DNA from: Gammaproteobacteria bacterium
GTDB lineage: Bacteria; Pseudomonadota; Gammaproteobacteria; Eutrophobiales; Eutrophobiaceae
Length of the DNA: 64,000 nt
Assembly: GCA_965116495.1 (NCBI GenBank)
Contig: OZ220696.1
Coordinates: 3,136,001 to 3,200,000, forward strand
Direction: 5' to 3'
Part shown: in pieces, positions 1-64,000 of the stretch
Layout of the letters: every line of letters starts with the position of its first letter
How positions within the stretch are numbered: position 1 is the stretch's first letter
Translations under genes and position numbers: made by a program
The notes under the pieces: model-generated
What the model was told of the DNA's origin: nothing
Databases searched by the model: none
Seen by the model: only the letters and a program-made list of their open reading frames with translations

Positions 1-928
1 GCACGACCTGGTGCGGTCCATCAAGGGGTTTGAACGGACCCATATCACCCGTCCCGGCTACGCTATAGAGTATGATTATTTCGATCCCCGCGACCTGCAC
101 CCGTGGCTGGAGTCCAAGTTCATCTCCGGCCTGTTTTTTGCCGGACAGGTAAACGGTACGACCGGCTATGAAGAAGCGGCATGCCAGGGACTGCTGGCCG
201 GAATCAACGCGGCCCTGAGGATCGGACAGCATGAACCCTGGAGCCCGCGGCGCGACCAGGCCTATATCGGCGTGCTAATCGACGACCTGACCACCCGCGG
301 CGTTACCGAACCTTATCGCATGTTCACCAGCCGGGCGGAATACCGCCTGTTGCTGAGGGAGGACAACGCCGACCTGCGCCTGACCGGGGCCGGCCGTGAA
401 CTCGGCCTGGTGGATGATGAGAGGTGGCGCCGCTTCCAGCAGAGAAGCGAGGCCATCAGTACGGAACAGCAGCGCCTGGCTGCCACCTGGATAGCGGCCG
501 ATACCCTGCCTGCAGGTGTTGCCGAGGATTTGTTCGGGCAGCCGTTACACAAGGACGTCAACCTGCTGCAGTTGCTGCGCCGTCCCGGCGTCGGTTACGC
601 AGACCTGGCAGGGTTGCCTGGTTTCGAGCCTGCAGAAATCCCGCTGCATGTGGCAGAGCAGATCGAAGTGCAGGCCAAGTATCACGGTTATATCGAACGC
701 CAGCAACAGGATATTGCCCGCAACAGGCGGGATGAAGACACCCGCTTCCCCGACAACGTCGATTTTCTGTCGGTAACCGGCCTGTCGAACGAGGTGGCCC
801 ACAAGCTGTCGGCGCAGAGACCGGACACCCTGGGCCAGGCATCCCGCATCCCGGGGGTCACGCCTGCTGCCGTATCCCTGTTGCGAGTGTATTTAAAGAA
901 GCATTCCCTGTTAAAAAACGCCTCATAG
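1..928 (+). CDS. mnmG: tRNA uridine-5-carboxymethylaminomethyl(34) synthesis enzyme MnmG/GidA, C-terminal part (5' end outside window)
   Basis: Motifs [51 protein letters not shown] and [15 protein letters not shown]; lies upstream of rsmG. Confidence 0.97.
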
Positions 929-934
929 GAAACA

Positions 935-1007
935 TGGGGTCAGAGTAAAAAATTAGTCGGGATCTTTCCTTGAACCCGGATAACTGTGAAATTTTACTCT
1001 GACCCCA
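935..1007. repeat. REP/REPIN-like inverted doublet, family A (TGGGGTCAGAGTAAAA ... TTTTACTCTGACCCCA)
   Basis: Perfect 16-bp inverted arms at 935-950 and 992-1007; motif recurs at 2771, 5119, 6253, 58619 and 59088. Confidence 0.9.
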
Positions 1008-1035
1008 GATTTTCAATTCCGTTCCCTATTGTCCG

Positions 1036-1665
1036 TTGAACGAAGACCAGCTAATCCGACATCTGCACCAGGGCCTGACCGATCTGGGCCTTGACCCGCA
1101 GGCCTGTCCCTGCGACGCTTATCTTGAATATGTCAACCTGCTGGCAAAATGGAACCGTGCCTACAACCTGACGGGTGTGCGCGTGAAGACGCAGATGATC
1201 CATACTCACGTTATCGACAGTCTCGCCGTATTGCCTTATATCCGGGGAGACAGATGCCTGGACGTCGGCACCGGTGCGGGTCTGCCCGGTTTCATCCTGG
1301 CCCTTGCCCAACCGCAGCAGGCGTGGACGTTACTGGATTCAAACGGCAAGAAAATTCGTTTTTTACGCCAGCTCCTGTTTGAGATGAAGGTCGAAAACGT
1401 AGAGATCATCCAATCCAGGGCGGAGAAGTTCTTGTCATCCGTTACGTATTCATCCATTATTTCCAGGGCATTCGGTACATTGGACGTGTTCTACGGAGCC
1501 GTGGAGCATTTATTGCATCCGGGCACCAGGGTATTGGCGATGAAAGGTAAACTGCCGGATAATGAATTGCAGGGAGTTACCGGTTTGAAGAAATATATCT
1601 CAGTACACGATCTGCAGGTTCCCGGTATTGATGCGCATCGGAGCCTGGTGGTTTTGGAGCGATGA
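1036..1665 (+). CDS. rsmG: 16S rRNA m7G527 methyltransferase RsmG/GidB
   Basis: KWNRAYNLT, HVIDSL, LDVGTGAGLPG SAM motif, LLDSNGKKIRFL, SRAF; lies between mnmG and parA. Confidence 0.96.
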   Translation: MNEDQLIRHLHQGLTDLGLDPQACPCDAYLEYVNLLAKWNRAYNLTGVRVKTQMIHTHVIDSLAVLPYIRGDRCLDVGTGAGLPGFILALAQPQQAWTLLDSNGKKIRFLRQLLFEMKVENVEIIQSRAEKFLSSVTYSSIISRAFGTLDVFYGAVEHLLHPGTRVLAMKGKLPDNELQGVTGLKKYISVHDLQVPGIDAHRSLVVLER

Positions 1666-1675
1666 AAACGAGATT

Positions 1676-1918
1676 AACCCGGATTTCTCACCAGGCCGCT
1701 TGTTGCTATCGGACACATGTTTACTGTCAACGGATTATGGTAGTAGCCCCACTTTTTCGACATTACAGGTTGCGCTTGATGCGCCCTTGCTTGTCTTTTT
1801 TGCGCCAGTGGGCACGTGCTTCCTCAACCGTAGCTACGGCTATGCTTTCGGTCACAAGCACCCACTGGCGCAAAAAATCCAGCGCAATCATCGCATCACC
1901 TGGTGAGAAATCCGGGTT
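1676..1918. mobile_element. Non-autonomous MITE-like element (243 bp) with 20-bp terminal inverted repeats
   Basis: AACCCGGATTTCTCACCAGG (1676-1695) and CCTGGTGAGAAATCCGGGTT (1899-1918) are perfectly inverted; internal 17-bp IR at 1796-1812/1861-1877; related ends at 25944 and 55352. Confidence 0.8.
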
Positions 1919-1971
1919 TGGACTCTGTGTTGTGATCAGTGCCTGCACCGGCATGACGGGATGCTGACCGT

Positions 1972-2766
1972 ATGGGCTTGTTCGGCAAACAGGATGCCTT
2001 GATCATGGCGGTCACCAACCAGAAAGGCGGGGTGGGGAAAACAACGACCAGTGTCAACCTGGCTGCTTCCCTGGCCTCGGCCAAACGCAAGGTGTTGCTC
2101 ATCGACCTGGACCCCCAGGGAAATGCCACCATGGGAAGCGGCATCGATAAAACCGGGGTGGAGTATACCGGCTATGACATCCTGGCTGGAACCATGCGCC
2201 TGGCGGAAGTACTGGTACCGGCGCCGGAATGCGGCTACGACCTGGTGCCGGGCAACGCCGACCTGACCGGCGCGGAAGTGGCCCTGCTGAAAGAAAAGGC
2301 CAGGAGCGACTGCTTGCGCAAGGCTGTCAAACCGGTCCGCTCCCGTTACCAGTTCATTATCATCGACTGCCCGCCCTCGTTGAACATGCTGACGGTGAAC
2401 GCACTGGTTGCCGCCGATACCGTTATCATTCCGATACAATGCGAGTATTACGCCCTGGAAGGTTTATCGGCCCTGCTGGACACGATCGAAAAAATTCGCA
2501 AGTATCATAACCCGCAACTCAGGATAGGCGGGCTGTTGCGCACCATGTATGATGCGCGTAACAACTTGTCCGGCCAGGTATCGGAACAATTGCTGAAACA
2601 CTTTGGCGACAAGGTATACAAGACCATCATCCCGCGCAATGTGCGCCTGGCGGAGGCCCCCAGTCATGGCCTGCCCGTTATAAAATATGACAGGACTTCG
2701 CGCGGCGCGATTGCTTATCTCAGCCTCGCCAGTGAAATGGTGAACCGGGAAGAAAAGGCGGCATAA
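1972..2766 (+). CDS. parA: Chromosome partitioning ATPase ParA/Soj
   Basis: Deviant Walker A NQKGGVGKTT, DLDPQGNAT, IIDCPPSL, IPRNVRLAEAPSHG. Confidence 0.96.
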   Translation: MGLFGKQDALIMAVTNQKGGVGKTTTSVNLAASLASAKRKVLLIDLDPQGNATMGSGIDKTGVEYTGYDILAGTMRLAEVLVPAPECGYDLVPGNADLTGAEVALLKEKARSDCLRKAVKPVRSRYQFIIIDCPPSLNMLTVNALVAADTVIIPIQCEYYALEGLSALLDTIEKIRKYHNPQLRIGGLLRTMYDARNNLSGQVSEQLLKHFGDKVYKTIIPRNVRLAEAPSHGLPVIKYDRTSRGAIAYLSLASEMVNREEKAA

Positions 2767-2851
2767 TATTTGGGGTCAGAGTAAAAACTCATGATAGGTC
2801 TTACCCTATCGCAACAGGCCACACTCGAGTTTTTACACTGACCCCAAATAT
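2766..2851. repeat. REP/REPIN-like inverted doublet, family A
   Basis: 25-bp arms ATATTTGGGGTCAGAGTAAAAACTC (2766-2790) and GAGTTTTTACACTGACCCCAAATAT (2827-2851), one mismatch. Confidence 0.9.
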
Positions 2852-2883
2852 CATCCCAAATCTGCAATTTCAGGAAAATATAA

Positions 2884-3759
2884 ATGAGTACAAGAAAACG
2901 AGGATTGGGCAGGGGACTGGAGGCTTTATTGGGTCCCGTATCTGTAACCGGCAGCGCGGTCGACGATCGCGCAGAGGAATTACGTACCCTGCCGGTCGAA
3001 TTATTGCAACGGGGCGCCAACCAGCCGCGTACGGATTTTGACAAGGAGGCCTTGCAGGAACTGGCGGAGTCCATCAAGGCGCAGGGCGTGCTCCAGCCGG
3101 TCATGGTCAGGCCGCTGGATGATTCAGGAAAATATGAGATCATCGCCGGCGAACGGCGCTGGCGCGCGGCACAGCTTGCAGGATTGCACGAGATCCCCGC
3201 GGTGGTGAGAGAACTGGACGATCAAACCGCAATGTGTATCGCGCTCATAGAGAATATCCAGAGGGAAGACCTCAACCCGCTGGAGCAGGCCCGCGGCCTG
3301 GCGCGCCTGGCGGAGGAATTCGATATGACCCATGATGACATAGCCGGGTCGGTGGGGCGCTCGCGCTCTGCGGTGACCAACATGTTGCGCCTGCTGGAGT
3401 TGTGTGATGATGTGAAACGCTTACTGGAAAGCCGGCAACTGGAGATGGGTCATGCCCGCGCCCTGCTCACCCTGAGCGAGCAACAACAGAAATGGGCGGC
3501 GCAGCAAATCATCAAGTCAGGTTTGTCGGTACGGGGCGCCGAGTCACTGGCGCGCCGCCTGCAGAGAGCGAAGACCGTACTGAAACCCCGGCAGGGCCGG
3601 GTTGACCCCGACGTCAGGCTGCTGGAGACCGAGTTGTCCGAACAACTGGGGGCAGCCGTTACCATACAACAGAGAAAGCAGGGTAAAGGTATGCTACGCA
3701 TCGCTTACGATTCCCTGGCGCAACTGGACGGTATCCTGGACAAGATCCGCAAAAAATGA
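2884..3759 (+). CDS. parB: Chromosome partitioning protein ParB/Spo0J
   Basis: GLGRGLEALL, QPR, IIAGERRWRAA, LIENIQREDL, HTH GRSRSAVTN. Confidence 0.97.
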   Translation: MSTRKRGLGRGLEALLGPVSVTGSAVDDRAEELRTLPVELLQRGANQPRTDFDKEALQELAESIKAQGVLQPVMVRPLDDSGKYEIIAGERRWRAAQLAGLHEIPAVVRELDDQTAMCIALIENIQREDLNPLEQARGLARLAEEFDMTHDDIAGSVGRSRSAVTNMLRLLELCDDVKRLLESRQLEMGHARALLTLSEQQQKWAAQQIIKSGLSVRGAESLARRLQRAKTVLKPRQGRVDPDVRLLETELSEQLGAAVTIQQRKQGKGMLRIAYDSLAQLDGILDKIRKK

Positions 3760-3798
3760 ACGCAGTGGGGTCCTGCCTTCGTCATTTACGAAAGTTTA

Positions 3799-3861
3799 TC
3801 CCTGCGAAGGCAGGGACCAGAATCCAATGAAATAAAGGGTCGCCCCCCGCCTTCGCGGGGG
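3799..3861. repeat. Pair of GC-rich hairpins (family C REP-like); possible terminator for parB
   Basis: TCCCTGC-GAAG-GCAGGGA (3799-3816) and CCCCCGC-CTTC-GCGGGGG (3844-3861), with loops in opposite orientation. Confidence 0.6.
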
Positions 3862-3952
3862 CCGGCTTCCCGGTCCTGGAACGAGGCTGCATGGGATTGG
3901 ATGCACTGATAATCCATAAGACGGAAAGGTTCAATAAGGATAAAATGACAGT

Positions 3953-5110
3953 ATGAATTCGGAAAACGGCGTTGATGACCTGAACATTACCCTGGGGGTG
4001 GAAGAAGAGTTTTTCCTGGTGGATCCGGAATCCAGGGATTTGCTGGCAGATCCGGACCCGCAGATTTTCGAGACCTGCAAGGCGAACCAGGGACCCCACA
4101 AGGTAGTGCATGAATTCCTGCGCTCCCAGATTGAGATTAGTACCCGTGTCTGCGCATCGGTGGACGACGTACGCAGCGCGTTGATGGAAACCCGCCGGGT
4201 CATTATTGACGGCGCCGCGCAATACGGCGCTGCGGCGCTGGCCTCCTCCACCCACCCCTTCGCGGCATGGGATGTGCAGTTGCCCACGGCGAATGAGCGC
4301 TATGAAAGCTTTGCAAATATATTCCAGGAAAGTGTCAGGCGCCTGTTGATCGGCGGACTGCACATCCACGCCGGTTTCGGTGATGCGGAACTACGCATCC
4401 GGGTCATGACCGCGCTGCGGCGTTACCTGCCGCTGCTGAATGCGCTGTCCGCCTCGTCTCCTTTCAGCGGCGGGCGGGATACCGGTTTCAAATGCGGCCG
4501 TCTCAACCTGCTGGCGGTGCTGCCCCGTAGCAGCATGCCCAGGGCACTATTTTCGATGGCGGAATACGACCGCCTGGTGCAGGATTATCAACGCCTTGAA
4601 TTTATCAGTGACGGCAGTGAACTGTGGTGGGATATACGCCCGTCCCATGCGTATCCCACGGTTGAAGTTCGTATTTGCGATATCTGCCCGCGCCTGGAGG
4701 ACGCAATGGGTATGGTGGCGTTGTACGCCTGTCTGGTGCGCTGGTTGTTGAGGCTGGCGCGGGAAGACAGGCTGCCACCCGAACCGCCCACTGAAATCCT
4801 TGCCGAAAACATCTGGCTCGCACAGCGCTACGGTGTACTGGCTTTTCTCGGAGACACCATGAACGGCGGACGCGCGGACATTGCCGACATGGTGACCCGG
4901 CTGGTGGACGACCTCGGTACAGATGCCAGGGCGCTGGACTGCGAAAATGAATTGCAACATATTCTGGATATCATCCGGGAAGGCGCCAGCGCAGACAGAC
5001 AAATCGACTGTTACCGCCTGCGTCTCCTGGACGGCGCCACAAACGAGGAAGCTTTGCGTTCGGTCGTGGACATGACGCTGGCTGAAACTGCAGCAGGAAT
5101 AGTGGAATAG
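3953..5110 (+). CDS. Carboxylate-amine ligase, YbdK/GCS2 family (glutamate--cysteine ligase-like)
   Basis: TLGVEEEFFLVD, GLHIHAG, ALSASSPF, LWWDIRPS, PTVEVRICD. Confidence 0.92.
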   Translation: MNSENGVDDLNITLGVEEEFFLVDPESRDLLADPDPQIFETCKANQGPHKVVHEFLRSQIEISTRVCASVDDVRSALMETRRVIIDGAAQYGAAALASSTHPFAAWDVQLPTANERYESFANIFQESVRRLLIGGLHIHAGFGDAELRIRVMTALRRYLPLLNALSASSPFSGGRDTGFKCGRLNLLAVLPRSSMPRALFSMAEYDRLVQDYQRLEFISDGSELWWDIRPSHAYPTVEVRICDICPRLEDAMGMVALYACLVRWLLRLAREDRLPPEPPTEILAENIWLAQRYGVLAFLGDTMNGGRADIADMVTRLVDDLGTDARALDCENELQHILDIIREGASADRQIDCYRLRLLDGATNEEALRSVVDMTLAETAAGIVE

Positions 5111-5118
5111 ATACCGAC

Positions 5119-5160
5119 GGGGTCAGAGTAAAAACAGTTCAGAATCTTTACTTTGACACC
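5119..5160. repeat. REP-like doublet, family A (degenerate right arm)
   Basis: GGGGTCAGAGTAAAAA (5119-5134) and TTTACTTTGACACC (5147-5160). Confidence 0.75.
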
Positions 5161-5175
5161 TGAGTGCATGCTCAC

Positions 5176-6246
5176 ATGAAACCAGCCAGAAAAATTCTGA
5201 AAGGCAGGGGCACCTCCTCAAAGATCGATGCCCGGTTTCTGGCCCATCAGCGGGATGAGATTGATGACGGCTGGACTCCGGAACCGCAAGCCGATGCGGT
5301 CCCCACGGAAATCTTCCAGGAAACCCCGCGCACGATAATTACCCGCAACTCGTCCCCGGATATCCCGTTTGAAACCTCCATCAATCCTTACCGTGGTTGC
5401 GAGCACGGTTGTGTCTACTGTTACGCCCGTCCTAGCCATGCTTACGTGGATCTTTCGCCCGGACTCGATTTTGAAACCAAAATTTTTGCAAAAACCAATG
5501 CGGCGGAATTGTTGAGAAACGAGTTGGGGAAACCCCGCTACGTCTGTAAACCCATCGCCATGGGAACAAATACGGACCCGTATCAACCCATGGAACGGCG
5601 GCTTCATATCACCAGGGACATAATCCAGGTATTGCATGATTGCCGGCACCCGTTGTCCATCGTCACCAAATCCGCGTTGGTTGAGAGAGACCTGGATCTG
5701 CTGCAGCCCATGGCCGAGCGAAATTTGGTCAAGGTATTCGTATCCATCACCTCGCTGCGAAATGACCTGTCCCGGCGCCTGGAGCCTCGCACTGCCTCAC
5801 CCGGCCGCCGCCTGAAAGCTTTGGATGCCCTGAAACGCGCCGGCGTGCCCGCAGGCGTCATGTTTGCGCCGGTAATACCTTTTATCAATGACGCGGAAAT
5901 GGAAACCGTACTGGAACGAGCCGCGGCGGCCGGCGCCGGGATGGCGGGATATGTCATATTGCGCTTGCCGAACGAGGTTAAACAACTGTTCCGTGAATGG
6001 CTGGAAACCCATGAACCGGGTAAAACGGAACACGTGTTCAGCATCATCCGCGATTTGAGGTCGGGACGCGAAAATGACCCCGAATATTTCACCCGCATGC
6101 GCGGCCAGGGTGTTTACGCCGAGCTGGTCCGAAACCGTTTTCAAAACGCCTGCAGGAAATTCGGGCTGAACAATGACGGCGGCAAATTGAATACCGGATT
6201 GTTTGAACCGCCTGTTACGGCAGATCCTCAGCAATCCTTGTTCTAG
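5176..6246 (+). CDS. PA0069/Rv2578c-family radical SAM protein (SPL-like, putative DNA repair)
   Basis: SINPYRGCEHGCVYCYAR (CxxxCxxC), SPGLDFETKI, GTNTDPYQP; ATG at 5176 chosen over GTG at 5164. Confidence 0.9.
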   Translation: MKPARKILKGRGTSSKIDARFLAHQRDEIDDGWTPEPQADAVPTEIFQETPRTIITRNSSPDIPFETSINPYRGCEHGCVYCYARPSHAYVDLSPGLDFETKIFAKTNAAELLRNELGKPRYVCKPIAMGTNTDPYQPMERRLHITRDIIQVLHDCRHPLSIVTKSALVERDLDLLQPMAERNLVKVFVSITSLRNDLSRRLEPRTASPGRRLKALDALKRAGVPAGVMFAPVIPFINDAEMETVLERAAAAGAGMAGYVILRLPNEVKQLFREWLETHEPGKTEHVFSIIRDLRSGRENDPEYFTRMRGQGVYAELVRNRFQNACRKFGLNNDGGKLNTGLFEPPVTADPQQSLF

Positions 6247-6252
6247 AAAACC

Positions 6253-6320
6253 GGGGTCAGAGTAAAGTCACCCGATACTATGCCAGCAACTGCGATGACT
6301 GCGATTTTACTCTGACCCCA
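6253..6320. repeat. REP/REPIN-like inverted doublet, family A
   Basis: GGGGTCAGAGTAAA (6253-6266) and TTTTACTCTGACCCCA (6305-6320). Confidence 0.88.
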
Positions 6321-6395
6321 AACATCTTGCGCGGTAAAAGCGTGCGTGATAGCGTGCACCGTATCCGTGTATCTTTACCCCTGAGGGATAATATA

Positions 6396-8930
6396 ATGGC
6401 TATCGTCAACCGCCAATTTATACCGAGCTCATTGTTTATCTGCTTGGTGGTCTCTATTTCCTGGCCTGGGCAACCTGTGTATGCCCAGGCAGAGGAAGAA
6501 CTGGTCATTGAGGAAATCATCACCATCGGCAGCCGCAGCCAGAGGCCCCGTTCGGCAGTGACTTCCACTGCGCCGGTCGACGTATTGTCCGAGGAGGATT
6601 TCAACCGTATCGGCAACGGCGCGGATATCACCGACAACCTCAGAGCGTTGACGCCATCCTATAACGCCACGACGGCATCAGGCGACCAGGATACCTTCGT
6701 GCGGCCGGTCTCCCTGCGCGGCCTGGCGCCGGACCAGACCCTGGTCCTGGTCAACGGCAAGCGCCGGCACCGGGCGGCGCTGGTTGCCGAGTTCACTCCC
6801 GGCGCGGGCAAGGGCGCGCACGGCCCCAATATCGGCATGATACCGAGCATCGCCATAAAGAACGTGGAGATACTGCGGGACGGCGCGGCTGCCCAGTACG
6901 GTGCCGACGCCATCGCCGGGGTCATAAACTTCCAGATGAAGGACGCCGCGGAAGGCGGCGCGTTGCGGGTCCGGTACGGCGAATTTTACCAGGATGAACA
7001 GAGCTACAAGGTGGAAGGCAATATCGGTCTTCCCCTGGGCGACAACGGTTTCATCAACGCGAGCGTGGAATACTCCGATAATGACGCGCTGTCGCGCGGC
7101 CACCAGCGTCCCAATGCACAGACGCTGATCGATAACGGTGTGCAGGTTGGCGCGGACACCCCGTTCGACGACGAGCCGTTCGCCCAGACCTGGGGTCGCC
7201 CGCAAACCGAGAATATACTTCTGTTCGTCAATGCCGGAGTCGATATCAGCGACGATGCCGAACTCTACATGCACGGCAATTACGCGGAAACCGACGGGCG
7301 TTACCGGTTCTTTTTCCGCAACCCGGAATTCCCGTTGGGCTGCAGTCTCAGCGCCAGCACGACGCCCTGTGCGGTAGAACCACACTCGCATCTCAGGCCC
7401 CTGCGTGAAGCGGGTCTGCGCGGCCTGCCCGCAGGCTTTACCCCGTTCTTCGATGGCGACCACACCGATTTCAGCGTGGTCGGCGGTATCAGGGGCGATG
7501 TCAACGGCCTGTATTACGATGTCAGCGTCGGTTATGGCGAAGATGAACTGGATTTCCTGCTGAACAACACCATCAGCCGCGACCCGGCGCTGGCAGCCAA
7601 TGCCGACGGCAGCCCCGGCCAGCGCGATTTTGACGTGGGCGCTTGGACCCAGGAGGAGATCAACGTCAACGCGGACCTGTCGAAACAGTTGACCGACCGG
7701 CTGCACTTCGCCATAGGCGCCGAGTGGCGCGAGGAAACCTTCGTCATCACGCCCGGCGAGCCGTCCTCCTACTCGGGCGCGGGAGCTAGCGGCTTCAAGG
7801 GCTTTGTGCCCGGGGATTCAGGTTCATTCTCGCGGGAAAACCACGCAATATACGGTGAACTGGAGTTCGAGGTGACCGACAGGATGCTGATGCAGTACGC
7901 GCTGCGTTACGAGGATTTTTCCGATTTCGGCAGTACCGTTAACGGCAAGCTGGCGGCGCGCTACGACCTGTTCGACTCGCTGGCCCTGCGCGGCGCCATT
8001 TCCACAGGGTTCCATGCACCGACGCCGGGCCAGTCCAATGTCCGTAAAGTGACCACCACCTTCGATGCCAACCTTAACGTATCGGTGGAAGAGGGGACCC
8101 TCCCGCCGGATCATCCCCTGGTGCAGGTTGCCGGCGGCGCGCCCCTGAAGGAGGAACAGTCAGTCAATCTCAGCCTGGGTTTTGCCGCCGACCTCACGGA
8201 CCTGCTGGGCGGCATTGACACATCGTTGACCGTGGATATCTACCGGATAAAAATCGATGACCGTATCTACAAGACCAGCGGCGCTTTTCCCGCCCCGCAC
8301 CCTGACAGCATCACAAATGACTGTAACGACATCAGGGCGTTGTGCACCAATATTTCTTTCTTTACCAACGCGCTGGACATGGAATCCGAGGGTGTGGACG
8401 TGGTCCTGACCTCCGCCCTGGACTGGAGCGATGCGGTCAGCACGGACTTCAGCTTTGCCTTCAGCTACAACGAAATCGACGTGACCGGTCAGAGCGAGAT
8501 TAACGGCCAGAAACCCGTATCGGCTGCGGACGTGGAGGATATCGAAAACAGCTACCCGAACGAGCGGTTTGTCGTCAGCGCTTTTACGACATTCACGGAT
8601 AAGCTGGACCTGATGATACGCGCTAACTATTACGGGTCGCACTACGACCAGCGCGGGACGATTGACGGGCCGTCCCCCTCCGCCAAAGTCGGTTCGGTAG
8701 TTTTCGTCGACCTGGAACTGGGCTACAACTTCAACGACAACCTGCGCTTCCTGGTTGGTGGGTCCAACGTATTCGACGAGTTCGTCGACAAGATCCGTCC
8801 GACGGACACCTGCGGCAGCCAGGGATTGACCTGCGCCAACCGCTGGAGCCAGGGTATGCCCTATGCCCGTCGCGCCGCGGCGAACTACGAAGGCGGTTCC
8901 TGGTACGTGCGGGCGGGTTACAGCTGGTAG
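6396..8930 (+). CDS. TonB-dependent outer membrane receptor
   Basis: Signal peptide, TonB-box-like EEIITIGSR, plug motifs LRGLAPDQTLVLVNGKRRH and EILRDGAAAQYGADAIAGVINF, C-terminal aromatic residue (GYSW); GAGG upstream of ATG 6396. Confidence 0.93.
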   Translation: MAIVNRQFIPSSLFICLVVSISWPGQPVYAQAEEELVIEEIITIGSRSQRPRSAVTSTAPVDVLSEEDFNRIGNGADITDNLRALTPSYNATTASGDQDTFVRPVSLRGLAPDQTLVLVNGKRRHRAALVAEFTPGAGKGAHGPNIGMIPSIAIKNVEILRDGAAAQYGADAIAGVINFQMKDAAEGGALRVRYGEFYQDEQSYKVEGNIGLPLGDNGFINASVEYSDNDALSRGHQRPNAQTLIDNGVQVGADTPFDDEPFAQTWGRPQTENILLFVNAGVDISDDAELYMHGNYAETDGRYRFFFRNPEFPLGCSLSASTTPCAVEPHSHLRPLREAGLRGLPAGFTPFFDGDHTDFSVVGGIRGDVNGLYYDVSVGYGEDELDFLLNNTISRDPALAANADGSPGQRDFDVGAWTQEEINVNADLSKQLTDRLHFAIGAEWREETFVITPGEPSSYSGAGASGFKGFVPGDSGSFSRENHAIYGELEFEVTDRMLMQYALRYEDFSDFGSTVNGKLAARYDLFDSLALRGAISTGFHAPTPGQSNVRKVTTTFDANLNVSVEEGTLPPDHPLVQVAGGAPLKEEQSVNLSLGFAADLTDLLGGIDTSLTVDIYRIKIDDRIYKTSGAFPAPHPDSITNDCNDIRALCTNISFFTNALDMESEGVDVVLTSALDWSDAVSTDFSFAFSYNEIDVTGQSEINGQKPVSAADVEDIENSYPNERFVVSAFTTFTDKLDLMIRANYYGSHYDQRGTIDGPSPSAKVGSVVFVDLELGYNFNDNLRFLVGGSNVFDEFVDKIRPTDTCGSQGLTCANRWSQGMPYARRAAANYEGGSWYVRAGYSW

Positions 8931-8943
8931 AGCCTGAGCAACC

Positions 8944-8970
8944 CGTCATCTGGCGAAAGCCGGAACCCAG
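8944..8970 (+). repeat. Short palindromic repeat, family C (CGTCATTCC-GCGNANGC-GGAATCCAG type)
   Basis: CGTCATCTGGCGAAAGCCGGAACCCAG between convergent genes; similar to 11455, 17540 and 47285. Confidence 0.65.
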
Positions 8971-8974
8971 GGAA

Positions 8975-9205
8975 TCAATCTGTCACCTGGCGCGACACAA
9001 TATCATAATGCCGGGTTTGAGATGAGCCTCGAAGGTAATAAAGTCTCTGAGGCTGCGCGGTCTCAGCAGCACTTGCAGGCGCGCCAGCCTCAATGAACGT
9101 GACCATGTCTCCATCGAAGCAGGCGTCGTAGACGCGATCACCCTCCATCACTCCAACGCGAGCGCCATGCTCACTCGTAAAGGTCACGTATTTTATAGCA
9201 GACAT
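8975..9205 (-). pseudogene. Truncated fumarylacetoacetate-hydrolase-family gene (N-terminal fragment)
   Basis: KYVTF..GARVGVMEGDRVYDACFDGDMVTFIEAGAP resembles the FAH-family N-terminus; the frame then runs into unrelated sequence and ends at 76 aa; start overlaps the upstream stop codon. Confidence 0.55.
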
Positions 9206-9957
9206 TAATCATCCTGTCTGATCTTCAGCCCCTGATCAACGACGGCCAGACCTTCCAGCGCCAGGCCATAGCCCAGCAGTTCATGCACCGTGGTTTTAAT
9301 CTGGTGTACCAGCAGGTTGCGCGTATAGCGCAGCGTCAGGGGATTTTTGGTCAATAGCTCGGCCGCCAGTTCACGGGATCTCGGTAACAGCTTATCACGG
9401 GGCAGGATTTCGTTAACCAGTCCCAGGTCCTTGCACTCCTGTGCGCTCAGGGTCTGTCCCGTCATCAGGAAATAACGGGCGCGGTTCATGCCCAGTAACG
9501 CGGGAAAGACGATGTGCATCCCGTCTCCGGGTACGGCATTGACCAGGAAATGCCCGGCGTCCTGAACACTGCTATCTTCAACGGCCAGTACGATATCGGC
9601 AAACAAGGGGATTTCCGGGTGTCTCAGGGCAGGACCGTTGATACAGGCTATCACCGGCGCTTGGATATTCAGCAGGTTCATCACCAGTTGTTCACCATGC
9701 CAGCGGATCCCCTCCCATTGCTCCGGCTCGAGCACAGGGAATTTAAAATCTTTCGCCGGAGGGCCGGAAAATGTATCGCCCGTTCCACTCATGATCACGA
9801 CACGAATATCAGGATTACGGGAGATCTCGCCAAACAACTCCGCCAGTTCGTCATGTACTGCGCCGCTCCAGAACAGCGGGCCACCATCAGTATGAAAGGC
9901 GATTTCAAGCAAACCGTTTTCGAAATTTATTTTTGCGTGGTTATAATCGGCTTTCAT
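9205..9957 (-). CDS. Crotonase-superfamily beta-diketone hydrolase (6-oxocamphor hydrolase-like)
   Basis: HTDGGPLFW..HDEL, NGPALRHPEIP, QDAGHF..VPGDGMH and LGMNRARYFLMTGQ match the His/Asp catalytic pattern I recall for Rhodococcus CamK. Confidence 0.82.
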   Translation of the reverse strand: MKADYNHAKINFENGLLEIAFHTDGGPLFWSGAVHDELAELFGEISRNPDIRVVIMSGTGDTFSGPPAKDFKFPVLEPEQWEGIRWHGEQLVMNLLNIQAPVIACINGPALRHPEIPLFADIVLAVEDSSVQDAGHFLVNAVPGDGMHIVFPALLGMNRARYFLMTGQTLSAQECKDLGLVNEILPRDKLLPRSRELAAELLTKNPLTLRYTRNLLVHQIKTTVHELLGYGLALEGLAVVDQGLKIRQDD

Positions 9958-10018
9958 TTTGTTCTCCTCATCGTGCAGGTTGCTATTGTAACCTGATAAA
10001 AAGGTACTGGCGGGGAAA

Positions 10019-10116
10019 TGGGGTCAGATCGCACAATGCACATAATTGATCTCTTTCCCGCGTAAGCGAGAATCCACAAATGATGGCAGACGTGTGCATT
10101 GTGCGACCTGACCCCA
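10019..10116. repeat. REP/REPIN-like inverted doublet, family A variant
   Basis: 24-bp arms TGGGGTCAGATCGCACAATGCACA (10019-10042) and TGTGCATTGTGCGACCTGACCCCA (10093-10116), one mismatch. Confidence 0.88.
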
Positions 10117-10166
10117 CTTTACCGGGCGCTGTGTTACCCTGACAATGAGCATATTGGAGATAAACG

Positions 10167-11447
10167 GTGTCGGAATTACTGAATTCGCTGGATATATCAT
10201 TGCCGGCTGGTGAGTTGGGCACGTTGCTGTCCTACCCGCCGGAACTGCGCTTTCTTGCTGCAAGAGGCAGGGGCAGCAAGCTGTACGATGAGGACGGTAA
10301 CGAATATCTGGACCTGTTGATGGGCTCAGGGCCGTTGATCCTGGGGCATTGCCACCCCACGGTCATGGCGGCAGCCAAAGCACAACTGGAGCAGTGCTCC
10401 ACCTGTTACCAGCCTACTGCCTCTATTGCGGAACTTGCTGCATTGATTGTTGACGCTTCGCCCTGTGCCGAAAAACTGCGTTTTGTCACCACCGGGGCCG
10501 AAGCTACTTACTATGCTCTGCGCCTGGCCCGGGCTTTTACCGGCCGGGAAAAGGTCGTCAAGTGCGCGGGCGCCTACCACGGTTGCCACGACTATTCCCT
10601 GGTGGGTTTCATGGCCGGGGATTATGACCCGCTTGCCGCGCCGGTCAATAGCGCCGGTATCCCGGAGGGTTCAAGCCGGACCGTGATGCTCAGCGACTTC
10701 AACGACCTGGACATGGCGGCAGACCTTATGCAGCAACATGGCGACAGCGTAGCAGCCATTATCCTGGAACCCATACTGGGGGTGGTGCCGCCCAGGGACG
10801 GGTTCCTCCAGGGTTTACGGGATCTCGCTGATAAATACGGCTGTCTGCTTATCTTTGATGAAATGATCACCGGTTTCCGGCTGGCCTGGGGTGGCGCCCA
10901 GGAAACTTTCGACGTGGTACCCGACCTCGCCTGCTACGGTAAGATTATCGGCGGCGGATATCCCACTGCCGCAGTGTGCGGACGCGCAGACGTGCTCAAC
11001 CTGTCTGTCTTTGCCAACCGGGCAAATCCGGACTACGTCCTGTTCAGCGGCACGTTCTACGCCAACCCCATGGCTGCTGCGGCCGGCGCTGCCACTTTGC
11101 GGGAACTGGCAAAACCCGGCATGTTTCACCGGTTGAACCAGGTGGGAGAGTCGATCAGATCAGGCCTTAAGGATGTGGTTGACAACATCGGAATTCCAGC
11201 TCAGGTGGTCGGTACGGGACCTGTATATAATGTTTTTTTCACCGATCAACCCATTGTCAATCACCGGCAGATCATGGGCAGCCGCATGGATTTGGGTCGC
11301 GACCTGTTATTGCGCCTGGCGCGCGAGCGGGTATTGATTTCCTCATCCAAGGGCTGGTTGTCAGCGGCCCACGATGAAGCTGATGTAGAACGCGCGGTAG
11401 GCGCTTACCACAAGTGTCTGTCCGACATGGCCGATGCAATAATCTAA
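10167..11447 (+). CDS. Class III PLP aminotransferase (glutamate-1-semialdehyde aminomutase-like)
   Basis: GPLILGH, TGAEAT, GAYHG, LIFDEMITGFR, PLP lysine in YGKIIGGG, SGTFYANP. Confidence 0.9.
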   Translation: MSELLNSLDISLPAGELGTLLSYPPELRFLAARGRGSKLYDEDGNEYLDLLMGSGPLILGHCHPTVMAAAKAQLEQCSTCYQPTASIAELAALIVDASPCAEKLRFVTTGAEATYYALRLARAFTGREKVVKCAGAYHGCHDYSLVGFMAGDYDPLAAPVNSAGIPEGSSRTVMLSDFNDLDMAADLMQQHGDSVAAIILEPILGVVPPRDGFLQGLRDLADKYGCLLIFDEMITGFRLAWGGAQETFDVVPDLACYGKIIGGGYPTAAVCGRADVLNLSVFANRANPDYVLFSGTFYANPMAAAAGAATLRELAKPGMFHRLNQVGESIRSGLKDVVDNIGIPAQVVGTGPVYNVFFTDQPIVNHRQIMGSRMDLGRDLLLRLARERVLISSSKGWLSAAHDEADVERAVGAYHKCLSDMADAII

Positions 11448-11454
11448 TTAGCAA

Positions 11455-11482
11455 CTGGATTCCTGCTTCCGCAGGAATGACG
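11455..11482 (-). repeat. Short palindromic repeat, family C
   Basis: Reverse complement reads CGTCATTCCTGCGGAAGCAGGAATCCAG; 25/28 identical to 17540-17567. Confidence 0.8.
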
Positions 11483-11500
11483 GGGAACTGACAACTGAAT

Positions 11501-13264
11501 ATGCCGACCGAAGTCGATCCCATTACCCTGTCCGTGGTGCAGGGCGCGCTGCAGGCGACCCAGCGCGCCATGACCACCACCATGGAAAAGACCGGACGTT
11601 CCAGCGTTTATGCCATTGCGCGAGATTATTCCAACGCCTTGTTCGACTGGGATGCCAGAATGATTATCCAGGGTGAAGATATTCCGACTCATCTGGGTTC
11701 CATGGTGCTGGCTACCAAGGCGGTAGCCCGGTTTTTCGGAGGAGAAATCAACCCCGGGGATATCTACCTGCACAACGACCCCACTTACGACGGCAGCCAC
11801 CTGCCCGACATGTGTATGTACAAACCCTTGTTCTTCGAGGACGAACTGGTCTTCTGGGTGGTGAGCAAAGGGCACATGGTGGACGTGGGCGGGCCGGTAC
11901 CCGGCAGTTATAACCCGGATGCAAAAGAGATCTTTGCGGAAGGACTGCGAATCCCGCCGATACGGCTGGTCGACCGGGGGGAAATGCGCCATGACGTGCT
12001 GAATATGATCCTGACCAACTTCCGCTCGCGCAAGTACCAGAGCGGTGACATGAATGCGCAGCTTGGGGCCATTACGCTGGGCGAACAACGACTGACGGCC
12101 TTGCTGGAGCGGTACGGCAAGGCAGTGATCAAGGGTTGTGTGGAACAATTGCTGGATGCGGCGGAAGCGCACATGCGCGACAGGCTCCGGTCCTTGCCTG
12201 ACGGCGTATACGAATCGGGCGTCCTGGCGGAGGACACGGGTCACGGCCGCGGTCACCAGGCCCTGGAAGCGGAGATCACTGTAGTGGGAGACGAGTTGAA
12301 AATTGTTCTTGCATCACCGCCTCAACTGGATTTTTTCACAAATTCGTACCGTTCCAATACCTTGTCCGGTGTCTATGCCGGGTTGTTGATGTGGGCGCAG
12401 GTGCAGCCACCCTTCAACGAAGGCCTGTATCGCCCTGTCAAGGTGGATTTTGGTCCCAAAGGCACCATGCTCAATGCCGAAGAACCGGCTCCCCACGTCA
12501 ATTGTACCGGCGGCCCCCAGGAAACCATCTGTGACCTGATTCGTACCGGCCTGAACAAGATTGACCCGACACATGCCGTCGCCGGCTGGAACCATACCTG
12601 GGCCTTCAACATTGCCGGGACGCGGCCGGACAATGGAGAACCCTACCTCGACTTGTTGATTTCATCGCTGATTGGCGGCGCCGGCGCCGTCAACAACCTG
12701 GCCGACGGTTGGCACGCCATCGGCGCCCAGGCCGGTCTCGGCGGCGCCCAGATTGGAGATACCGAACTGGTGGAACTGCTGGCTCCGATAGTCGTAACCA
12801 GGCTGGAACTGGCCACGGATTCCGGGATGCCCGGACGCTGGCGCGGGGGCTGTGGTCTGGTGACGGAAATAGAACCCGTTGAGCACGAGATGACGGTCAT
12901 AGCCTGGGGAGAAGGCGCCCACCAGCCGCCGCCCTGCGTCGGAGAGTCCCGCTATCACCCGGAGCTGTTCGCAGCCAAGGTCGCACGGGGATGGCACCTG
13001 CGCGGCGCTGATACCCTGCATGAGGTGGATCACAACCAGGTGCTGACGATAAACCCGGGAGAACGCTATCGCAGCCAGACTTCCGGCGGCGGTGGCGCCG
13101 GAGATCCGTTTTCCCGTCCGCCCGAAGCAGTACAGGATGACGTGTTGAATAACAAGGTGTCACTAAAAGGGGCAGAACTGGAATACGGGGTAAAATTGCA
13201 TCCTGAGACTCTGGAAATTGATAGTGCCGGTACTGCCTCATTAAGAAAGGAAAAAGATCAATGA
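11501..13264 (+). CDS. Hydantoinase B/5-oxoprolinase family subunit (caprolactamase beta-like)
   Basis: DPITLSVV, DYSNALFD, HNDPTYDGSHLPD, GHMVDVGG, EGLRIPP, GRWRGG, SGGGGAGDP. Confidence 0.92.
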   Translation: MPTEVDPITLSVVQGALQATQRAMTTTMEKTGRSSVYAIARDYSNALFDWDARMIIQGEDIPTHLGSMVLATKAVARFFGGEINPGDIYLHNDPTYDGSHLPDMCMYKPLFFEDELVFWVVSKGHMVDVGGPVPGSYNPDAKEIFAEGLRIPPIRLVDRGEMRHDVLNMILTNFRSRKYQSGDMNAQLGAITLGEQRLTALLERYGKAVIKGCVEQLLDAAEAHMRDRLRSLPDGVYESGVLAEDTGHGRGHQALEAEITVVGDELKIVLASPPQLDFFTNSYRSNTLSGVYAGLLMWAQVQPPFNEGLYRPVKVDFGPKGTMLNAEEPAPHVNCTGGPQETICDLIRTGLNKIDPTHAVAGWNHTWAFNIAGTRPDNGEPYLDLLISSLIGGAGAVNNLADGWHAIGAQAGLGGAQIGDTELVELLAPIVVTRLELATDSGMPGRWRGGCGLVTEIEPVEHEMTVIAWGEGAHQPPPCVGESRYHPELFAAKVARGWHLRGADTLHEVDHNQVLTINPGERYRSQTSGGGGAGDPFSRPPEAVQDDVLNNKVSLKGAELEYGVKLHPETLEIDSAGTASLRKEKDQ

Positions 13265-15411
13265 ACTACCGTATCGGCATTGACGCCGGCGGCACGTTCA
13301 CTGATTTTGTCGCGTTGGCGGAGGACCACTCGTTACTGGTTTATAAAACACCCTCGGACCCGTCAAACCCGGTCTCCGTTTTACTTGACGGGTTAACAGG
13401 GTTGGCCCATAAAGCCGGCCTGGAGTTACCTGACTTTATCAGCCGGTGTGCGGTACTGGTGCATGGCAGCACCGTTGCCTTGAATACGCTTATCCAACGG
13501 AACGGCGCCAGGACCGGTCTGCTGGTGACCGCCGGCCACGAGGATTCCCTGGAACTCAGACTGGGGCACAAGGAGGACGGTCACCGCTGGGATTTTCAAT
13601 ACCCCCCCGCAGAGATGATCGTGCCGGCGCAGCGCCGCCTCGGTGTCAGGGAACGCATCATTGCCGGCGGCAAGGTACGCGTCCCGCTGGATGAAGCGCA
13701 ACTGGACGAACAACTGGACAGGCTGGCGCAGGAACAAGTTGAAGCTGTCGCTATTTCCTGTTTGTGGTCAATTGCCAATGACAGGCATGAAAGGAAAATA
13801 CTGGAAAAAGTGAAACAGCGCCTGCCGGATTGTTTTGTGACCGCGTCGGTGGATATCCTGCCGAGAGTTGGTGAATACGCCCGCACCAGCACCACGGCCG
13901 CCAACGCCTATGTGGGGCCGGTCCTGGATCGCTATCTCTCCAGCATCGAAACTGCGCTGGTCGAGCAGGGTTTTACCGGCAGGCTGTATATCATGCAGTC
14001 CAACGGCGGGGTTGCCGCGCCCGAGGTGGTGCGGCGGCGACCGGCCGCCGTACTCAATTCGGGCCCGGCCGGAGGCCCGGTCGCGGCGCTCTGGTACGGC
14101 CGTCAACTGGGTTATGAGAACGTCATCTCCATCGATATGGGCGGCACCAGTTTCGACGTGAGCCTGGTCCGGAACGGTCTGCCGGACATCGTTGACCAGG
14201 CCGATATCGCCCGTATCAGGATTGGACTACCCATGGTCAACGTGACCAGTATCGGCGCCGGAGGCGGCAGCATAGCCCGTCTGGATGAGCGCGGGATACT
14301 GCAGGTCGGCCCGGACAGCGCCGAGGCCAATCCCGGTCCGGCCTGTTACATGCGGGGCGGCACAAAACCGACGGTGACCGATGCACTGGTAACAGCCGGT
14401 TATTTCCCGGATACGGGTCTGCTGGGCGGCAGGATGATGATCGACAGGACTCTTGCCGAACAGGTCATACAGGACAATATCGCCGCGCCTGCAGGCATTG
14501 ACCTGCACAAGGCGGCCCAGGGCATCATTGAGGTTACAGCCGGCAACATGGTAGATGGAATACGCATCGCCTCCATCGAGCGCGGCTACGACCCCAGGGA
14601 TTACCTGCTGGTAGCGGGTGGCGGCGCCGGTCCCGCTTTTGCCGCTGAGCTGGCGCGTGAACTGGGCATGGAGAAAGTGTTGATCCCCACTATCGCCGGC
14701 GCTTTTTGCGCAATGGGCGAGGCCAACGCCAACCTGCGCTATGACGCCATTCGCGCCTGCCCTGTGCGCCTGTGCGATTTATCCCCTGCTGTAGCCAATA
14801 AGCTGTTTGACCTCATGGAGGAGGAAGGAAGAACGGCCCTGGGGGTCGGCGCCGGTGATCGTGTGCGCGCTGAGCGGACTGCTGAAATGAAGTACGTGGA
14901 CCAGATTCATTATTGTGACGTACAGGCGCCTGCCGGCGTCATGGATGTGCCCAAACTGGCGCAGCTTCGGAATAATTTCCACCGGCGCCACGAGCAACTC
15001 TATACTTATTCTGAGACTGATAATGAACCGGAAATCGTTTCTTTAAGGGCCAGCATTATCATCGATACCCCCGCGCCAACCGGCGCCGGCCCTGAACAGG
15101 CAGCGGCGCTGAACACTATACAGGCACAGGGCACGCGGGAGGTGATTATGCCCGACACGAAAGAGTTCCAGGCAACGCCCATCTACCGGGGTATCGGAAA
15201 CGAAACAGGCCGTAGCGAGACAGGGGACAGACCCCCGCTTACAACATGCGGGGCCATGCCTAAACCTGTCTTTTCCTCCGGCTCTTCCTTTTCTCTTCAG
15301 GGGCCTGCCATTATTGAAGAGGAAACCACCACCATCTTCATCCCGGCGGGTGATACCATCCGATATGACCCGGCCGGGTTTTACCTGCTGGAAGTGTACC
15401 CAAGGCGTTAG
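13261..15411 (+). CDS. Hydantoinase A/5-oxoprolinase family subunit (caprolactamase alpha-like)
   Basis: IGIDAGGTFTD, HGSTVALN, SGPAGG, DMGGTSFDVS, IGAGGGSIA, PGPACY, GPAIIEE; ATGA overlap with the B subunit. Confidence 0.93.
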   Translation: MNYRIGIDAGGTFTDFVALAEDHSLLVYKTPSDPSNPVSVLLDGLTGLAHKAGLELPDFISRCAVLVHGSTVALNTLIQRNGARTGLLVTAGHEDSLELRLGHKEDGHRWDFQYPPAEMIVPAQRRLGVRERIIAGGKVRVPLDEAQLDEQLDRLAQEQVEAVAISCLWSIANDRHERKILEKVKQRLPDCFVTASVDILPRVGEYARTSTTAANAYVGPVLDRYLSSIETALVEQGFTGRLYIMQSNGGVAAPEVVRRRPAAVLNSGPAGGPVAALWYGRQLGYENVISIDMGGTSFDVSLVRNGLPDIVDQADIARIRIGLPMVNVTSIGAGGGSIARLDERGILQVGPDSAEANPGPACYMRGGTKPTVTDALVTAGYFPDTGLLGGRMMIDRTLAEQVIQDNIAAPAGIDLHKAAQGIIEVTAGNMVDGIRIASIERGYDPRDYLLVAGGGAGPAFAAELARELGMEKVLIPTIAGAFCAMGEANANLRYDAIRACPVRLCDLSPAVANKLFDLMEEEGRTALGVGAGDRVRAERTAEMKYVDQIHYCDVQAPAGVMDVPKLAQLRNNFHRRHEQLYTYSETDNEPEIVSLRASIIIDTPAPTGAGPEQAAALNTIQAQGTREVIMPDTKEFQATPIYRGIGNETGRSETGDRPPLTTCGAMPKPVFSSGSSFSLQGPAIIEEETTTIFIPAGDTIRYDPAGFYLLEVYPRR
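15219..15270. repeat. Family B palindromic repeat inside the hydantoinase A coding sequence
   Basis: About 46/53 identical, by hand alignment, to the reverse complement of intergenic 43501-43553. Confidence 0.8.
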
Positions 15412-15469
15412 AACAACCCTTATTGCGAAATTATTGCATCGCCCGGCGTGCATGGCTAGAATTAGTCCC

Positions 15470-16699
15470 ATGAAAATTTCCATGTTCCACCTTATGCCGT
15501 ATCGGGAACTGCCGGAGGGGTTCGAGAAAATATATCCTTCCTCCTGGTTCACCCTGCCGTTTCCCAAGGTGGCCGATGCCAACAAGGCCGCCCAATACTA
15601 CAACTGGACGCTGGATGAGCTTCAATATGCCGCGGAGTCCGGGTTTGACGGTGTCTGCACCAACGAGCACCACCAGAACGCCTATGGTTTCATGGTCAAC
15701 CCCAATATGATGGGATCGGTGCTGGCGCGGGCGACCCGGGGCACCCGAACCGCCATCATCCAGATGGGTGAGACGGCCGTGTTCCTCAATCCGCCCATCC
15801 GCGTCGCCGAAGAGTACGCCATGCTGGATTGTATCAGCGAGGGACGCATGGTCGCCGGGTTTCCCGTGGGCCTGGGCGGCGATTTCGCCCACAGTTACGG
15901 CTTTGCGCCCATGGAGCAACGCGGGCGTTACCGGGAGGCCCATGAGTTGATCACAAAGGCCTGGCAGGCCGAGGATGTGTTCGCGTGGAACGGCAAATAT
16001 TACCAGTTGCCAATGGTCAGTACCTGGCCCCGGCCGGTGCAGAAACCCCATCCGCCCATCTGGGTGCCCGGGAACGCCAGTCCCAGCACCTGGGACTTTG
16101 TCCTGCAGAATGATTATTGCTATTGCTACCTGACCTATTTCGGCGCCAAGGGAGCCGACAAAACCGTCGGAGGTTACTGGAAGCGGGCCGCGGAACTGGG
16201 CCGGGACAATAATCCTTACCGGCTGGGTTACCTGATCCCCGTAGGTGTTGCCGAGAGTGACGCGGCTGCGGATGACATCTACGCGAGTCACATCGAATAT
16301 TTCTACCACAAGCTGCTGCATATCCCGGAGGCCCTGTTCATGCCACCGGGCCACATGACCCACAGCAGCCTGAGTTACCTGATTACCAAGCGGCCGTTGC
16401 CGCCTTTTGATACCCTGAAGAAGAACAGCTACAAGGATTTCAAGGCGAACGAGTACCTGGTCACCGGCAGCGCCGACACAGTGACTGAGCAATTGCTGGG
16501 CATCGTCAAGCGCCTGCGGGTCGGGAACCTGATGTTGCTGCCCCATTTTGGTTCCATGCCCCACGAACAGACCATGGAAAATATCGACCGGATTGCCAAA
16601 GACGTGCTGCCCCACCTGCGCGGCGTCTGGGATGACGAGGGCTGGGAAAATCACTGGTGGCCGGAAAATTGTAAACAACCTGCCCGGGAGGCGGCCTGA
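15470..16699 (+). CDS. Luciferase-like (LLM class) flavin-dependent monooxygenase
   Basis: GFDGVCTNEHHQ, PIRVAEEYAMLDCISEGR, WPRPVQKPHPPIW, GSADTV; start taken as ATG 15470 (MKISMFHLMPY). Confidence 0.9.
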   Translation: MKISMFHLMPYRELPEGFEKIYPSSWFTLPFPKVADANKAAQYYNWTLDELQYAAESGFDGVCTNEHHQNAYGFMVNPNMMGSVLARATRGTRTAIIQMGETAVFLNPPIRVAEEYAMLDCISEGRMVAGFPVGLGGDFAHSYGFAPMEQRGRYREAHELITKAWQAEDVFAWNGKYYQLPMVSTWPRPVQKPHPPIWVPGNASPSTWDFVLQNDYCYCYLTYFGAKGADKTVGGYWKRAAELGRDNNPYRLGYLIPVGVAESDAAADDIYASHIEYFYHKLLHIPEALFMPPGHMTHSSLSYLITKRPLPPFDTLKKNSYKDFKANEYLVTGSADTVTEQLLGIVKRLRVGNLMLLPHFGSMPHEQTMENIDRIAKDVLPHLRGVWDDEGWENHWWPENCKQPAREAA

Positions 16700-16711
16700 G
16701 CGGGGATCATC

Positions 16712-17512
16712 ATGGCAGAGATTCGTACTGAAACCGTAGCCGTCCTGGGCGGTCGGTTGAATATAAAGATAGACGTGGCCGGGACGGGCGAGCCGCTGGT
16801 TTTCCTGCATTCCGCCGGCGGCTTGAACTGGGACCCGTTTCTCGAAGGGCTGGCTGAGAAGTATACGGTTTATGCGCCTTACTTCCCCGGCACGTTTCCC
16901 GGTGCACCGAATGACATAGAACATGTCGAGGACCTGTGGGATGTGGTACTGGCTTACGATGACGTACTGAGCGGCCTCGGTATCGACTCGACCCTGCTCA
17001 TCGGCCATTCCTTCGGCGGTATGCTGGCCGCTGAACTGGCTGCGCACAAGCCGGAACGTATAAGCAGACTGGTGTTGATTGCGCCCATCGGACTCTGGCA
17101 CCAGGACTCGCCTTATACCGTAGCCGACTGGACTGCCAAGGACGCCGAAGGACTGGCCGCCGTGCTGTTCCACAATACAGCTTCCGACCTGGTCAAGGCA
17201 GCATTGACGCCGCCCGAGGACCAAGATGAGGCTGCGGAGGGTCTGGTGCAGTTCCTCTGGACTCTGGGCTGCACCGCCAAGGTCATCTGGCCTATCCCGG
17301 ACAAGGGATTGAAAAAACGCATCCACAGGATCAGTGCCCCCGCGCTGGTTGTCTGGGGAGAAAACGATGCATTAATCCCCCCCGCTTACGCCGAAATTTT
17401 TGCATCTTCCATCAAACAGGCCGAAGTCTGCATGATCCCCGACTGCGGCCACGTCCCGCCGCTGGAGCAACTGGACGCGCTCAACTCGGCAGTGGAACAG
17501 TTTCTCGGATAA
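16712..17512 (+). CDS. Alpha/beta-fold hydrolase
   Basis: LVFLHSAGG, nucleophile elbow GHSFGG, WGENDALIP, CGHVP. Confidence 0.9.
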   Translation: MAEIRTETVAVLGGRLNIKIDVAGTGEPLVFLHSAGGLNWDPFLEGLAEKYTVYAPYFPGTFPGAPNDIEHVEDLWDVVLAYDDVLSGLGIDSTLLIGHSFGGMLAAELAAHKPERISRLVLIAPIGLWHQDSPYTVADWTAKDAEGLAAVLFHNTASDLVKAALTPPEDQDEAAEGLVQFLWTLGCTAKVIWPIPDKGLKKRIHRISAPALVVWGENDALIPPAYAEIFASSIKQAEVCMIPDCGHVPPLEQLDALNSAVEQFLG

Positions 17513-17539
17513 ATAGGATCAGATCCTGAATACTCCCCA

Positions 17540-17567
17540 CGCCGTTCCTGCGGAGGCAGGAATCCAG
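17540..17567 (+). repeat. Short palindromic repeat, family C
   Basis: CGCCGTTCCTGCGGAGGCAGGAATCCAG downstream of the hydrolase gene. Confidence 0.78.
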
Positions 17568-17585
17568 TGGACAACTTATTCCTTA

Positions 17586-17627
17586 TTGACACTCCAGGAA
17601 TAATTATTGATATTGTGAACATTATCA
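17586..17627 (+). promoter_or_regulatory. Putative sigma70 promoter overlapped by a 20-bp palindromic operator
   Basis: TTGACA at 17586-17591, 17-bp spacer, GATATT; palindrome TGATATTGTGAACATTATCA (17608-17627, 16/20 symmetric). Confidence 0.5.
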
Positions 17628-17648
17628 CCTGAACCTGGAGAAAAGCAG

Positions 17649-18116
17649 ATGAAATTTCACAGATTGGCGGTATTGATCATCCTGTTGTGCGCATCCTCAC
17701 TGTGGGCCGAAGAAAAGCGTCACGGCCCTTCGGCTATAGAGGTAAAAGTAAGTCTCGGCACCGCCGATGAAGAAATGAAGTTTGTCCCGGACACACTTTC
17801 CTTCGAACGGGGCAAATACTACAAACTGGTGCTGCACAACCCCAGTTCGGATGACCATTATTTCACCTCGGATGCCTTCGCAACCCGCATCTTCACCCGC
17901 AAGGTTGAAGTCGCTGACGCATCCGGCAAAACCGTCACGGAGATACACGGCGCCATCAACGATCTCGAACTCAAACCCGGCGCCACCATCGAGTGGTTCT
18001 TTTACCCCATGACCAGGGGCACAAACCTGAAACTCTACTGCCACAAGGACGGCCACGAGCAACAGGGCATGGTCGGCACCATCAATATCAGCGGCCCACC
18101 ACCTTTTACCAGATAA
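17649..18116 (+). CDS. Exported cupredoxin-fold copper-binding protein
   Basis: Signal peptide, MKFVPDTLSF, upstream His (HYF) and C-terminal YCHKDGHEQQGMVG (C-x4-H-x4-M type 1 copper ligands). Confidence 0.8.
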   Translation: MKFHRLAVLIILLCASSLWAEEKRHGPSAIEVKVSLGTADEEMKFVPDTLSFERGKYYKLVLHNPSSDDHYFTSDAFATRIFTRKVEVADASGKTVTEIHGAINDLELKPGATIEWFFYPMTRGTNLKLYCHKDGHEQQGMVGTINISGPPPFTR

Positions 18117-18260
18117 TCAAAGACAGGCCCGGCGCCAATACGGCGTTGCAGTCCTTGACAAGGGCGCGCCACTTCCTGCGCAGCGCGCCTGGCGCTCAAC
18201 CGCTTCTCGACCCGCTGAATATGGCAATATCAGGTTGAAAGAGTACCAGTTGCGTACTGC

Positions 18261-18304
18261 TTGACCTTTTAAAATAATTCACTATACTGCTTAAAAAAGC
18301 AGTG
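18261..18304 (+). promoter_or_regulatory. lexA promoter with overlapping SOS box
   Basis: -35 TTGACC (18261), 16-bp spacer, -10 TATACT (18283); TACTG-CTTAAAAAAG-CAGTG (18285-18304) fits CTG-N10-CAG. Confidence 0.8.
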
Positions 18305-18318
18305 CTATTATAATCAGA

Positions 18319-18924
18319 ATGAAAACACTGACGTCCAGACAATTGCAGGTGCTTGAATTTATACAGGACAGCATCAGGGTCGCCAATATGCCGCCTACCA
18401 TCGCCGAGATTACCGGAGCCATGGGATTTGGTTCGACCAATGCGACCCGGGGGCATTTACAGGCGCTGGAACGCAAAGGAGCCATAGAGCTGATCCCCAA
18501 CTCATCCCGGGGGATACGCCTGGTACAAGCCGGCGCGTTTGAGCCCGGTCTCCCCCTGGTGGGTCGGGTTGCCGCCGGTCGTCCCCTGCTGGCTGAAGAA
18601 AATATCGAGGATCATCGCCCGGTTGATCCATCGTTTTTTTCTCCCCGTGCGGATTACCTGTTGCGTGTACGGGGTGAGAGTATGCGGGATGCCGGGATAC
18701 TGGATGGGGATTTGCTTGCGGTGCACCGTAGTCCCACTGCGGATAACGGCCAAATCGTGGTGGCGCGGCTGCAGGATGAGGTAACGGTCAAACGGCTGCG
18801 CCGGACCGGACAGGTGGTTTACCTGGAAGCGGAAAACCCCGGCTTTCCTGCCATTGAGGTGGACCTGGAACAGGAAACACTGGCCCTTGAGGGTATCGCC
18901 GTCGGCGTGGTACGCACCCTGTAG
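18319..18924 (+). CDS. lexA: SOS repressor LexA
   Basis: [22 protein letters not shown], cleavage site VAAG, catalytic Ser (GESM) and Lys (TVKR). Confidence 0.96.
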
Positions 18925-18933
18925 CGCATAACC

Positions 18934-19554
18934 ATGAACAATTCATTGCGAGAGCTGGTACACAACAACCCCCATCTATGGTCGGGTGATGAGGTCTGCC
19001 AGGGGAAACCGGGCGGCATCCCTACGGGTCATGCTTCATTGGATGCAATACTGCCCGGCGGCGGCTGGCCGAAAAATGCTGTGGTCGAAATGATTACCCC
19101 GCATTGGGGTACGGGTGAATTACAGTTGTTGTTGCCACTGATGAAGTCCATGACACGGCGCAGGCGCTGGATACTGTGGGTTTGCCCGCCGTACATCCCG
19201 TATGCTCCGGCATTGGTGGATGCCGATATTGATATTAACTTCCTGATGACAATCGGCCCGGATATCGCCTGCCGGGATGCTCTTTGGACGATTGAAAAAG
19301 CGTTGCAGTCACAGCGCTGCGGTTTGCTCATGGCATGGTTGAACCACCTGCCCAATGGGGTCACTCGACGCCTGCAACTGGCTGCCGATGCCGGTAAAAC
19401 ACCCTGTGTGCTGTTTCGCAACCAGCGCGGGAAAAATTCACCCGCAGCGCTGCAATTGCAGGTAAACCACAGTGACCGGGGCATCCATGCACGGGTTTTG
19501 AAAGCCCGCGGCGCCCATCAATACCACAGCGCGGACATCCCCTATCCGGGTTAG
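18934..19554 (+). CDS. imuA: Translesion synthesis accessory protein ImuA (SulA/RecA-like)
   Basis: TGHASLDAILPGGGWP, GELQLLLP, PPYIPYAPAL, RRLQLAA; lies between lexA and imuB. Confidence 0.9.
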   Translation: MNNSLRELVHNNPHLWSGDEVCQGKPGGIPTGHASLDAILPGGGWPKNAVVEMITPHWGTGELQLLLPLMKSMTRRRRWILWVCPPYIPYAPALVDADIDINFLMTIGPDIACRDALWTIEKALQSQRCGLLMAWLNHLPNGVTRRLQLAADAGKTPCVLFRNQRGKNSPAALQLQVNHSDRGIHARVLKARGAHQYHSADIPYPG

Positions 19555-19557
19555 GAT

Positions 19558-21087
19558 ATGCCCCGGCCACTTTCTGCCCCTTCTTTCCTGGACTACCAGG
19601 AACAAGAGGCATGTAACAAAACTGAAACCAGGACCGGGCAACAAGCTCTGTGGCTTGCTGTTTATCTGCCCAAACTGGCCCTGGAAGTTGTCGCTGCCGA
19701 TCAGTCTGATGAGGTTTCGGCCGTCGTTGAGGAAAAAAAAGGCAGAAAACTCGTCCATACCGCGTCCGGTTTCGCAGAACGGATGGGTATCAGCGCGGGC
19801 ATGGCTCTGAGCGCGGCCTACGCCTGTTGCCCCGGCCTGAAAGTTCACCGGATCAACGAAATCGCCCGGGAGGAACGACTGGATGCGCTGGCAGCCTGGG
19901 CCTTGCAGTTCAGCGCCGTGGTCAGTTTGCATCCACCCTGCTCGTTGCTGCTGGAGGCGGGGGGAAGCATCAACTATTTTGGCGGCATCGCCGCGATCCG
20001 GGATACCATCGCCCGGGAACTGACCGAACGCTGGAAACACGTTTTTTACCAGGCAACGACCCCCACGCCCACAGCCAGCCTGATGCTGGCCCGGGCCGGA
20101 TGCAACCTGGTAGTCGAGCGCGGCGCAGATTTGCGCTCGGTCCTGGGGCCCTTGAGTATTGAGGTCCTGCCCCTGGATGACAAGCGCAAACAACGACTGA
20201 ATAAAACCGGCGTGCGTATCCTGCGCGACCTCTGGCGTTTGCCTTCAGACGGGCTGGCGCGACGTTTTGGAACAGACCTGGTTACCCACCTGGACCAGGC
20301 CCTGGGAAAGCTGCCTGAACCCTTGAATGCTTATCGGATACCCCCCCGATTTTCCGACACCCGGGAATGTTCGTTTGACATCGATGAGCAACAGGCGCTT
20401 CTTCCCGTCGTTCATGGGCTTGTGACCGGCTTATGCGATTTCCTGCAGAAACAGGACTTGTACACCATGGATTACCAGGTATATTTTTATCACCGGCAGG
20501 ACCCGGTAACGGTGCTCCATATCGGCTTGCGCCGGCCAATACGCCAACCCGGTTATTTGATGATGCTGGTGGAGACTCAGCTCGGCAGGACAAAGCTGGA
20601 CGCGGCCGTCGTCAGGGTAACGCTGACTGCCGAGCGGTTTTACAGCGTTGCCCCCCGGACCCGTTGTTTATTTCCCGGCAGTGGGCTTGAGCAGGAAGCT
20701 CAGGATATTGCGCCACTCCTTGAACAATTATCCACTCGTCTCGGCGCCGCTGCGTTGGAAGGCATCGCAACCCACGCGGACCATCGACCGGAATACGCCT
20801 GCCGGACTGGCGTGCCGGCCGCGGTCGGGCCGGTGCCCCCGGGCAACCGGCGCCCCCTGTGGTTATTGCCGAAACCCAGGGAATTGCTGAGCAAGGACGA
20901 CGGAATTTACTACAGGAGCCGCGTCCATTCCCTTGTGGGGCCGGAGCGCATCGAAACGGGCTGGTGGGACAACTACGACATACGCCGGGATTATTACGTG
21001 GGTGTCGATGACATCGCCGGACGCGTGTGGATTTACCACGACCTGACAACCGGGCAAAAATGGTATTTGCATGGATTGTTCGGTTGA
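19558..21087 (+). CDS. imuB: Inactive Y-family polymerase ImuB
   Basis: WLAVYLP, GMALSAA, LARRFG, DHRPE, RPLWLL, GPERIETGWW, RDYY, WYLHGLFG. Confidence 0.92.
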   Translation: MPRPLSAPSFLDYQEQEACNKTETRTGQQALWLAVYLPKLALEVVAADQSDEVSAVVEEKKGRKLVHTASGFAERMGISAGMALSAAYACCPGLKVHRINEIAREERLDALAAWALQFSAVVSLHPPCSLLLEAGGSINYFGGIAAIRDTIARELTERWKHVFYQATTPTPTASLMLARAGCNLVVERGADLRSVLGPLSIEVLPLDDKRKQRLNKTGVRILRDLWRLPSDGLARRFGTDLVTHLDQALGKLPEPLNAYRIPPRFSDTRECSFDIDEQQALLPVVHGLVTGLCDFLQKQDLYTMDYQVYFYHRQDPVTVLHIGLRRPIRQPGYLMMLVETQLGRTKLDAAVVRVTLTAERFYSVAPRTRCLFPGSGLEQEAQDIAPLLEQLSTRLGAAALEGIATHADHRPEYACRTGVPAAVGPVPPGNRRPLWLLPKPRELLSKDDGIYYRSRVHSLVGPERIETGWWDNYDIRRDYYVGVDDIAGRVWIYHDLTTGQKWYLHGLFG

Positions 21088-24000
21088 ACGCGCCTGTTTG
21101 CCGCCTTATGCGGAATTACACTGCATCAGCAACTTTACGTTTCTGCGGGGCGCTTCCCATCCGGAAGAACTGGTGGCCCGGGCAAAAGCCCTGGGTTACC
21201 GCGCCATCGCCATTACCGACGAATGCAGCTTATCCGGAATCGTCCGCGCCCATGTCGCGGCCGGGATAGAAGGTATCGACCTGCTTGTCGGCAGCGAGTT
21301 TCGATTACAGGAAGGGTGGCGCTTTCTATTGCTGGCCACCGACCGGGGCAGCTACGGCAGACTCGCGCACCTCATCACCCTGGCTCGCCGGCAGGCAAAA
21401 AAAGGGGAGTATTTTATCGACCGGAACCTGGTCCAGGACAACTGCCCCGCCGGATGCCTGGCCATCTGGCTGCCTTGCTTTAACCGGGGGGAGATCGAAA
21501 CAAACGGCTTGCGCTGGCTGGCCGGTCTTTTCCCCGGAGCCCTGTGGATAGCGGTAGAGTCGTTGCTTGACGGCAACGACAGGGAACAACTGCACCGCTT
21601 ACAGGAAATCAGCGCAGGTTTTTCTATTCCCTTATGCGCCTGTGGCGATGCACACGTACATGAATATAAGCGCCGGGTAGTACAGGATACCTTGACGGCC
21701 ATCCGTCTCGGCAAACCCATCAGTGAACTGGGTTACGGGGTTTATTCCAACGGCGAGCGACACCTGCGCTCGCGCCGGCGTCTGGCGCAGCTTTATCCGC
21801 GCCCCTTGCTGGAAGAGACCGTAAGGATCGCCGAGCGCTGCCGTTTTTCCCTGGATGAATTACGTTATGAGTATCCATCGGAACTGGTTCCGGAATACCA
21901 TACTCCCCACTCATGGCTGCGGCGGCTTACGGAACAGGGTATGCAAACACGCTGGCCCGGGGGCGCACCGGAAAAAGTGCGGGCATTGGTTGAACATGAG
22001 CTGGCCCTGGTGCATGAGTTCAGCTATGAGCATTATTTTTTAACGGTTCACGATATTGTGAAATTTGCCCGCAGCAAGGGCATCCTGTGCCAGGGGCGCG
22101 GTTCCGCCGCCAACTCCGCCACCTGTTATTGTCTGGGCATAACAGAAGTCAACCCCGACGCCATGGACCTGCTGTTTGAGCGCTTTATTTCCAGGGAACG
22201 CAATGAACCGCCGGATATTGACGTGGACTTTGAACATGAACGTCGTGAAGAGGTCATTGCCTATATCTATGAAAAATACGGGCGCGAGCGCGCCGCCCTG
22301 GCGGCAACCGTCATCACCTACAGGCCGAAAAGCGCGCTGCGGGACGTGGGCAAAGCCCTGGGAATGAGTACGGACCAGTTGGAGCGTCTGGCCGCATGCG
22401 TCTCCGGACGCTATGGAAATACCCTGGAAACAGCGCAGTTGGATGGCTTTCCGGCGGACAGCCCGCTTATGAGAAGACTGGTTTACCTGGTCAATAACCT
22501 GATCGGCTTCCCGCGACATTTATCCCAGCATGTGGGTGGCTTTGTCATCAGTCAGGGCCTGCTCTCCCACTTGGTGCCTGTTGAAAACGCAGCCATGCCT
22601 GGGCGCACCGTCATTCAATGGGAAAAACGCGACCTGGAGGCGCTGGGCCTGCTCAAAGTGGACGTGCTCTCCCTGGGGATGCTCACCGCCATCCGCAAGG
22701 CCCTGGCGCTGGTCAGTCAATACCGGAATGAACCGCTGACCCTGGATAAGGTACCCACGGAAGATCCCGCGGTTTATAAAATGATGCAGAAGGCCGATAC
22801 CGTGGGTGTCTTTCAAATCGAATCACGGGCGCAGATGAGTATGCTGCCACGTCTCAAACCGGAAAATTATTACGACCTGGTGATACAGATCGCCATTATT
22901 CGGCCCGGCCCCATACAGGGGGACATGGTGCATCCTTATTTAAGAAGACGGCGCGGCGAGGAGCCGGTCAGCTATCCCGGCAAGGCGGTGGAAAAAGTGT
23001 TGAAGCGCACCCTGGGCGTTCCCATCTTTCAGGAACAGGTGATGCAACTGGCGATGGTCGCTGCGGGTTTCAGCGCGGGGGAAGCGGATCAACTGCGGCG
23101 TTGCATGGCTGCATGGCACCGCAAGGGCGGACTGGAGCCGTTTGAAAAAAAACTGCTGAGCGGCATGAAAGCGCGGGGTTACCCGGACAGTTTTGCGCGC
23201 CAGGTCTTCAACCAGATAAAAGGATTTGGCGAATACGGCTTTCCCGAATCCCATTCCGCCAGCTTTGCCCTGCTTGCTTACGTGTCGTCCTGGTTGAAGT
23301 ATTATCACCCGGCTGCTTTCACCTGCGCCCTGCTGAACAGCCAGCCCCTCGGGTTCTACCGGCCGGCGCAACTGGTGCAGGACGCCCGGCGCCATGGCGT
23401 GACCGTCCTGCCCGTTGACGTGAACGACAGCGATTATGATTGTACCCTGGAGGGCGCCCTGGGGCAGGCCGGAACGCCCGGAACCCTGCGCCTGGGTTTG
23501 CGCCTGGTCAAGGGTTTGTCCCGGGCCGGCGCCCACACCCTGGCGCTTGAGCGAAAACGGGGCAGGTATGTCAGTGCACAGGATATTGCGGCGCGTACAG
23601 GACTGGCTCAAGCGGACCTGACGAGTCTGGCAGACGCCGATGCCTTGAACGGCATCGGCAAAGACCGTCACCGCGCCTGCTGGGAGGTCCTGGACCCGGG
23701 GCCGGGCGCGCCCCTGTTCTCCACGCCTGACGAGGAAGAAACCGACCTTATGCTGCCCAAGCCTCGGGAAGGGGAAAATATCCTGGCGGATTACGCCAGT
23801 ATCGGCTTTACCTTGCGCCGCCACCCGCTGGCCCTGTTACGCGGACGCCTGGACGAACGGGGCGTTACCACGTCAACAGGACTCGGGGAATTGGCCGACA
23901 ACGCCTGGGCCCGGGCCGCGGGTATCGTCACCAGCCGCCAGCGACCCGCCACCTCTTCCGGGGTCATGTTTTTCACCCTGGAGGATGAAACCGGGTTTAT

Positions 24001-24184
24001 CAATATCGTGATATGGCCCTCAATCTTTGCAAAACAAGGTGTTATGCTGACGACGGCCAAACTCCTGGAAATATCCGGCGCGGTACAGAAACAGGACGGT
24101 GTACTACACCTCATAGCGCGACAATGTACCGATCTCAGCTCCTGGCTCGGAAGTATGCAACTGAAATCCAGAGACTTCTGCTGA
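21071..24184 (+). CDS. dnaE2: Error-prone DNA polymerase DnaE2/ImuC
   Basis: YAELHCISNFTFLRGASHPEEL, GRGSAANS, EPPDIDVDFEH, FPRHLSQHVGG, GFPESH, C-terminal SRDF. Confidence 0.97.
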   Translation: MDCSVERACLPPYAELHCISNFTFLRGASHPEELVARAKALGYRAIAITDECSLSGIVRAHVAAGIEGIDLLVGSEFRLQEGWRFLLLATDRGSYGRLAHLITLARRQAKKGEYFIDRNLVQDNCPAGCLAIWLPCFNRGEIETNGLRWLAGLFPGALWIAVESLLDGNDREQLHRLQEISAGFSIPLCACGDAHVHEYKRRVVQDTLTAIRLGKPISELGYGVYSNGERHLRSRRRLAQLYPRPLLEETVRIAERCRFSLDELRYEYPSELVPEYHTPHSWLRRLTEQGMQTRWPGGAPEKVRALVEHELALVHEFSYEHYFLTVHDIVKFARSKGILCQGRGSAANSATCYCLGITEVNPDAMDLLFERFISRERNEPPDIDVDFEHERREEVIAYIYEKYGRERAALAATVITYRPKSALRDVGKALGMSTDQLERLAACVSGRYGNTLETAQLDGFPADSPLMRRLVYLVNNLIGFPRHLSQHVGGFVISQGLLSHLVPVENAAMPGRTVIQWEKRDLEALGLLKVDVLSLGMLTAIRKALALVSQYRNEPLTLDKVPTEDPAVYKMMQKADTVGVFQIESRAQMSMLPRLKPENYYDLVIQIAIIRPGPIQGDMVHPYLRRRRGEEPVSYPGKAVEKVLKRTLGVPIFQEQVMQLAMVAAGFSAGEADQLRRCMAAWHRKGGLEPFEKKLLSGMKARGYPDSFARQVFNQIKGFGEYGFPESHSASFALLAYVSSWLKYYHPAAFTCALLNSQPLGFYRPAQLVQDARRHGVTVLPVDVNDSDYDCTLEGALGQAGTPGTLRLGLRLVKGLSRAGAHTLALERKRGRYVSAQDIAARTGLAQADLTSLADADALNGIGKDRHRACWEVLDPGPGAPLFSTPDEEETDLMLPKPREGENILADYASIGFTLRRHPLALLRGRLDERGVTTSTGLGELADNAWARAAGIVTSRQRPATSSGVMFFTLEDETGFINIVIWPSIFAKQGVMLTTAKLLEISGAVQKQDGVLHLIARQCTDLSSWLGSMQLKSRDFC

Positions 24185-24354
24185 CCCGATAGGGTCAGAC
24201 CTGCCTAACTCCGCCTAACTATCTGTTTCCATTGAGTTTATGCACAATATATGCGCGTTATTTCCCCTTAGAGCCCACTTTTTGCCGTCAAAATGGAGGT
24301 TGTAAGCTTCTCACTCCCGTAAGTTAGTGCATTTTTACTTGATTTAGCTTCCCG

Positions 24355-24384
24355 ATTTGACTATAGTCATGACCATAGTCAAAT
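24355..24384. promoter_or_regulatory. Palindromic toxin-antitoxin operator
   Basis: ATTTGACTATAGTCATGACCATAGTCAAAT is two tandem TGACYATAGTCA palindromes, 12 bp upstream of the antitoxin start. Confidence 0.75.
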
Positions 24385-24396
24385 TAGAGTGCCGCG

Positions 24397-24648
24397 GTGA
24401 AAACCATCAAAGCATCGGAATTTAAAGCCAAGTGCCTGGGAATAATGGACGAGGTGGCGAATACCGGGCAAGAATTCGTCATTTCCAAGAACGGTCAACC
24501 AGTGGTTCGACTCGTGCCGTATCGAAACAAGCCAAGCAGTTTATTCGGTATAGACAAGAACAAAATCGAGATACTTGGCGATATTATCGAGCCGCTGGAC
24601 GTGGAATGGGAGGCCAATTTGCTTCAAGCCAGGGATGCTGAAGATTGA
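24397..24648 (+). CDS. Phd/YefM-family antitoxin
   Basis: KTIKASEFKAKCLGIMDEV...VISKNGQPVVRLVP. Confidence 0.9.
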   Translation: MKTIKASEFKAKCLGIMDEVANTGQEFVISKNGQPVVRLVPYRNKPSSLFGIDKNKIEILGDIIEPLDVEWEANLLQARDAED

Positions 24649-25043
24649 TCCTGCTCGATACACACGTCGTTTTGTGGCTTAGAACTGGTGACGAACGTCT
24701 GGGGCCAGTTGCCCGGCGCGAAATTGATCGGGCGTGGCAATCCGGCGAACTTGCCGTCTCGTCGATTTCGTTTTGGGAAGTCGCAATGCTGAAGAGCAAG
24801 AGCAGAATCAGTTTCCAGGAAAATCTTGAACAGTGGCGCCGGGTACAATTGGAACAGGGAATGGTCGAAATTCCAGTGGATGGGAAAATAGGCCTGCGCG
24901 CGGCCGGGCTCACCGATTTCCATCCTGACCCTGCCGACCGGCTCATTGTCGCCACCGCGCTTGAAGGCCACCGGCTGGTCACCGCGGATAAGCATATCCT
25001 CGACTGGTCGGGTGAACTTGACCGGCTGACCGCGCTTGAATGA
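24645..25043 (+). CDS. vapC: VapC-family PIN-domain toxin
   Basis: ILLDTHVVLW, SSISFWEVA, HPDPADRLIVATA, LVTAD; overlaps the antitoxin stop. Confidence 0.92.
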   Translation: MILLDTHVVLWLRTGDERLGPVARREIDRAWQSGELAVSSISFWEVAMLKSKSRISFQENLEQWRRVQLEQGMVEIPVDGKIGLRAAGLTDFHPDPADRLIVATALEGHRLVTADKHILDWSGELDRLTALE

Positions 25044-25076
25044 TGTTCAGCAGGCTATCAACAGACTGAGGTCATG

Positions 25077-25340
25077 TCATGCCTCCATCTTCTGCGCGAG
25101 ATATAACGTGTCGGCAGCCATGAGGTAAATCTCGGGGTCAGGCTTGTAGTGATGTACGAGTTCGGTTGACAGGATGCAATCCCAGGGCAGGCTGGCGTAC
25201 TTTGCCATATTGGTCAGCAGCGATACATTACCATTGGACAGTGTGGCTATGATGTAATGTCGCTTGAGACGGATGAGCCCGGACGGGTAACGCCGGACAA
25301 CGGCCAAGCACCGGCGGAGCATGCCCTGATGCCAGGAACC
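25077..25340 (-). pseudogene. Fragment of a type II haloacid dehalogenase
   Basis: GLIRLKRHYIIATLSNGNVSLLTNMAK..LPWDCILS.EL..YKPDPEIY is the central HAD region; the N-terminal DxxGT motif and the C-terminus are absent. Confidence 0.75.
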
Positions 25341-25425
25341 AGACTGCTCCGGTATATAATTCGGTCATCTTGGCAGTGTACCGCAACAATGCTAGCATGG
25401 TTGTCATTCCGTCAAGGAGCTCCCC

Positions 25426-25875
25426 ATGCCGACTTATCAACGCCTCATCATAGCGTGGTTTTTCGTCCCGATACACCTGCTCTTGTTGCGCCTCTCCAAC
25501 GGCCGCCTTCTGGGCCGTCTGGAAGGCCACGGAGTCCTGATCCTGGTGACCAGGGGACGCAGGAGCGGCCAGCCGCGCTCATCGCCCTTGCTGTACTTCC
25601 AGTTTGACGAGGCAGGCGACCTCATTGTCGTTGCTTCAAACTACGGCCAGGACCACCACCCGGCGTGGTACCTGAACATCGCAGACGAAGAGAACGTATC
25701 CGTCGAAATCAATGGCGAGCACTTTCCCGTCGAGGCCCGTATAACCCGGGGCGAGGAACGCGCCGCGTTGTTCGAAAAAGTAGTTGCGCTAAATCCACGC
25801 TACGCCGGCTACCGCGCCGCTACCGGCCGCCAAATTCCCGTCGTCGCGCTGCGCCGCATCCGGCCAACCGGTTGA
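25426..25875 (+). CDS. Deazaflavin (F420H2)-dependent nitroreductase/quinone reductase family (Ddn-like)
   Basis: LVTRGRRSGQPRSSPL, VVASNYGQDHHPAWYLN, YAGY..TGRQIPVV. Confidence 0.88.
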   Translation: MPTYQRLIIAWFFVPIHLLLLRLSNGRLLGRLEGHGVLILVTRGRRSGQPRSSPLLYFQFDEAGDLIVVASNYGQDHHPAWYLNIADEENVSVEINGEHFPVEARITRGEERAALFEKVVALNPRYAGYRAATGRQIPVVALRRIRPTG

Positions 25876-25943
25876 GAGGCAACCGCGGCGCCCAACCTGC
25901 GCGCGTCCCTCACACCTCCAAAGCCGGTGACACCCGGAGTACC

Positions 25944-25960
25944 GGTGAGAAATCCGGGCT
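25944..25960. repeat. Isolated right end of the 1676-1918 MITE family
   Basis: GGTGAGAAATCCGGGCT. Confidence 0.65.
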
Positions 25961-26003
25961 GGCTTGACTCTCTCATAATGCAATTTGTCTCTGACAGCTA
26001 TCT

Positions 26004-26726
26004 TCAAATCACCAACTCAGACCCTGTTTCCAGGCTCAGCCGTTCCGCCGCGCTGCCGCCGTTCACGGCGATTTCCACCAGGCCCTGCGAATTGCGGTAC
26101 CAGAAAGCAGTCCCTCCGGGTACGGCGGAGAATGTTTCGGCGAAGGGAACAGGGATACCGTTTACCTGTATCGTTCTGGTATCAGCCAGCACCCCAGCCC
26201 TGATCCCGCTCATGCAGTTACCGAAGTGATCGACGTAGACTACCTCGTTCAGATCATCAGGCCAGCCGTGCCGGTCCTCCCAGGTGATTGCCTCACCTGG
26301 AATCTCATTATTCCTGACCATGGCCGCTGCCGGGGCGTACAGATCCCGGCCGTGAAAGCTGGCCGACAATGTTTTTGGCCGCCAGTCGATGCGCCGGCAC
26401 TGCACATCGGCACTGCGCCGGCAGACGATGTCGAACAGGCCGTTGTCCGGCCCCAGGTACCACTGCCCGTCTGCGGTGATTACCACCGGCTGGTCCGTGA
26501 AACTGCCTACGCCTGGGTCGACCACGGAAAAGAATATCGTTCCCGGGCCTGCCCCACAGGCCCGGCTGAACGCGGCCAGCAAATAGGACGAAGCCCTGGG
26601 ATTATTGCGCGGGGCGTCGGCCAGCAGGCTGATCACTTTTTCATCCGGGAGAAGACGGTGCAGCACTGCCTGCACCTGGCCCAGGTAGGGGCCATGTAAG
26701 CCGTAGTCGGTAAACAGAGCGATCAT
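26004..26726 (-). CDS. SAM hydroxide adenosyltransferase / chlorinase-fluorinase (DUF62) family
   Basis: IALFTDYG, VVDPGVGS, GPDNGL, SASFHGRDLYAP, YVDHFGN, VEIAVNGGSAA. Confidence 0.92.
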   Translation of the reverse strand: MIALFTDYGLHGPYLGQVQAVLHRLLPDEKVISLLADAPRNNPRASSYLLAAFSRACGAGPGTIFFSVVDPGVGSFTDQPVVITADGQWYLGPDNGLFDIVCRRSADVQCRRIDWRPKTLSASFHGRDLYAPAAAMVRNNEIPGEAITWEDRHGWPDDLNEVVYVDHFGNCMSGIRAGVLADTRTIQVNGIPVPFAETFSAVPGGTAFWYRNSQGLVEIAVNGGSAAERLSLETGSELVI

Positions 26727-27418
26727 TGTGCTGTAACAAACTGCAAGATCTTATCCATCCAGGAATTTATGGAAGCGTAGTGTGAATCCTGAATTACGAG
26801 TATCTCCGACTCGGACTGCACATAACGGGAGTGCCGCAACTCGTCCCGGCAGTGATGGACAATGTCTTGCGCTGCGCGCGGCGTAGTTTCCAGGTGGAAC
26901 TGCAGACCGATTACCCGCCGGCCCAGTTGGAATGCCTGGTTCTCACAGGCACTGCTGCTAGCCAACCGTGCCGCGCCGGCAGGCAGGTCAAATGTATCAC
27001 CATGCCAGTGGAACACGAGTAACTCTTGCGGAAATGAGAATAAGTCTCCCGTGACGCACTCCGGTTCCGCCGTAATGGGGAACCAGCCAATTTCCTTTTC
27101 CATGTTCGGGTAGACAGCAGCGCCCATAGCACCGGCGATCAATTGCGCTCCGAGGCAGATGCCGACCACGGCCTTGTTCTGCTTTATGGCAGCGCGGACA
27201 AATTCCTTTTCCTGCCTGAGCCAGGGAAAATCCTGTTCATCGTTGACACTCATGGGACCGCCCATGATGACCAGCAAATCGATGTCAGCCGGATCCGGCA
27301 GCGCCGGTTCCTCGAAGAACTTCGTGACCGAGATAGCGGCGCGCTTTGATTGCAACCACGGTTCGATGCTGCCCAACCCCTCGAACGGGACATGTTGCAA
27401 GTAGTGGGCTTTTATCAT
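26723..27418 (-). CDS. Type 1 glutamine amidotransferase-like protein
   Basis: LQHVPFEG, MGGPMS, GICLGAQL, HWHGD, LQFHLE (Cys-His-Glu triad). Confidence 0.92.
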   Translation of the reverse strand: MIKAHYLQHVPFEGLGSIEPWLQSKRAAISVTKFFEEPALPDPADIDLLVIMGGPMSVNDEQDFPWLRQEKEFVRAAIKQNKAVVGICLGAQLIAGAMGAAVYPNMEKEIGWFPITAEPECVTGDLFSFPQELLVFHWHGDTFDLPAGAARLASSSACENQAFQLGRRVIGLQFHLETTPRAAQDIVHHCRDELRHSRYVQSESEILVIQDSHYASINSWMDKILQFVTAQ

Positions 27419-30400
27419 TCAAACGCCCACTCGCGCCAGCCGCGCAACAACGGGAAGTAAAGACCGAGCCGGATGGGCCTGTCCTCCAGGCCTGACATAA
27501 TGACGGCGTATTTGTCCAGTTGCCCCCGGTAGCGCTCCTGCTGCAGGTCCAGGAACTGCTCGATATCGCCGGATTCGTGCCGGGAGGTCTTGTAGTCGAC
27601 GATCCAGCGGCTGCCTTTCTCGTCAATAAAAGTTCTGTCGATAACAATATTGACGACATCGCCCTGGTAAATACCGCTGAGGGCGTATTCGCTGGCCTGT
27701 TCCCGGTGGCCGGCCAGTAACCAGCGGCCGCGGGGATCCGCCAGAATCCCCGTCAGGGCCTGCTCCACCCAGTTGCAGGCCGTATCCAGTTCCGCTTCAG
27801 GAACGCCGAGACTGTACAGGGATTCCCGGTTGCAGGATCGTTGGGCAACTATTTTTTCAGTGCTCCATTGGTCGATCCCTGCCGTTGCCATCACCTGCAG
27901 ACAGCGGTGTACGACGGTACCGGCGTGCCTGATGGTTCGTCCGGCCCACTGGTATTCGATCCCGCGGTCTCCAGTGTCGGGGTCTGCCTGTGCTGGCTCG
28001 GGCAGGGACGACGTGATCCAGCGCGGCGCGGGTGGTGGCGGTAACTGCCAGTCTGCGCTCAATCTTCGCAAGCGCGCGTCATGAACTTCGCCGGGTGGTG
28101 ACTCCTGTTCCGCCGTTAACGTCTGATTTGCAAGGTATGTCTGGTATTCCTGCTCGACCGCGGGCCAGAGTTGTCCCAGCAGGGTATTGCCGGGGGGGGG
28201 TGACAGTGCGCCGTTTTTGTCCGTATTCACGCTGCCAATCAGGTGCAGTTGTTTGCGCGCCCGGGTAGCCGCTACGTACAGCAGGCGGCCCTCTTCATGG
28301 CGTTGTTTCTGCTTCTCCAGGCTGTTGATGAAATTATAGATGGACGAGTTGTCTTCATGGCTTGCCCTGACCGGCGCCAGCAACAGGTCGGAACCGGACG
28401 GGTAAGGATTTTCCGACCAGAGCAACAACTGTGGGGCGTCGCTGCCACTGCGCCTGGACAGGCCAGGCAGTATTACGTGGTCGAATTCCAGGCCCTTCGC
28501 CTTGTGGATGGACATAACCTGCAGGGAGTCGTCCGCCTGGATATCGGCGCCGGCGTACAGGGTTTCCACCCGTTCGACAAGCTCATTCAGGCTACGCAGG
28601 TCGCCGCCGGCGTCAAGTTCATCCAGCAGGTCGAAAAACATATCGACATCGTGCAAATCGGTGACTGATTCCAGGGTTGCCGGGCCGCCCAGGTTAATCC
28701 AGGCGCCCTTCACCCAGCGCCGTAACGGCATTCTGCCGCGCCGGGTGAGCGCCTGTTCGAGTACCTCGCAAACACGGGCCGCCCGCTGCTGGCCGTCCGC
28801 GCCCAGGGAGGCCCTTTGCTGCCTGTCTTGCAGGCTGTGCCAGATAGTGTCATACCTGGTGTCCGCGCCCAGTGCCAACAGGTCCGCCAGGTTCAACCCG
28901 CACCAGGGCGCGCGCAGCAGCGCCAGCCAGGCGACGCGGTCGGCCGGATGGTGCAGGGCGCGGGTCAGCGCCAGCAGGTCCTGGATAGCGGGCCGGTTTT
29001 CCAGGCGTTCAATCTCAACAGCGCGAAAACGCAACCCGGCCCGGGTCAGTAGCGGGGTAATGGTCTGCAGGTGGTTACGGTTCCGCACCAGTATGGCGAT
29101 GCTCTCCGACTGCGCGGCATTCCGTATGGCAATGACCTGGTCCAGCACACGTTGCGCTTCCCCGCTGTCGTCCCGGCCCAGGATGGGGTGTACCTGCACC
29201 CTGTTTTCTCCCTCGTGCGGATGATGCGCGCTTGCCGGGGTAAAACTGACTGCCCCGCGCACCGGGTCGGACTCGGCCGGCAGCGCCGCCGGGAAAGCCC
29301 TGTTGACCCAATCCACGAGGGACCGGTCGGAGCGAAAGTTGACCTCGATAGACACCGGTTCGATGGGCGTCTGTCCCAGGCGCCGTTCGAACCAGATATT
29401 CAGGAACAACCCCACTTCAGCGTCCCTGAAGCGATAGATTGACTGCATGGGATCGCCTACCAGGAACAGGCTGTGGCCATCGTCCATGGCCCAGCCGCCG
29501 GTCATCCTCTTCAGTAATTCATACTGGTTGATGGAAACATCCTGGAACTCGTCCACCAGGATATGGCGGATGCGGTAATCCAGGTACAGCGCCAGGTCGG
29601 TCGGGTCTTCCTCTGGCCCCAATGCCTGCAAGGCCGCCAGGGAGCTACCGGTGAAATCCACCTGGTTGCGTTCGGCAAACAGCCGGTACAGTTCGGCGTT
29701 GGCCAGTTTCAGCAACCTGTATAATGCTTCGATCACACGCCACTCGTCATCCCTGTAGACGGTACGCGGCAACCCGCGTATTTCCAGGAACAATTCAAGT
29801 AGCCGTTCACTATCCCCGAACCGGCTTAACAAACTTTGAAACCGGTGTTTCATACCTTTGCCCGCAGCGCCCGGCGGAAATCCTTCCCTGATGCTCAGGC
29901 GTTTACGCCAGTCACCTTTCCCGCTCAGGCACAGGGAGACGATAAACTGCCAGCATTGCAGGTTGCCGGGGCCGGGTAACTCGTCGATAATACGGGGGGC
30001 GTCAGCCAGGTTATTCGTAGCAAAATGAAGACAACCGGTAAACTCCGGGATCAATTCCTGTGGCAATGCCTCCAGGCAGTCTGTGAGCGTGGCTTCCACG
30101 ATATGTCCCAGCGCTTGTTCCAGCATGCTACGTTCAGGCAGTTCGCCTGCCAGGAGGCGGCGCAACCACTGGTCGCGTTTTTGCAGCATGGAAACCAGCA
30201 TGTCCCTGACCCGGGGCAGGTCGTTATCCAGGTGCGCCAGCAGCGTCCCGACGGCTGTGCTCCATTGTGCCTGCGTTTCGTCCTGCATGTTGTTATCCAG
30301 CAGTGCCAGCGTATTGGCTGCTGCCTCCCGGTACAGGTCGCCGGCGTCCTCAATGATCTCCGGCAGTCCCCCCAGCTTCGATAACACAGGCATTTGCTGG

Positions 30401-30789
30401 GTTAATCCGGCGCAGAAGGAATCGATAGTCTGGATCTTCATACGGGCAGGGTTCTGTATGAGTTGCCAGCCGAGTTCCTTGTCCCTGTCCAGGGCCCGGG
30501 CGGCCAGTTGCCGGCGGGTTTCCGTGTTCACGTTCCGGCTTTCGCTGTTACCGTGGGCGTCAGACCCGGCCAGATCCAGGGCTGAAATAATCCTGCCGCG
30601 CATTTCGGTAGCCGCCTTGCGGGTGAAGGTGATGGCAATGATTTCTTCCGGCGCTGCAACCACGGACAGCAGGCGCAGGTAGCGCCTGACCAGCAGTTCG
30701 GTCTTGCCGGAACCGGCGGGCGCCTGGACAATAAACGATTTATCCGGGGCTAATACCCGTTCCCGGGTTTCCTGGTCAACCGGATTCAT
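27415..30789 (-). CDS. addA: AddA-like UvrD helicase / PD-(D/E)XK nuclease
   Basis: QAPAGSGKT, TFTRKAA, LVDEFQD, VGDPMQSIYRFR, SIHKAKGLEF, LYVAATRA, C-terminal IDR..IVDYKT..QL..Y. Confidence 0.9.
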   Translation of the reverse strand: MNPVDQETRERVLAPDKSFIVQAPAGSGKTELLVRRYLRLLSVVAAPEEIIAITFTRKAATEMRGRIISALDLAGSDAHGNSESRNVNTETRRQLAARALDRDKELGWQLIQNPARMKIQTIDSFCAGLTQQMPVLSKLGGLPEIIEDAGDLYREAAANTLALLDNNMQDETQAQWSTAVGTLLAHLDNDLPRVRDMLVSMLQKRDQWLRRLLAGELPERSMLEQALGHIVEATLTDCLEALPQELIPEFTGCLHFATNNLADAPRIIDELPGPGNLQCWQFIVSLCLSGKGDWRKRLSIREGFPPGAAGKGMKHRFQSLLSRFGDSERLLELFLEIRGLPRTVYRDDEWRVIEALYRLLKLANAELYRLFAERNQVDFTGSSLAALQALGPEEDPTDLALYLDYRIRHILVDEFQDVSINQYELLKRMTGGWAMDDGHSLFLVGDPMQSIYRFRDAEVGLFLNIWFERRLGQTPIEPVSIEVNFRSDRSLVDWVNRAFPAALPAESDPVRGAVSFTPASAHHPHEGENRVQVHPILGRDDSGEAQRVLDQVIAIRNAAQSESIAILVRNRNHLQTITPLLTRAGLRFRAVEIERLENRPAIQDLLALTRALHHPADRVAWLALLRAPWCGLNLADLLALGADTRYDTIWHSLQDRQQRASLGADGQQRAARVCEVLEQALTRRGRMPLRRWVKGAWINLGGPATLESVTDLHDVDMFFDLLDELDAGGDLRSLNELVERVETLYAGADIQADDSLQVMSIHKAKGLEFDHVILPGLSRRSGSDAPQLLLWSENPYPSGSDLLLAPVRASHEDNSSIYNFINSLEKQKQRHEEGRLLYVAATRARKQLHLIGSVNTDKNGALSPPPGNTLLGQLWPAVEQEYQTYLANQTLTAEQESPPGEVHDARLRRLSADWQLPPPPAPRWITSSLPEPAQADPDTGDRGIEYQWAGRTIRHAGTVVHRCLQVMATAGIDQWSTEKIVAQRSCNRESLYSLGVPEAELDTACNWVEQALTGILADPRGRWLLAGHREQASEYALSGIYQGDVVNIVIDRTFIDEKGSRWIVDYKTSRHESGDIEQFLDLQQERYRGQLDKYAVIMSGLEDRPIRLGLYFPLLRGWREWAFE

Positions 30790-30832
30790 CGCAGTGCTTG
30801 CCGTCCGCCGGAACTGCGGTCTTTGTCCTTAA

Positions 30833-33586
30833 TCATTTCGTTTCCCCGGCGCCGTGCGGGATGTTACGGGATACCTCGTGAATGCGGCACAAGGGCTGTT
30901 GTTCACACCAGTCGCAGGCCCTGGGCGTGGGGGTGACCGTGGCCACACCCTGGCGAAATTCGGTCGCCAGGTCCTGTAATACGGCGCGCCAGTTGTCCTG
31001 CAGTCCTGCCCAGTCCGGGGGCGTACCGGTTGCCTGTTTGTCGCGCTGGAGAATAAATCCTGCCGCGCGACGGTCCTGTTCAAAAGCCTTGATCCCCGGC
31101 AGGATGCCTTCTGACTCTGCCAGACCGGCGAAGCCGAAATCCTTGCCGCGCTTGAGCCTGGCGAAGGCGACGGCAGCGACGGTTTCATCGTGGGTGACGC
31201 TGTACAAGGGCATTTGCGGCTCGTCCGGCCGGTCTCCCGCCCAGCCAGTAACGTTAGCCCTCCCGCTTTTGTAATCGATGACCACACGCCGCCCGTCCGC
31301 CAGCGCGTCGACGCGGTCCAGCCGGGCGGAAAACTCCACACCGGCGATGGCAAACCGGGCATTATCCTCCAGGTTCACAACGGTAAACGGTGCGCGCTGC
31401 AGTTCCAGTTCCAGCCACTCGCGCAGGACCTGCGCCAGACGCCTGGACTCGATGGCGGAGAAACGTTCGGAATAGAGCCCGGGTTGACGCTTGCGGCAGG
31501 CCGTGATCACCTTGTGTACCTGGGATTCGATCAATTCTTCCCGCTCCCCTGCCGTCATGGCCGCGAGTTCCTGCCGGCTCTTCAGCCGGGACCAGGTAGT
31601 TTCCAGGAGTTGATGCAGGAGATTGCCGCGCTCCATCGGGTCCGGTCCGATATCGGGCTGTTCCAGTTGCCTGGAGTGTAAACGATGCCGGGCAAATGCC
31701 CGGAACGGGCATTGTGACTGGTCCTTGAACAGGGACGCGCCGCCACTGTGCAGGCCGCTGACGGATGGTGCCTCGGTATCCGTTATCGTTTCGATTTTCC
31801 TGCTGTTGAAGATCACCTGCGGGTACGTCGCAGTGTGCAGGTTCTGCACCGTTTCCTCTTCGTGTGCCTGTGCGCTTGCATGGCCGTCCGTTGCAGCTGT
31901 CTTTGTGACGGCAAGCGCAGGCAGTCCCCGTAACAATGGACTTGGCAGGAGTGGTCTGTCCCCTTCCATACGGGCATGGCTCAGGATAATCCGCGGCGTA
32001 GATCGCACCAGTGTCTCCTGCAGGTGTCTTGCCTGCCGCAGGGAACTGTCCGCATCGGCGTCAGGCATACCGTACTTTTTCTGTAATGCAATGGGGATGT
32101 AGGGGTTGGGCCGGGTCCGGGGCGGCCAGGACTCCTCGCTCAACCCCAGCATCCAGATGTGGTCGAAAGCCATGGCGGCCGCTCCGTGAGGGTCGAGCAC
32201 CTGTATCGGGGTTTCAGCGGTTTCCGGCTGGAAACTGGTGCCGTCGATGATACGGCGGACATGGGACAGCGCCTCCGAACGCGCCATGAGCGGCCGCACC
32301 AGGCGCAATGAAACAAGGCTGTCCAGTGCTGCCTGCCAGGATTGCAGTTGCTGGTATTCGGCGCTGTCCGGGCTTCGATCTCCGGGCCAGCCCCAGACTT
32401 CCAGCAAACGGGTAAAAGCCCCGGCCCAGACTTCCGGCGCCTGCCGTCCCGACACTTCTTCCAGCACTGACCGGGTTTCGTGCAGTAGCGCCGTCAGGAC
32501 CGGGATGGGTTGTCCCCTGTTGCCGGTTTGATCCACCAGGTAAAGCAACTCATCCCAGCTTAGCCTGAGCTGTTTACGGGAACGGAGTTTTTCATCCAGT
32601 AATGCGCGTCCCGAGCGTTCCGTCTCATGGCCCTTGATAAACGGCGTGCGCAACAGAATACCCAGAGTCTCCAGTGTCAGCGGCCCCTTGTTCAGCCCGA
32701 TGAGGGGACAAATTGCATAGATAAGTGGATAATCCGTCAGCGGTTGCCCAACGGAGATATTGAAGGGAAGGGAGGCGGATGCGTTGCGGTAGTCCAGGTT
32801 TCCGGGCGCCAGCACGTCCTCGAATACAGTGTGGATACGGTTGCGCTGCTTGCGCAAGTCAGGCGTGATAATGCCGATAGTTGCGCCACCGGTTGCTTCA
32901 ATGCGCCGCCCGGCCCAGGTGGCGGCTGCGCGTAGTTCTTCGTTGGTATCGGCAAAATCCGCGCCCTGCGCGGAACCATTCCGGTCTTCCACCTGGTATT
33001 CCCGCACGCAAATCCCGGCAGCCTCCAGTCCCTTGCATAACAGGGCCTGTTGCGGGGTTAAGCGGTCAAATCCGGCCAATACCACCGTGCTGCCGAAGAC
33101 GCCCGGGCCGCTGGCCGCATCATGACGAAGCAGGTCGGCCAGTGATGCGTTGTCCACCCAGCGTTTCTGCCGGCACTGGGACCGGTACTCATCCGCCCAG
33201 GACTTGAAGGCGCCGGTATCCTCGTTCATGACGATGCCTTCGGGAAAAATCGGGACGTTGTATTGTTTCAGGCGCTGCCAGGCTGCGGCGGCCTGTCCTG
33301 CCACCGAGGGGACCTGCAACAGGCTGTTTTTGTGGCTGGACGCGTCAATGATCTGCTGCCAGAGGACGGTTTCCTGTTCCGTGGTCAGCAGGATGTCGGT
33401 CCGTTCCAGGCGGGACTCCCGGACGCGCCGCAGCCAGCCCTGCCAGGGCAGTATATCCGGTGTCTCCCAGGCGCGCCGTCCCAGGCGTAACTGTTCCCGG
33501 GCATACCGGCGTTTGAAACGATGCGCCAATCGCACGTTGGCGCAGACCACGGTATGACCGCGCTCAATGTGCTCGTTAACCCGCAT
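30833..33586 (-). CDS. addB: AddB-like inactivated helicase with PD-(D/E)XK nuclease and Fe-S staple
   Basis: CPFRAF, RGNLLH, RLDRVD..VIDYKSG, QMPLY and CDWCEQQPLC (four Fe-S Cys); lies directly upstream of addA. Confidence 0.85.
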   Translation of the reverse strand: MRVNEHIERGHTVVCANVRLAHRFKRRYAREQLRLGRRAWETPDILPWQGWLRRVRESRLERTDILLTTEQETVLWQQIIDASSHKNSLLQVPSVAGQAAAAWQRLKQYNVPIFPEGIVMNEDTGAFKSWADEYRSQCRQKRWVDNASLADLLRHDAASGPGVFGSTVVLAGFDRLTPQQALLCKGLEAAGICVREYQVEDRNGSAQGADFADTNEELRAAATWAGRRIEATGGATIGIITPDLRKQRNRIHTVFEDVLAPGNLDYRNASASLPFNISVGQPLTDYPLIYAICPLIGLNKGPLTLETLGILLRTPFIKGHETERSGRALLDEKLRSRKQLRLSWDELLYLVDQTGNRGQPIPVLTALLHETRSVLEEVSGRQAPEVWAGAFTRLLEVWGWPGDRSPDSAEYQQLQSWQAALDSLVSLRLVRPLMARSEALSHVRRIIDGTSFQPETAETPIQVLDPHGAAAMAFDHIWMLGLSEESWPPRTRPNPYIPIALQKKYGMPDADADSSLRQARHLQETLVRSTPRIILSHARMEGDRPLLPSPLLRGLPALAVTKTAATDGHASAQAHEEETVQNLHTATYPQVIFNSRKIETITDTEAPSVSGLHSGGASLFKDQSQCPFRAFARHRLHSRQLEQPDIGPDPMERGNLLHQLLETTWSRLKSRQELAAMTAGEREELIESQVHKVITACRKRQPGLYSERFSAIESRRLAQVLREWLELELQRAPFTVVNLEDNARFAIAGVEFSARLDRVDALADGRRVVIDYKSGRANVTGWAGDRPDEPQMPLYSVTHDETVAAVAFARLKRGKDFGFAGLAESEGILPGIKAFEQDRRAAGFILQRDKQATGTPPDWAGLQDNWRAVLQDLATEFRQGVATVTPTPRACDWCEQQPLCRIHEVSRNIPHGAGETK

Positions 33587-33587
33587 T

Positions 33588-34367
33588 TTACTCGGAAAGT
33601 CTGCGAGCCAGGGACTTCAGTTTGGTTATCCGTTCGATGGAAGACGGGTGTGAACCTGAAAACCCGCCGGATAAGTGCCTGGTCTTCTTATATACCATCT
33701 CCTGCAGGCGCACGGCCCCGGCGGGATCGTAGCCGGCCTCAACCGCCCAGATTGCGCCCAGGTAGTCTGCCTCCCGTTCATTATCACGGCTGTATTTCGT
33801 ATTGCTGGCAGTCCTGATGTCCTGCCTGCCCCTGGTTTTATGATCCTCTCCGTGGTCCAGCTTCAGGTGTCCCAACTCATGGCCGATCAAGGCGGCGGCC
33901 ATGTGTACATCCAGGCCAAGCAGGTCAAGCATGGCAAAGTTAATCCCGACGATATTTATCTCAATAGCATTTTCTTCATCTATCGGCTTTGTGTCTTCGA
34001 TAGAATCCCCTTGCAGGCTCACTTCCTTGCCCTCGCCGGTTGCCTCACCGGTATTCTCTGCGCCTGCTGGTATCAGTTCAGCCATGCCTTTGGTGGCAAA
34101 AGCATTGGGCTGTTTTCCATCTGTAATGATGAGTTGTGACCTGAGTTCCGAGACCTCCTCAATCGCCTGGATTACCGAATAGAGATAGATAATCTGTTTA
34201 ACGTCAATACGCTTGAGGAGCCTGTTTTTATTATCGCGTAACTCAACGGTCTCCGCGTTTGTCCTGGCAAGGTCTTCAATCCTCCATGTGTAGCTGAACG
34301 GTGCGGCGAAACTATGGCTCATTGTCAAAAATGCCAGACATCCAATCATGATAGTCTGTTTGCTCAT
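33588..34367 (-). CDS. Exported M48-family metallopeptidase
   Basis: Signal peptide, PNAFA, GHELGH, YSRDNEREAD, SHPSSIERI. Confidence 0.88.
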   Translation of the reverse strand: MSKQTIMIGCLAFLTMSHSFAAPFSYTWRIEDLARTNAETVELRDNKNRLLKRIDVKQIIYLYSVIQAIEEVSELRSQLIITDGKQPNAFATKGMAELIPAGAENTGEATGEGKEVSLQGDSIEDTKPIDEENAIEINIVGINFAMLDLLGLDVHMAAALIGHELGHLKLDHGEDHKTRGRQDIRTASNTKYSRDNEREADYLGAIWAVEAGYDPAGAVRLQEMVYKKTRHLSGGFSGSHPSSIERITKLKSLARRLSE

Positions 34368-34672
34368 GGACGAAATTCCTCGTTGCCGTTATCAGGTACA
34401 GGCAGTCATAAAGTATAAACCGTTAGAGGACACAAATGAATCAGTAGTTCCCCTGTCTCCGTTGAACAAAGTGCCGCACTCGTTAATCTGGTTAAGATGA
34501 TCTAACCCTGTGATGCCCGTTCTTGCCACGTTGCCGTCTATCCCCTATTATTCTCCGACAGGGTTCCGGGAACAAATACCAGCAGTTCCTGTCCAAATCT
34601 GAGGCCGGGAGTAGTATACGCAGCACGAGTTTGCATTATAATTAATCAGCTACGGCCATATAAAATAAACTT

Positions 34673-35596
34673 ATGAATTACTCGGATAGACCAAGCGGGA
34701 AGTTACGCTGTTTTATGGTATTTGCCGCGCTGGTATTTGTTACTGCTTGTAAGACGACACCCACCGTTCGTTCGTCAGGCCCCCCGGGCTCACCCGGCTC
34801 GCCGGGGTCGCCGGGCACGTCCGGACCATCCATACAGGTCGAAGCACCGGGCATGCCGGGAGTACCTGGAGTGCCCGGAGTACCGGGAGCGCCCGCGCCC
34901 GGCACAGGTAGCGCGCAGGGGGCACCGGAGCCAGGCGCGATCACCGTACCCGTTCAGCAACCCGGGTCAGCGTCCGGTAAAACCGGCGGCGTTCCTTCCA
35001 CGGCCCAATCCGGAAAGAATCAGAAGCCGGCCAGGTCTGGCGCCACTGCGGGAACCGGACGGGAAAAGACTGAAGATGAAATCCTGGCCGAAGCCTTGCA
35101 GGAACTCAATAAAAGGCGTGAACCGGAGCAACAGGGTGAAGGTGTCGCCGGGCAAATGCCCCAGGCGAGCGCGGCTGGCCCGGCAAGGACTGATGACGAG
35201 AAGAAACAGGCACTCGGTAATGAGCTGGAACAGGGTCTTGCGGAATTCGACCAACTGATGCTGAGTGAGCAGCAGGCTATCAATGAACAAGCCGACCAGG
35301 AAGGGTACGGCGGTTTCCTTGAAGGCGATGAATTTCCCGCAGAGGGCGACCCTGCACAGGGCACAGGGGAGGAGCCATTGCAAACGGCGATGGTCGATCC
35401 TGATCCTGTGTCCATCAAGGGCGAGGGGAATATCCCGACCAGAAGCCACAGCCGGATCCCTCCGGACCTGGCCGATGCCAAGGGAGACGATATCATCGCC
35501 CGCCAACTCCGCGAAGCCGCCATGAAAGAACAGGATCCCGAGTTAAGGGAAAAACTCTGGGATGAATATCGTAAATACAAGCGAGAGTTAAGATGA
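34673..35596 (+). CDS. Pro/Gly-rich putative lipoprotein with helical C-terminal domain
   Basis: Lipobox VTAC; (G-X-P)n runs; C-terminus DDIIARQLREAAMKEQDPELREKLWDEYRKYK; overlaps the next gene (ATGA). Confidence 0.75.
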   Translation: MNYSDRPSGKLRCFMVFAALVFVTACKTTPTVRSSGPPGSPGSPGSPGTSGPSIQVEAPGMPGVPGVPGVPGAPAPGTGSAQGAPEPGAITVPVQQPGSASGKTGGVPSTAQSGKNQKPARSGATAGTGREKTEDEILAEALQELNKRREPEQQGEGVAGQMPQASAAGPARTDDEKKQALGNELEQGLAEFDQLMLSEQQAINEQADQEGYGGFLEGDEFPAEGDPAQGTGEEPLQTAMVDPDPVSIKGEGNIPTRSHSRIPPDLADAKGDDIIARQLREAAMKEQDPELREKLWDEYRKYKRELR

Positions 35597-36786
35597 ATCC
35601 AAGTTATGTAAAACTGGTTACGGCAGTTGTTTCACTGTGTTTCGGCCTGGTCGGCTGTAACACGACCACGGTAAAGTCGGCCAGCTATGAGACGGTGGTG
35701 CTGGAATCGGAAGTTACACCGGAAGAATTATTGCTGGACGTGGGCGTTGGTATTTTCAATCCTGGAACTGACGCCATAAGCGTTGAGGAAGAAGGTGTGT
35801 TTCCTAAAATACGCGCAGCCGAGGCGCGTTTTATGCCGTACAAGCTGATGGAAACCCTGCAGCATACGGGTAACTGGGGCGTAGTGCGGGTGATTCCGGA
35901 CCGGTTGAGCGAAATGGATGTCTGGGTAGATGGTGAAATCCTGAAATCGGACGGTGAAAACCTCTGGTTGCAGGTAACGGTGGAAGACTCTACAGGGAAG
36001 CGTTGGTTCAGTAAAAAGTATACGGGATTGGCCGGCAAGTACTCGTATGATGGTACGACGGCAGGCCGCAGCGAACCGTTCCAGAAGGTTTATAACCAGG
36101 TCGCAAACGATATGCTGGCTTATCGCAACCAGTTCAATGCCGCGGAAATCAGGAATATAAGAACCGTTGCCGAACTGAAGTTCGCCAGGGACTTTTCTGC
36201 GGAAGTGTTCCATGATCACCTGGGCGTCAATGAAAAGGGGCGTTATTTCGTTAAACGCCTGCCCGCGGACGGAGACCCGGGTATGCAGCAGATTCGTCAG
36301 ATCCGGGAACGTGATTATATATTCGTCGACACGCTGCAGCAGTATTATACCTCGTTCGTCAACCAGATGGAGGATCCGTACCGGGAGTGGCGCGAGGCCT
36401 TCTACCTGGAAAGTCAGGCATTGAAGGAGGTCAAGTCCGAATCGAATGCCCGTCTGATCGGTGGCGCCCTGGCAGTACTGGCCGGGATACTGGCCCAGGG
36501 GGTTGACAGTCGTACTGCGCGGACAGCCGGCTGGGTAGGCATAGGCGCCGGCGCTGCCGCAATTCAAAGCGGCCTGCAGAAGCGTGAAGAAGCCAAAATT
36601 CACGTTGAAGCCCTGGAAGAAGTTTCAGCGTCACTCGATTCTGAGATTGAACCACACTCCATAGACCTGGAGGACCGCACGGTCACTCTTTCCGGTTCGG
36701 TAAACGAGCAGTACGGTCAATGGCGCCGCATATTGAAAGAAATTCATGCAACGGAAACGGGGTCAGCCACTGACACCGGCAAATGA
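35593..36786 (+). CDS. Putative lipoprotein with glycine-zipper hairpin
   Basis: Lipobox LVGC; C-terminal GGALAVLAGILAQG...AGWVGIGAGAAA hydrophobic Gly-rich pair; translationally coupled on both sides. Confidence 0.78.
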   Translation: MNPSYVKLVTAVVSLCFGLVGCNTTTVKSASYETVVLESEVTPEELLLDVGVGIFNPGTDAISVEEEGVFPKIRAAEARFMPYKLMETLQHTGNWGVVRVIPDRLSEMDVWVDGEILKSDGENLWLQVTVEDSTGKRWFSKKYTGLAGKYSYDGTTAGRSEPFQKVYNQVANDMLAYRNQFNAAEIRNIRTVAELKFARDFSAEVFHDHLGVNEKGRYFVKRLPADGDPGMQQIRQIRERDYIFVDTLQQYYTSFVNQMEDPYREWREAFYLESQALKEVKSESNARLIGGALAVLAGILAQGVDSRTARTAGWVGIGAGAAAIQSGLQKREEAKIHVEALEEVSASLDSEIEPHSIDLEDRTVTLSGSVNEQYGQWRRILKEIHATETGSATDTGK

Positions 36787-38348
36787 CAGGAAATAAAGAC
36801 TCCGGTTTTGTTTCCATCAAGCCGGCTGCGGTCGACCTGACTGCTGCTGCACCTGCGCCGGAACAAAAAAAGGGACGTTTCGGCAAACGGCCGTTGTTAT
36901 GGCTGGGAACGGGCGCCGCGTTGCTTATTGCGGCCGTCGTTTTTTTCCTGCTTCCCCATTGGGTCACCCATCCTGGCATCGGTCCCGGCGCGGCGAACAC
37001 CCGGACAGAGCCGGACAAGCCGGGTCAGGTACTACCCGGGGGGAATGCGTCGCAGACTGCAGGGGGTACGGCCGCTGCGGGGGATGCCCCGTGGAGAAAT
37101 GCGCAGCGATTCGCACAGCGCAAGCAGAGCCAGGAGATACTGGAACAGTTGCTTGATACGCAGGCAATCCTGGAAGAGAGGGGAGTGACCGTGTGGGGCA
37201 GGAAGGGTTACGAGCAGGCAATACAGCACGCCAGGTCGGGAGATGCTGAATACAGCCGGCAAAACTTCTCCATGGCCCATGACCATTACGCCCGGGCGTC
37301 TGATATCCTGACCGGGCTGCTGCAAGGTGTGGAGGAATTATTCAGCGATACCATGGAAACCGGCAATGCGGCACTGGCGGCAGGTGATGCCGTTGCGGCG
37401 AGGGAGTCATTCAGCATCGCCCTCGCCATTGATCCCATTGACCGGACTGCCCTGTCGGGAATGGAACGGGCCGGAACATTGACCGAGGTCATGGACCTGA
37501 TCGACAGGGGAGATATGATGTTGCGGGATGGAAAAGCCGAACAGGCCAGGGGGTTGTATCAACAGGCCCTGGAAATTGACGGGCACTCCGGGCGGGCCAG
37601 GCAACAACTGCAACTGGCCGAAAGCAGGATCAGTGAGAACGCATTCAGCGTTGCCATGTCCTCCGGCTTCCGCATGCTGGATGAGGGACGCTACTCACAG
37701 GCCGGGGAAGCGTTTTCCACGGCGCTCAGGATAAAGCCGGGGTCGCGTGATGCCCGTAGCGGGCTTGACCAGGCGAACCACCGTATAACCTCAGGAAAGA
37801 TAAATGCATTACTGAAACAGGCCAAAACCGCGGAGCAGAACGAGGATTGGCAGGGAGCCGTCTCCGCCTATGAAGCAGCACTGAAGCTGGACAACAACCT
37901 GGGAAATGCCCGGGAAGGTCAGCGCCTGGCCACCCTGCGTAAAGAGATACACGATAGACTTGGGCAGGTGCTGTCCCGGCCGGACAGGCTGTTTGACCGG
38001 GGCGCGTTTGATGAGATCGTCAGTTTCCGTGACAAACTCCAGGCGCTGTCCGAGCCCGGTCCTGTCCTGGCCGGCCAGTTAGCCAGGCTCGACCGTTTAC
38101 TGAACCTGGCCGATACACCCGTGCCGGTGCAGTTCAGGTCCGACAATCAGACTCGGGTCACCCTCTACAAGGTCGGTGAACTGGGTTATTTCACCAGTAA
38201 AAACCTGTCACTGCGCCCCGGCCATTACGTGGTGGTCGGACACCGTGACGGGTATCGCGACGTGCGTGTTGAATTTTTTGTTGACCCCGACAAAGTCATG
38301 GAGCCTGTCACGGTCAGCAGTGATGAAAAGATAGCCCTGGGACAATAA
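36783..38348 (+). CDS. Membrane-anchored TPR-repeat protein with C-terminal PEGA-like domain
   Basis: One N-terminal TM helix; TPR units (ALAIDP, YQQALEID, ALRIKP, YEAALKLD); LRPGHYVVVGHRDGY PEGA-like motif. Confidence 0.8.
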   Translation: MTGNKDSGFVSIKPAAVDLTAAAPAPEQKKGRFGKRPLLWLGTGAALLIAAVVFFLLPHWVTHPGIGPGAANTRTEPDKPGQVLPGGNASQTAGGTAAAGDAPWRNAQRFAQRKQSQEILEQLLDTQAILEERGVTVWGRKGYEQAIQHARSGDAEYSRQNFSMAHDHYARASDILTGLLQGVEELFSDTMETGNAALAAGDAVAARESFSIALAIDPIDRTALSGMERAGTLTEVMDLIDRGDMMLRDGKAEQARGLYQQALEIDGHSGRARQQLQLAESRISENAFSVAMSSGFRMLDEGRYSQAGEAFSTALRIKPGSRDARSGLDQANHRITSGKINALLKQAKTAEQNEDWQGAVSAYEAALKLDNNLGNAREGQRLATLRKEIHDRLGQVLSRPDRLFDRGAFDEIVSFRDKLQALSEPGPVLAGQLARLDRLLNLADTPVPVQFRSDNQTRVTLYKVGELGYFTSKNLSLRPGHYVVVGHRDGYRDVRVEFFVDPDKVMEPVTVSSDEKIALGQ

Positions 38349-38378
38349 CCCGGATAATGGCGAGCGAACTGGTGGGAT

Positions 38379-40424
38379 ATGCGGGCTGATCGTATTGAAG
38401 CGGCGAAGTTTGAACCGCTGACGTCAAAAAAATCAACCCGGCCTGTTGCATTCAATGCGCGGCTTTGCCTGGTTATTGCCCTGCTCGCGGTGGGCGCATT
38501 CTGTGCCTGGTTCATGCTGACGGCCAAAGCGGTCTATATTGAAACCGAGCCGTTGAATGCGGATGTCGATATACCGGTCGCGCTCAAGATTAAGCTGGCC
38601 AACCGCTATCTTATCCGCCCCGGTACTTATCGGCTTAACCTGTCGGCGCAGGGCTATACCCCGGTTCGGGAAACACTTGGCGTCAGCGAAGAGGCGTCCC
38701 AGCATTATATTTACCGGCTGGAGAAACTGCCCGGACACCTGCGGGTAGACAGCGGTCCGGTAACCGGCGCGCAGGTGCTTGTCGACGGCAATTCCAGGGG
38801 AGAAACACCTGTTACCCTCAGGGACCTCGCGCCCGGTGAACACCTTGTGGAGATCGTGGCAGAGCGATATTTCCCTTATCGCGAAAGTATCGAGGTGGAA
38901 GGACTCGACCGCGAACAGGCAATCAGCGCTGAGCTGAGGCCCGCGTGGGCGGAAATCAGTTTTACATCAATCCCTGCGGACGCGCAGGTGTTCAGCGCTG
39001 ATGAAATCCTTGGCAGGACGCCGTTGACGGCAGAACTGCTTGAGGGCAGGCATGACATCAGGATCAAGGCAGCCGGCTACAAGGTCTGGCAGGATGCGAT
39101 TGCCGTGGTCGCGGGCAAGTCACAGTCCATAGCCGATATCAAACTGGAAGCGGCGGATGCAAGCTTGTTCCTGGTCTCCCAGCCTGCCCGGGCCAATGCT
39201 ACCGTCAACGGCAATTACCTGGGATTGACGCCGCTGGAAGTACCCCTGACACCGGGAGAGACCACCGTTGTGCGGTTGTTCAAACAGGGTTACAAACCGG
39301 CTGCCAGGTCATTGACGGCGAAATCAGGCGAACAGAAGAGACTGTCCGTTACCCTGGAACCTGAACTGGTCCCCGTAGTTATCAGGGTGGAACCTGATGA
39401 CGCATCCGTGTACGTTGACGGCGCGCTGGTCGGGACCGCTGACCGCACTATCCGGTTATCGACCAGCAAGCACAGGATAGAGGTCCGCAAGCAGGGATAC
39501 GTGGATTACAAGACCACCCTGACGCCTCTTGTCGGGGTTGAACATGAACTGAACGTACAGCTGAAGACCCTCAGGCAGGCGAAACTGGAAACTGTCAAAC
39601 CGGTTATCAAGGCGCCGTCAGGCCAGGTCCTGAAACTGTTTTACCCGGGTACGTTTACCATGGGAGCGTCGCGCCGGGAACCGGGACGCAGGGCCAATGA
39701 GACCATGCATGATGTAGAGCTCACGCGGCCCTTTTACCTGGGGTTGAAGGAAGTGACAAACCAGGAGTACAGGTTGTTTGATAAGGGGTTTTCGTCCGGT
39801 AACGTGCGCGGCAACAGTCTTAACGGAGACAACCAGCCGGTGGCCGGCATCACCTGGGAACAGGCGGCAAGCTATTGCAACTGGTTGAGCAAAGAGGCCT
39901 CGCTGACGCCGTTCTATATTGAAAAAGAAGGCAGGGTTACAGGGTTTGACAAAACAGCCGACGGTTACCGTTTGCCGACAGAGGCGGAATGGGCCTGGGC
40001 GGCACGTGTGACCGGTACGGGTGAGATACTCAAGTTCCCCTGGGGCGCGCAACTGCCGCCCGCGAAAAACAGCGGAAATTTTGCCGACCGCAAGGCGGCG
40101 GCCCTGTTCGGCAGGATCATCGGCAACTATGATGATGGTTATGTCGTCAGTGCGCCCGTGGGCAGCTTCACGCCCAACGGCAAGGGGTTGTTCGACCTGG
40201 GCGGCAACGTTGCAGAATGGGTCAACGACTTCTACAACATTGTGGTCAGCGCCGGTAAAAAAGCCGAGGTAGACCCTATGGGGCCCGCAAGCGGGGAGTT
40301 CCACGTTATCCGCGGGTCAAGCTGGGCTCACGGCGCCATTACCGAACTGCGCCTGTCGTTCAGGGACTACGGGGGTAAATCCAGAGAAGATGTAGGTTTC
40401 AGGATTGCCCGCTATGCGTACTGA
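38379..40424 (+). CDS. Membrane-anchored multi-PEGA protein with FGE-sulfatase (SUMF1/GldK-like) domain
   Basis: TM helix, about five PEGA repeats (PGTY..QGY, PGEH, GRH..AGY, KQGY), then FTMG, EVTNQEY, RLPTEAEW, GLFDLGGNVAEW, RGSSW, VGFRIA; no catalytic Cys pair. Confidence 0.88.
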   Translation: MRADRIEAAKFEPLTSKKSTRPVAFNARLCLVIALLAVGAFCAWFMLTAKAVYIETEPLNADVDIPVALKIKLANRYLIRPGTYRLNLSAQGYTPVRETLGVSEEASQHYIYRLEKLPGHLRVDSGPVTGAQVLVDGNSRGETPVTLRDLAPGEHLVEIVAERYFPYRESIEVEGLDREQAISAELRPAWAEISFTSIPADAQVFSADEILGRTPLTAELLEGRHDIRIKAAGYKVWQDAIAVVAGKSQSIADIKLEAADASLFLVSQPARANATVNGNYLGLTPLEVPLTPGETTVVRLFKQGYKPAARSLTAKSGEQKRLSVTLEPELVPVVIRVEPDDASVYVDGALVGTADRTIRLSTSKHRIEVRKQGYVDYKTTLTPLVGVEHELNVQLKTLRQAKLETVKPVIKAPSGQVLKLFYPGTFTMGASRREPGRRANETMHDVELTRPFYLGLKEVTNQEYRLFDKGFSSGNVRGNSLNGDNQPVAGITWEQAASYCNWLSKEASLTPFYIEKEGRVTGFDKTADGYRLPTEAEWAWAARVTGTGEILKFPWGAQLPPAKNSGNFADRKAAALFGRIIGNYDDGYVVSAPVGSFTPNGKGLFDLGGNVAEWVNDFYNIVVSAGKKAEVDPMGPASGEFHVIRGSSWAHGAITELRLSFRDYGGKSREDVGFRIARYAY

Positions 40425-40444
40425 GAAGCGCGGAGACAAAGCAC

Positions 40445-40469
40445 GGGGACGGAATTCAATTCCGTCCCC
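40445..40469. repeat. Family B hairpin GGGGACGGAATT-C-AATTCCGTCCCC
   Basis: Perfect 12-bp arms; near copy GGGGACAGATTTCAATTCTGTCCCC at 43575-43599. Confidence 0.82.
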
Positions 40470-40610
40470 TTCCAAAAGCTCCGTTTGTCGCAAGCCGGAA
40501 TCCGGTTCCGCCCCTTTTGCATGGCAGTGATACAATGCAAAACGTAGAATAATGAGATAAACCGCTATGGGCCATAAACTTAAGTACACGATAAAAACGT
40601 CGTTGGAATT

Positions 40611-40928
40611 ATGGGACAGATGATTTCGGACGTTACTAAGCACTCCATTGAGTTGGAGCGGCTTTGCATCCTTCACCATGTGAAGCGGCTCGACCTGTTT
40701 GGTTCAGCCGTAACCGGTCAGTACAGCCCGGAGGAAAGCGATCTGGACTTCGTGGTGGAGTTCCAACCACTGCCTGCTGGCGGGTATGCCGATACTTATT
40801 TCGGTTTACTGGAGCATTTGGAACGGCTGTTTGGATGCCCTGTAGACCTGATAGTCGGGTCGGCTATCAAGAATCCCTATTTTCTGCAATCGGTTGAGAA
40901 AACGAGAACTCCAGTCTATGAGACTTGA
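40611..40928 (+). CDS. Minimal nucleotidyltransferase (MNT) antitoxin
   Basis: LDLFGSAV...SDLDFVV (GS-x10-DxD), YFGL, VDL, IKNPYF. Confidence 0.88.
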   Translation: MGQMISDVTKHSIELERLCILHHVKRLDLFGSAVTGQYSPEESDLDFVVEFQPLPAGGYADTYFGLLEHLERLFGCPVDLIVGSAIKNPYFLQSVEKTRTPVYET

Positions 40929-41082
40929 GACCCGAAAATACTTATACGATATTCAGCGCGCCGTTGAATTGCTGGGGGAATTTACTGCCGGAAAGACGCT
41001 CGTAGATTACGAGGCCGACGCCATGCTACGCGCAGCAGTTGAACGCGAGTTCGACCAATCTTTAGAAAGGTGTTCAGTCTGA
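40918..41082 (+). pseudogene. Truncated HEPN/DUF86 toxin
   Basis: KYLYDI..A...F..GKT..DY..D.MLRAAVER matches the DUF86 N-terminus; ends after 54 aa without the R-x4-H motif. Confidence 0.75.
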
Positions 41083-41294
41083 TGTTGAGAGTGATTTTTT
41101 TTCTCGCGATGTTTGCTGCTGTTACGATAAAAGCACAAGAGACTCCTGTTACGACGGAGCCCGAAGCCGGGCAGGTTAAAGGGACAAGGGAAAGACCGGT
41201 AGAACAGGATGCGGTTGAAGACGCTCCAGACATCATTGAATCGACCGAGGAGTTGTCCGAAGACTATCCCGCAGATTTTCCAGTAGATATATAG
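41082..41294 (+). CDS. Small exported acidic protein ending in DFPVDI
   Basis: Signal peptide (..IKA-Q), acidic low-complexity body, 7 bp upstream of the MotA/TolQ gene. Confidence 0.65.
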   Translation: MLRVIFFLAMFAAVTIKAQETPVTTEPEAGQVKGTRERPVEQDAVEDAPDIIESTEELSEDYPADFPVDI

Positions 41295-41301
41295 CCCGAT
41301 C

Positions 41302-42099
41302 ATGAAATTTAACCAGACAACAGATTTTTTCTACCAGTTGTTTACGCTGATTGCCGCAATTATTATCGTTCATGCGCTGTATATTGCGGTGATCCGGCCG
41401 AATGCGGAAGCCATCCTGGAGGAACAGCGTATCCAGCAGCAGGCCGGTGAAAACTACGAAGTGAAGCGTTCCGTTTTTATTGTCATTAAGGATTTTGAAC
41501 AGGAAGCCTGTTTTATTCTGGCCCTCTGGGTCGTAGCCATTATCGGCCTGAAAGCCAGGATAGCGCTTTCCGAAAGACGCCTGCTGAGCCGTTCCCTGCT
41601 GGAGGTGGCCGCCGGCGCCACCATACTGCCCGAGGATTCCCGGCAATATATCAGGCCGCTACAGGCCTTGGCGGAGGATGAACGGGAATCCCTGTTGCCG
41701 CGTGCGCTACAGGCGGCATTGCAGCGGTTTGGTTCTACCGCGGACATACAGGATGTCTCATCCGCTATCCGGGAAATCTGCGAGACGGAATCCGATAGGC
41801 TGGATTCCGAACTTTCGATGATCAGGTATGTCATCTGGGCCATTCCTTCTATCGGCTTTATCGGCACCGTGCGCGGTATCGGCGAAGCCCTCGGTCAGGC
41901 CCATCGGGCGGTAGAAGGCGATATCGTGGGGGTGACCGTCAGTCTGGGTGTCGCCTTCAACTCCACCTTCATCGCACTGATCATCAGCATTTTCATCATG
42001 TTCCTGATGCACCAGTTACAGCTTATGCAGGAAAGACTGGTGCTGGATACACAGCATTACTGCGACGTAAACCTGTTGCGGCACTTGCAGGTCAGGTAA
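41302..42099 (+). CDS. MotA/TolQ/ExbB proton-channel family protein
   Basis: Four TM helices; IPSIGFIGTVRGI and LGVAFNSTFIAL signatures. Confidence 0.92.
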   Translation: MKFNQTTDFFYQLFTLIAAIIIVHALYIAVIRPNAEAILEEQRIQQQAGENYEVKRSVFIVIKDFEQEACFILALWVVAIIGLKARIALSERRLLSRSLLEVAAGATILPEDSRQYIRPLQALAEDERESLLPRALQAALQRFGSTADIQDVSSAIREICETESDRLDSELSMIRYVIWAIPSIGFIGTVRGIGEALGQAHRAVEGDIVGVTVSLGVAFNSTFIALIISIFIMFLMHQLQLMQERLVLDTQHYCDVNLLRHLQVR

Positions 42100-42150
42100 A
42101 TGATGGTGTGCAATACAGGTTGGGGCAGCCGGCCATCGCCAGGAGCATGA

Positions 42151-43467
42151 ATGACTGATGCTGTCATAGAACTGAACGACTGCGAGGTAAGCGTAATCCG
42201 GTCCGGAAACGTCGTGGTGAGCAGTCCCGGCATTGCCGTGCTCAAGGAAGACCGGATCGAACTGGGACAGGGGGCCTTGCAAGCCACACATATCGACCCG
42301 AGGAATACCTTCAGCCGGTTCTGGAGCAATCTCAACCAGGATAACTTCAAGCACCGGACGAAACTGGCCAGGCATAATGCCGACCTGGCTTATGCCCACT
42401 TGTTATCCTTGCACGAGATGGCGGACGGCGTGGATAGGGTAGTACTCGCCGTGCCCGGCAGTTATACCACAGAGCAATTGGCGCTGTTGCTGGGCTTGAT
42501 GGACGCCTCCCCCTTTACTTCAGCAGGCCTGGTCGATAGCGCTATCGCGGCGGCGGCAGCGACGGCCGGCGCCGGGAGCTATAACCACCTGGATGTCCAC
42601 CTGCATAACACTGTCATTACCTCACTGGAAGTCTCCGGCACAGTGATGCGCACGGCAGTCAAAGTAATCAATGATGTCGGTCTGTTGGATATTCAAGACA
42701 AATGCGTGAGCCACGTTGCTGACCTGTTTATTCAACAATCCCGGTTTGATCCGCTGCATCACGCGGTAACGGAACAGGCCCTTTGCAACCGTATGGCGCA
42801 ATGCCTGCATGAACTGGCAGGTGAAGCTGACACGATGGTCGATATCGAGTTTGAGAATGCCCATTACCAGGCCCGGGTGAATCGGGAGCGCCTGGTGGAA
42901 GCGCTACGACCGTTGTACAGTAAAATCAGCGCTGCCGTCGACGCCAACCAGCTTGCGCTGGTGCACAAACGTCTTGCCGGTCTGCCCGCGTTCACCGACC
43001 ACCTGTCTGAGGCAAGCAGGCACATCGAGGTCCTGGATGAACACGCCGTGTTCGCCGGCTGCATGGGCTATATGCAGGAAGACAAAGCTGCGGATGAAGA
43101 GGTTTACTTCATCACGCAACTCAAGGCCGCTGCGGAACCCGCAATAAGTTACGCAACTACAGCAAGGCTGGAACAAAAGCCTGAAGTGGGGGCGACCCAC
43201 GTCCTGGTGGATGCTGAGGCCCACCCACTCGGGCAGGCTCCGCTGTACCTGTCCGCACAGGGAGGTTTAACGCAGTCCGGGAGTCAGGACACTCTTTGTT
43301 CCCTGACACTTAAGGAATCAGTTGCAACTCTTGCTCTGTCAGGCGACGCCGAAATTGTTCTCGTCAACGGCCGGGCCGTGAACGGCAACGTCGAACTCAA
43401 GCCGGGCGACGTAATCGGTTTTGCCGGCTCAACACACAAATTCAGCCTTATCAGGGTCCTGGAATGA
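42151..43467 (+). CDS. Cytoplasmic protein with degenerate Hsp70/actin-like fold and C-terminal FHA-like domain
   Basis: SSPGIAVL...LGQGA, VVLAVPGSYTTEQ...GLVDSAIAAA...HLDV parallels the DnaK nucleotide-binding-domain layout; C-terminal VLVNGRAV..ELKPGDVIGF. Confidence 0.65.
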   Translation: MTDAVIELNDCEVSVIRSGNVVVSSPGIAVLKEDRIELGQGALQATHIDPRNTFSRFWSNLNQDNFKHRTKLARHNADLAYAHLLSLHEMADGVDRVVLAVPGSYTTEQLALLLGLMDASPFTSAGLVDSAIAAAAATAGAGSYNHLDVHLHNTVITSLEVSGTVMRTAVKVINDVGLLDIQDKCVSHVADLFIQQSRFDPLHHAVTEQALCNRMAQCLHELAGEADTMVDIEFENAHYQARVNRERLVEALRPLYSKISAAVDANQLALVHKRLAGLPAFTDHLSEASRHIEVLDEHAVFAGCMGYMQEDKAADEEVYFITQLKAAAEPAISYATTARLEQKPEVGATHVLVDAEAHPLGQAPLYLSAQGGLTQSGSQDTLCSLTLKESVATLALSGDAEIVLVNGRAVNGNVELKPGDVIGFAGSTHKFSLIRVLE

Positions 43468-43496
43468 CAGGCGCCGGCAGACGTCGCAGGGGTTAC

Positions 43497-43599
43497 CGGG
43501 GACAGGTTTCAAACATGCCCCTGCATGTTGTAAGCAGGGGTCTGTCCTCTGTCACGGGGCTGTCAGATTTCAGCGGGGACAGATTTCAATTCTGTCCCC
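43497..43599. repeat. Family B repeat cluster (GGGGACAG...CTGTCC)
   Basis: GGGGACAGGTTT...GGGGTCTGTCC unit (43498-43553) plus hairpin at 43575-43599. Confidence 0.8.
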
Positions 43600-43632
43600 T
43601 GTTACAGCGGTCGACTTTCCTCCGGATGAGAA

Positions 43633-44718
43633 ATGCGGACTAAAAGACTGCTTACACCCTTCAGCCTGTCGTTCCTGGACATCATGTCCTGCGGCTTCGG
43701 CTCGGTGGTACTGTTGTTTCTCATCATCAAGCATAACGTTGATACCAACGTTCCCGTCCCCGTCGATACCCGCGACGAGACTGCCGAGGTCATGCTGCTG
43801 GAGGAGGAAATCCTGGAAGGTAAAAAAAACCTCGCCAGGACCCGCAACACCATCTCGGACATCGATGAGCAACTGGTGGTGGCGCAAGGTATGGCCCGGC
43901 GCATTATGGAAAAAATCGAGGAAACCCGGTCCCTGGCGGAGCAACTGTCGGAAACGACCGATTCTGTGGAACTGGACCGGCTGAAGCTCAATATCAAGAA
44001 GCTGGAGGAGCAGAAAAAGCAGTTACAGGAGGAGATAAAAGAGACAGGAGATGATGTCCGGCGCCTGGTCGGAGAAGGGAACCGCGAGTACCTAACCGGA
44101 CTCAGGCTGGGTGGCAAGCGTATTTTAATTCTGCTGGATGTCTCCGGCAGCATGCTGGACGATACTATCGTCAATATCATCCGCATCCGTAACATGCGCG
44201 ATGGGATCAAACGCAACGCGCCTAAATGGGTGCAGACCTTGCGGATGGTGGATTGGCTGACGGCCGGGTTTCCCAGGGACAGCCAATACCAGATCTACGT
44301 GTTCAACACCGAAACGCGCTCGGTGTTGCCGGGGCTGGCCGGGAAATGGCTGGGCGTCAGCGACAAGGCGCAATTGAATTCGATCATTGAAGCGCTAGGA
44401 AAGATCGTGCCGGAGGGCGGCACCAACCTGGAACGGGCCTTTGCCGCCATCGGCAAACTGCGGCCCCGGCCCGACAATGTGTACTTGATTACGGACGGTC
44501 TGCCCACTCAGGGCTCCAGGACGATCCGGGGCCCTTACATTACCGGTAAACAGCGGCTGAACCTGTTTGCCAGGGCAATCAATCAACTTCCCGCAAACGT
44601 TCCGGTTAACGTAATCCTGGCGCCGCTGGAAGGAGACCCGGAGGCGGCCTACGCCTACTGGCGCCTGGCCATGAATACCGACGGTTCGTTCCTGGTGCCC
44701 AGCGAGGACTGGCCATGA
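43633..44718 (+). CDS. ExbD/MotB-like TM helix + coiled coil + VWA domain protein 1
   Basis: FSLSFLDIMSCGFGSVVLLFLII; coiled coil; MIDAS LLDVSGSM, GGTN, ITDG. Confidence 0.85.
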   Translation: MRTKRLLTPFSLSFLDIMSCGFGSVVLLFLIIKHNVDTNVPVPVDTRDETAEVMLLEEEILEGKKNLARTRNTISDIDEQLVVAQGMARRIMEKIEETRSLAEQLSETTDSVELDRLKLNIKKLEEQKKQLQEEIKETGDDVRRLVGEGNREYLTGLRLGGKRILILLDVSGSMLDDTIVNIIRIRNMRDGIKRNAPKWVQTLRMVDWLTAGFPRDSQYQIYVFNTETRSVLPGLAGKWLGVSDKAQLNSIIEALGKIVPEGGTNLERAFAAIGKLRPRPDNVYLITDGLPTQGSRTIRGPYITGKQRLNLFARAINQLPANVPVNVILAPLEGDPEAAYAYWRLAMNTDGSFLVPSEDWP

Positions 44719-45710
44719 GAAAAAAACGGCGGGAAAACGAGGCGTTCAGTATCTCATTCCTGGACGTCATCACCTGCGGTTTCGGCGCAATCATACTGTT
44801 GCTCATGATCGCCAAAACCGGGGACAGTCCCATACTGGAGACCGCGGTCGAATCCATGCACGGTATAGTGCGGGAATTGCAGGTCCAGTTATTTGAAATT
44901 CGCGGTGAGGCCAAAATCCTGGACCGGGAACTGGACGCCAGGCATGAACAGCGGTCCGAATGGGAGGAGCGGGTTGCCCGCCTCGAGGCGGAACTGGCAA
45001 CGGAGGAAATACGCTATAACAACGTGCGTGACGACTCTGCCGTAGGCATCATCATCAAGGACGAATTTGAGTTGGCCCTGCAGCAACTGACGGAAGAAAT
45101 GAAGCGCCTGTTGTCGCAAAGAGACCGCGTACGCACCGACCTGGTAGGCGGCATACCGGTCGATAGCGAATATGTCATTTTTGTCCTCGACACCTCGGGC
45201 AGCATGGTCAACTACCATTGGGAAAACATGATCAACCAGTTGATTACGACCCTTGACGTCTATCCCCGCCTTAAGGGCATACAGATCATGAGTGACATGG
45301 GCGAATACCTGTTTTCCCAGTACCGGCGTACCTGGATTCCCGATACCGAAGGCAGGCGCAAGGTCATCATCAGGACTTTGCGCAGTTGGAGAACCTTCAG
45401 CAACAGCAGCCCGGTGGAAGGCATCACCAAGGCGATCCGCAGCTTTTATGACCCCGGAAAGAAGATCAGCATCTATGTGTACGGAGACGAGTTTACCGGA
45501 CCTTCAATCAGGCAGGTCCTGGATCAGGTGGAGCGCATCAACCCGAAAGACAAGGACGGCCAAACCATGGTGCGCATCCATGCGGTCGGCTTTCCGGTTC
45601 CTTCCAACGCCGGTGAACATTTCCTGATAACCAATAAACGTTATGCTTCACTCATGCGCCAACTGACCCACAAGAACGGCGGCGCGTACGTCGGCCTGAA
45701 TGAACAGTGA
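44715..45710 (+). CDS. ExbD/MotB-like TM helix + coiled coil + VWA domain protein 2
   Basis: FSISFLDVITCGFGAIILLLMI; coiled coil; MIDAS VLDTSGSM, YGDE, IHAVGF; ATGA overlap with its paralog. Confidence 0.85.
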   Translation: MRKKRRENEAFSISFLDVITCGFGAIILLLMIAKTGDSPILETAVESMHGIVRELQVQLFEIRGEAKILDRELDARHEQRSEWEERVARLEAELATEEIRYNNVRDDSAVGIIIKDEFELALQQLTEEMKRLLSQRDRVRTDLVGGIPVDSEYVIFVLDTSGSMVNYHWENMINQLITTLDVYPRLKGIQIMSDMGEYLFSQYRRTWIPDTEGRRKVIIRTLRSWRTFSNSSPVEGITKAIRSFYDPGKKISIYVYGDEFTGPSIRQVLDQVERINPKDKDGQTMVRIHAVGFPVPSNAGEHFLITNKRYASLMRQLTHKNGGAYVGLNEQ

Positions 45711-45761
45711 ACGCCTCACTACGAAGTTTGTGGACTACCACCGAGTTAAGGACAATAATAT

Positions 45762-46427
45762 ATGTATTCGAGATACGAAGCGCAGGATAGGGCCAGAATG
45801 ACTCACAGACTCATTTATTCAGCCGGCTTGTTGTTGATCCTGACTGCCTGCGAGCAGTCCATGTCCCTCAGGGTGGAGAGTGAAATACCCATCCCGGTGA
45901 TCGACCGGATGCCGGTAAAAATGGGGGTAATCTTCCAGGACGAATTGCGCAACTACGTCTCTGAGGAAAATTCCGACGAACGGCCCAACTGGAAGATCGA
46001 GAGCGGTTCTTCCCACGTCGCCTTGTTCCAGCAATTACTTTCCTCCATGTTCGAGGAGACAAAAGAAGTCGCCGGTGCCGGCGCCGATACTACAGTCGAT
46101 GCGGTATTGGCGCCCACCGTCGCCGAAATGCAATTTGCCCTGCCCGCGGAAACCAAAACGGATTTTTATGAAGCCTGGGTTAAATATAATATGGAGCTGT
46201 TTAACCAGGACGGCAGTCGAATAGCAAACTGGTCGGTAACAGGGTACGGAAAATCCTCCACCGAATTCATGAAAAGCCGTGATAAGGGACTCAACGCGGC
46301 GGTAAACCAGGCCCTGCGGGATGCAGGCGCCAAATTTGCGCTCGGTTTCTCCAGGATAGAGGAGATCAGCGTCTGGGTGGAGCAGAAGAACAAAATATCC
46401 GCAGATTACGCAGATGAACGCAGGTAA
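45762..46427 (+). CDS. Putative lipoprotein
   Basis: Lipobox LTAC (start at 45762 or 45798); the last 9 codons come from a palindromic repeat. Confidence 0.78.
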   Translation: MYSRYEAQDRARMTHRLIYSAGLLLILTACEQSMSLRVESEIPIPVIDRMPVKMGVIFQDELRNYVSEENSDERPNWKIESGSSHVALFQQLLSSMFEETKEVAGAGADTTVDAVLAPTVAEMQFALPAETKTDFYEAWVKYNMELFNQDGSRIANWSVTGYGKSSTEFMKSRDKGLNAAVNQALRDAGAKFALGFSRIEEISVWVEQKNKISADYADERR

Positions 46428-46544
46428 GTTATGATATTTATTCGGAGGTACAGCATAAAAAATCATTACTGCCATCAGCGGTCACCTCAATCACCTTTGA
46501 AACAATAAGTTTTTATCTGCGTTCATCTGCGTAATCTGCAGATA
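46396..46544. repeat. Inverted repeat element, family D (ATCCGCAGATTACGCAGATGAACGCAG)
   Basis: 32-bp arms at 46396-46427 and 46513-46544, two mismatches, with an AT-rich spacer. Confidence 0.85.
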
Positions 46545-46597
46545 AAACATCTATAATCTTTGGATGTAATATAAGCCTTGGTGAGTAGCGTGTGATC

Positions 46598-47266
46598 ATG
46601 AAAATCCTGTTAGCTATCACGTTGTTAATCGGTTTGGGCCTGTTTGCCGGGTGCAAGAGCACCACTGTGATTGACGAGTACAGGGAGACTCCCGAGGCAG
46701 GTATCAACCAGGGTGAGGCCATAGTGGTGCTGGGGCGGCGCCACAGTTCCGGCTACGAGACAGAGGATGATTTCATAAGTTGTGTGGGTAGGTCATTGGG
46801 ACAGGGACAGTCCGAGATCAACGTGATTCCGGAAAAGGACTTCGTAGACAGCATGTATCCGTACTTTGAAACCAGTACCGCGCCCATGGATGTAAGAAAC
46901 CTGGGTTCGCTGGCAAAAATTCCTGCTATCGCCACAAAATTCAATGATTTCAACCTGCGCTATTTCGTCTGGATCGACGGTGCCACGGAAAGGACGGATT
47001 CCTCGGGCTCGGTGTCCTGTGCCGTAGGACCGGGTGGCGGCGGCTGTTTCGGGTTTGCCTACTGGAAGGATGAAGCAAATTATGAGGCCAGCATCTGGGA
47101 TTTCAAGCAACTGGCCCTGTCCGGCAAGATCAACGCCGAAACCAAGGGAACCTCATACATGCCGGCGATAATCATCCCGGTCCCCATGCTGGCGCGGGTC
47201 CAGGAAAATGCCTGCAAATCCCTGGCCAACCAGATCAGGACTTTCTTCTCGCATCAACCCGGCTGA
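46598..47266 (+). CDS. Putative lipoprotein with Cys-bounded glycine hairpin
   Basis: Lipobox FAGC; SCAVGPGGGGCFG; C-terminal PAIIIPVP. Confidence 0.8.
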   Translation: MKILLAITLLIGLGLFAGCKSTTVIDEYRETPEAGINQGEAIVVLGRRHSSGYETEDDFISCVGRSLGQGQSEINVIPEKDFVDSMYPYFETSTAPMDVRNLGSLAKIPAIATKFNDFNLRYFVWIDGATERTDSSGSVSCAVGPGGGGCFGFAYWKDEANYEASIWDFKQLALSGKINAETKGTSYMPAIIIPVPMLARVQENACKSLANQIRTFFSHQPG

Positions 47267-47284
47267 ACTCCCGCCATTCCGGTG

Positions 47285-47311
47285 CGTCATTCCGGCGCAA
47301 GCCGGAACCTG
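47285..47311 (+). repeat. Short palindromic repeat, family C, between convergent genes
   Basis: CGTCATTCCGGCGCAAGCCGGAACCTG, preceded by a partial copy at 47272. Confidence 0.72.
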
Positions 47312-47334
47312 ATGAAGCGTTCCCCCTTCCTCTG

Positions 47335-48579
47335 TTACTCAGCCATTTCCAGCATGGCGTGCAGCAGCACGTTGCAGCCGGCTTCCAGGTCTTCCTTGCG
47401 GGCGTTCTCTGCCTCGTTATGGCTCAAACCACCTTCGCAGGGGATAAAAATCATGCTCGCAGGCGCCACCCTGGATACGTAAACGGAATCGTGACCAGCG
47501 CCGCTTACCATTCCCATATTGGTGTACCCAAGGGACACAGCCGCGTTACGGACTGCATTTATGCAGTTATCGTCGAAGCTGATGGCGGGTGATTCCAGCT
47601 CCTCTTTAACCTCGCCTGCGAGGCGGAACCTGCCGCATTCGTGCGTTACGATTTCCCGCATCAACCGCTCCATGTGCTTTACCTGCGTCTGTTCGGGGTG
47701 GCGTATATCCACAGTTACTGTCAGGCGTTCCGGTACGGTATTGCGCGACCCGGGTTCGGTCCTGATATCTCCGAACGTCATTCTTGCCCAGGGTTTTAAA
47801 TCATCGGCGACCTGGAAAAGCTTGTCGAGAATGGCATACAGGGCCATAACCGGGTCCCGCCGCACTTCCATCGGGGTCGTACCTGCGTGGCACGGCACGC
47901 CCTCGATGACCAGGTCGTACCAGCCGATAGCCTGTACGCCGTTGACAACGCCGATCTGGAGGCCGGCATTTTCCAGGATGGGGCCCTGTTCAATATGTAC
48001 CTCGAATGCGGCCCTGAGCGGTTTTGGCCGGCATTCTGCCGAACCCAGGTAGCCGATCCGTTGCAGTTCCTCCTTCACGGTTTGTCCTGCCTTGTTCCTC
48101 CGGTTGTGGCCGTAATCCAGGCTGAACTCTCCGGCCCACACACCCGATCCCAGCATGGCCGGTGAGAAGCGCGCGCCTTCCTCGTTGGTCCAGCATACCA
48201 CCTCGATGGGATGTTCAGTCTCAAGGTTGGCGTCGTTTAGCGTCCGTACGACTTCCAGGCCGGCAAGCACCCCGTAAACTCCGTCGAACTTGCCGCCGGT
48301 AGGCTGGGTATCCAGGTGGGAACCGGCGATAACAGGGGGAAGCGACGCATTCCTGCCCGGACGCAGGGCGAAGATATTGCCCATCTCATCGACGGTAATA
48401 TCGCAGCCGGCTGCCTCGCACCATGAAATGAACAGGTTCCGCCCCAGTTTATCCTCATCGGTCAGGGCCTGGCGGTTGCAGCCGCCGCGCGGGGTTTTGC
48501 CGAATTCGGCCATTTCCATGAGTGACGACCAGAGCCGGTCACCGGTTATTTTGATTATGGATGTGTCTACTGACGTCAT
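47335..48579 (-). CDS. M20 Zn-dependent amidohydrolase (beta-ureidopropionase / N-carbamoyl-L-amino acid hydrolase)
   Basis: GSHLDTQPTGGKFDG, WTNEEGARF, EVHIEQGP, HAGTTPM, SGAGHD, SHNEAE. Confidence 0.92.
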   Translation of the reverse strand: MTSVDTSIIKITGDRLWSSLMEMAEFGKTPRGGCNRQALTDEDKLGRNLFISWCEAAGCDITVDEMGNIFALRPGRNASLPPVIAGSHLDTQPTGGKFDGVYGVLAGLEVVRTLNDANLETEHPIEVVCWTNEEGARFSPAMLGSGVWAGEFSLDYGHNRRNKAGQTVKEELQRIGYLGSAECRPKPLRAAFEVHIEQGPILENAGLQIGVVNGVQAIGWYDLVIEGVPCHAGTTPMEVRRDPVMALYAILDKLFQVADDLKPWARMTFGDIRTEPGSRNTVPERLTVTVDIRHPEQTQVKHMERLMREIVTHECGRFRLAGEVKEELESPAISFDDNCINAVRNAAVSLGYTNMGMVSGAGHDSVYVSRVAPASMIFIPCEGGLSHNEAENARKEDLEAGCNVLLHAMLEMAE

Positions 48580-48623
48580 GCTTGGATTTCCGTAAATCTC
48601 CTTTCGCAATAGTTGGCTGTATA

Positions 48624-49394
48624 ATGGCCAATGCCATGCAGTTTATCACAGACCCGTTCTTTTACATGATCGCCGTCCCTGCCGTACTGTTTGTCGGCGT
48701 AGCCAAAGGAGGTTTTGCCGGGACTCTCGGCACTATAACCGTTCCCCTGATGTCATTCGCCGTTGACCCGGTTACGGCGGCCGCCATCCTGTTGCCGATC
48801 CTGTGTGTCATGGATTTATTTTCCGCCTGGAATTTCCGTCACAGCTTTGACGTGTCCCACCTTAAGATACTGGTCCCCGGCAGCGTCGTGGGCATAACCC
48901 TGGCCGCGCTTCTCATGGGGAAATTAACGGAAGACCACGTACGCATCATGGTGGGAGTTATCGCCATCAGCTTCTGCCTCAACCATTGGCTGCGCCTGAC
49001 TGCGCGCAGTTACCGGCCCGGAAAGACAAGTGGTTATTTCTGGGGAGCCCTGGCCGGGTTTACCAGCACCCAGGTCCATGCCGGCGGCCCGCCTGTGAGT
49101 GTCTATATACTGCCCCAGCGTATGGAAAAGAAGACCATGATCGGCACCATCGTCATGTTTTTCCTGTTCGTCAATTACGTAAAGCTCATCCCGTACAGTT
49201 ACCTTGACCTGTTAACCCCCCCGAACCTGACGACCTCGCTGGTACTGATGCCCTTCGCCCCGCTGGGAGTGAAACTGGGTTACTGGTTGCTGCATAAAGT
49301 CCCCGAGGCCCTGGTGTACAGGATTTTATACCTGTTCCTGTTTATCCTGGGGATGAAAATGATCCTCGACGGCACTATCGGCAGGCTGTTTTAG
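48624..49394 (+). CDS. Sulfite exporter TauE/SafE family membrane protein
   Basis: About eight TM helices; GVAKGGFAG, LLPILCVMD, HAGGPP, NYVKLIPY. Confidence 0.88.
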   Translation: MANAMQFITDPFFYMIAVPAVLFVGVAKGGFAGTLGTITVPLMSFAVDPVTAAAILLPILCVMDLFSAWNFRHSFDVSHLKILVPGSVVGITLAALLMGKLTEDHVRIMVGVIAISFCLNHWLRLTARSYRPGKTSGYFWGALAGFTSTQVHAGGPPVSVYILPQRMEKKTMIGTIVMFFLFVNYVKLIPYSYLDLLTPPNLTTSLVLMPFAPLGVKLGYWLLHKVPEALVYRILYLFLFILGMKMILDGTIGRLF

Positions 49395-49459
49395 ATACTG
49401 ACAGAGGCAGCAATAGGTGTTACCTTGAGCGTTCTTTCATCCATGCGCGGGGAGCAGAC

Positions 49460-50200
49460 ATGAGACTCTTTTATTCACCCTTCCATTCCCTGATTCACAA
49501 GGTCCTGGTGACCATCCATGAACTCGGTCTGTGGGACGACGTTACCTTCGTTCCGACCTACCCGTTTTTCAACCGCGCCGGTGAGTTCCAGGACGACAAG
49601 TACTCCATTGCGCCCATCAACCCCCTGGACAAGGTGCCCACACTGGTCCTGGATGACGGACGCGCCGTCTATGCCAGCCAGGCAATAGTCGAATGCCTGG
49701 ACAGCATGAGCAAATCCGGAAAAAGACTATACCCGGAGAGCGGCCCGCAGCGCTGGGATGCCGTTACCCGCCTGGCCCTCGCCGACACCATGTTTGAATC
49801 CACCGTTGGGATGGTGATGGAAGGCTGGAACCCCGAAGATAAACAACGTATTGAATTGCACGAGTGGATCTGGCCGAAGATCATCAGGGGCTGCGACCGG
49901 CTTGAAGCGTATTGCAAGCGCGGTTTTGACGATTTTGATATCGGCCATGCCGCCATGTTGCACGCCATCAGTTACCTGGATTTTCGGGTGAAATTCTACG
50001 AAGTCAAGGACCCGCTCTACCCCGATTTTGATTGTTTTGCGAACAGGCCGAACCTGGAAGCCTGGTGGAAAGACGCGAGCCGGCGCCCCTCCGTTACCAA
50101 TCACTACAATGTCGATTACGAGGGCGATGATTCTGCCGGGTTCTGCCAGAGACATGTGCGGGAAGTGCTGGAACTGCAGGAGAAGAATAACGCCTTATGA
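49460..50200 (+). CDS. Glutathione S-transferase family protein
   Basis: MRLFYSP..KV, INPLDKVPTL, YASQAIVECLD, FDIGH. Confidence 0.82.
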   Translation: MRLFYSPFHSLIHKVLVTIHELGLWDDVTFVPTYPFFNRAGEFQDDKYSIAPINPLDKVPTLVLDDGRAVYASQAIVECLDSMSKSGKRLYPESGPQRWDAVTRLALADTMFESTVGMVMEGWNPEDKQRIELHEWIWPKIIRGCDRLEAYCKRGFDDFDIGHAAMLHAISYLDFRVKFYEVKDPLYPDFDCFANRPNLEAWWKDASRRPSVTNHYNVDYEGDDSAGFCQRHVREVLELQEKNNAL

Positions 50201-50898
50201 TTAAACATTACTACTGGCCCACACCCAACGGCCACAAGACCGCCATCATGCTGGAGGAGGTCGGGGTTGAATACGAGGTCCATCCCGTCGACATACACAA
50301 CGGTGCGCAGTTTGACGCGGAATTTATAAAATTAAGCCCGAATAACCGTATTCCGGCAATCGTTGATACCGACGGACCCGGGGGCAAGCCCTACAGTATC
50401 TTTGAATCCGGCGCCATCCTGCTGTACCTGGCGGAAAAGACCGGCAGGCTCTGGCCGGACGATACAAAGTCGCGCTACGACGTCATGCAGTGGTTGATGT
50501 TCCAGATGGGCAACGTCGGCCCCATGTTCGGCCAGAACGGCTATTTTCAGGGATACTGCCCGGAAGAGATTCCACTGGCGAAGGAACGTTACCACAGTGT
50601 CACAAAGCAGATTTACCGCGTATTGGACAAGCGCCTCACTAAATCCAGTTACCTGGCGGGTGATAAGTACTCGATTGCCGATGTCGCCACCTACCCCTGG
50701 ACCATGCCCAGACAACGGGCATTGCACAGGATTGACATCGGCGATTACCCGAACGTCAGGAAATGGGCCGACACTATTTCACGGAGGCCCGCGGTTCAGC
50801 GCGGTATTGCCGTGCTGTCCGGCGCTGCGAAAGTCGGCAATCCCACGGAGGAAACCTACAAAAATATGTTCGGCAGCGCGCAGTTCGGCCAGACCTGA
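50197..50898 (+). CDS. Nu-class GST (YfcG/Ure2-like)
   Basis: WPTPNGHK, SPNNRIPAIVD, FESGAILLYLAEK, WLMFQMG, YSIADVA. Confidence 0.92.
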   Translation: MIKHYYWPTPNGHKTAIMLEEVGVEYEVHPVDIHNGAQFDAEFIKLSPNNRIPAIVDTDGPGGKPYSIFESGAILLYLAEKTGRLWPDDTKSRYDVMQWLMFQMGNVGPMFGQNGYFQGYCPEEIPLAKERYHSVTKQIYRVLDKRLTKSSYLAGDKYSIADVATYPWTMPRQRALHRIDIGDYPNVRKWADTISRRPAVQRGIAVLSGAAKVGNPTEETYKNMFGSAQFGQT

Positions 50899-50900
50899 CG

Positions 50901-51764
50901 CTACTCCTTGACCGGTTGGCGCTTCGTCTTGTAGGCCGAGTAGCTGTCCGTGCGGGTTTCCCAGGGTGCGTCCGACTGCATGAAATCAGGGTTCCTGGAT
51001 TCGACGTACTCCAGGACTGCCGGCGAAATATCCGACGGGTCGCTGATCTTTTTCCCCTGCCCGTGCCAGTAGTTCACGCCCGGTTGTTTGCCCATCAGGA
51101 AGAACGGATACCAGGGGTTGACGTGGTTGACGGTCAGGTGTGACGGCGCGCTGACCAGGTCGGGGTTCTCCAGGTCGGAGACTTTACCCCGGAACCCGTC
51201 CAGGTAGAGCAGGTTCAGGACTTTCCCCGTAGATGCCAGCGGCCATTCGTCAGGGTCGAGTTTGTTCATAAACCTGAAATGCTGGGGTTCGGTGACCCAG
51301 ATATCATCGCCGGAACGGGTCCAGGGGTACTGTTTGGGTGTAACGACGATATCGAACGGCCCGCCGATTACGTCGATGGGGTAGTTGGTCCTGCTGGTGA
51401 ACGGGTTTTCGAACTCCTCAATGCGCGTATCGCTCCCGGGTTCGGTGAAGTAAGACATGTCGTAGTTACGAAAGTGAAACGACCCGTTACCCAGGTTGCG
51501 CCAGACCATCTTCAACAGGCCGGTCCAGCCCACCATCGCGTGGGTTTCATCGTGCGTGGCCCCGTAGACGATGCCCTTGTACCAGTAATGCACCATCCCG
51601 TCTTCCAGCGTGCCTGCCAGCTTAGCGTACGCCCGTACGCTTTCCAGCTCGTTCGAGAAATCTATGGCAACCCTGGGTGTGGATCCGGCCTGGCTTGCAG
51701 CCAGTGCGCCACCGGCCGCGGCAAGTGCGCCCGCGCCCTGCAGCAAGGTGCGCCTGTCAATCAT
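50901..51764 (-). CDS. Tat-exported protein, DUF1838-like
   Basis: DRRTLLQ twin-arginine signal; YWYKG..YG, FENPFT, PWYPFFLMG pattern. Confidence 0.7.
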   Translation of the reverse strand: MIDRRTLLQGAGALAAAGGALAASQAGSTPRVAIDFSNELESVRAYAKLAGTLEDGMVHYWYKGIVYGATHDETHAMVGWTGLLKMVWRNLGNGSFHFRNYDMSYFTEPGSDTRIEEFENPFTSRTNYPIDVIGGPFDIVVTPKQYPWTRSGDDIWVTEPQHFRFMNKLDPDEWPLASTGKVLNLLYLDGFRGKVSDLENPDLVSAPSHLTVNHVNPWYPFFLMGKQPGVNYWHGQGKKISDPSDISPAVLEYVESRNPDFMQSDAPWETRTDSYSAYKTKRQPVKE

Positions 51765-53613
51765 CGCTGATATAGACATACAGGTCGTTAAGGGTAACCG
51801 GCTCCCTGTCGTGGGAACCTACCAGGGTGGTGACGTCCAGGCCGTTAGCCGCTATCCCTTCCGCCAGTGATACCGCTGAGTGGAATGGCAGGATATCCGC
51901 CGGCCGTTTTTTCCCTGCACGCTTGTCCCGCGCCAGGCCGCTGACATAAAGGTCGCCTGCGTAGAGGAGCTTCTCGCGGTCAACCACCATGTACAGCATG
52001 TCCGATACGTGCCCCATCTCCAGGGGATAGACGGTCACCGGCTGTGACGCATCATCGATGCGATAAGACCTATCGCCCGGCACGCCCGCTATCTTTGCGC
52101 TCGCAGGGTTACGGTCCAGTGCGTCCTGTAACACCGTGGAAGGGGGACGCGAGGTTTGAGCCTTGTAGAAATCTACCGCCGCCTCGTGCACCACCAGCGT
52201 TGCTCCGGCCGCGACGTATGGGCGAATCCCCGCGCCGTGGTCGTTATGGTGGTGGGAAACAACCAGGTGGGTGATGGGTTTGTCCGGGAACCGTTCTCCA
52301 ACCCAGGCGATGATCTCCTCACCCTTGAGGTCGTTTTGTCCCGGTTCCATGACTACAATACCGTTCTCCTGTTCGACGACGAACGTATAAATACCGTCAA
52401 GCGGGGCTGCGTACAGCAGGTGCATACCGGGGCTGAGTTCGATGGCTTCGATATCGGGCCGCCCCACACCGGCAAAGCCGAACATCAGCAGGGACTGGCT
52501 CAGGCGCTTCGCCCGGGCGGCAATCTCCTCGTCATGCTTGTACTCGATGCCTTCCGGCGGCGTAAAGGCAGTGCCGAAGTCCGGATTGACGGTTATTCCG
52601 CTACGCCTCACGTCTATGCGCGGCCCGCCGCCGATGGACATTTTGAGCTGGTTGGGAAAATAGACCCCGTCTACGGCCTGCCAGTCGTAATAGTTGACTT
52701 CCAGCGGCACATCGCCGTAAACCACGTCCCATTCCATGGTCCAGAGCTTGCTGATGCGCCCCGTTTCCTTGTCGATGAACAGCGTAACCGGGTACACCTC
52801 ATCTTCGATAACGAGTTGATGGTGAGCCTCCTCGTCGATTTGTGTACTCGCGCGCCAGCGGTTAAGCCAGTCGTCGTCAACCCCGGTTTTTTCAACCATC
52901 AGTTCGTGAAAACGGGTGCCTTCAGATCGCTGGAGCCATTCGCCAGTGACGATGAGCGTGCGTTTACCCGTCTGCCGTACCCGGTCCGTCGTTACGGGAA
53001 ATACGTCGGCAGCGGTGAACAGGCGGCCCGCCGGCCGGTCCGCGCCGGCCGCGGCCAGGGTCGCGGACGAGGGGTTGTCACGCACTTCGTTGAGGAGTAT
53101 ATGCGGGTTGAGAAGGCGTTCGGTCTTGACCGTCCCCGCGGTCTTGTCAGGGGATGACGCCTTGTCCTTTTTTTTCGTGATACCGAGAAAGCCCTCTTCC
53201 TTGATATAACCTGCTTGCCCGATGACCAGTTCGGTGCTCTCGCGCTTGTCGTAGCCGCCGCCCCGGGCCGGGAAACTGGTGGTCGTGTCAAGGCGCACCT
53301 GCCCTCCGGCGAGGTCGTGACTTACCCTGAGCGACGCAGTCAGGAGTCTCATAAGACCGTGACCGGGCTCCGGCCCCTGTCCCATGATATGGTAATCGCG
53401 TTCCTCTTCGGTGGAAAAACCGTCCAGGTTTGCCAGCGCACCCTCACCGCCGATACCGCTGACGGCCAGGGCAATGACGTCTGCTGCGCCTGGTGTTGCC
53501 GCCCCGGTTGAACCGGTAGCGGCTTGTTCGGCCTGCTGGCAGCCGCCTGTAATTGCAATAATCAAAACCAGCGCGGGCATCGAGCCGGTCAATCTGTCGA
53601 TAATTCTAAGCAT
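51757..53613 (-). CDS. Lipoprotein with C-terminal metallo-beta-lactamase-fold domain
   Basis: AGGAG upstream of ATG 53613; lipobox TGGC; SHHHNDH (HxHxDH), GHVSD, AGDLY, GSH. Confidence 0.85.
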   Translation of the reverse strand: MLRIIDRLTGSMPALVLIIAITGGCQQAEQAATGSTGAATPGAADVIALAVSGIGGEGALANLDGFSTEEERDYHIMGQGPEPGHGLMRLLTASLRVSHDLAGGQVRLDTTTSFPARGGGYDKRESTELVIGQAGYIKEEGFLGITKKKDKASSPDKTAGTVKTERLLNPHILLNEVRDNPSSATLAAAGADRPAGRLFTAADVFPVTTDRVRQTGKRTLIVTGEWLQRSEGTRFHELMVEKTGVDDDWLNRWRASTQIDEEAHHQLVIEDEVYPVTLFIDKETGRISKLWTMEWDVVYGDVPLEVNYYDWQAVDGVYFPNQLKMSIGGGPRIDVRRSGITVNPDFGTAFTPPEGIEYKHDEEIAARAKRLSQSLLMFGFAGVGRPDIEAIELSPGMHLLYAAPLDGIYTFVVEQENGIVVMEPGQNDLKGEEIIAWVGERFPDKPITHLVVSHHHNDHGAGIRPYVAAGATLVVHEAAVDFYKAQTSRPPSTVLQDALDRNPASAKIAGVPGDRSYRIDDASQPVTVYPLEMGHVSDMLYMVVDREKLLYAGDLYVSGLARDKRAGKKRPADILPFHSAVSLAEGIAANGLDVTTLVGSHDREPVTLNDLYVYISDD

Positions 53614-53739
53614 TTCTGTTCTCCTGCCAATGTTTCTGTGTTGCGGATAACACGCGAGGTGTCGATATCCGTGGAATGTTAATTCCCAATTCATGGGTGT
53701 CCCAAATTAGCTTTATGGCCGACCAGGTTTTTTTCCGTC

Positions 53740-55218
53740 TCAAACTGAGGGCTTGACGTTGGCATTCAACTGCAGAAGGTTATCCGGGTCATACTTGTTT
53801 TTCAGTTGTACCAATCGCTCGTAATTGCCCTGGTAGGTCACTTTCACCTTATCCTGTTCTTCATCCATGAGTTCATTAACGTAAAAACTGTCGGCAGTGT
53901 ATGGTTCAAGGGCGTCCCAGTAGTCCCGGCCCCAGTTGACATATTTCTCTGATTTTGCGGGGTCAACCCAGCTAGCGCCGACTTCCAGGTCCCATACCGC
54001 ATCACGGTGCGGCCAGGCTGTGGCTTCCGAGTCCACCCTGCCTACGGCGCCCCCGAAACGGACAATCCGCATGGTGTTGAACCTGCCTTTGGCATGGTGC
54101 CAGCGTTCCATGATGATATCGTTCATCACCGGGTCGAAATCATTGACGTACCGGCCCTTGATATAGTAGTGGCGGCCGTGTGCGTTATGGGCGTCACCCC
54201 TGCTCTGCATACCCACGTAGTTGGTGGGCCTCAGGAATTCGGCAACCGGTTTGCCGAGTTTGAGTAACGGTGCGATAACGCGCTCACCGGCGCTGAAAGA
54301 CCCCGACCAGGTGAACCCTGTCATGGCAAAATCTTCATTCTTCTCATTAATCGTCATGCCTGTGAAACAGTGGAGTTCATCAGGCGCGTCCAGCGAATTT
54401 TCGAAATAATGATTCAGCATATCCCTGGCCTCATCCCGCGGATATATGGCCGCGCCGGTCAGTACTTCCGGTCCGAACCGGTGCGTGCCAAACTCAAACG
54501 ACGTGACGACGCCAAAATTACCGCCGCCGCCGCGTACCCCCCAGAACAGGTCAGGGTTTTCCTGTTCGCTGGCGTGGCGCAACTTGCCGTCGGGGGTGAC
54601 AATTTCCACCGAACGCAGATTATCGATAGTCAACCCGTAGGTACGCATGAGGATGCCGATACCGCCGCCCAGGGTGAGACCGGCTATGCCGGTATGGGAG
54701 ACGACGCCGGCCGGTACGACCAGGCCGTAGGATTGCGTCTCGCGATCCATGTCGTGCAGTAATGCGCCACCTTCCACGCGCGCGGTCATGGCGTCGGGGT
54801 CCACTACCACGCCTCGCATGGGAGACATATCCAGTACGATGCCACCGTCACAGATTGATTTTCCGGAGATGCTGTGGCCGCCGCCGCGCACCGCGACCAG
54901 GAGGTCGTGGCTGCGGGCAAAGTCGACAACGTTGATGACGTCGCTTATGTCGGCGCACTGGGCGATGAGGGCAGGGTATTTGTCGTCCCAGATGCCGTTC
55001 CAGATCTTCCGGGCTTCGTCGTAACGCGGACTGACGGGTGTCAGCAGGGCCCGCCGCAGACTCTTGGCAAGCTCTTCAATTTCCGCCCGTTGCAACACAG
55101 TTTCCTTGCCTGTGCGTCCTATGGCGCGCAGTTCTGACGGGAAGTGAGCACGGCTGCTGGGAAGGTACGCCGCTGTCAATGCACCCATGGTCGCCTTGAC
55201 AAATGTACGTCTTTTCAT
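53740..55218 (-). CDS. Tat-exported FAD-linked oxidase (VAO/berberine-bridge-enzyme family)
   Basis: KRRTFVK; VRGGGHS (covalent FAD His), GLTLGGG, DLFWGVRGGGGNFGVVT, YVN, KYDPDN. Confidence 0.92.
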   Translation of the reverse strand: MKRRTFVKATMGALTAAYLPSSRAHFPSELRAIGRTGKETVLQRAEIEELAKSLRRALLTPVSPRYDEARKIWNGIWDDKYPALIAQCADISDVINVVDFARSHDLLVAVRGGGHSISGKSICDGGIVLDMSPMRGVVVDPDAMTARVEGGALLHDMDRETQSYGLVVPAGVVSHTGIAGLTLGGGIGILMRTYGLTIDNLRSVEIVTPDGKLRHASEQENPDLFWGVRGGGGNFGVVTSFEFGTHRFGPEVLTGAAIYPRDEARDMLNHYFENSLDAPDELHCFTGMTINEKNEDFAMTGFTWSGSFSAGERVIAPLLKLGKPVAEFLRPTNYVGMQSRGDAHNAHGRHYYIKGRYVNDFDPVMNDIIMERWHHAKGRFNTMRIVRFGGAVGRVDSEATAWPHRDAVWDLEVGASWVDPAKSEKYVNWGRDYWDALEPYTADSFYVNELMDEEQDKVKVTYQGNYERLVQLKNKYDPDNLLQLNANVKPSV

Positions 55219-55351
55219 TGTGCTACCTCCGTTCCCACGAATGCCAACACTGAACGGTCCGTTTTCACTCCTTTTTTTCGTCAGCAGAGTGGTATTTTCA
55301 GGTATAATGTTACATCTAATTTATCATTTGCTAATTTAAGAGTCAAACAAA

Positions 55352-55388
55352 CAGCCCGCATTTCTCACCTGGTGAGAAATCGTGGCTG
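55352..55388. repeat. Collapsed copy of the 1676-1918 MITE (two ends fused)
   Basis: CAGCCCGCATTTCTCACC-T-GGTGAGAAATCGTGGCTG. Confidence 0.7.
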
Positions 55389-55398
55389 GCACGGTTCA

Positions 55399-56769
55399 AT
55401 GTCGACTAAATCGGGTACAGGCAACGGGGCGCCGGACTGGCCGTCTCCCACCATGGCGTGGTACGCCGTGGCGGTGCTGTTCGTCGCTTATACCTTTTCA
55501 TTCATGGACCGGATCATCCTGAGCCTGCTGATCCAGCCCATAAAACTGGACCTGGGCCTGAGCGATACGCGCATCAGCCTGCTGCACGGTTTTGCGTTCG
55601 CCATTTTCTATACCATCATGGGCATCCCCATAGCCCGCCTGGCTGACCGTTACAGCCGCCGGGCGATTATTGCGACTGGTATCACCGTCTGGAGTTTAAT
55701 GACCGCGGTGTGCGGGCTGGCCAGGGGCTACTGGCAGTTGTTCGCTGCCCGGGTAGGGGTCGGCGTCGGCGAGGCCGCACTGTCACCGGCGGCGTATTCG
55801 ATGATCGCGGACATGTTCAGGCCGGACAAGCTGGGACGCGCCCTGAGCGTGTATACCATGGGGGCTTTCTTCGGCGCCGGGTTGGCTTTTATCATCGGCG
55901 GTGCCGTGATCCAGGCAATTACCGGTTCGCCGGAACTGACGTTGCCCCTGGTTGGCACGGTCAGGTCGTGGCAGGCGGCGTTCCTGGTGGTGGGATTGCC
56001 CGGCCTCCTGGTGGCGGCCCTGATGTTTACCGTCAAGGAACCCGTGCGCCGGCAAATAGCGGATAGCACAGGTGGCGGGGATGGATGTGAGGCAATTCCG
56101 ATGTCCGAGGTGCTTGCTTATGTCCGCTACAGGTGGTGCATCTATATCACCCACTTTCTCGGGTTTTCATTGCTGGCGGTGGTGTCCAATGCGATCTTTG
56201 CCTGGTCTCCGACCTTCCTGAACCGCAGCTTTGATATGACCATGGGGCAGGCCGGGCCTGCCATAGGAGTGATTTTATTGATATTCAGCAGCGCCGGGCT
56301 CATCACCGGCGGCTGGCTGACCGACCGGCTGGTGCTCAAGGGGTTTCCCGACGGCGGCATGCGCGCCGGTGTGGTTGCGGGGGTCGGGTGCGTTCCGTTC
56401 GCGGTACTGATGCCGTTCATGCCGTCGGTTACCTCGGTCCTGCTGCTGTTCTGCCCGCTGCTGTTTTTCGCCAGCTTCGGTTTTGGCGCCGCGGCCGCGG
56501 CCCTGCAGCAGGTTACGCCGAATCGCATGCGCGCCGTTGTTTCGGCATTTTACCTGTTCCTGTTGAACCTCATCGGCATAGGACTGGGTCCCACGGTAAC
56601 CGCCCTGATTACCGACTACGTGTTCGCCAACGAGCAGGCAGTCGGCTTTTCCATCGCGATCACCGCCGGGACATGCGGGCTGTTGGGGGCAATTGTCCTG
56701 TGGCTTGGTCTCAGGCCGTTCCGGGAAGAGGCGACTGCCCAACTACGGGCTGCCGGTACGGACCGGTAA
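55399..56769 (+). CDS. MFS transporter (spinster-like)
   Basis: SFMDR, motif A ARLADRYSRR, RVGVGVGEAALSPAA, 12 TM helices. Confidence 0.92.
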   Translation: MSTKSGTGNGAPDWPSPTMAWYAVAVLFVAYTFSFMDRIILSLLIQPIKLDLGLSDTRISLLHGFAFAIFYTIMGIPIARLADRYSRRAIIATGITVWSLMTAVCGLARGYWQLFAARVGVGVGEAALSPAAYSMIADMFRPDKLGRALSVYTMGAFFGAGLAFIIGGAVIQAITGSPELTLPLVGTVRSWQAAFLVVGLPGLLVAALMFTVKEPVRRQIADSTGGGDGCEAIPMSEVLAYVRYRWCIYITHFLGFSLLAVVSNAIFAWSPTFLNRSFDMTMGQAGPAIGVILLIFSSAGLITGGWLTDRLVLKGFPDGGMRAGVVAGVGCVPFAVLMPFMPSVTSVLLLFCPLLFFASFGFGAAAAALQQVTPNRMRAVVSAFYLFLLNLIGIGLGPTVTALITDYVFANEQAVGFSIAITAGTCGLLGAIVLWLGLRPFREEATAQLRAAGTDR

Positions 56770-56777
56770 CACGGTAA

Positions 56778-57767
56778 TCAACGGAGAATTTTCATCTCCT
56801 CTATGGGGCCGTTGCCGATACGGGTCCCTTCCGCGTAGGTAACTTCAAGCCACTGGCAGCCGCTCTCCGTCACGGACCCCGCGCCCCATTGCCAGATACT
56901 CCCGGGCGGCTGATCGATAAAAAAATCCTTGCCGAGTGTTATTTTCCTGCCGGCAGCGTCCGGGCCTGCCGACTGCAGGATCTCCATATCGCCGTAGAGT
57001 ACGTAGATGAAGCGCTGCGCTTTCCCGAAATAGGTCCGTTCCTGCGCGCGCGGGTGTATCCAGCCGGGCGGTGCGTAAAGAAGCCTGGCCCGGAACCCAC
57101 CCTGCCAGTCATCGCTCAACCACTTGACGCTAACGCCGGGCAGTTGCGCGTCTTCCTCCCATTCCATCACTTCGGTGGTGGCAGTGTGGCGGAAATGGGC
57201 GTTGGTGAACTGTGTCACGGCGCGCCAGTCGTCACTGTACATTTTACTGTCCGGGTTCAGGCTGACCGTCTTACCGCCTTCCGCGAAGAGCAACTGTAAT
57301 GAGCCCGGTGGTACTTTCTGGCGCTGCATGGCGTCGGCGCGGTTACCGTGGATACTGTAGGCAGGGCGGTCCATCCAGGTGCCGGGATGCATATTCACCA
57401 GGGACCCCAGGTGTTGTTCGGGGCTTACGAATTCATAAAGAATAAAATTACCTTCCAGCACGTAGCCCCACTCATGGAAGTCGTGGTAATGACGGTCCCT
57501 GGTTTCCGCGTCCCAACCGGGCGCGAAGCGCACGTAGAACAGCAATGCGCCGTCCGCGTTCCGGTAAAGCAGTTTACCGCTGGATGTTCCCTTCTTGCCC
57601 ATACGGAAGCGGTCGTCCCATTCCATGGCGTTGACATCGGTGATGCGTAACGTGTCCCGGCCTGCCGGCCTGCCATCTTCCTGCGCCTGCGCGTTGCCGG
57701 GCGCCAGGATACAAAGCAGGATGCCTGCGCAGATTGTGCCGGCCGCTATGGCAATGTTTTTCATCAT
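56778..57767 (-). CDS. Exported bicupin-like protein (DUF4437/ChrR-like)
   Basis: Signal peptide; HYHDFHEWGYVLEG...RPAYSIHG cupin metal motif; degenerate second cupin. Confidence 0.65.
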   Translation of the reverse strand: MMKNIAIAAGTICAGILLCILAPGNAQAQEDGRPAGRDTLRITDVNAMEWDDRFRMGKKGTSSGKLLYRNADGALLFYVRFAPGWDAETRDRHYHDFHEWGYVLEGNFILYEFVSPEQHLGSLVNMHPGTWMDRPAYSIHGNRADAMQRQKVPPGSLQLLFAEGGKTVSLNPDSKMYSDDWRAVTQFTNAHFRHTATTEVMEWEEDAQLPGVSVKWLSDDWQGGFRARLLYAPPGWIHPRAQERTYFGKAQRFIYVLYGDMEILQSAGPDAAGRKITLGKDFFIDQPPGSIWQWGAGSVTESGCQWLEVTYAEGTRIGNGPIEEMKILR

Positions 57768-57787
57768 GTATGCTACCCGGTGCTACC

Positions 57788-57815
57788 TGGGGTCAGGGCA
57801 AATGCTCTGACCCCA
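57788..57815. repeat. Minimal family A hairpin TGGGGTCAGGGCA-AA-TGCTCTGACCCCA
   Basis: 13-bp arms with one mismatch. Confidence 0.8.
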
Positions 57816-58013
57816 ATAATCTGACAATGAAGTACAGCTTATCAGATCATGATCCTGTGTGTTGAAACGTTGACCATGTTGTGCTACGTTGAATTTCGTG
57901 AGGCCGATAACCCCGGCGCAGGGGCTTGCGGCCTTGACTTTCTGGACCCGGGCGGGGGACTTGTCTGCGTGAGCAGTAGCCGGCCCCCCGCCATGACTTA
58001 AAGGAGAACGCTA

Positions 58014-58463
58014 ATGAAAGCTGCTAATGAAGCCTTATCCGCCGATACCCCGGCAACGGTGACCTTTGACACCCTGAGCGCTGCGAAGGAATTGAAAGAA
58101 ACCGGCCTGGAAGACCGGCAAGCCGAAGCGATCGTATCAACTATCAGCAAAGCAATGAGCGAAACTGTGGCTACAAAAGCGGACCTGGAATTACAAAGCG
58201 CTGTGACAAAGGCCGATATAGAAACGCTGGGAGCAGAGTTGAAGGCTGATACCAATGCACTGAGAACGGAGTTGAAGGCTGATACCGAAGAACTGAGAAC
58301 GGAGTTGAAATTATTTCAGCAATCCGTAGACAGCAGGTTTGATGCGCTTGAGAACAGACTCATCCTCAAGCTCGGCGGCCTGATGGTGACGATGACCTTT
58401 TTGCTGCTGGCCATCGGCCCGTTTTATTTTCGCTGGGTGATGTCCCTGATGGGCTCATCGTAA
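58014..58463 (+). CDS. DUF1640/CCDC90-like coiled-coil protein with C-terminal TM helix
   Basis: AAGGAG RBS; FDTL..KEL..G...QAEAI, ATKADL, 11-aa repeats, C-terminal KLGGLM hydrophobic helix. Confidence 0.82.
   Translation: MKAANEALSADTPATVTFDTLSAAKELKETGLEDRQAEAIVSTISKAMSETVATKADLELQSAVTKADIETLGAELKADTNALRTELKADTEELRTELKLFQQSVDSRFDALENRLILKLGGLMVTMTFLLLAIGPFYFRWVMSLMGSS
58236..58310 (+). repeat. 33-bp tandem repeat (about 2.3 copies) in the coiled-coil gene
   Basis: GAGTTGAAGGCTGATACCAATGCACTGAGAACG / GAGTTGAAGGCTGATACCGAAGAACTGAGAACG / GAGTTGAAA. Confidence 0.9.
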
Positions 58464-58482
58464 ACTCTTAACGAAGATCGAA

Positions 58483-58637
58483 GATGGGGTCGGACCACCA
58501 TAACTATTTGTTTCAATTCAGTTTATATGCCGTTTTTGCCTGCTATGTCCCCCTAAACCCCGTATTTTGCCCACAAAAAAGGGGTTTTGAGATTCCCTTG
58601 CCTGTTTGACGCCATTATTGATTTTACTCTGACCCCG
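58483..58637. repeat. Family A-bounded ~150-bp element, homologous to 24188-24320
   Basis: Starts GATGGGGTCGGAC and ends TTTTACTCTGACCCCG; shares TAACTATYTGTTTCMATTSAGTTTAT with 24209-24241. Confidence 0.65.
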
Positions 58638-58677
58638 GCAATCCAATGTGCTCAGGTGTCTCTGTGGTGTCGTTGTC

Positions 58678-59007
58678 TCAGGCGGCCTGCTTCGGCGAGG
58701 CCCTGAGATCGTCAATACGCTTATTCACGAACCCGGTCAGGTCGGTGAAGCGTTGGTTGATATTATCGAAATGTTGCGCCAGCGCCGCATTCTGGTCGTC
58801 AATGCGTTTGTGCATCGAGGTATTCATGTCATCGATTCGTTTATTCACGTCATCGAAGCGCTGGTTTGTCGAAGCCTTCATGTCATCGAAGCGCCGGTTC
58901 ATCGAGGCGTTCTGCTCGTCGAAGCGTTTATTGATATCGAAACGGAACCAGGCGAATAGAGCGGTCGTGAACCCTGCGAGCGAAAGAAAGAGGTGTATGT
59001 TTGACAT
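58678..59007 (-). CDS. Small membrane-anchored coiled-coil repeat protein
   Basis: GGAG upstream; N-terminal TM helix; repeated N(K/Q/R)R(F/I)DD units at 7/11-aa spacing. Confidence 0.7.
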   Translation of the reverse strand: MSNIHLFLSLAGFTTALFAWFRFDINKRFDEQNASMNRRFDDMKASTNQRFDDVNKRIDDMNTSMHKRIDDQNAALAQHFDNINQRFTDLTGFVNKRIDDLRASPKQAA

Positions 59008-59087
59008 GTGTCGGTCTCCCTGTCAGTTATTACAGATGCGTATCTGATTATAGCAATATGGCCGGGGGGATCAAGGTAATTGACAGA

Positions 59088-59106
59088 CGGGGTCAGAGTA
59101 AAATCA
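59088..59106. repeat. Family A arm
   Basis: CGGGGTCAGAGTAAAATCA is the exact reverse complement of 58619-58637. Confidence 0.85.
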
Positions 59107-59408
59107 CCATAGTTCTTGCTACCTGCCAAGCAGCCGGCGGTGGTGATCTATGACACGGATGGCCGGGAAGGCCGGTTTGAGTACCGGATCAGGATCGCCT
59201 GCCGGAAAGCCCGGGTGCGTTATGAGGTTTTTTGGAAGCGGCCTGTTGGTCGGTGCGAGACATGACGTGGGTTTCTCTAGAAGCCTGGACAACCATAAAA
59301 TAACACCCTGATAGTCGTCAGCAACAAGGTGTTACCATGCTATAGTTGACTCGATCCGGTTAAATCACAACTACGCTCACAGTGTAACCCGGTGCATATA
59401 TAACTCCA

Positions 59409-60977
59409 GTGAAAAACATAAGGCGAAGAGACATCATAAAGATGGCCGCGCTGGGGACCGGAGCGAGCGCCCTGGGCAGCGTGAACATCAGGCAACTCCG
59501 GGCTGCTGCCAGCGCTGACAAGACCGGGGCCGGTGCGTCCGATACGGTTGCCGATGTACTGATCATCGGCGCCGGCAACGCCGGCATTCCTGCCGCGATA
59601 CAGGCGGCTGACCTCGGCGCCAAAGTCCTGTTGCTGGACAAAAATCCTTTCCTTGGCGGCATGCTGCACATCTCCGGCGGCCATGTAAGCGGCGCCGACA
59701 GCAAGATCCAGATCGCCAAGGGCATCGAGGACTCCCCCGCGTTGCATTACCGGGACGCCATGCGCATGGGCAGGTACAGGAATAACCCTGAATTACTGAA
59801 GCTCGCCGTAGAGAATGCTGCCGCGATGATCGACTGGCTGGTCGAAATAGGCGTTGAATTCACACCCGAATCCCCGTTTCACGAAGATGACCACGACCGT
59901 TACAGCGCAGAGCGTACGTATGCCGGGCCGGATTACGCCCGTTCGCTGCTGGTCCCATTCCTCAGGGAACTGGAAAAGCGGGTTGACCGGGGTGATGTGT
60001 CGCTGCGACTGAATACCAGGGCCACCAGACTGATCCAGGATGACGATGGAACCATCATCGGGGTGAATGCCGTTGACGAGGCAGGCAACAGTTCGCCGGC
60101 GCTGGCCAGGGCGGTGATCCTGGCAACCGGCGGTTACGGGGCCAGCCAGGAGTTGAAGGAAAAATATAACCCGAAGATCGCGACGTCCAAGGTGATCTGC
60201 CTGCCGCACGCGACCGGGGACGGCCTGGTCATGGCGCAACAGGCGGGGGCGGAACTGGCCAACATGGATATTTTTGTGGCCTTCCCGGGCGCGGTCGAGG
60301 GTGCATCGGGACGCCTGCAGCATCCACCGGACCACCATACCGGCGGCATCTGGGTTAACAAACAAGGCCGCCGCTTTGTCAACGAGCATAGCGGCAGTCC
60401 CGATGAAAGGGAGAGAGCGTTCCTTGAGCAGCCTGATTTCGGCTTCTTCTACATTTTTGACGGGCGGGTAAAGCAGCTTGGCCCGGGTATCGCAGGCTGG
60501 GACCGGCAGCAACTGGGGCAGGAAATTGCGAACGGCGTCGTCAAGCAGGCCAAATCGATCAGGCAACTCGCGGGCAAGTTGGGCGTTGATGCAGGTCAAC
60601 TCGGCCGGACGGTGACAGGATATAACGACGCCGTGGCGCGTGGAGCCGATGCGGAATTCGGCAGGACCAGGCTTGACCACAAACTCGAACAAGGGCCGTT
60701 TTACGCGATCCCTGTCACCGGCAGCATTTTGATCTCCCACGGCGGGGTTGCCGTCAACCATTCGCTGCAAGTAATCGATGAGGACGGCAAGGTTATCCCC
60801 GGTCTGTATGCCGTCGGGGAAACGCTCGGCTGCGCCCAGATGATGGGAAGCGCGGTGCTGAGCGGGATGAGTGTCGGTCCTGCGATCACCCTGGGACGCA
60901 TCGCGGCCAGGAATGCTTGCCGGTATGCACAATCTGCGCGCCATCAGGCCCTGGATTGCGCAGAAACCGGCGCATAA
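59409..60977 (+). CDS. Tat-exported flavoprotein, fumarate reductase / flavocytochrome c family
   Basis: RRRDIIK signal; IIGAGNAG, LATGGYG, TGDG, GRRFVNE, SHGGV, GLYAVGE. Confidence 0.88.
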   Translation: MKNIRRRDIIKMAALGTGASALGSVNIRQLRAAASADKTGAGASDTVADVLIIGAGNAGIPAAIQAADLGAKVLLLDKNPFLGGMLHISGGHVSGADSKIQIAKGIEDSPALHYRDAMRMGRYRNNPELLKLAVENAAAMIDWLVEIGVEFTPESPFHEDDHDRYSAERTYAGPDYARSLLVPFLRELEKRVDRGDVSLRLNTRATRLIQDDDGTIIGVNAVDEAGNSSPALARAVILATGGYGASQELKEKYNPKIATSKVICLPHATGDGLVMAQQAGAELANMDIFVAFPGAVEGASGRLQHPPDHHTGGIWVNKQGRRFVNEHSGSPDERERAFLEQPDFGFFYIFDGRVKQLGPGIAGWDRQQLGQEIANGVVKQAKSIRQLAGKLGVDAGQLGRTVTGYNDAVARGADAEFGRTRLDHKLEQGPFYAIPVTGSILISHGGVAVNHSLQVIDEDGKVIPGLYAVGETLGCAQMMGSAVLSGMSVGPAITLGRIAARNACRYAQSARHQALDCAETGA

Positions 60978-61002
60978 CGGCCGCTAGCGCGGCACCCTGA
61001 CT

Positions 61003-62403
61003 ATGAGTATTCTTTCTCCATCCGGCGCAGATTTCAGTCTGGAAGTCGATGTCGCCGTGATCGGCGCCGGCGCCTGCGGCATGTGCGCAGGACTGGCCGC
61101 CAGACAGGCGGGGGCCGAAGTCCTGGTTATCGAGCGGGACCCTGTGCCGCTGGGCACGAGCGCGATGTCTACCGGCCTGATCCCGGGCGCAGGGACTTCA
61201 TTTCAGGATGCTGCAGGGATTGCCGACACGGCGCAGCAGTTTGCCCATGACGTCTGCGCAAAGACGGGTTTCCGTACGGATGAGCAGGTTGTCCTGGCGC
61301 TCGCCAGGGAATCCGCCGCTACCATCGAGTGGCTGGCCGTTGACCAGCAGGTCCCGCTGTCCCTGGTCGACAGCTTTCTATACCCGGGCCACTCCATCAT
61401 GCGTATGCACGGTACGCCTAACCGGACCGGATCCGAGTTGATGGGCAGCCTCGGCAACGCCGCGGACAGGGCCGGCGTCGATATTCTTACGGAAGCGCGC
61501 GCAACCGATCTGTTTGCGGATGAAGCAGGACGCGTGTACGGGGTGCGCTGCCAACGGCCGGACGGCAGCCACGAGGACCTGGCCTGCGGCGCCCTGGTAC
61601 TCGCCTGCTGCGGCTTTGCCGGCAACCCGGAAATGGTCGGACGTTACATCCCGGAAATAAAGGATGGCGAATTCTTCGGCCATCCCGGCAACAAGGGTGA
61701 CGCCGTGGTCTGGGGCGAGGCATTGGGCGCGGCGGTTGCGGACATGACTGCCTACCAGGGGCATGCAGGCCTGGCCAAGGGTTACGGCATCCCGATATTG
61801 TGGCCCACGATCGTTAACGGCGGCATCCAGGTCAACCAGCAGGGCCGGCGCTTCGCGGATGAAGGGCGGGGTTACTCGGAACAGGCGGTCGACGTGCTGC
61901 GCCAGCAGGGTGGTATCGCCTGGACTTTTTACGACGAACAACGCCACGAAATGATGCTGGAGTTTGAAGATTACCAGAATGCCGTTGCGGCCGGCGCAAT
62001 CCGGTATGGCGAGACCCTGGAGGAAATCTGCCAACAGACGGGTTTGCCCGTTGCTGCGATGAGGGAGACACTTGCAGAGGTTGCCGGTTTGATCGTCAGC
62101 GGTGTTCCCGACAGGTTCGGCAGGAGTTTCAGCGGCAAACAGGCCCTGGCCGCGCCTTTCTGCGCGGTCAGGGTCACCGGCGCCCTGTTCCACACCCAGG
62201 GCGGCCTGAAGGTGGACGCAAACGGCCGCGTGCTGCGTACGGACGGTTCGCTGTTCCTCAACCTCTACGCCGGCGGCGGGGCCGCCAGGGGCATCTCCGG
62301 ACCCGATGCATCGGGCTACCTGGCCGGCAACGGGTTGTTGACTGCGACTACCTTCGGCCGGCTGGCAGGTCGCGCCGCGGCGGTGGAATCACGTAAGCCG
62401 TGA
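61003..62403 (+). CDS. FAD-dependent oxidoreductase (FAD_binding_2; fumarate reductase / ketosteroid dehydrogenase-like)
   Basis: VIGAGACG, LACCGFAGN, GRRFADE, HTQGGL, GYLAGNGLL. Confidence 0.88.
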   Translation: MSILSPSGADFSLEVDVAVIGAGACGMCAGLAARQAGAEVLVIERDPVPLGTSAMSTGLIPGAGTSFQDAAGIADTAQQFAHDVCAKTGFRTDEQVVLALARESAATIEWLAVDQQVPLSLVDSFLYPGHSIMRMHGTPNRTGSELMGSLGNAADRAGVDILTEARATDLFADEAGRVYGVRCQRPDGSHEDLACGALVLACCGFAGNPEMVGRYIPEIKDGEFFGHPGNKGDAVVWGEALGAAVADMTAYQGHAGLAKGYGIPILWPTIVNGGIQVNQQGRRFADEGRGYSEQAVDVLRQQGGIAWTFYDEQRHEMMLEFEDYQNAVAAGAIRYGETLEEICQQTGLPVAAMRETLAEVAGLIVSGVPDRFGRSFSGKQALAAPFCAVRVTGALFHTQGGLKVDANGRVLRTDGSLFLNLYAGGGAARGISGPDASGYLAGNGLLTATTFGRLAGRAAAVESRKP

Positions 62404-62404
62404 T

Positions 62405-63193
62405 GTGCTGCTGTTGTTATCCACGCCTGGCACGGAAGCTGTACCTGTGACTGCCGATATGGATTTTGCCCGGCGATTGGCCGTGGTCACCGGCGCCGGT
62501 TCCGGTATCGGGGCTGAGATCGCGCGCAAACTGGCCGGTCTGGGAACACGGCTTGTAGTGGTCGACGTGAATGCCGCCTCGGTCCGTGCTGTTGCGAAAT
62601 CCATCGGCGCGGAAGCCGTAGTCGCGGATGTCTGCAACCGTGACCAGGTCGCCGGACTGTTCGCGGGTCTGGAACATGCAGCGGATATCCTGGTAACGTC
62701 GGCTGGAGGCGCACAACGGCGGGCAGCCCTTGACGTGGACGAAGCGATGTTTGCCGATAGTTATCAACTGAATGCCGGCGGATTCTGGCGCTGCGCGCAG
62801 GAGGCGGCGCGGCGCTCGATTTCTGAGCAAAGGCCGTCGAGCATCGTGCACATCGCATCAAGCCTGTATCGCGGCCCGGCGCCTGAGCTGTCACATTTCG
62901 CCGCGGCAAAGGCGGCCAGCGTCACACTGGTCCGCTGCCTTGCCCGGGAATGGGCCGTACACGGCATCAGGGTCAATGCGATCGCGCCCGGACCGGTTGA
63001 TACCCCGGCAACCGGGCCCGTCTGGGACGCAGCACCTGGCGCCCGTGATGCGCTGCGCGCGCAACTGCCGCTGGGTCGTATCGGTACACCCGAAGATATT
63101 GCGAACGCCGCAGTCTGGCTGAGTTCAGACGAAGCGGGCTGGATAACGGGTGAGGTGTTGCGTGTCGATGGCGGATTAACTGTCGCAGATTAG
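62405..63193 (+). CDS. Short-chain dehydrogenase/reductase (SDR); start may be 62447 or 62459
   Basis: VTGAGSGIG, FAAAK in place of YxxxK, IRVNAIAPG, ITGEVLRVDGG. Confidence 0.88.
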   Translation: MLLLLSTPGTEAVPVTADMDFARRLAVVTGAGSGIGAEIARKLAGLGTRLVVVDVNAASVRAVAKSIGAEAVVADVCNRDQVAGLFAGLEHAADILVTSAGGAQRRAALDVDEAMFADSYQLNAGGFWRCAQEAARRSISEQRPSSIVHIASSLYRGPAPELSHFAAAKAASVTLVRCLAREWAVHGIRVNAIAPGPVDTPATGPVWDAAPGARDALRAQLPLGRIGTPEDIANAAVWLSSDEAGWITGEVLRVDGGLTVAD

Positions 63194-63204
63194 GCGTACT
63201 TGCG

Positions 63205-63999
63205 CTACGGCCGGGGTTCAACCTTCAGTTTGCGAATTCCGGCGTGAGCTGCCTCGATTTCGTCGCTGGAGCGTCGGCCGATTGTCTCTGCGGATTGGTT
63301 TGTGAGTACCCGGTGCGGATCATCGCCGCCGACCATGCCGAGAAATGGCCCGCCGTAGTCATAACCCATCAGACGCTGAAGGCGTTCCGGCATTTTCCTA
63401 ACGCTGTCTTTGTCTGCGGCCAGGTATTGGTTTTCCACCTGGCGTAACCAGCCCAGGCTGTAATGCACCGCCACACCGGTGCGCGGTTCAGCCGATTGAT
63501 TGGCGCCGCCACCATGGAGTACTCCACCGGTATAGAGGAGGACAGAGCCCGGCGGCATCCCGGCAACAATCGATTCGTCATCCCCGGGTGCGCGTGCATC
63601 GTCCCAAAGGTGACTGCCGGGGATGAGCCGGGTGGCGCCGTTGCGTGGCGTGAACGTATCCACCGCCCACATCGTCGCAAGCGTTGTAGGCGGTGAGGGA
63701 TTGGCAAACGGATAACAACGTCCATCGCGATGCAAAGGTTGCGCATGCTGTCCCGGCAGCAGGTGCATGACACCGCTGTAGTTGATTTGATAACGCACGC
63801 AGTAAGGCAACAAGACATGATCGGCCACTGCCATGACCAATGGATGTATCGCCAGTTGCTGCACTGCAGGTGATCTATCAAACAGGCCAACCAGGCGTTT
63901 GGTTTTTTTTCCCAGAAATGGCGAGCCGCCAGCTTGTACGGCGTCAATATGCGGCGTCAACTGGGCAGCAAGTTCATCCACTTGTGACTGGTCAATCAG
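63205..63999 (-). CDS. Phytanoyl-CoA dioxygenase (PhyH) family Fe(II)/2OG oxygenase; 5' end outside window
   Basis: QPLHRD (HxD), NGATRLIPGSH, LHGGGAN, GWLRQVEN; frame stays open to the window edge. Confidence 0.9.
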   Translation of the reverse strand: MIDQSQVDELAAQLTPHIDAVQAGGSPFLGKKTKRLVGLFDRSPAVQQLAIHPLVMAVADHVLLPYCVRYQINYSGVMHLLPGQHAQPLHRDGRCYPFANPSPPTTLATMWAVDTFTPRNGATRLIPGSHLWDDARAPGDDESIVAGMPPGSVLLYTGGVLHGGGANQSAEPRTGVAVHYSLGWLRQVENQYLAADKDSVRKMPERLQRLMGYDYGGPFLGMVGGDDPHRVLTNQSAETIGRRSSDEIEAAHAGIRKLKVEPRP

Positions 64000-64000
64000 C

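What the first reader, a model, noticed from the sequence alone, without database searches (positions are those of the whole stretch)
34673..47266. Candidate undescribed ion-motive-force-driven trans-envelope machine
Seen: 11 co-directional genes, several translationally coupled: Pro/Gly lipoprotein, Gly-zipper lipoprotein, TM-TPR-PEGA, TM-PEGA-FGE, small exported peptide, MotA/TolQ, Hsp70/actin-like-FHA, two TM(Asp)-coiled-coil-VWA proteins and two more lipoproteins. There is no TonB, TolA/TolB/Pal, OmpA-type MotB domain, flagellar gene or Zorya nuclease here. Established: MotA/ExbB/TolQ/AglR form 5:2 ion-driven motors; Myxococcus gliding uses AglR with two partner subunits plus TPR, FHA, VWA and MreB components; Bacteroidota GldK/J are non-catalytic FGE-fold proteins. 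Inference: a distinct motor-based complex with cytoplasmic, inner-membrane, periplasmic and outer-membrane parts, possibly for motility/adhesion, secretion or envelope remodelling. I know of no characterised system with this composition.
Basis: partly seen in the sequence, partly recalled or inferred. Interest (0 to 1): 0.82.

Follow-up and report, generated by a model that had tools for sequence, protein, structure and literature searches.

The report
Marine envelope machine with rotary motor
A real gene block, kept in the same order across many marine bacteria, likely builds an ion-driven membrane motor whose two sticky-headed arms are predicted to act on an outer-membrane ring; the motor core was predicted by computer in 2025, while I found no description of the other parts and no test of what the machine does.

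Summary
The block is real. All 11 genes are present, but an unrelated MntA/HepT-type insertion sits between genes D and E. Order is conserved in marine Gammaproteobacteria (37 of 400 sampled genomes carry gene I). An eight-gene core (A-B-C-D-E-F-H-I) recurs everywhere; G, J, K, a TPR–TonB-C protein and an M48 protease are accessory. F is a MotA/TolQ-type channel. H and I carry the pore aspartate, a coiled coil and vWA heads with the metal-site motif. This core belongs to the 'TPH-vWA' family predicted in PMC12204202 (29% identical to the Idiomarina proteins); that paper's text names no PEGA or FGE partner. Added here: B has a FlgT/PelC/CsgG-type domain plus a glycine-zipper hairpin; D's FGE domain lacks catalytic cysteines; G has an Hsp70 fold without the glycine ATP loops; peptide E, ending P-x-D/N-I, lies before F in 171 of 172 loci. 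Best reading: an ion-driven motor acting on an outer-membrane lipoprotein ring for envelope upkeep or cargo handling (about 45%). Function is untested. This scan found the same system before on other genomes.

The parts
33588..34367 (-). M48 metalloprotease; likely accessory member (co-directional right after K in many relatives, divergent upstream of A here)
   Evidence: PF01435 E 2e-12; M48 cluster in 38 of 108 loci
34673..35596 (+). A (core): exported/lipoprotein, long low-complexity linker, conserved helical C-terminus with a DD..ARQ.REAA motif
   Evidence: lipobox Cys26; conservation; lipobox pattern in 33 of 49 homologues
35593..36786 (+). B (core): lipoprotein with FlgT/PelC/CsgG/TolB-N-type domain plus long helical hairpin tipped by a glycine-zipper hydrophobic segment (res. 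286-329); predicted outer-membrane ring
   Evidence: AF2 pLDDT 76.8; Foldseek; VIA Z 10.6 FlgT, 9.8 PelC, 9.4 CsgG; ring formation is inferred
36783..38348 (+). C (core): N-terminal membrane helix, TPR/helical repeats, C-terminal PEGA-like beta domain; predicted periplasmic strut
   Evidence: TPR_2 E 4e-15; hydropathy; PEGA-like by pattern only
38379..40424 (+). D (core): membrane helix, five PEGA domains, FGE-fold domain without catalytic cysteines; predicted periplasm-spanning scaffold
   Evidence: no Cys in the active-site segment in 69 of 69
40611..40928 (+). Not part of the machine: minimal nucleotidyltransferase (MntA-like), local insertion
   Evidence: no hit in 80 related loci
40918..41082 (+). 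Not part of the machine: 54-codon HepT-like stub that stops where E begins
   Evidence: translation; label inferred
41070..41294 (+). E (core): signal peptide, acidic linker, conserved C-terminal F-P-x-D-I tail; mature form only about 15-17 residues in the reduced clade
   Evidence: 102 of 102 and 69 of 70 loci against 43 of 5000 random windows
41302..42099 (+). F (core): MotA/TolQ/ExbB-family channel subunit, predicted pentamer
   Evidence: PF01618 over cut-off; pore-threonine motifs in 141 and 142 of 144
42151..43467 (+). G (accessory): cytoplasmic Hsp70/actin-fold domain lacking the glycine phosphate loops, plus FHA-like domain
   Evidence: AF2 pLDDT 94; Foldseek E 8e-18 to DnaK
43633..44718 (+). 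H (core): aspartate-bearing trans-pore helix, coiled coil, vWA with DxSxS metal-site motif
44715..45710 (+). I (core): paralogue of H, same architecture; predicted heterodimer partner
45762..46427 (+). J (accessory): lipoprotein, fold not determined
   Evidence: lipobox; no family or PDB hit
46592..47266 (+). K (accessory): lipoprotein with five invariant cysteines, likely CsgG/GNA1162-like fold
   Evidence: ESM Atlas nearest named clusters CsgG (19% of members), DUF6340, CT253, GNA1162 at 0.92-0.93 (a lead only)

Best explanation
The block likely encodes an ion-driven 5:2 membrane motor whose two vWA-headed arms are predicted to pull or turn on an outer-membrane lipoprotein ring, most likely for envelope upkeep or for handling protein cargo at the outer membrane. 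Shown here: the gene set and order, the channel family of F, the pore aspartate and metal-site motif of H and I, the predicted folds of B and G, the loss of catalytic residues in D. From established knowledge of MotAB, ExbBD, TolQR and AglRQS: five F subunits would surround the two aspartate helices, and ion flow would turn one against the other. Inferred: the roughly 100-residue coiled coils carry the vWA heads across the periplasm; C and D, anchored in the inner membrane, act as struts; B forms the ring, with its glycine-zipper hairpin in the outer membrane; and the small exported peptide E is the handle or latch, its carboxylate tail completing a vWA metal site as integrin ligands do. In the larger form, a soluble TPR–TonB-C protein, lipoproteins J and K, an M48 protease and cytoplasmic G would add cargo recognition and control.
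For: Core order A-B-C-D-E-F-H-I conserved. F pore motifs in 141 and 142 of 144; DxSxSM in 101 of 101 H and 100 of 101 I; N-terminal F-x-D in 97 and 96 of 101. Same family as the AF3-modelled pentamer-plus-vWA-pair of PMC12204202. B matches FlgT, PelC, CsgG, PqiC-type lipoprotein domains, which I recall as outer-membrane ring formers. D is an FGE fold without catalytic Cys; best NCBIfam hit GldK, far below cut-off. E tail in 171 of 172 loci. BepA-like M48 protease beside the block in 38 of 108 loci. TolB is present in 44 of 44 carriers, so it does not replace Tol-Pal. Kept in 1.6-2.0 Mb genomes; 6 of 44 carriers and this genome lack both FlgH and PilM. Not in the iron- or carbon-limitation lists of A. 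macleodii.
Against: No phenotype, localisation or binding data exist for any part. Only about 9% of sampled Gammaproteobacteria carry it, so it is not general housekeeping. B's ring is inferred from a fold that monomeric proteins (TolB-N, LptE) share, with Z 9-11 only. No cargo gene, beta-barrel or ATPase is conserved in the block. Some relatives end E in N rather than D. The M48 protease is absent next to the reduced form, which is still a complete unit.
Confidence: 0.45

Rival explanations
1. A surface-motility or adhesion machine like Myxococcus Agl-Glt or Bacteroidota Gld: the motor moves adhesins along the cell surface.
For: Heterodimeric plug as in AglRQS, plus TPR, FHA, TonB-C, actin-fold and vWA parts and a small unstructured exported protein (GltF) occur in Agl-Glt (PMC11761067 passages). 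D resembles GldK/PorK in fold. PMC12204202 suggests gliding for its other vWA family. This genome has neither FlgH nor PilM.
Against: The vWA heads are tied to the inner membrane, not displayed on the surface; no beta-barrel or adhesin gene recurs in the block; G, the only cytoplasmic link, is absent from 67 of 152 loci. Carriers include flagellated genomes (18 of 44). The listing showed no paper on gliding in Microbulbifer.
Confidence: 0.17
2. A TonB-independent or TonB-parallel energiser for import through outer-membrane transporters, the vWA heads or the soluble TPR–TonB-C protein doing TonB's job.
For: A TonB-C-like domain protein precedes A in 44 of 67 G-type loci and is found in 10 of 44 carriers and 0 of 36 non-carriers. 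Carriers are mostly marine, where uptake matters.
Against: No TonB-dependent receptor recurs among the neighbours. The TonB-C scores are under the curated cut-off. The reduced form has no such protein (0 of 44 loci). This genome has its own ExbBD and TonB loci. The A. macleodii genes are not in the iron- or carbon-limitation lists.
Confidence: 0.15
3. A dedicated export channel for a polymer or a protein, with B as a Wza/CsgG/PelC-like pore, E as a CsgF-like pore peptide and the motor pulling cargo out.
For: B and probably K have CsgG/PelC-type domains; B adds a hydrophobic hairpin that could line a pore; E is a tiny exported peptide.
Against: No synthase, flippase or secreted substrate recurs next to the block. 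This reading overlaps with the best explanation and differs only in a specific cargo.
Confidence: 0.15
4. An anti-phage sensor-motor like Zorya.
For: Zorya also uses a 5:2 motor (recalled); an MntA/HepT-type pair is inserted in this locus.
Against: No PADLOC Zorya match; no nuclease or helicase effector recurs; one copy in most carriers; no match in 72,556 plasmids or 50,697 phages; the insertion is local.
Confidence: 0.05

Closest known systems
TolQ-like motor with a heterologous pair of trans-pore-helix vWA proteins ('TPH-vWA', second family), predicted in Mol Biol Evol 2025;42:msaf138 (PMC12204202)
   Same: TolQ-like gene, two different vWA proteins with the pore aspartate, threonine ring, no tolR/exbD; I and H are 29% identical to Idiomarina proteins (E 8e-51, 2e-57), the genus that seeded the paper's search.
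   Different: The paper's text treats only the three-gene core and reports no function. It has 0 hits for PEGA or FGE, as has its text supplement for PEGA or SUMF1. Its Fig. 4c gene maps could not be seen and may draw some neighbours.
Myxococcus Agl-Glt gliding machine (AglR5-AglQ-AglS with GltG/J, GltF, CglB)
   Same: MotA-family pentamer with a heterodimeric plug; TPR, FHA, TonB-C, actin-fold and vWA domains; a small unstructured exported bridging protein (PMC11761067, predicted model).
   Different: There the plugs are ExbD/TolR-like, force goes through side-bound GltG, and the vWA is a surface adhesin on beta-barrels. Here the vWAs are the plug heads and no beta-barrel or membrane-anchored TonB is in the block.
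Bacteroidota type IX secretion/gliding motor GldLM with the GldK/N ring
   Same: Works-like analogy (architecture recalled): a long periplasmic dimer driven by a 5:2 motor, and an FGE-fold structural protein (D hits GldK E 1e-33 and PorK structures E 2e-27).
   Different: F is MotA/ExbB-type, not GldL; D is membrane-anchored with PEGA repeats, scores 117 bits against a cut-off of 350, and matches true FGE slightly better than PorK.
Tol-Pal and Ton (TolQRA, ExbBD-TonB)
   Same: Channel family and pore threonine/aspartate chemistry; B shares the TolB-N fold.
   Different: No TolR/ExbD, no TolA or membrane-anchored TonB, no Pal; carriers keep their own TolB (44 of 44).
Zorya ZorAB
   Same: MotA-like channel with an aspartate plug (recalled).
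   Different: No OmpA-type plug domain, no long channel tail, no effectors, no PADLOC hit.

Membership tests
TPH-vWA motors (PMC12204202) | tolQ homologue tightly linked to vWA genes | tested here: met
   F PF01618; H and I each in 74 of 80 F loci, misses mostly at contig ends
TPH-vWA motors (PMC12204202) | no syntenic tolR/exbD/motB | tested here: met
   none in the window; none among the recurrent neighbours listed
TPH-vWA motors (PMC12204202) | heterologous pair, each with a conserved trans-pore aspartate and no SHLS motif | tested here: met
   D16 in H and D17 in I; no S-x-x-x-H in either helix
TPH-vWA motors (PMC12204202) | conserved threonine ring in the pentamer | tested here: met
   GTVRG and FN.T motifs in 141 and 142 of 144; sequence only
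TPH-vWA motors (PMC12204202) | homology to the Idiomarina seed proteins | tested here: met
   I vs I. loihiensis AAV83014.1 E 8e-51; H vs an Idiomarina protein E 2e-57; the paper's exact accession was not visible
TPH-vWA motors (PMC12204202) | both helices insert into a pentamer (5:2 complex) | not tested
Agl-Glt gliding machine | ExbD/TolR-like AglQ and AglS plugs | tested here: not met
   plugs end in coiled coil plus vWA
Agl-Glt gliding machine | membrane-anchored TonB-C transducers (GltG/J) and outer-membrane beta-barrels (GltA/B/H) | tested here: not met
   none in the block; the linked TonB-C-like protein has a signal peptide and TPRs and is accessory
Agl-Glt gliding machine | drives gliding | not testable with these tools
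   needs mutants and imaging
Type IX secretion/Gld | GldL/GldM motor and GldK/N above family cut-off | tested here: not met
   F is MotA_ExbB; D 117 bits vs 350
Tol-Pal | TolR, TolA, TolB, Pal in the locus | tested here: not met
   absent from the block; a separate full tol-pal locus is at G000:C1:2889048-2894098
Zorya | ZorA/ZorB models, OmpA-type domain, effector genes | tested here: not met
   no PADLOC Zorya hit; no OmpA domain
Formylglycine-generating enzyme (for D) | two catalytic cysteines and substrate-binding insertion | tested here: not met
   both missing in the alignment to human FGE; 0 of 69 with Cys there
Hsp70/actin ATPases (for G) | fold | tested here: met
   Foldseek E 8e-18, TM about 0.6
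Hsp70/actin ATPases (for G) | glycine-containing phosphate-1 and phosphate-2 loops | tested here: not met
   columns read E-x-N-D and D-x-x-L-H in 70 rows; loop assignment is by position in the strands and by recalled motifs

The most novel reading that the evidence does not exclude
This is a further class of rotary-motor machine in Proteobacteria, the functional counterpart of the Bacteroidota GldLM-GldKN system: a direct-drive axle with integrin-like heads that grips a 15-residue exported peptide and drives export or surface translocation of cargo through an alpha-helical lipoprotein pore, in abundant marine bacteria not known to have such a machine.
Probability: 0.3. Interest if true: 0.88.

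Novelty: new variant of a known kind. Interest (0 to 1): 0.62.

Why it matters
Only a few jobs are known for 5:2 ion motors (flagella, Ton, Tol, gliding, type IX secretion, Zorya). Here the axle itself ends in two different metal-dependent gripping domains, and the surrounding parts form a fixed eight-gene unit in about one in eleven sampled Gammaproteobacteria, including streamlined genomes. The parts list, the universal peptide E, and locus tags in a genetically tractable strain (A. macleodii ATCC 27126, MASE_17095-17130) turn a computer prediction into direct experiments. It would also correct annotation: D is labelled a 'SUMF1/EgtB/PvdO nonheme iron enzyme' and F an ExbB.

Tried and rejected
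Complex prediction (E against D-FGE, H-vWA and I-vWA) was not available, so E's partner is open. J: no Pfam/NCBIfam hit, no PDB profile hit, profile comparisons with K and B matched only the lipoprotein N-terminus, and the Atlas did not answer; fold unknown. K: no PDB profile hit. Expression: one metatranscriptome holds 0.06 of the words; its 16 contigs at 90-99% identity touch MNT, E/F, G, I and J, which is a relative and does not show transcription. Promoter scan: 12 sites against 7.8 +/- 2.9 by chance; one 10/12 site 120 nt before A; not evidence. Co-variation of G, J/K, the TonB-C protein and long E is strong, but G-less loci form one clade (SH-aLRT 99, quick tree, careful search unfinished), so it counts as one event, not co-evolution. 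Kaur et al. eLife 2020 (passages): no MotA/TolQ/ExbB mention, not this system. Vesicle proteome supplement (PMC10117737; most abundant proteins only) and PMC11325263 supplement: no PEGA/vWA rows. PMC11260094 (passages): not relevant. No paper holds the five locus tags searched. A link to flagella or type IV pili was rejected. That D binds E as FGE binds its substrate was set aside: the substrate insertion is missing.
Full report
OBSERVATION. The 11 ORFs are in the sequence as described: A 34673-35596, B 35593-36786, C 36783-38348, D 38379-40424, E 41070-41294, F 41302-42099, G 42151-43467, H 43633-44718, I 44715-45710, J 45762-46427, K 46592-47266. A/B, B/C and H/I overlap by four bases. The genome (4.34 Mb, 99.5% complete) has one copy of the block, a separate full tol-pal locus, two ExbBD loci (one with TonB), and no FlgH or PilM.

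CONSERVATION. In these 80: G 77, D 76, H 74, I 74, C 66, J 64, K 62, B 61, A 60, with most misses at contig ends. Of 108 loci (those 80 plus 28 taken from sampled genomes), 76 had enough flank: 46 read ABCDFGHIJK, 11 ABCDFHI, 9 ABCDFGHI, 3 BCDFHI and 7 other or partial patterns (E scored separately). Gene I was found in 37 of 400 sampled Gammaproteobacteria (includes this genome and one unpublished genome, G432; one genome unscored) and in 12 of 401 genomes of the phylum, 8 of them in one family of another class. At least 7999 proteins at 90% clustering match I (candidate limit). Cultured carriers of the reduced form include Alteromonas, Idiomarina, Rheinheimera and Methylophaga (cluster names). 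No match in plasmids (gene I) or phages (gene F).

TWO FORMS. The core is A-B-C-D-E-F-H-I. Among 152 loci with D, F, H and I, 85 have G and 67 do not. J or K occur in 70 of 78 G-type and 0 of 47 G-less loci with enough flank; a further gene Z occurs directly upstream of A in 44 of 67 and 0 of 44; the long acidic form of E in 83 of 85 and 7 of 67 (many near-identical Alteromonas rows). In a tree of 59 dereplicated F proteins the G-less loci form one clade (SH-aLRT 99, quick tree), so this is one event. Z has a signal peptide, TPRs and a TonB-C-like end (TIGR01352 or PRK10819 hits at E 4.5e-5 to 0.044 in 7 of 8 tested, all under cut-off; its profile also finds this genome's real TonB). This genome's likely Z orthologue lies at C1:1876016-1877359 beside alanine dehydrogenase and phbB, the same neighbours that precede Z-A in L011 and L015, which points to a split by rearrangement. 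Z was found in 10 of 44 carriers (one a TPR-only partial) and 0 of 36 non-carriers, K in 12 of 44 and 0 of 36; all 10 Z-positive genomes are K-positive. In G767, Z, J and K sit together about 34 kb from the core. An M48 protease cluster, often BepA-like and right after K, occurs in 38 of 108 loci.

PARTS. F: MotA_ExbB over cut-off, with the two pore-threonine motifs in 141 and 142 of 144 homologues and an extra D-x-E-Q motif in 140. H and I: one membrane helix starting F-L-D, about 100 residues of coiled coil, then vWA with DxSxSM in 101 of 101 and 100 of 101. B: model pLDDT 76.8; N-terminal domain matches DUF330/PqiC, FlgT, PelC, CsgG and TolB-N (VIA Z 10.6, 9.8, 9.5, 9.4, 9.3, tied), followed by a long hairpin whose tip (289-329) is hydrophobic, glycine-rich and unresolved in the monomer. 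D: five PEGA domains and an FGE fold that lacks both catalytic cysteines and the substrate insertion (0 of 69). G: Hsp70 nucleotide-binding fold at pLDDT 94 with a weak FHA match (best E 0.004); the phosphate loops read E-x-N-D and D-x-x-L-H, without glycines, so it is likely not an ATPase, though the conserved polar residues may bind a ligand. K: nearest named Atlas clusters are CsgG, DUF6340, CT253 and GNA1162 (a lead). J: fold undetermined. E: an ORF ending P-x-[DN]-[IVM]-stop lies before F in 102 of 102 loci having D and F and 69 of 70 metagenome loci, against 43 of 5000 random 700-base windows. In the reduced clade it is a signal peptide plus about 15-17 residues.

MECHANISM. By the rules of MotAB, ExbBD, TolQR and AglRQS, F5 would enclose the two aspartate helices and ion flow would turn the pair against the ring. 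With no TolA or TonB beside it, the coiled coils would carry force straight to the vWA heads, as PMC12204202 proposes. I infer that the heads, D's FGE domain and C's end all reach the outer part of the periplasm, where lipoproteins A and B lie; that B forms a ring with its hairpin in the outer membrane; and that E's carboxylate tail is the handle gripped by a vWA metal site. None of these contacts was modelled or tested. For the job done, I favour envelope upkeep or cargo handling at the outer membrane (0.45): the block coexists with TolB in 44 of 44 carriers, is independent of flagella (18 of 44) and pili (38 of 44 strong PilM hits), persists in 1.6-2.0 Mb genomes, neighbours a BepA-like protease, and has no conserved receptor, synthase or effector gene. 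In A. macleodii ATCC 27126, E is MASE_17115 and accessions run in order to HMG-CoA reductase, MASE_17135, which places A-I at MASE_17095-17130; none of these tags is in the iron- or carbon-limitation lists of PMC7190382 (supplement file 2 rows; six picture files not searchable; genes without an old tag would be missed). Against this reading: it is in only about 9% of sampled genomes, and there is no phenotype. Rivals: gliding or adhesion (0.17), Ton-like import (0.15), dedicated export (0.15), defence (0.05).

WHAT IS KNOWN. Earlier notes of this scan (10 findings in at least 10 genomes, 8 shown) pointed to PMC12204202. I read its abstract, the matching passages, part 3 of 8 of the text, and searched its one text supplement. 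It describes a second family of membrane-tethered vWA proteins in heterologous pairs beside tolQ homologues, with the pore aspartate and threonine ring, modelled by AF3, function unknown. Every sequence-level feature is met here, and the window's I and H match Idiomarina proteins at E 8e-51 and 2e-57. The text names none of A-E, G, J, K or Z for this family; the gene maps of Fig. 4c were not visible. Nine literature searches (open-licence papers and bioRxiv only) found no account of the whole block or any experiment. The closest working analogues are Agl-Glt (PMC11761067, passages: heterodimeric plug; GltF, a small unstructured protein predicted to add a strand to a TonB-C domain, is a fair model for the long form of E with Z) and GldLM-GldKN (recalled); membership of both fails on tested features.

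VERDICT. Real and conserved. The motor core is a member of a family predicted in 2025; the full eight- to thirteen-gene machine is a new variant of the 5:2 motor-driven envelope systems, not described in the papers I could search, and untested. Interest 0.62.

Noticed in passing
G000:C1:18984-20955 (- strand; L006): A second unusual MotA-like unit: a 247-aa channel-like protein (PF01618, 37 bits), a 197-aa protein with an N-terminal aspartate helix, and a 172-aa membrane-anchored protein; no ExbD, TonB or flagellar genes beside it.
   Followed up: no
window 40611-41082: MntA-like nucleotidyltransferase plus truncated HepT-like stub inserted between D and E; matches PADLOC candidate PDC-S09 at E 1e-30. 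A relative's RNA-library contig covers part of it.
   Followed up: partly
G000:C1:1876016-1877359 and 3630310-3631608: Two secreted TPR proteins with a TonB-C-like end; the first is the likely detached member Z of this system.
   Followed up: yes
L119-L121 (G443, G661, G733; 1.7-2.0 Mb genomes): A fast-evolving variant: C is half-length with a signal-peptide-like start, G has lost its FHA part, J and K are absent.
   Followed up: partly
G550 and G669: G550 holds both forms of gene I; G669, of the window's own family, has the reduced form closest to a Methylophaga-type locus, which hints at transfer or old duplication.
   Followed up: no
window about 43514-43552 and 46420-46550: Short intergenic stretches with many loose contig ends and raised depth, probably multi-copy repeats.
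   Followed up: no
G000:C1:3633543-3636471: Tandem array of at least four near-identical 186-199-aa genes.
   Followed up: no
window 27415-33586 (- strand): AddA/AddB-like helicase-nuclease pair (label from sequence motifs, recalled), linked to the block only in the two closest relatives.
   Followed up: no
L020, L023, L117, L208-L215: A 190-200-aa secreted TPR-only relative of Z lies convergent, just after the M48 gene.
   Followed up: no

Follow-up and report, generated by a model that had tools for sequence, protein, structure and literature searches.

Two adjacent genes in the window, the 64,000-nucleotide stretch of gammaproteobacterial DNA analysed as a whole, encode proteins in which a membrane helix, a coiled coil and a VWA domain follow one another, and a gene for a MotA-like protein lies close by. 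Do the two proteins form the B dimer of an ion-driven motor, and on what would such a motor act? The genes first concerned are listed here.

A265, 41302-42099, + strand: 265 aa; MotA/TolQ/ExbB-family A subunit, likely with four transmembrane (TM) helices
H438, 42151-43467, + strand: 438 aa; cytoplasmic; Hsp70 nucleotide-binding-domain fold followed by a C-terminal FHA-like domain; accessory
VWA1, 43633-44718, + strand: 361 aa; trans-pore-type helix (Asp16, codon 43678-43680), then a coiled coil and a MIDAS-containing VWA head
VWA2, 44715-45710, + strand: 331 aa; paralogue of VWA1, with Asp17 (codon 44763-44765)

The VWA1/VWA2 pair

The features that the sequence-only reading had described were confirmed in the open reading frames of both genes: a basic N-terminus (MRTKRLL..FSLSFLDIMSCGFG in VWA1, MRKKRR..FSISFLDVITCGFG in VWA2), a single TM helix with the motif F-S-x-S-F-L-D..C-G-F-G, a coiled coil and a DxSxS MIDAS. 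The one hydrophobic segment of each protein spans residues 14-32 of VWA1 and 15-33 of VWA2. In some distant operons the motif Cys is replaced by Ser. The coiled-coil stalks (residues 48-136 and 44-133) are each about 13 nm long, with a Pro/Gly content of 2-3% and a hydrophobic periodicity of 3.55 in VWA1, a value reached by 13 of 500 shuffles, and 3.5 in VWA2, reached by none of 500. Spacing from Asp to MIDAS is nearly constant, at 149-156 aa among VWA1 and 142-147 aa among VWA2 proteins. Judged by their residues, the heads are predicted to bind metal in MIDAS fashion (DxSxS...T...D): VWA1 has the complete set, D169-x-S171-x-S173, T264 and D288, and VWA2 has D159-x-S161-x-S163, S231 and D258. 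The third site is Ser, not Thr, in 61/61 VWA2 relatives and variable among 64 VWA1 relatives (T 34, S 22, N 8). Against Pfam VWA models the window's two proteins score below the curated thresholds (E 2e-5 and 9e-3), but VWA_2 is matched at E<=0.05 by 61 of the 64 VWA1 relatives. The two proteins are paralogous over their full length, as had been proposed (hhalign 99.8%, 317 columns, 18% identity), and in a quick tree they lie on opposite sides of one branch (SH-aLRT 100), which suggests two old, separate lineages.

Invariance of the membrane Asp had been named as a check, and its outcome supports the proposal. The residue is present in 64/64 VWA1 and 60/61 VWA2 relatives, in 119/119 distant VWA1 proteins having an N-terminus, and in 118 of 120 diverse VWA2-like proteins (50%-cluster representatives with a TM window); one lineage has Ser at this position of VWA2 (loci L047/L048; protein P0245). 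The VWA domains are predicted to lie outside the cytoplasm, in the periplasm, because Lys and Arg are more numerous before the helix than after it (64/64 VWA1 and 59/61 VWA2 relatives), an N-in bias that agrees with the placement assumed earlier. The helix columns of the alignments hold no conserved His, so there is no SHLS motif. Assignment of VWA1 and VWA2 to ExbD, TolR or MotB proper was rejected: neither protein matches PF02472 or PF13677 in Pfam, both families are absent from the 25 that occur most often among the 64 VWA1 relatives, and a profile of the VWA helix misses the genome's own ExbD/TolR. Homology of the helix to that of ExbD, TolR or MotB is undetectable by sequence.

The A subunit and the operon

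A265 scores 56.9 bits against PF01618 (MotA_ExbB; cut-off 22.9). Eight of its residues, P182, G185, G188, T189, G192, N220, S221 and T222, are kept in 69/69 relatives, and T189 and T222 occupy both pore Thr positions; their motifs align with G-L-[FL]-G-T and A-L-x-[AT]-T of the genome's own TolQ/ExbB genes, with Ser at the Pro position of the TolQ/ExbB 'AIP'. The A265 profile matches no solved MotA, ExbB or TolQ at E<=0.01, and A265 was rejected as a TolQ equivalog (TIGR02796, 25.4 bits against a cut-off of 221). At another place in the genome there is a distinct A/B gene pair whose motifs are of TolQ/TolR type. ExbD/TolR was not matched in any of 80 loci, with three queries from the source genome; that genome's three ExbD/TolR genes each adjoin another A gene, and MotB was not found in it. 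Of 73 loci with sufficient flank, 68 have the A gene and five gave no match for it; in loci L021 and L023 it is inverted. VWA2 follows VWA1 immediately in 78/79 loci, and the two are adjacent in 11/11 genomes with a full-length match. In the window, the VWA2 start overlaps the VWA1 stop, and the H438 gene separates the A265 gene from the pair.

These genes belong to an operon of 11 conserved genes for the cell envelope, complete and in order in 37 of the 54 loci (out of 80) that have full flanks and on which the counts below rest unless stated otherwise. The remaining features of the region are as follows.

lp307, 34673-35596, + strand: predicted lipoprotein (Cys26) with a long Pro/Gly linker; 49/54 loci
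lp397, 35593-36786, + strand: predicted lipoprotein (Cys22); core member; 49/54 loci
TPR521, 36783-38348, + strand: single-pass membrane protein with periplasmic TPR repeats; 53/54 loci
PEGA-FGE681, 38379-40424, + strand: single-pass membrane protein with 5 PEGA repeats and an FGE/SUMF1 (GldK/PorK-like) head; 53/54 loci
MNT nucleotidyltransferase gene, 40611-40928, + strand: insertion; 4/80 loci
HEPN/HepT remnant, 40918-41082, + strand: truncated
70-aa exported protein, 41082-41294, + strand: signal peptide, acidic linker, conserved tail; 52/54 loci
lp221, 45762-46427, + strand: predicted lipoprotein (Cys30 invariant); accessory; 44/54 loci
lp224, 46592-47266, + strand: predicted lipoprotein with a TolB-N/PelC/CsgG fold; accessory; 44/54 loci

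The MNT gene and the HEPN/HepT remnant are not part of the machine. Two membrane-anchored proteins are predicted to form stalks: TPR521, whose C-terminus is beta-rich and PEGA-like by inspection, and PEGA-FGE681, whose Cys-less head scores 117 against GldK (cut-off 350). An active FGE enzyme was rejected for the latter, since the catalytic Cys pair after RGGSW is missing (Cys at 645-660 in 0/55 rows). The operon encodes four predicted lipoproteins, one with a PelC/CsgG fold. That one, lp224 (model pLDDT 84, long beta-hairpin at 122-170), finds PelC at E 2e-6 and CsgG at 2.5e-5 in Foldseek, with VIA Z of 10.4 for TolB, 10.3 for PelC and 9.5 for a curli complex, so that the PelC/CsgG match ties with monomeric TolB-N. 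As a lead only, lp221 resembles YajG/Lipoprotein_16/LptE. In lp397 a glycine-rich hydrophobic hairpin lies near residues 286-330; searches gave no Pfam or NCBIfam match, no clear PDB match and only unnamed clusters in the Atlas. A C-terminal helical tag, DD..ARQLREAA..E.DP.L...LW.EYR, is conserved in lp307, and the short-operon form of this protein has a signal peptide and the identical tag. The tail of the 70-aa protein reads F-x-P-[ST]-E-x-I-S-E-D-x-x-V-x-F-P-V-D-I-stop and so ends FPVDI; D31, F36, P37, D39 and I40 are invariant in 47 aligned rows, and open reading frames with C-terminal F[PA]xD[IL] occur in 65/80 loci. The predicted structure of H438 (pLDDT 93) matches Hsp70/DnaK in Foldseek at E 8e-18, with phosphate loops that are degenerate by motif comparison.

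A predicted motor and its alternatives

We consider it probable, though well short of certain, that VWA1 and VWA2 form the central (trans-pore) dimer in a predicted A265 pentamer, giving an ion-driven 5:2 motor whose shaft bears two MIDAS heads. The pair is read as a B dimer because of the near-invariant Asp, the N-in bias, both A-subunit Thr, the absence of ExbD/TolR and the two old lineages. By extension from MotAB, ExbBD and TolQR, H+ or Na+ would pass Asp16/Asp17 and the Thr ring, and this flow would rotate the dimer against the pentamer. In the preferred geometry, taken from GldLM, the shaft would carry torque and the TPR-PEGA and PEGA-FGE stalks would fix the pentamer, which in the long operon form is probably held via the cytoplasmic Hsp70-fold/FHA protein. 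The shaft of about 13 nm would carry its two different heads across the periplasm, where they may take hold of an acidic residue in another product of the operon (candidates are the FPVDI peptide, the lp307 tag and lp397) and act on an outer-membrane lipoprotein assembly, most plausibly gating it, assembling it or exporting through it. Counting against a motor are the helix profile's blindness to ExbD/TolR, the lack of a solved A subunit among A265 matches at E<=0.01, the low TolQ score of A265 and its Ser at the 'AIP' Pro, the VWA2 Asp-to-Ser lineage, the variable third MIDAS site of VWA1, the five of 73 loci in which the A gene was not found and the two in which it is inverted, and the inner-membrane anchor of the FGE head, where GldK is a lipoprotein. 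A bolder version, which we regard as doubtful, would make the operon a previously undescribed proteobacterial trans-envelope machine that rebuilds the T9SS/gliding layout from other parts: a MotA-family motor would turn a heterodimeric coiled-coil crank whose MIDAS heads clamp, in the manner of integrins, the terminal Asp of the exported FPVDI peptide or a lipoprotein tag. A ring in the outer membrane, of PelC/CsgG-like type, would thereby be gated or used for export, with the pentamer held by GldK-like FGE and TPR stalks locked in the cytoplasm by the pseudo-Hsp70/FHA adaptor.

The same 5:2 complex might run in reverse, the heads being an anchor clamped on a fixed periplasmic or outer-membrane partner in place of the MotB/ZorB peptidoglycan-binding domain, and the pentamer turning to drive the stalks or the Hsp70-fold protein. 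An anchored dimer with a rotating pentamer has been proposed for MotAB, ExbBD, TolQR and AglRQS (PMC9389320, in the part cited here), A265 belongs to that MotAB/ExbBD/TolQR family and not to GldL, and both single-pass periplasmic stalk proteins are co-encoded in 53/54 full loci. We nevertheless find this geometry rather unlikely: TPR521 is without the TolA/TonB SHLS motif, because its TM window has His in 1/50 rows, TM His of PEGA-FGE681 (13/55 rows) is scattered over columns with none conserved, and two unequal heads on a shaft of fixed length would suit a crank better than a simple anchor. Quite improbable is an ion-conducting envelope sensor that does no work: its channel would open when the heads meet a ligand or damage, and the FHA protein would relay the signal, in a Zorya-like manner or like TagQ/TagR/PpkA/Fha of T6SS. 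The non-catalytic FGE domain, glycine-rich lipoprotein and FHA-like domain of the operon are of types that occur in T6SS regulation; however, PADLOC gave no match for nine of ten proteins and for VWA1 a coiled-coil match only (E 5e-4), the conserved gene order comes without a kinase or effector gene, and the FHA protein was not found in 5/5 short-operon genomes searched.

Both proteins carry the full motif and Asp, as they would if they were alternative B subunits of two homodimeric motors sharing one pentamer. Their near-constant adjacency, stop/start overlap and matched stalk lengths speak against this, no lineage was seen with only one of them, and, since one lineage retains the Asp solely in VWA1, a heterodimer fits better; we rate the homodimers lower still. 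Least probable of all, and very improbable, is a gliding machine for which the VWA domains act as integrin-like adhesins at the cell surface. In Myxococcus a TolQR-like gliding motor has the VWA adhesin CglB (PMC9946355, in the part cited), the genome lacks a detected MotB, and the FGE head is similar to GldK/GldJ; but CglB is an outer-membrane lipoprotein whereas VWA1 and VWA2 are anchored in the inner membrane, and no Glt or Gld family scores above its curated cut-off. Because the heads are predicted to be periplasmic, we do not take them for surface adhesins. Of the metal-dependent adhesion domain proposed earlier, the MIDAS residues stand, and surface adhesion is misleading for periplasmic heads on 13-nm inner-membrane stalks. 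The system may still have a role in surface motility through other parts.

Distribution and comparison with known systems

The system is widespread but patchy, occurring in 11 of the 401 genomes sampled from the phylum and in 444 clusters at 50% identity (E<=1e-30), with named relatives in Pseudoalteromonas, Alteromonas and Idiomarina. These relatives are culturable, and function is therefore directly testable. Idiomarina homologues of the pair match at E 4e-42 and 2e-55; the former, P0189, named I. loihiensis and matched by organism name, is 29% identical to VWA1 over 299 aa. Known MotA-family motors serve flagella, TonB uptake, Tol-Pal, Myxococcus gliding or Zorya. If the motor is real, a version whose central pair makes a heterodimeric coiled-coil shaft ending in MIDAS grips would add an output class to these, and dimer rotation might be easier to probe in a VWA-tipped motor. 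The central proposal of the sequence-only reading, by which VWA1 and VWA2 most probably supply the B dimer for a pentamer of the neighbouring MotA/TolQ-like protein, is well supported but already in print: 'TPH-vWA' pairs beside tolQ-like genes were predicted computationally, with no experiment, in Fig. 4c-d of PMC12204202 (Mol Biol Evol 2025;42:msaf138), whose section 8 gives an AF3 5:2 model of the Idiomarina homologues with both Asp in the Thr ring. Surprise is limited, because the core idea was already printed as a prediction. The literature found, including the cited parts of that paper, holds no description of a conserved operon beyond the three-gene core and no experimental work on any member.

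Like MotAB, ExbBD and TolQR, the system has a PF01618 A subunit with both Thr and single-pass, N-in B-type chains with Asp near the helix start; it differs in that a coiled coil and VWA domain replace the OmpA-like, ExbD or TolR periplasmic domain, the two B chains are different, and there is no TonB/TolA-type transducer. Zorya and other defence systems were rejected: ZorA/ZorB models, an OmpA domain and effectors were not found in the 10 proteins scanned with PADLOC. With GldLM-GldK/N of Bacteroidota T9SS/gliding it may share, by functional analogy only, a long dimeric periplasm-spanning shaft, an FGE-fold partner and outer-membrane lipoproteins; GldM is an 18-nm dimeric shaft and the proposed driver of the GldKN ring (PMC9389320, part cited). 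Here, in contrast, the A subunit is of the MotA family rather than GldL, the shaft combines a coiled coil with VWA, and the FGE head sits on an inner-membrane PEGA stalk, GldK being a lipoprotein. Myxococcus Agl-Glt likewise has a TolQ-like A subunit, TPR scaffolds and a VWA domain, and AglR works with two different B subunits, AglQ and AglS; there, however, the VWA domain is on a separate surface lipoprotein (CglB) and the B subunits are TolR-like, and no Glt family was matched here.

The first vWA family of PMC12204202, the SHLS-type transducers, was rejected as a match, having in the cited part an SHLS helix, a Pro-rich linker and a separate tolR pair where this system has a coiled coil and no tolR. 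VWA1 and VWA2 belong instead to the predicted TPH-vWA motor class of the same paper, its second vWA family, sharing with it, as described in the sections cited, a heterologous vWA pair, a helix Asp, no SHLS, a tolQ-like gene with a Thr ring and no tolR/exbD; that core has three genes, whereas eight more are conserved here, one of them the Hsp70-fold/FHA gene that separates the A gene from the pair.

Anatomy and conservation of the paired vWA proteins

Gene positions in the window, from the ORF map
41302-42099: A265, A subunit of the MotA/TolQ/ExbB family, 265 aa
42151-43467: H438, Hsp70-fold/FHA protein, 438 aa
43633-44718: VWA1
44715-45710: VWA2

VWA1 and VWA2 are paralogues over their full length, as a sequence-only reading had proposed. 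Each begins with basic residues and then F-S-x-S-F-L-D-x-x-x-C-G-F-G inside its sole hydrophobic segment, followed by a stalk of about 90 residues and a VWA domain with DxSxS. The heptad-like periodicity of the stalk, 3.55 in VWA1 and 3.5 in VWA2, was reached by 13 and 0 of 500 shuffles, respectively, and the order of membrane helix, coiled coil and MIDAS head first read from the sequence is borne out. If helical, the stalk would be about 13 nm long. Contigs from DNA sequencing run X1 cover the operon nearly end to end with no differences, a check on the sequence only, as X1 may be the assembly's source. Profiles of both proteins found only coiled-coil matches among PDB sequences, including ATP synthase b (E 0.01-0.03), which were treated as chance.

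From 99 confirmed loci, 80 genome loci were retained; after partial and near-identical rows were dropped, these gave 64 VWA1 and 61 VWA2 rows, the window's included. The membrane Asp singled out by the sequence-only reading proved conserved, being present in 64/64 VWA1 and 60/61 VWA2 rows, in all 119 distant VWA1 homologues having the N-terminus (120 listed), and in 118 of the 120 representatives at 50% identity having the TM window (150 listed). The real exception is a single lineage (loci L047 and L048, protein P0245) with Ser in VWA2 and the VWA1 Asp kept; it would be a naturally occurring motor with one Asp, suited to the question of whether both are needed. Two seeming exceptions, L071 and P0327, were misaligned rows, and in L020 VWA2 is split. 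Neither alignment shows any variation in the MIDAS DxSxS or the last MIDAS Asp, and the third MIDAS site is Ser in 61/61 VWA2 rows and Thr, Ser or Asn in 34, 22 and 8 VWA1 rows.

A Cys one turn past the Asp (VWA1 residue 20, VWA2 residue 21) is found in 63/64 and 61/61 rows and in 118/120 representatives, is replaced by Ser in some loci with the short, fewer-gene form of the operon, and could face the partner helix. Short-form VWA1 keeps the Asp, encoded behind CTG. In six of eight short-form loci (L117, L118, L119, L121, L122 and L123) no ATG, GTG or TTG lies upstream of the membrane helix motif, and an in-frame CTG occupies the position of GTG in L120. Automatic gene calling would remove the Asp from these proteins, and the CTG start may lower VWA1 expression.

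Lys and Arg are commoner before the helix than after it in 64/64 VWA1 and 59/61 VWA2 rows. Because positively charged flanks remain inside, this bias places the VWA heads in the periplasm rather than the cytoplasm. A trans-pore helix profile run against the 12,939 ORFs of the genome recovered VWA1 and VWA2 only and missed its three ExbD/TolR proteins, a result that counts against homology by sequence; what is shared with ExbD/TolR is the position of one Asp.

A265 and its missing ordinary partner

A265 scores above the MotA/TolQ/ExbB Pfam cut-off, and its P182, G185, G188, T189, G192, N220, S221 and T222, conserved in 69/69, align with motifs of the same genome's own TolQ/ExbB genes. Hydropathy gives three segments above threshold; we infer a fourth around T189, and hence a MotA-like four-helix layout. 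T189 and T222 would be the pore-ring threonines; threonines of this type are assigned to a pore ring in PMC12204202. A265 is divergent in sequence: a PDB sequence search found no solved relative at E<=0.01, and its score is far under the TolQ cut-off.

Six A-type genes are encoded in this genome; its ExbD/TolR genes number three, all of them next to an A gene other than that of A265. Since MotB is absent from the genome and no ExbD/TolR was found in the 80 loci, A265 is left without an ordinary partner.

A second, non-canonical A/B set lies at G000:C1 about 18,980-21,500.

Second A/B set, in region L130
L130:4985-7504, minus strand: L,D-transpeptidase (YkuD), MotA_ExbB gene (36 bits), single-pass protein, 172-aa membrane protein

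The single-pass protein carries 'PFTDLLFN', and neither it nor the 172-aa protein has a Pfam match. The set is possibly another odd 5:2 motor linked to cell-wall cross-linking. At L130:2030-4972 (G000:C1 about 16,030-18,970) inspection showed a TonB-dependent receptor-like ORF with a very long His/Asp/Glu-rich repeat, adjoined by a CDF-type metal transporter-like gene.

Operon forms and accessory proteins

All 11 genes occur in the window's order in 37 of the 54 full-flank loci, and individual partner genes are present in 44 to 53 of the 54, as counted with profiles built from those very loci. Ten regions fetched from a phylum sample comprised two long forms, seven short forms and one short contig, on which the A gene lies directly ahead of VWA1. 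The short form consists of the predicted lipoprotein lp397, TPR-PEGA, PEGA-FGE, A, VWA1 and VWA2, with lipoprotein lp307 too in six. H438 and the predicted lipoproteins lp221 and lp224 are, judged by gene content, accessory, because they are missing from the short-form set and the H438 and lp224 profiles, run without a positive control, had no match in five short-form genomes. Contigs from X20, a metatranscriptome of a relative, fall on parts of the operon; with no silent control stretch compared, they were rejected as a sign of transcription.

H438 has the Hsp70 nucleotide-binding fold with the canonical Gly/Thr phosphate loops replaced, and is therefore likely a scaffold; it also has an FHA-like domain, matched by FHA in 5/67 members. 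A cytoplasmic I-x-[PA]-x-x-F-x-P motif is present in PEGA-FGE in 40/55 by strict pattern, and a related one in TPR-PEGA in 26/50. Because a helical segment stands instead of both motifs in 7/7 short-form operons without H438, drawn from only two lineages, binding of H438 to these tails is a lead.

PEGA-FGE681 resembles PorK/GldK with a score below cut-off, and lacks the catalytic Cys in 55/55 rows. The protein lp224 has a TolB-N/PelC/CsgG fold with a long hairpin, and a ring or pore is a possibility. PDB sequences gave no clear match to lp397, lp221 or lp224, and profile comparisons of lp221 with lp224 and of lp397 with lp221 were not significant.

The 70-aa exported protein (41082-41294, plus strand) ends in F-P-x-D-I, invariant in 47 rows; its short-form counterpart consists of a signal peptide followed by some 18 residues with FPVDI as the terminus (6/7 loci examined). 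The acidic form is clear in 3/401 genomes, every one with the operon, and occurrence of the peptide in other motor operons was not supported. One weak match (E 0.005) was set aside. Upstream, 40611-41082 holds an MNT antitoxin gene and a truncated HEPN/HepT remnant, the stop of which overlaps with the peptide gene's start. In 4/80 loci, all close relatives, an MNT gene is found at this position, and the site between PEGA-FGE and the peptide gene is an insertion hot spot. Elsewhere, the peptide gene is relocated along with the A gene in L075, the A gene is inverted and upstream in L021 and L023, and L071 has one 473-aa ORF with VWA2-like sequence ahead of a VWA1-like part. Two short intergenic stretches (about 43510-43550 and 46510-46550), over which runs X1 and X8 show elevated depth and numerous loose contig ends, are likely dispersed repeats. 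One X8 contig (sponge metagenome label) spans VWA1 to lp221 (43633-46539) at about 95% identity; such samples contain close relatives.

Pairing, proposed mechanism and known systems

Of the 79 loci with downstream DNA, 78 have VWA2 immediately after VWA1. Among 401 sampled genomes of the phylum, 11, this genome included, have a full-length match, and the second gene is adjacent in all 11; the other four of the 15 matches, each a single hit confined to the stalk at E about 1e-4, were discarded as coiled-coil noise. In a quick tree of 55 rows, taken as every third row of both alignments plus 12 from distant loci, the two types separate on one branch (SH-aLRT 100), and the duplication is therefore old, with both copies retained. 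This history favours the heterodimer of the sequence-only reading over two homodimers, the less likely arrangement; adjacency and two old lineages lend that heterodimer support and stop short of demonstrating it.

Beside the observed anatomy, conservation and gene linkage, we consider it highly probable that VWA1 and VWA2 form a trans-pore dimer of an A265 pentamer. By analogy, ion flow via the Asp pair and Thr ring would produce relative rotation. We prefer a mechanism in which a shaft, like that proposed for GldM in PMC9389320, would act through MIDAS grips on the operon's outer-membrane lipoproteins, and in which the two stalk proteins, TPR-PEGA and PEGA-FGE, would hold the pentamer; these lack the TonB/TolA His. 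The fixed element, the head ligand and the output are the least certain parts, and the main rival is the reverse geometry of the same complex. That the proteins serve as a defence sensor or a surface adhesin is less likely.

In the literature searched, which included few subscription journals, the core motor is described in PMC12204202 alone, and no description was found of the 11-gene operon or the FPVDI peptide; a figure of that paper may picture neighbour genes. The paper reports TMH-tethered vWA proteins as heterologous pairs adjoining tolQ homologues without tolR/exbD, an AF3 model with the conserved Asp within a Thr ring, and a proposal, as a prediction without experiment, that the pair rotates inside the pentamer. 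The family seed there comes from Idiomarina, and VWA1 shares 29% identity with proteins labelled Idiomarina sp. and I. loihiensis. The VWA1/VWA2/A265 arrangement is real, well conserved and suggestive of mechanism, and it adds a further member to a motor class that had been predicted in print before.
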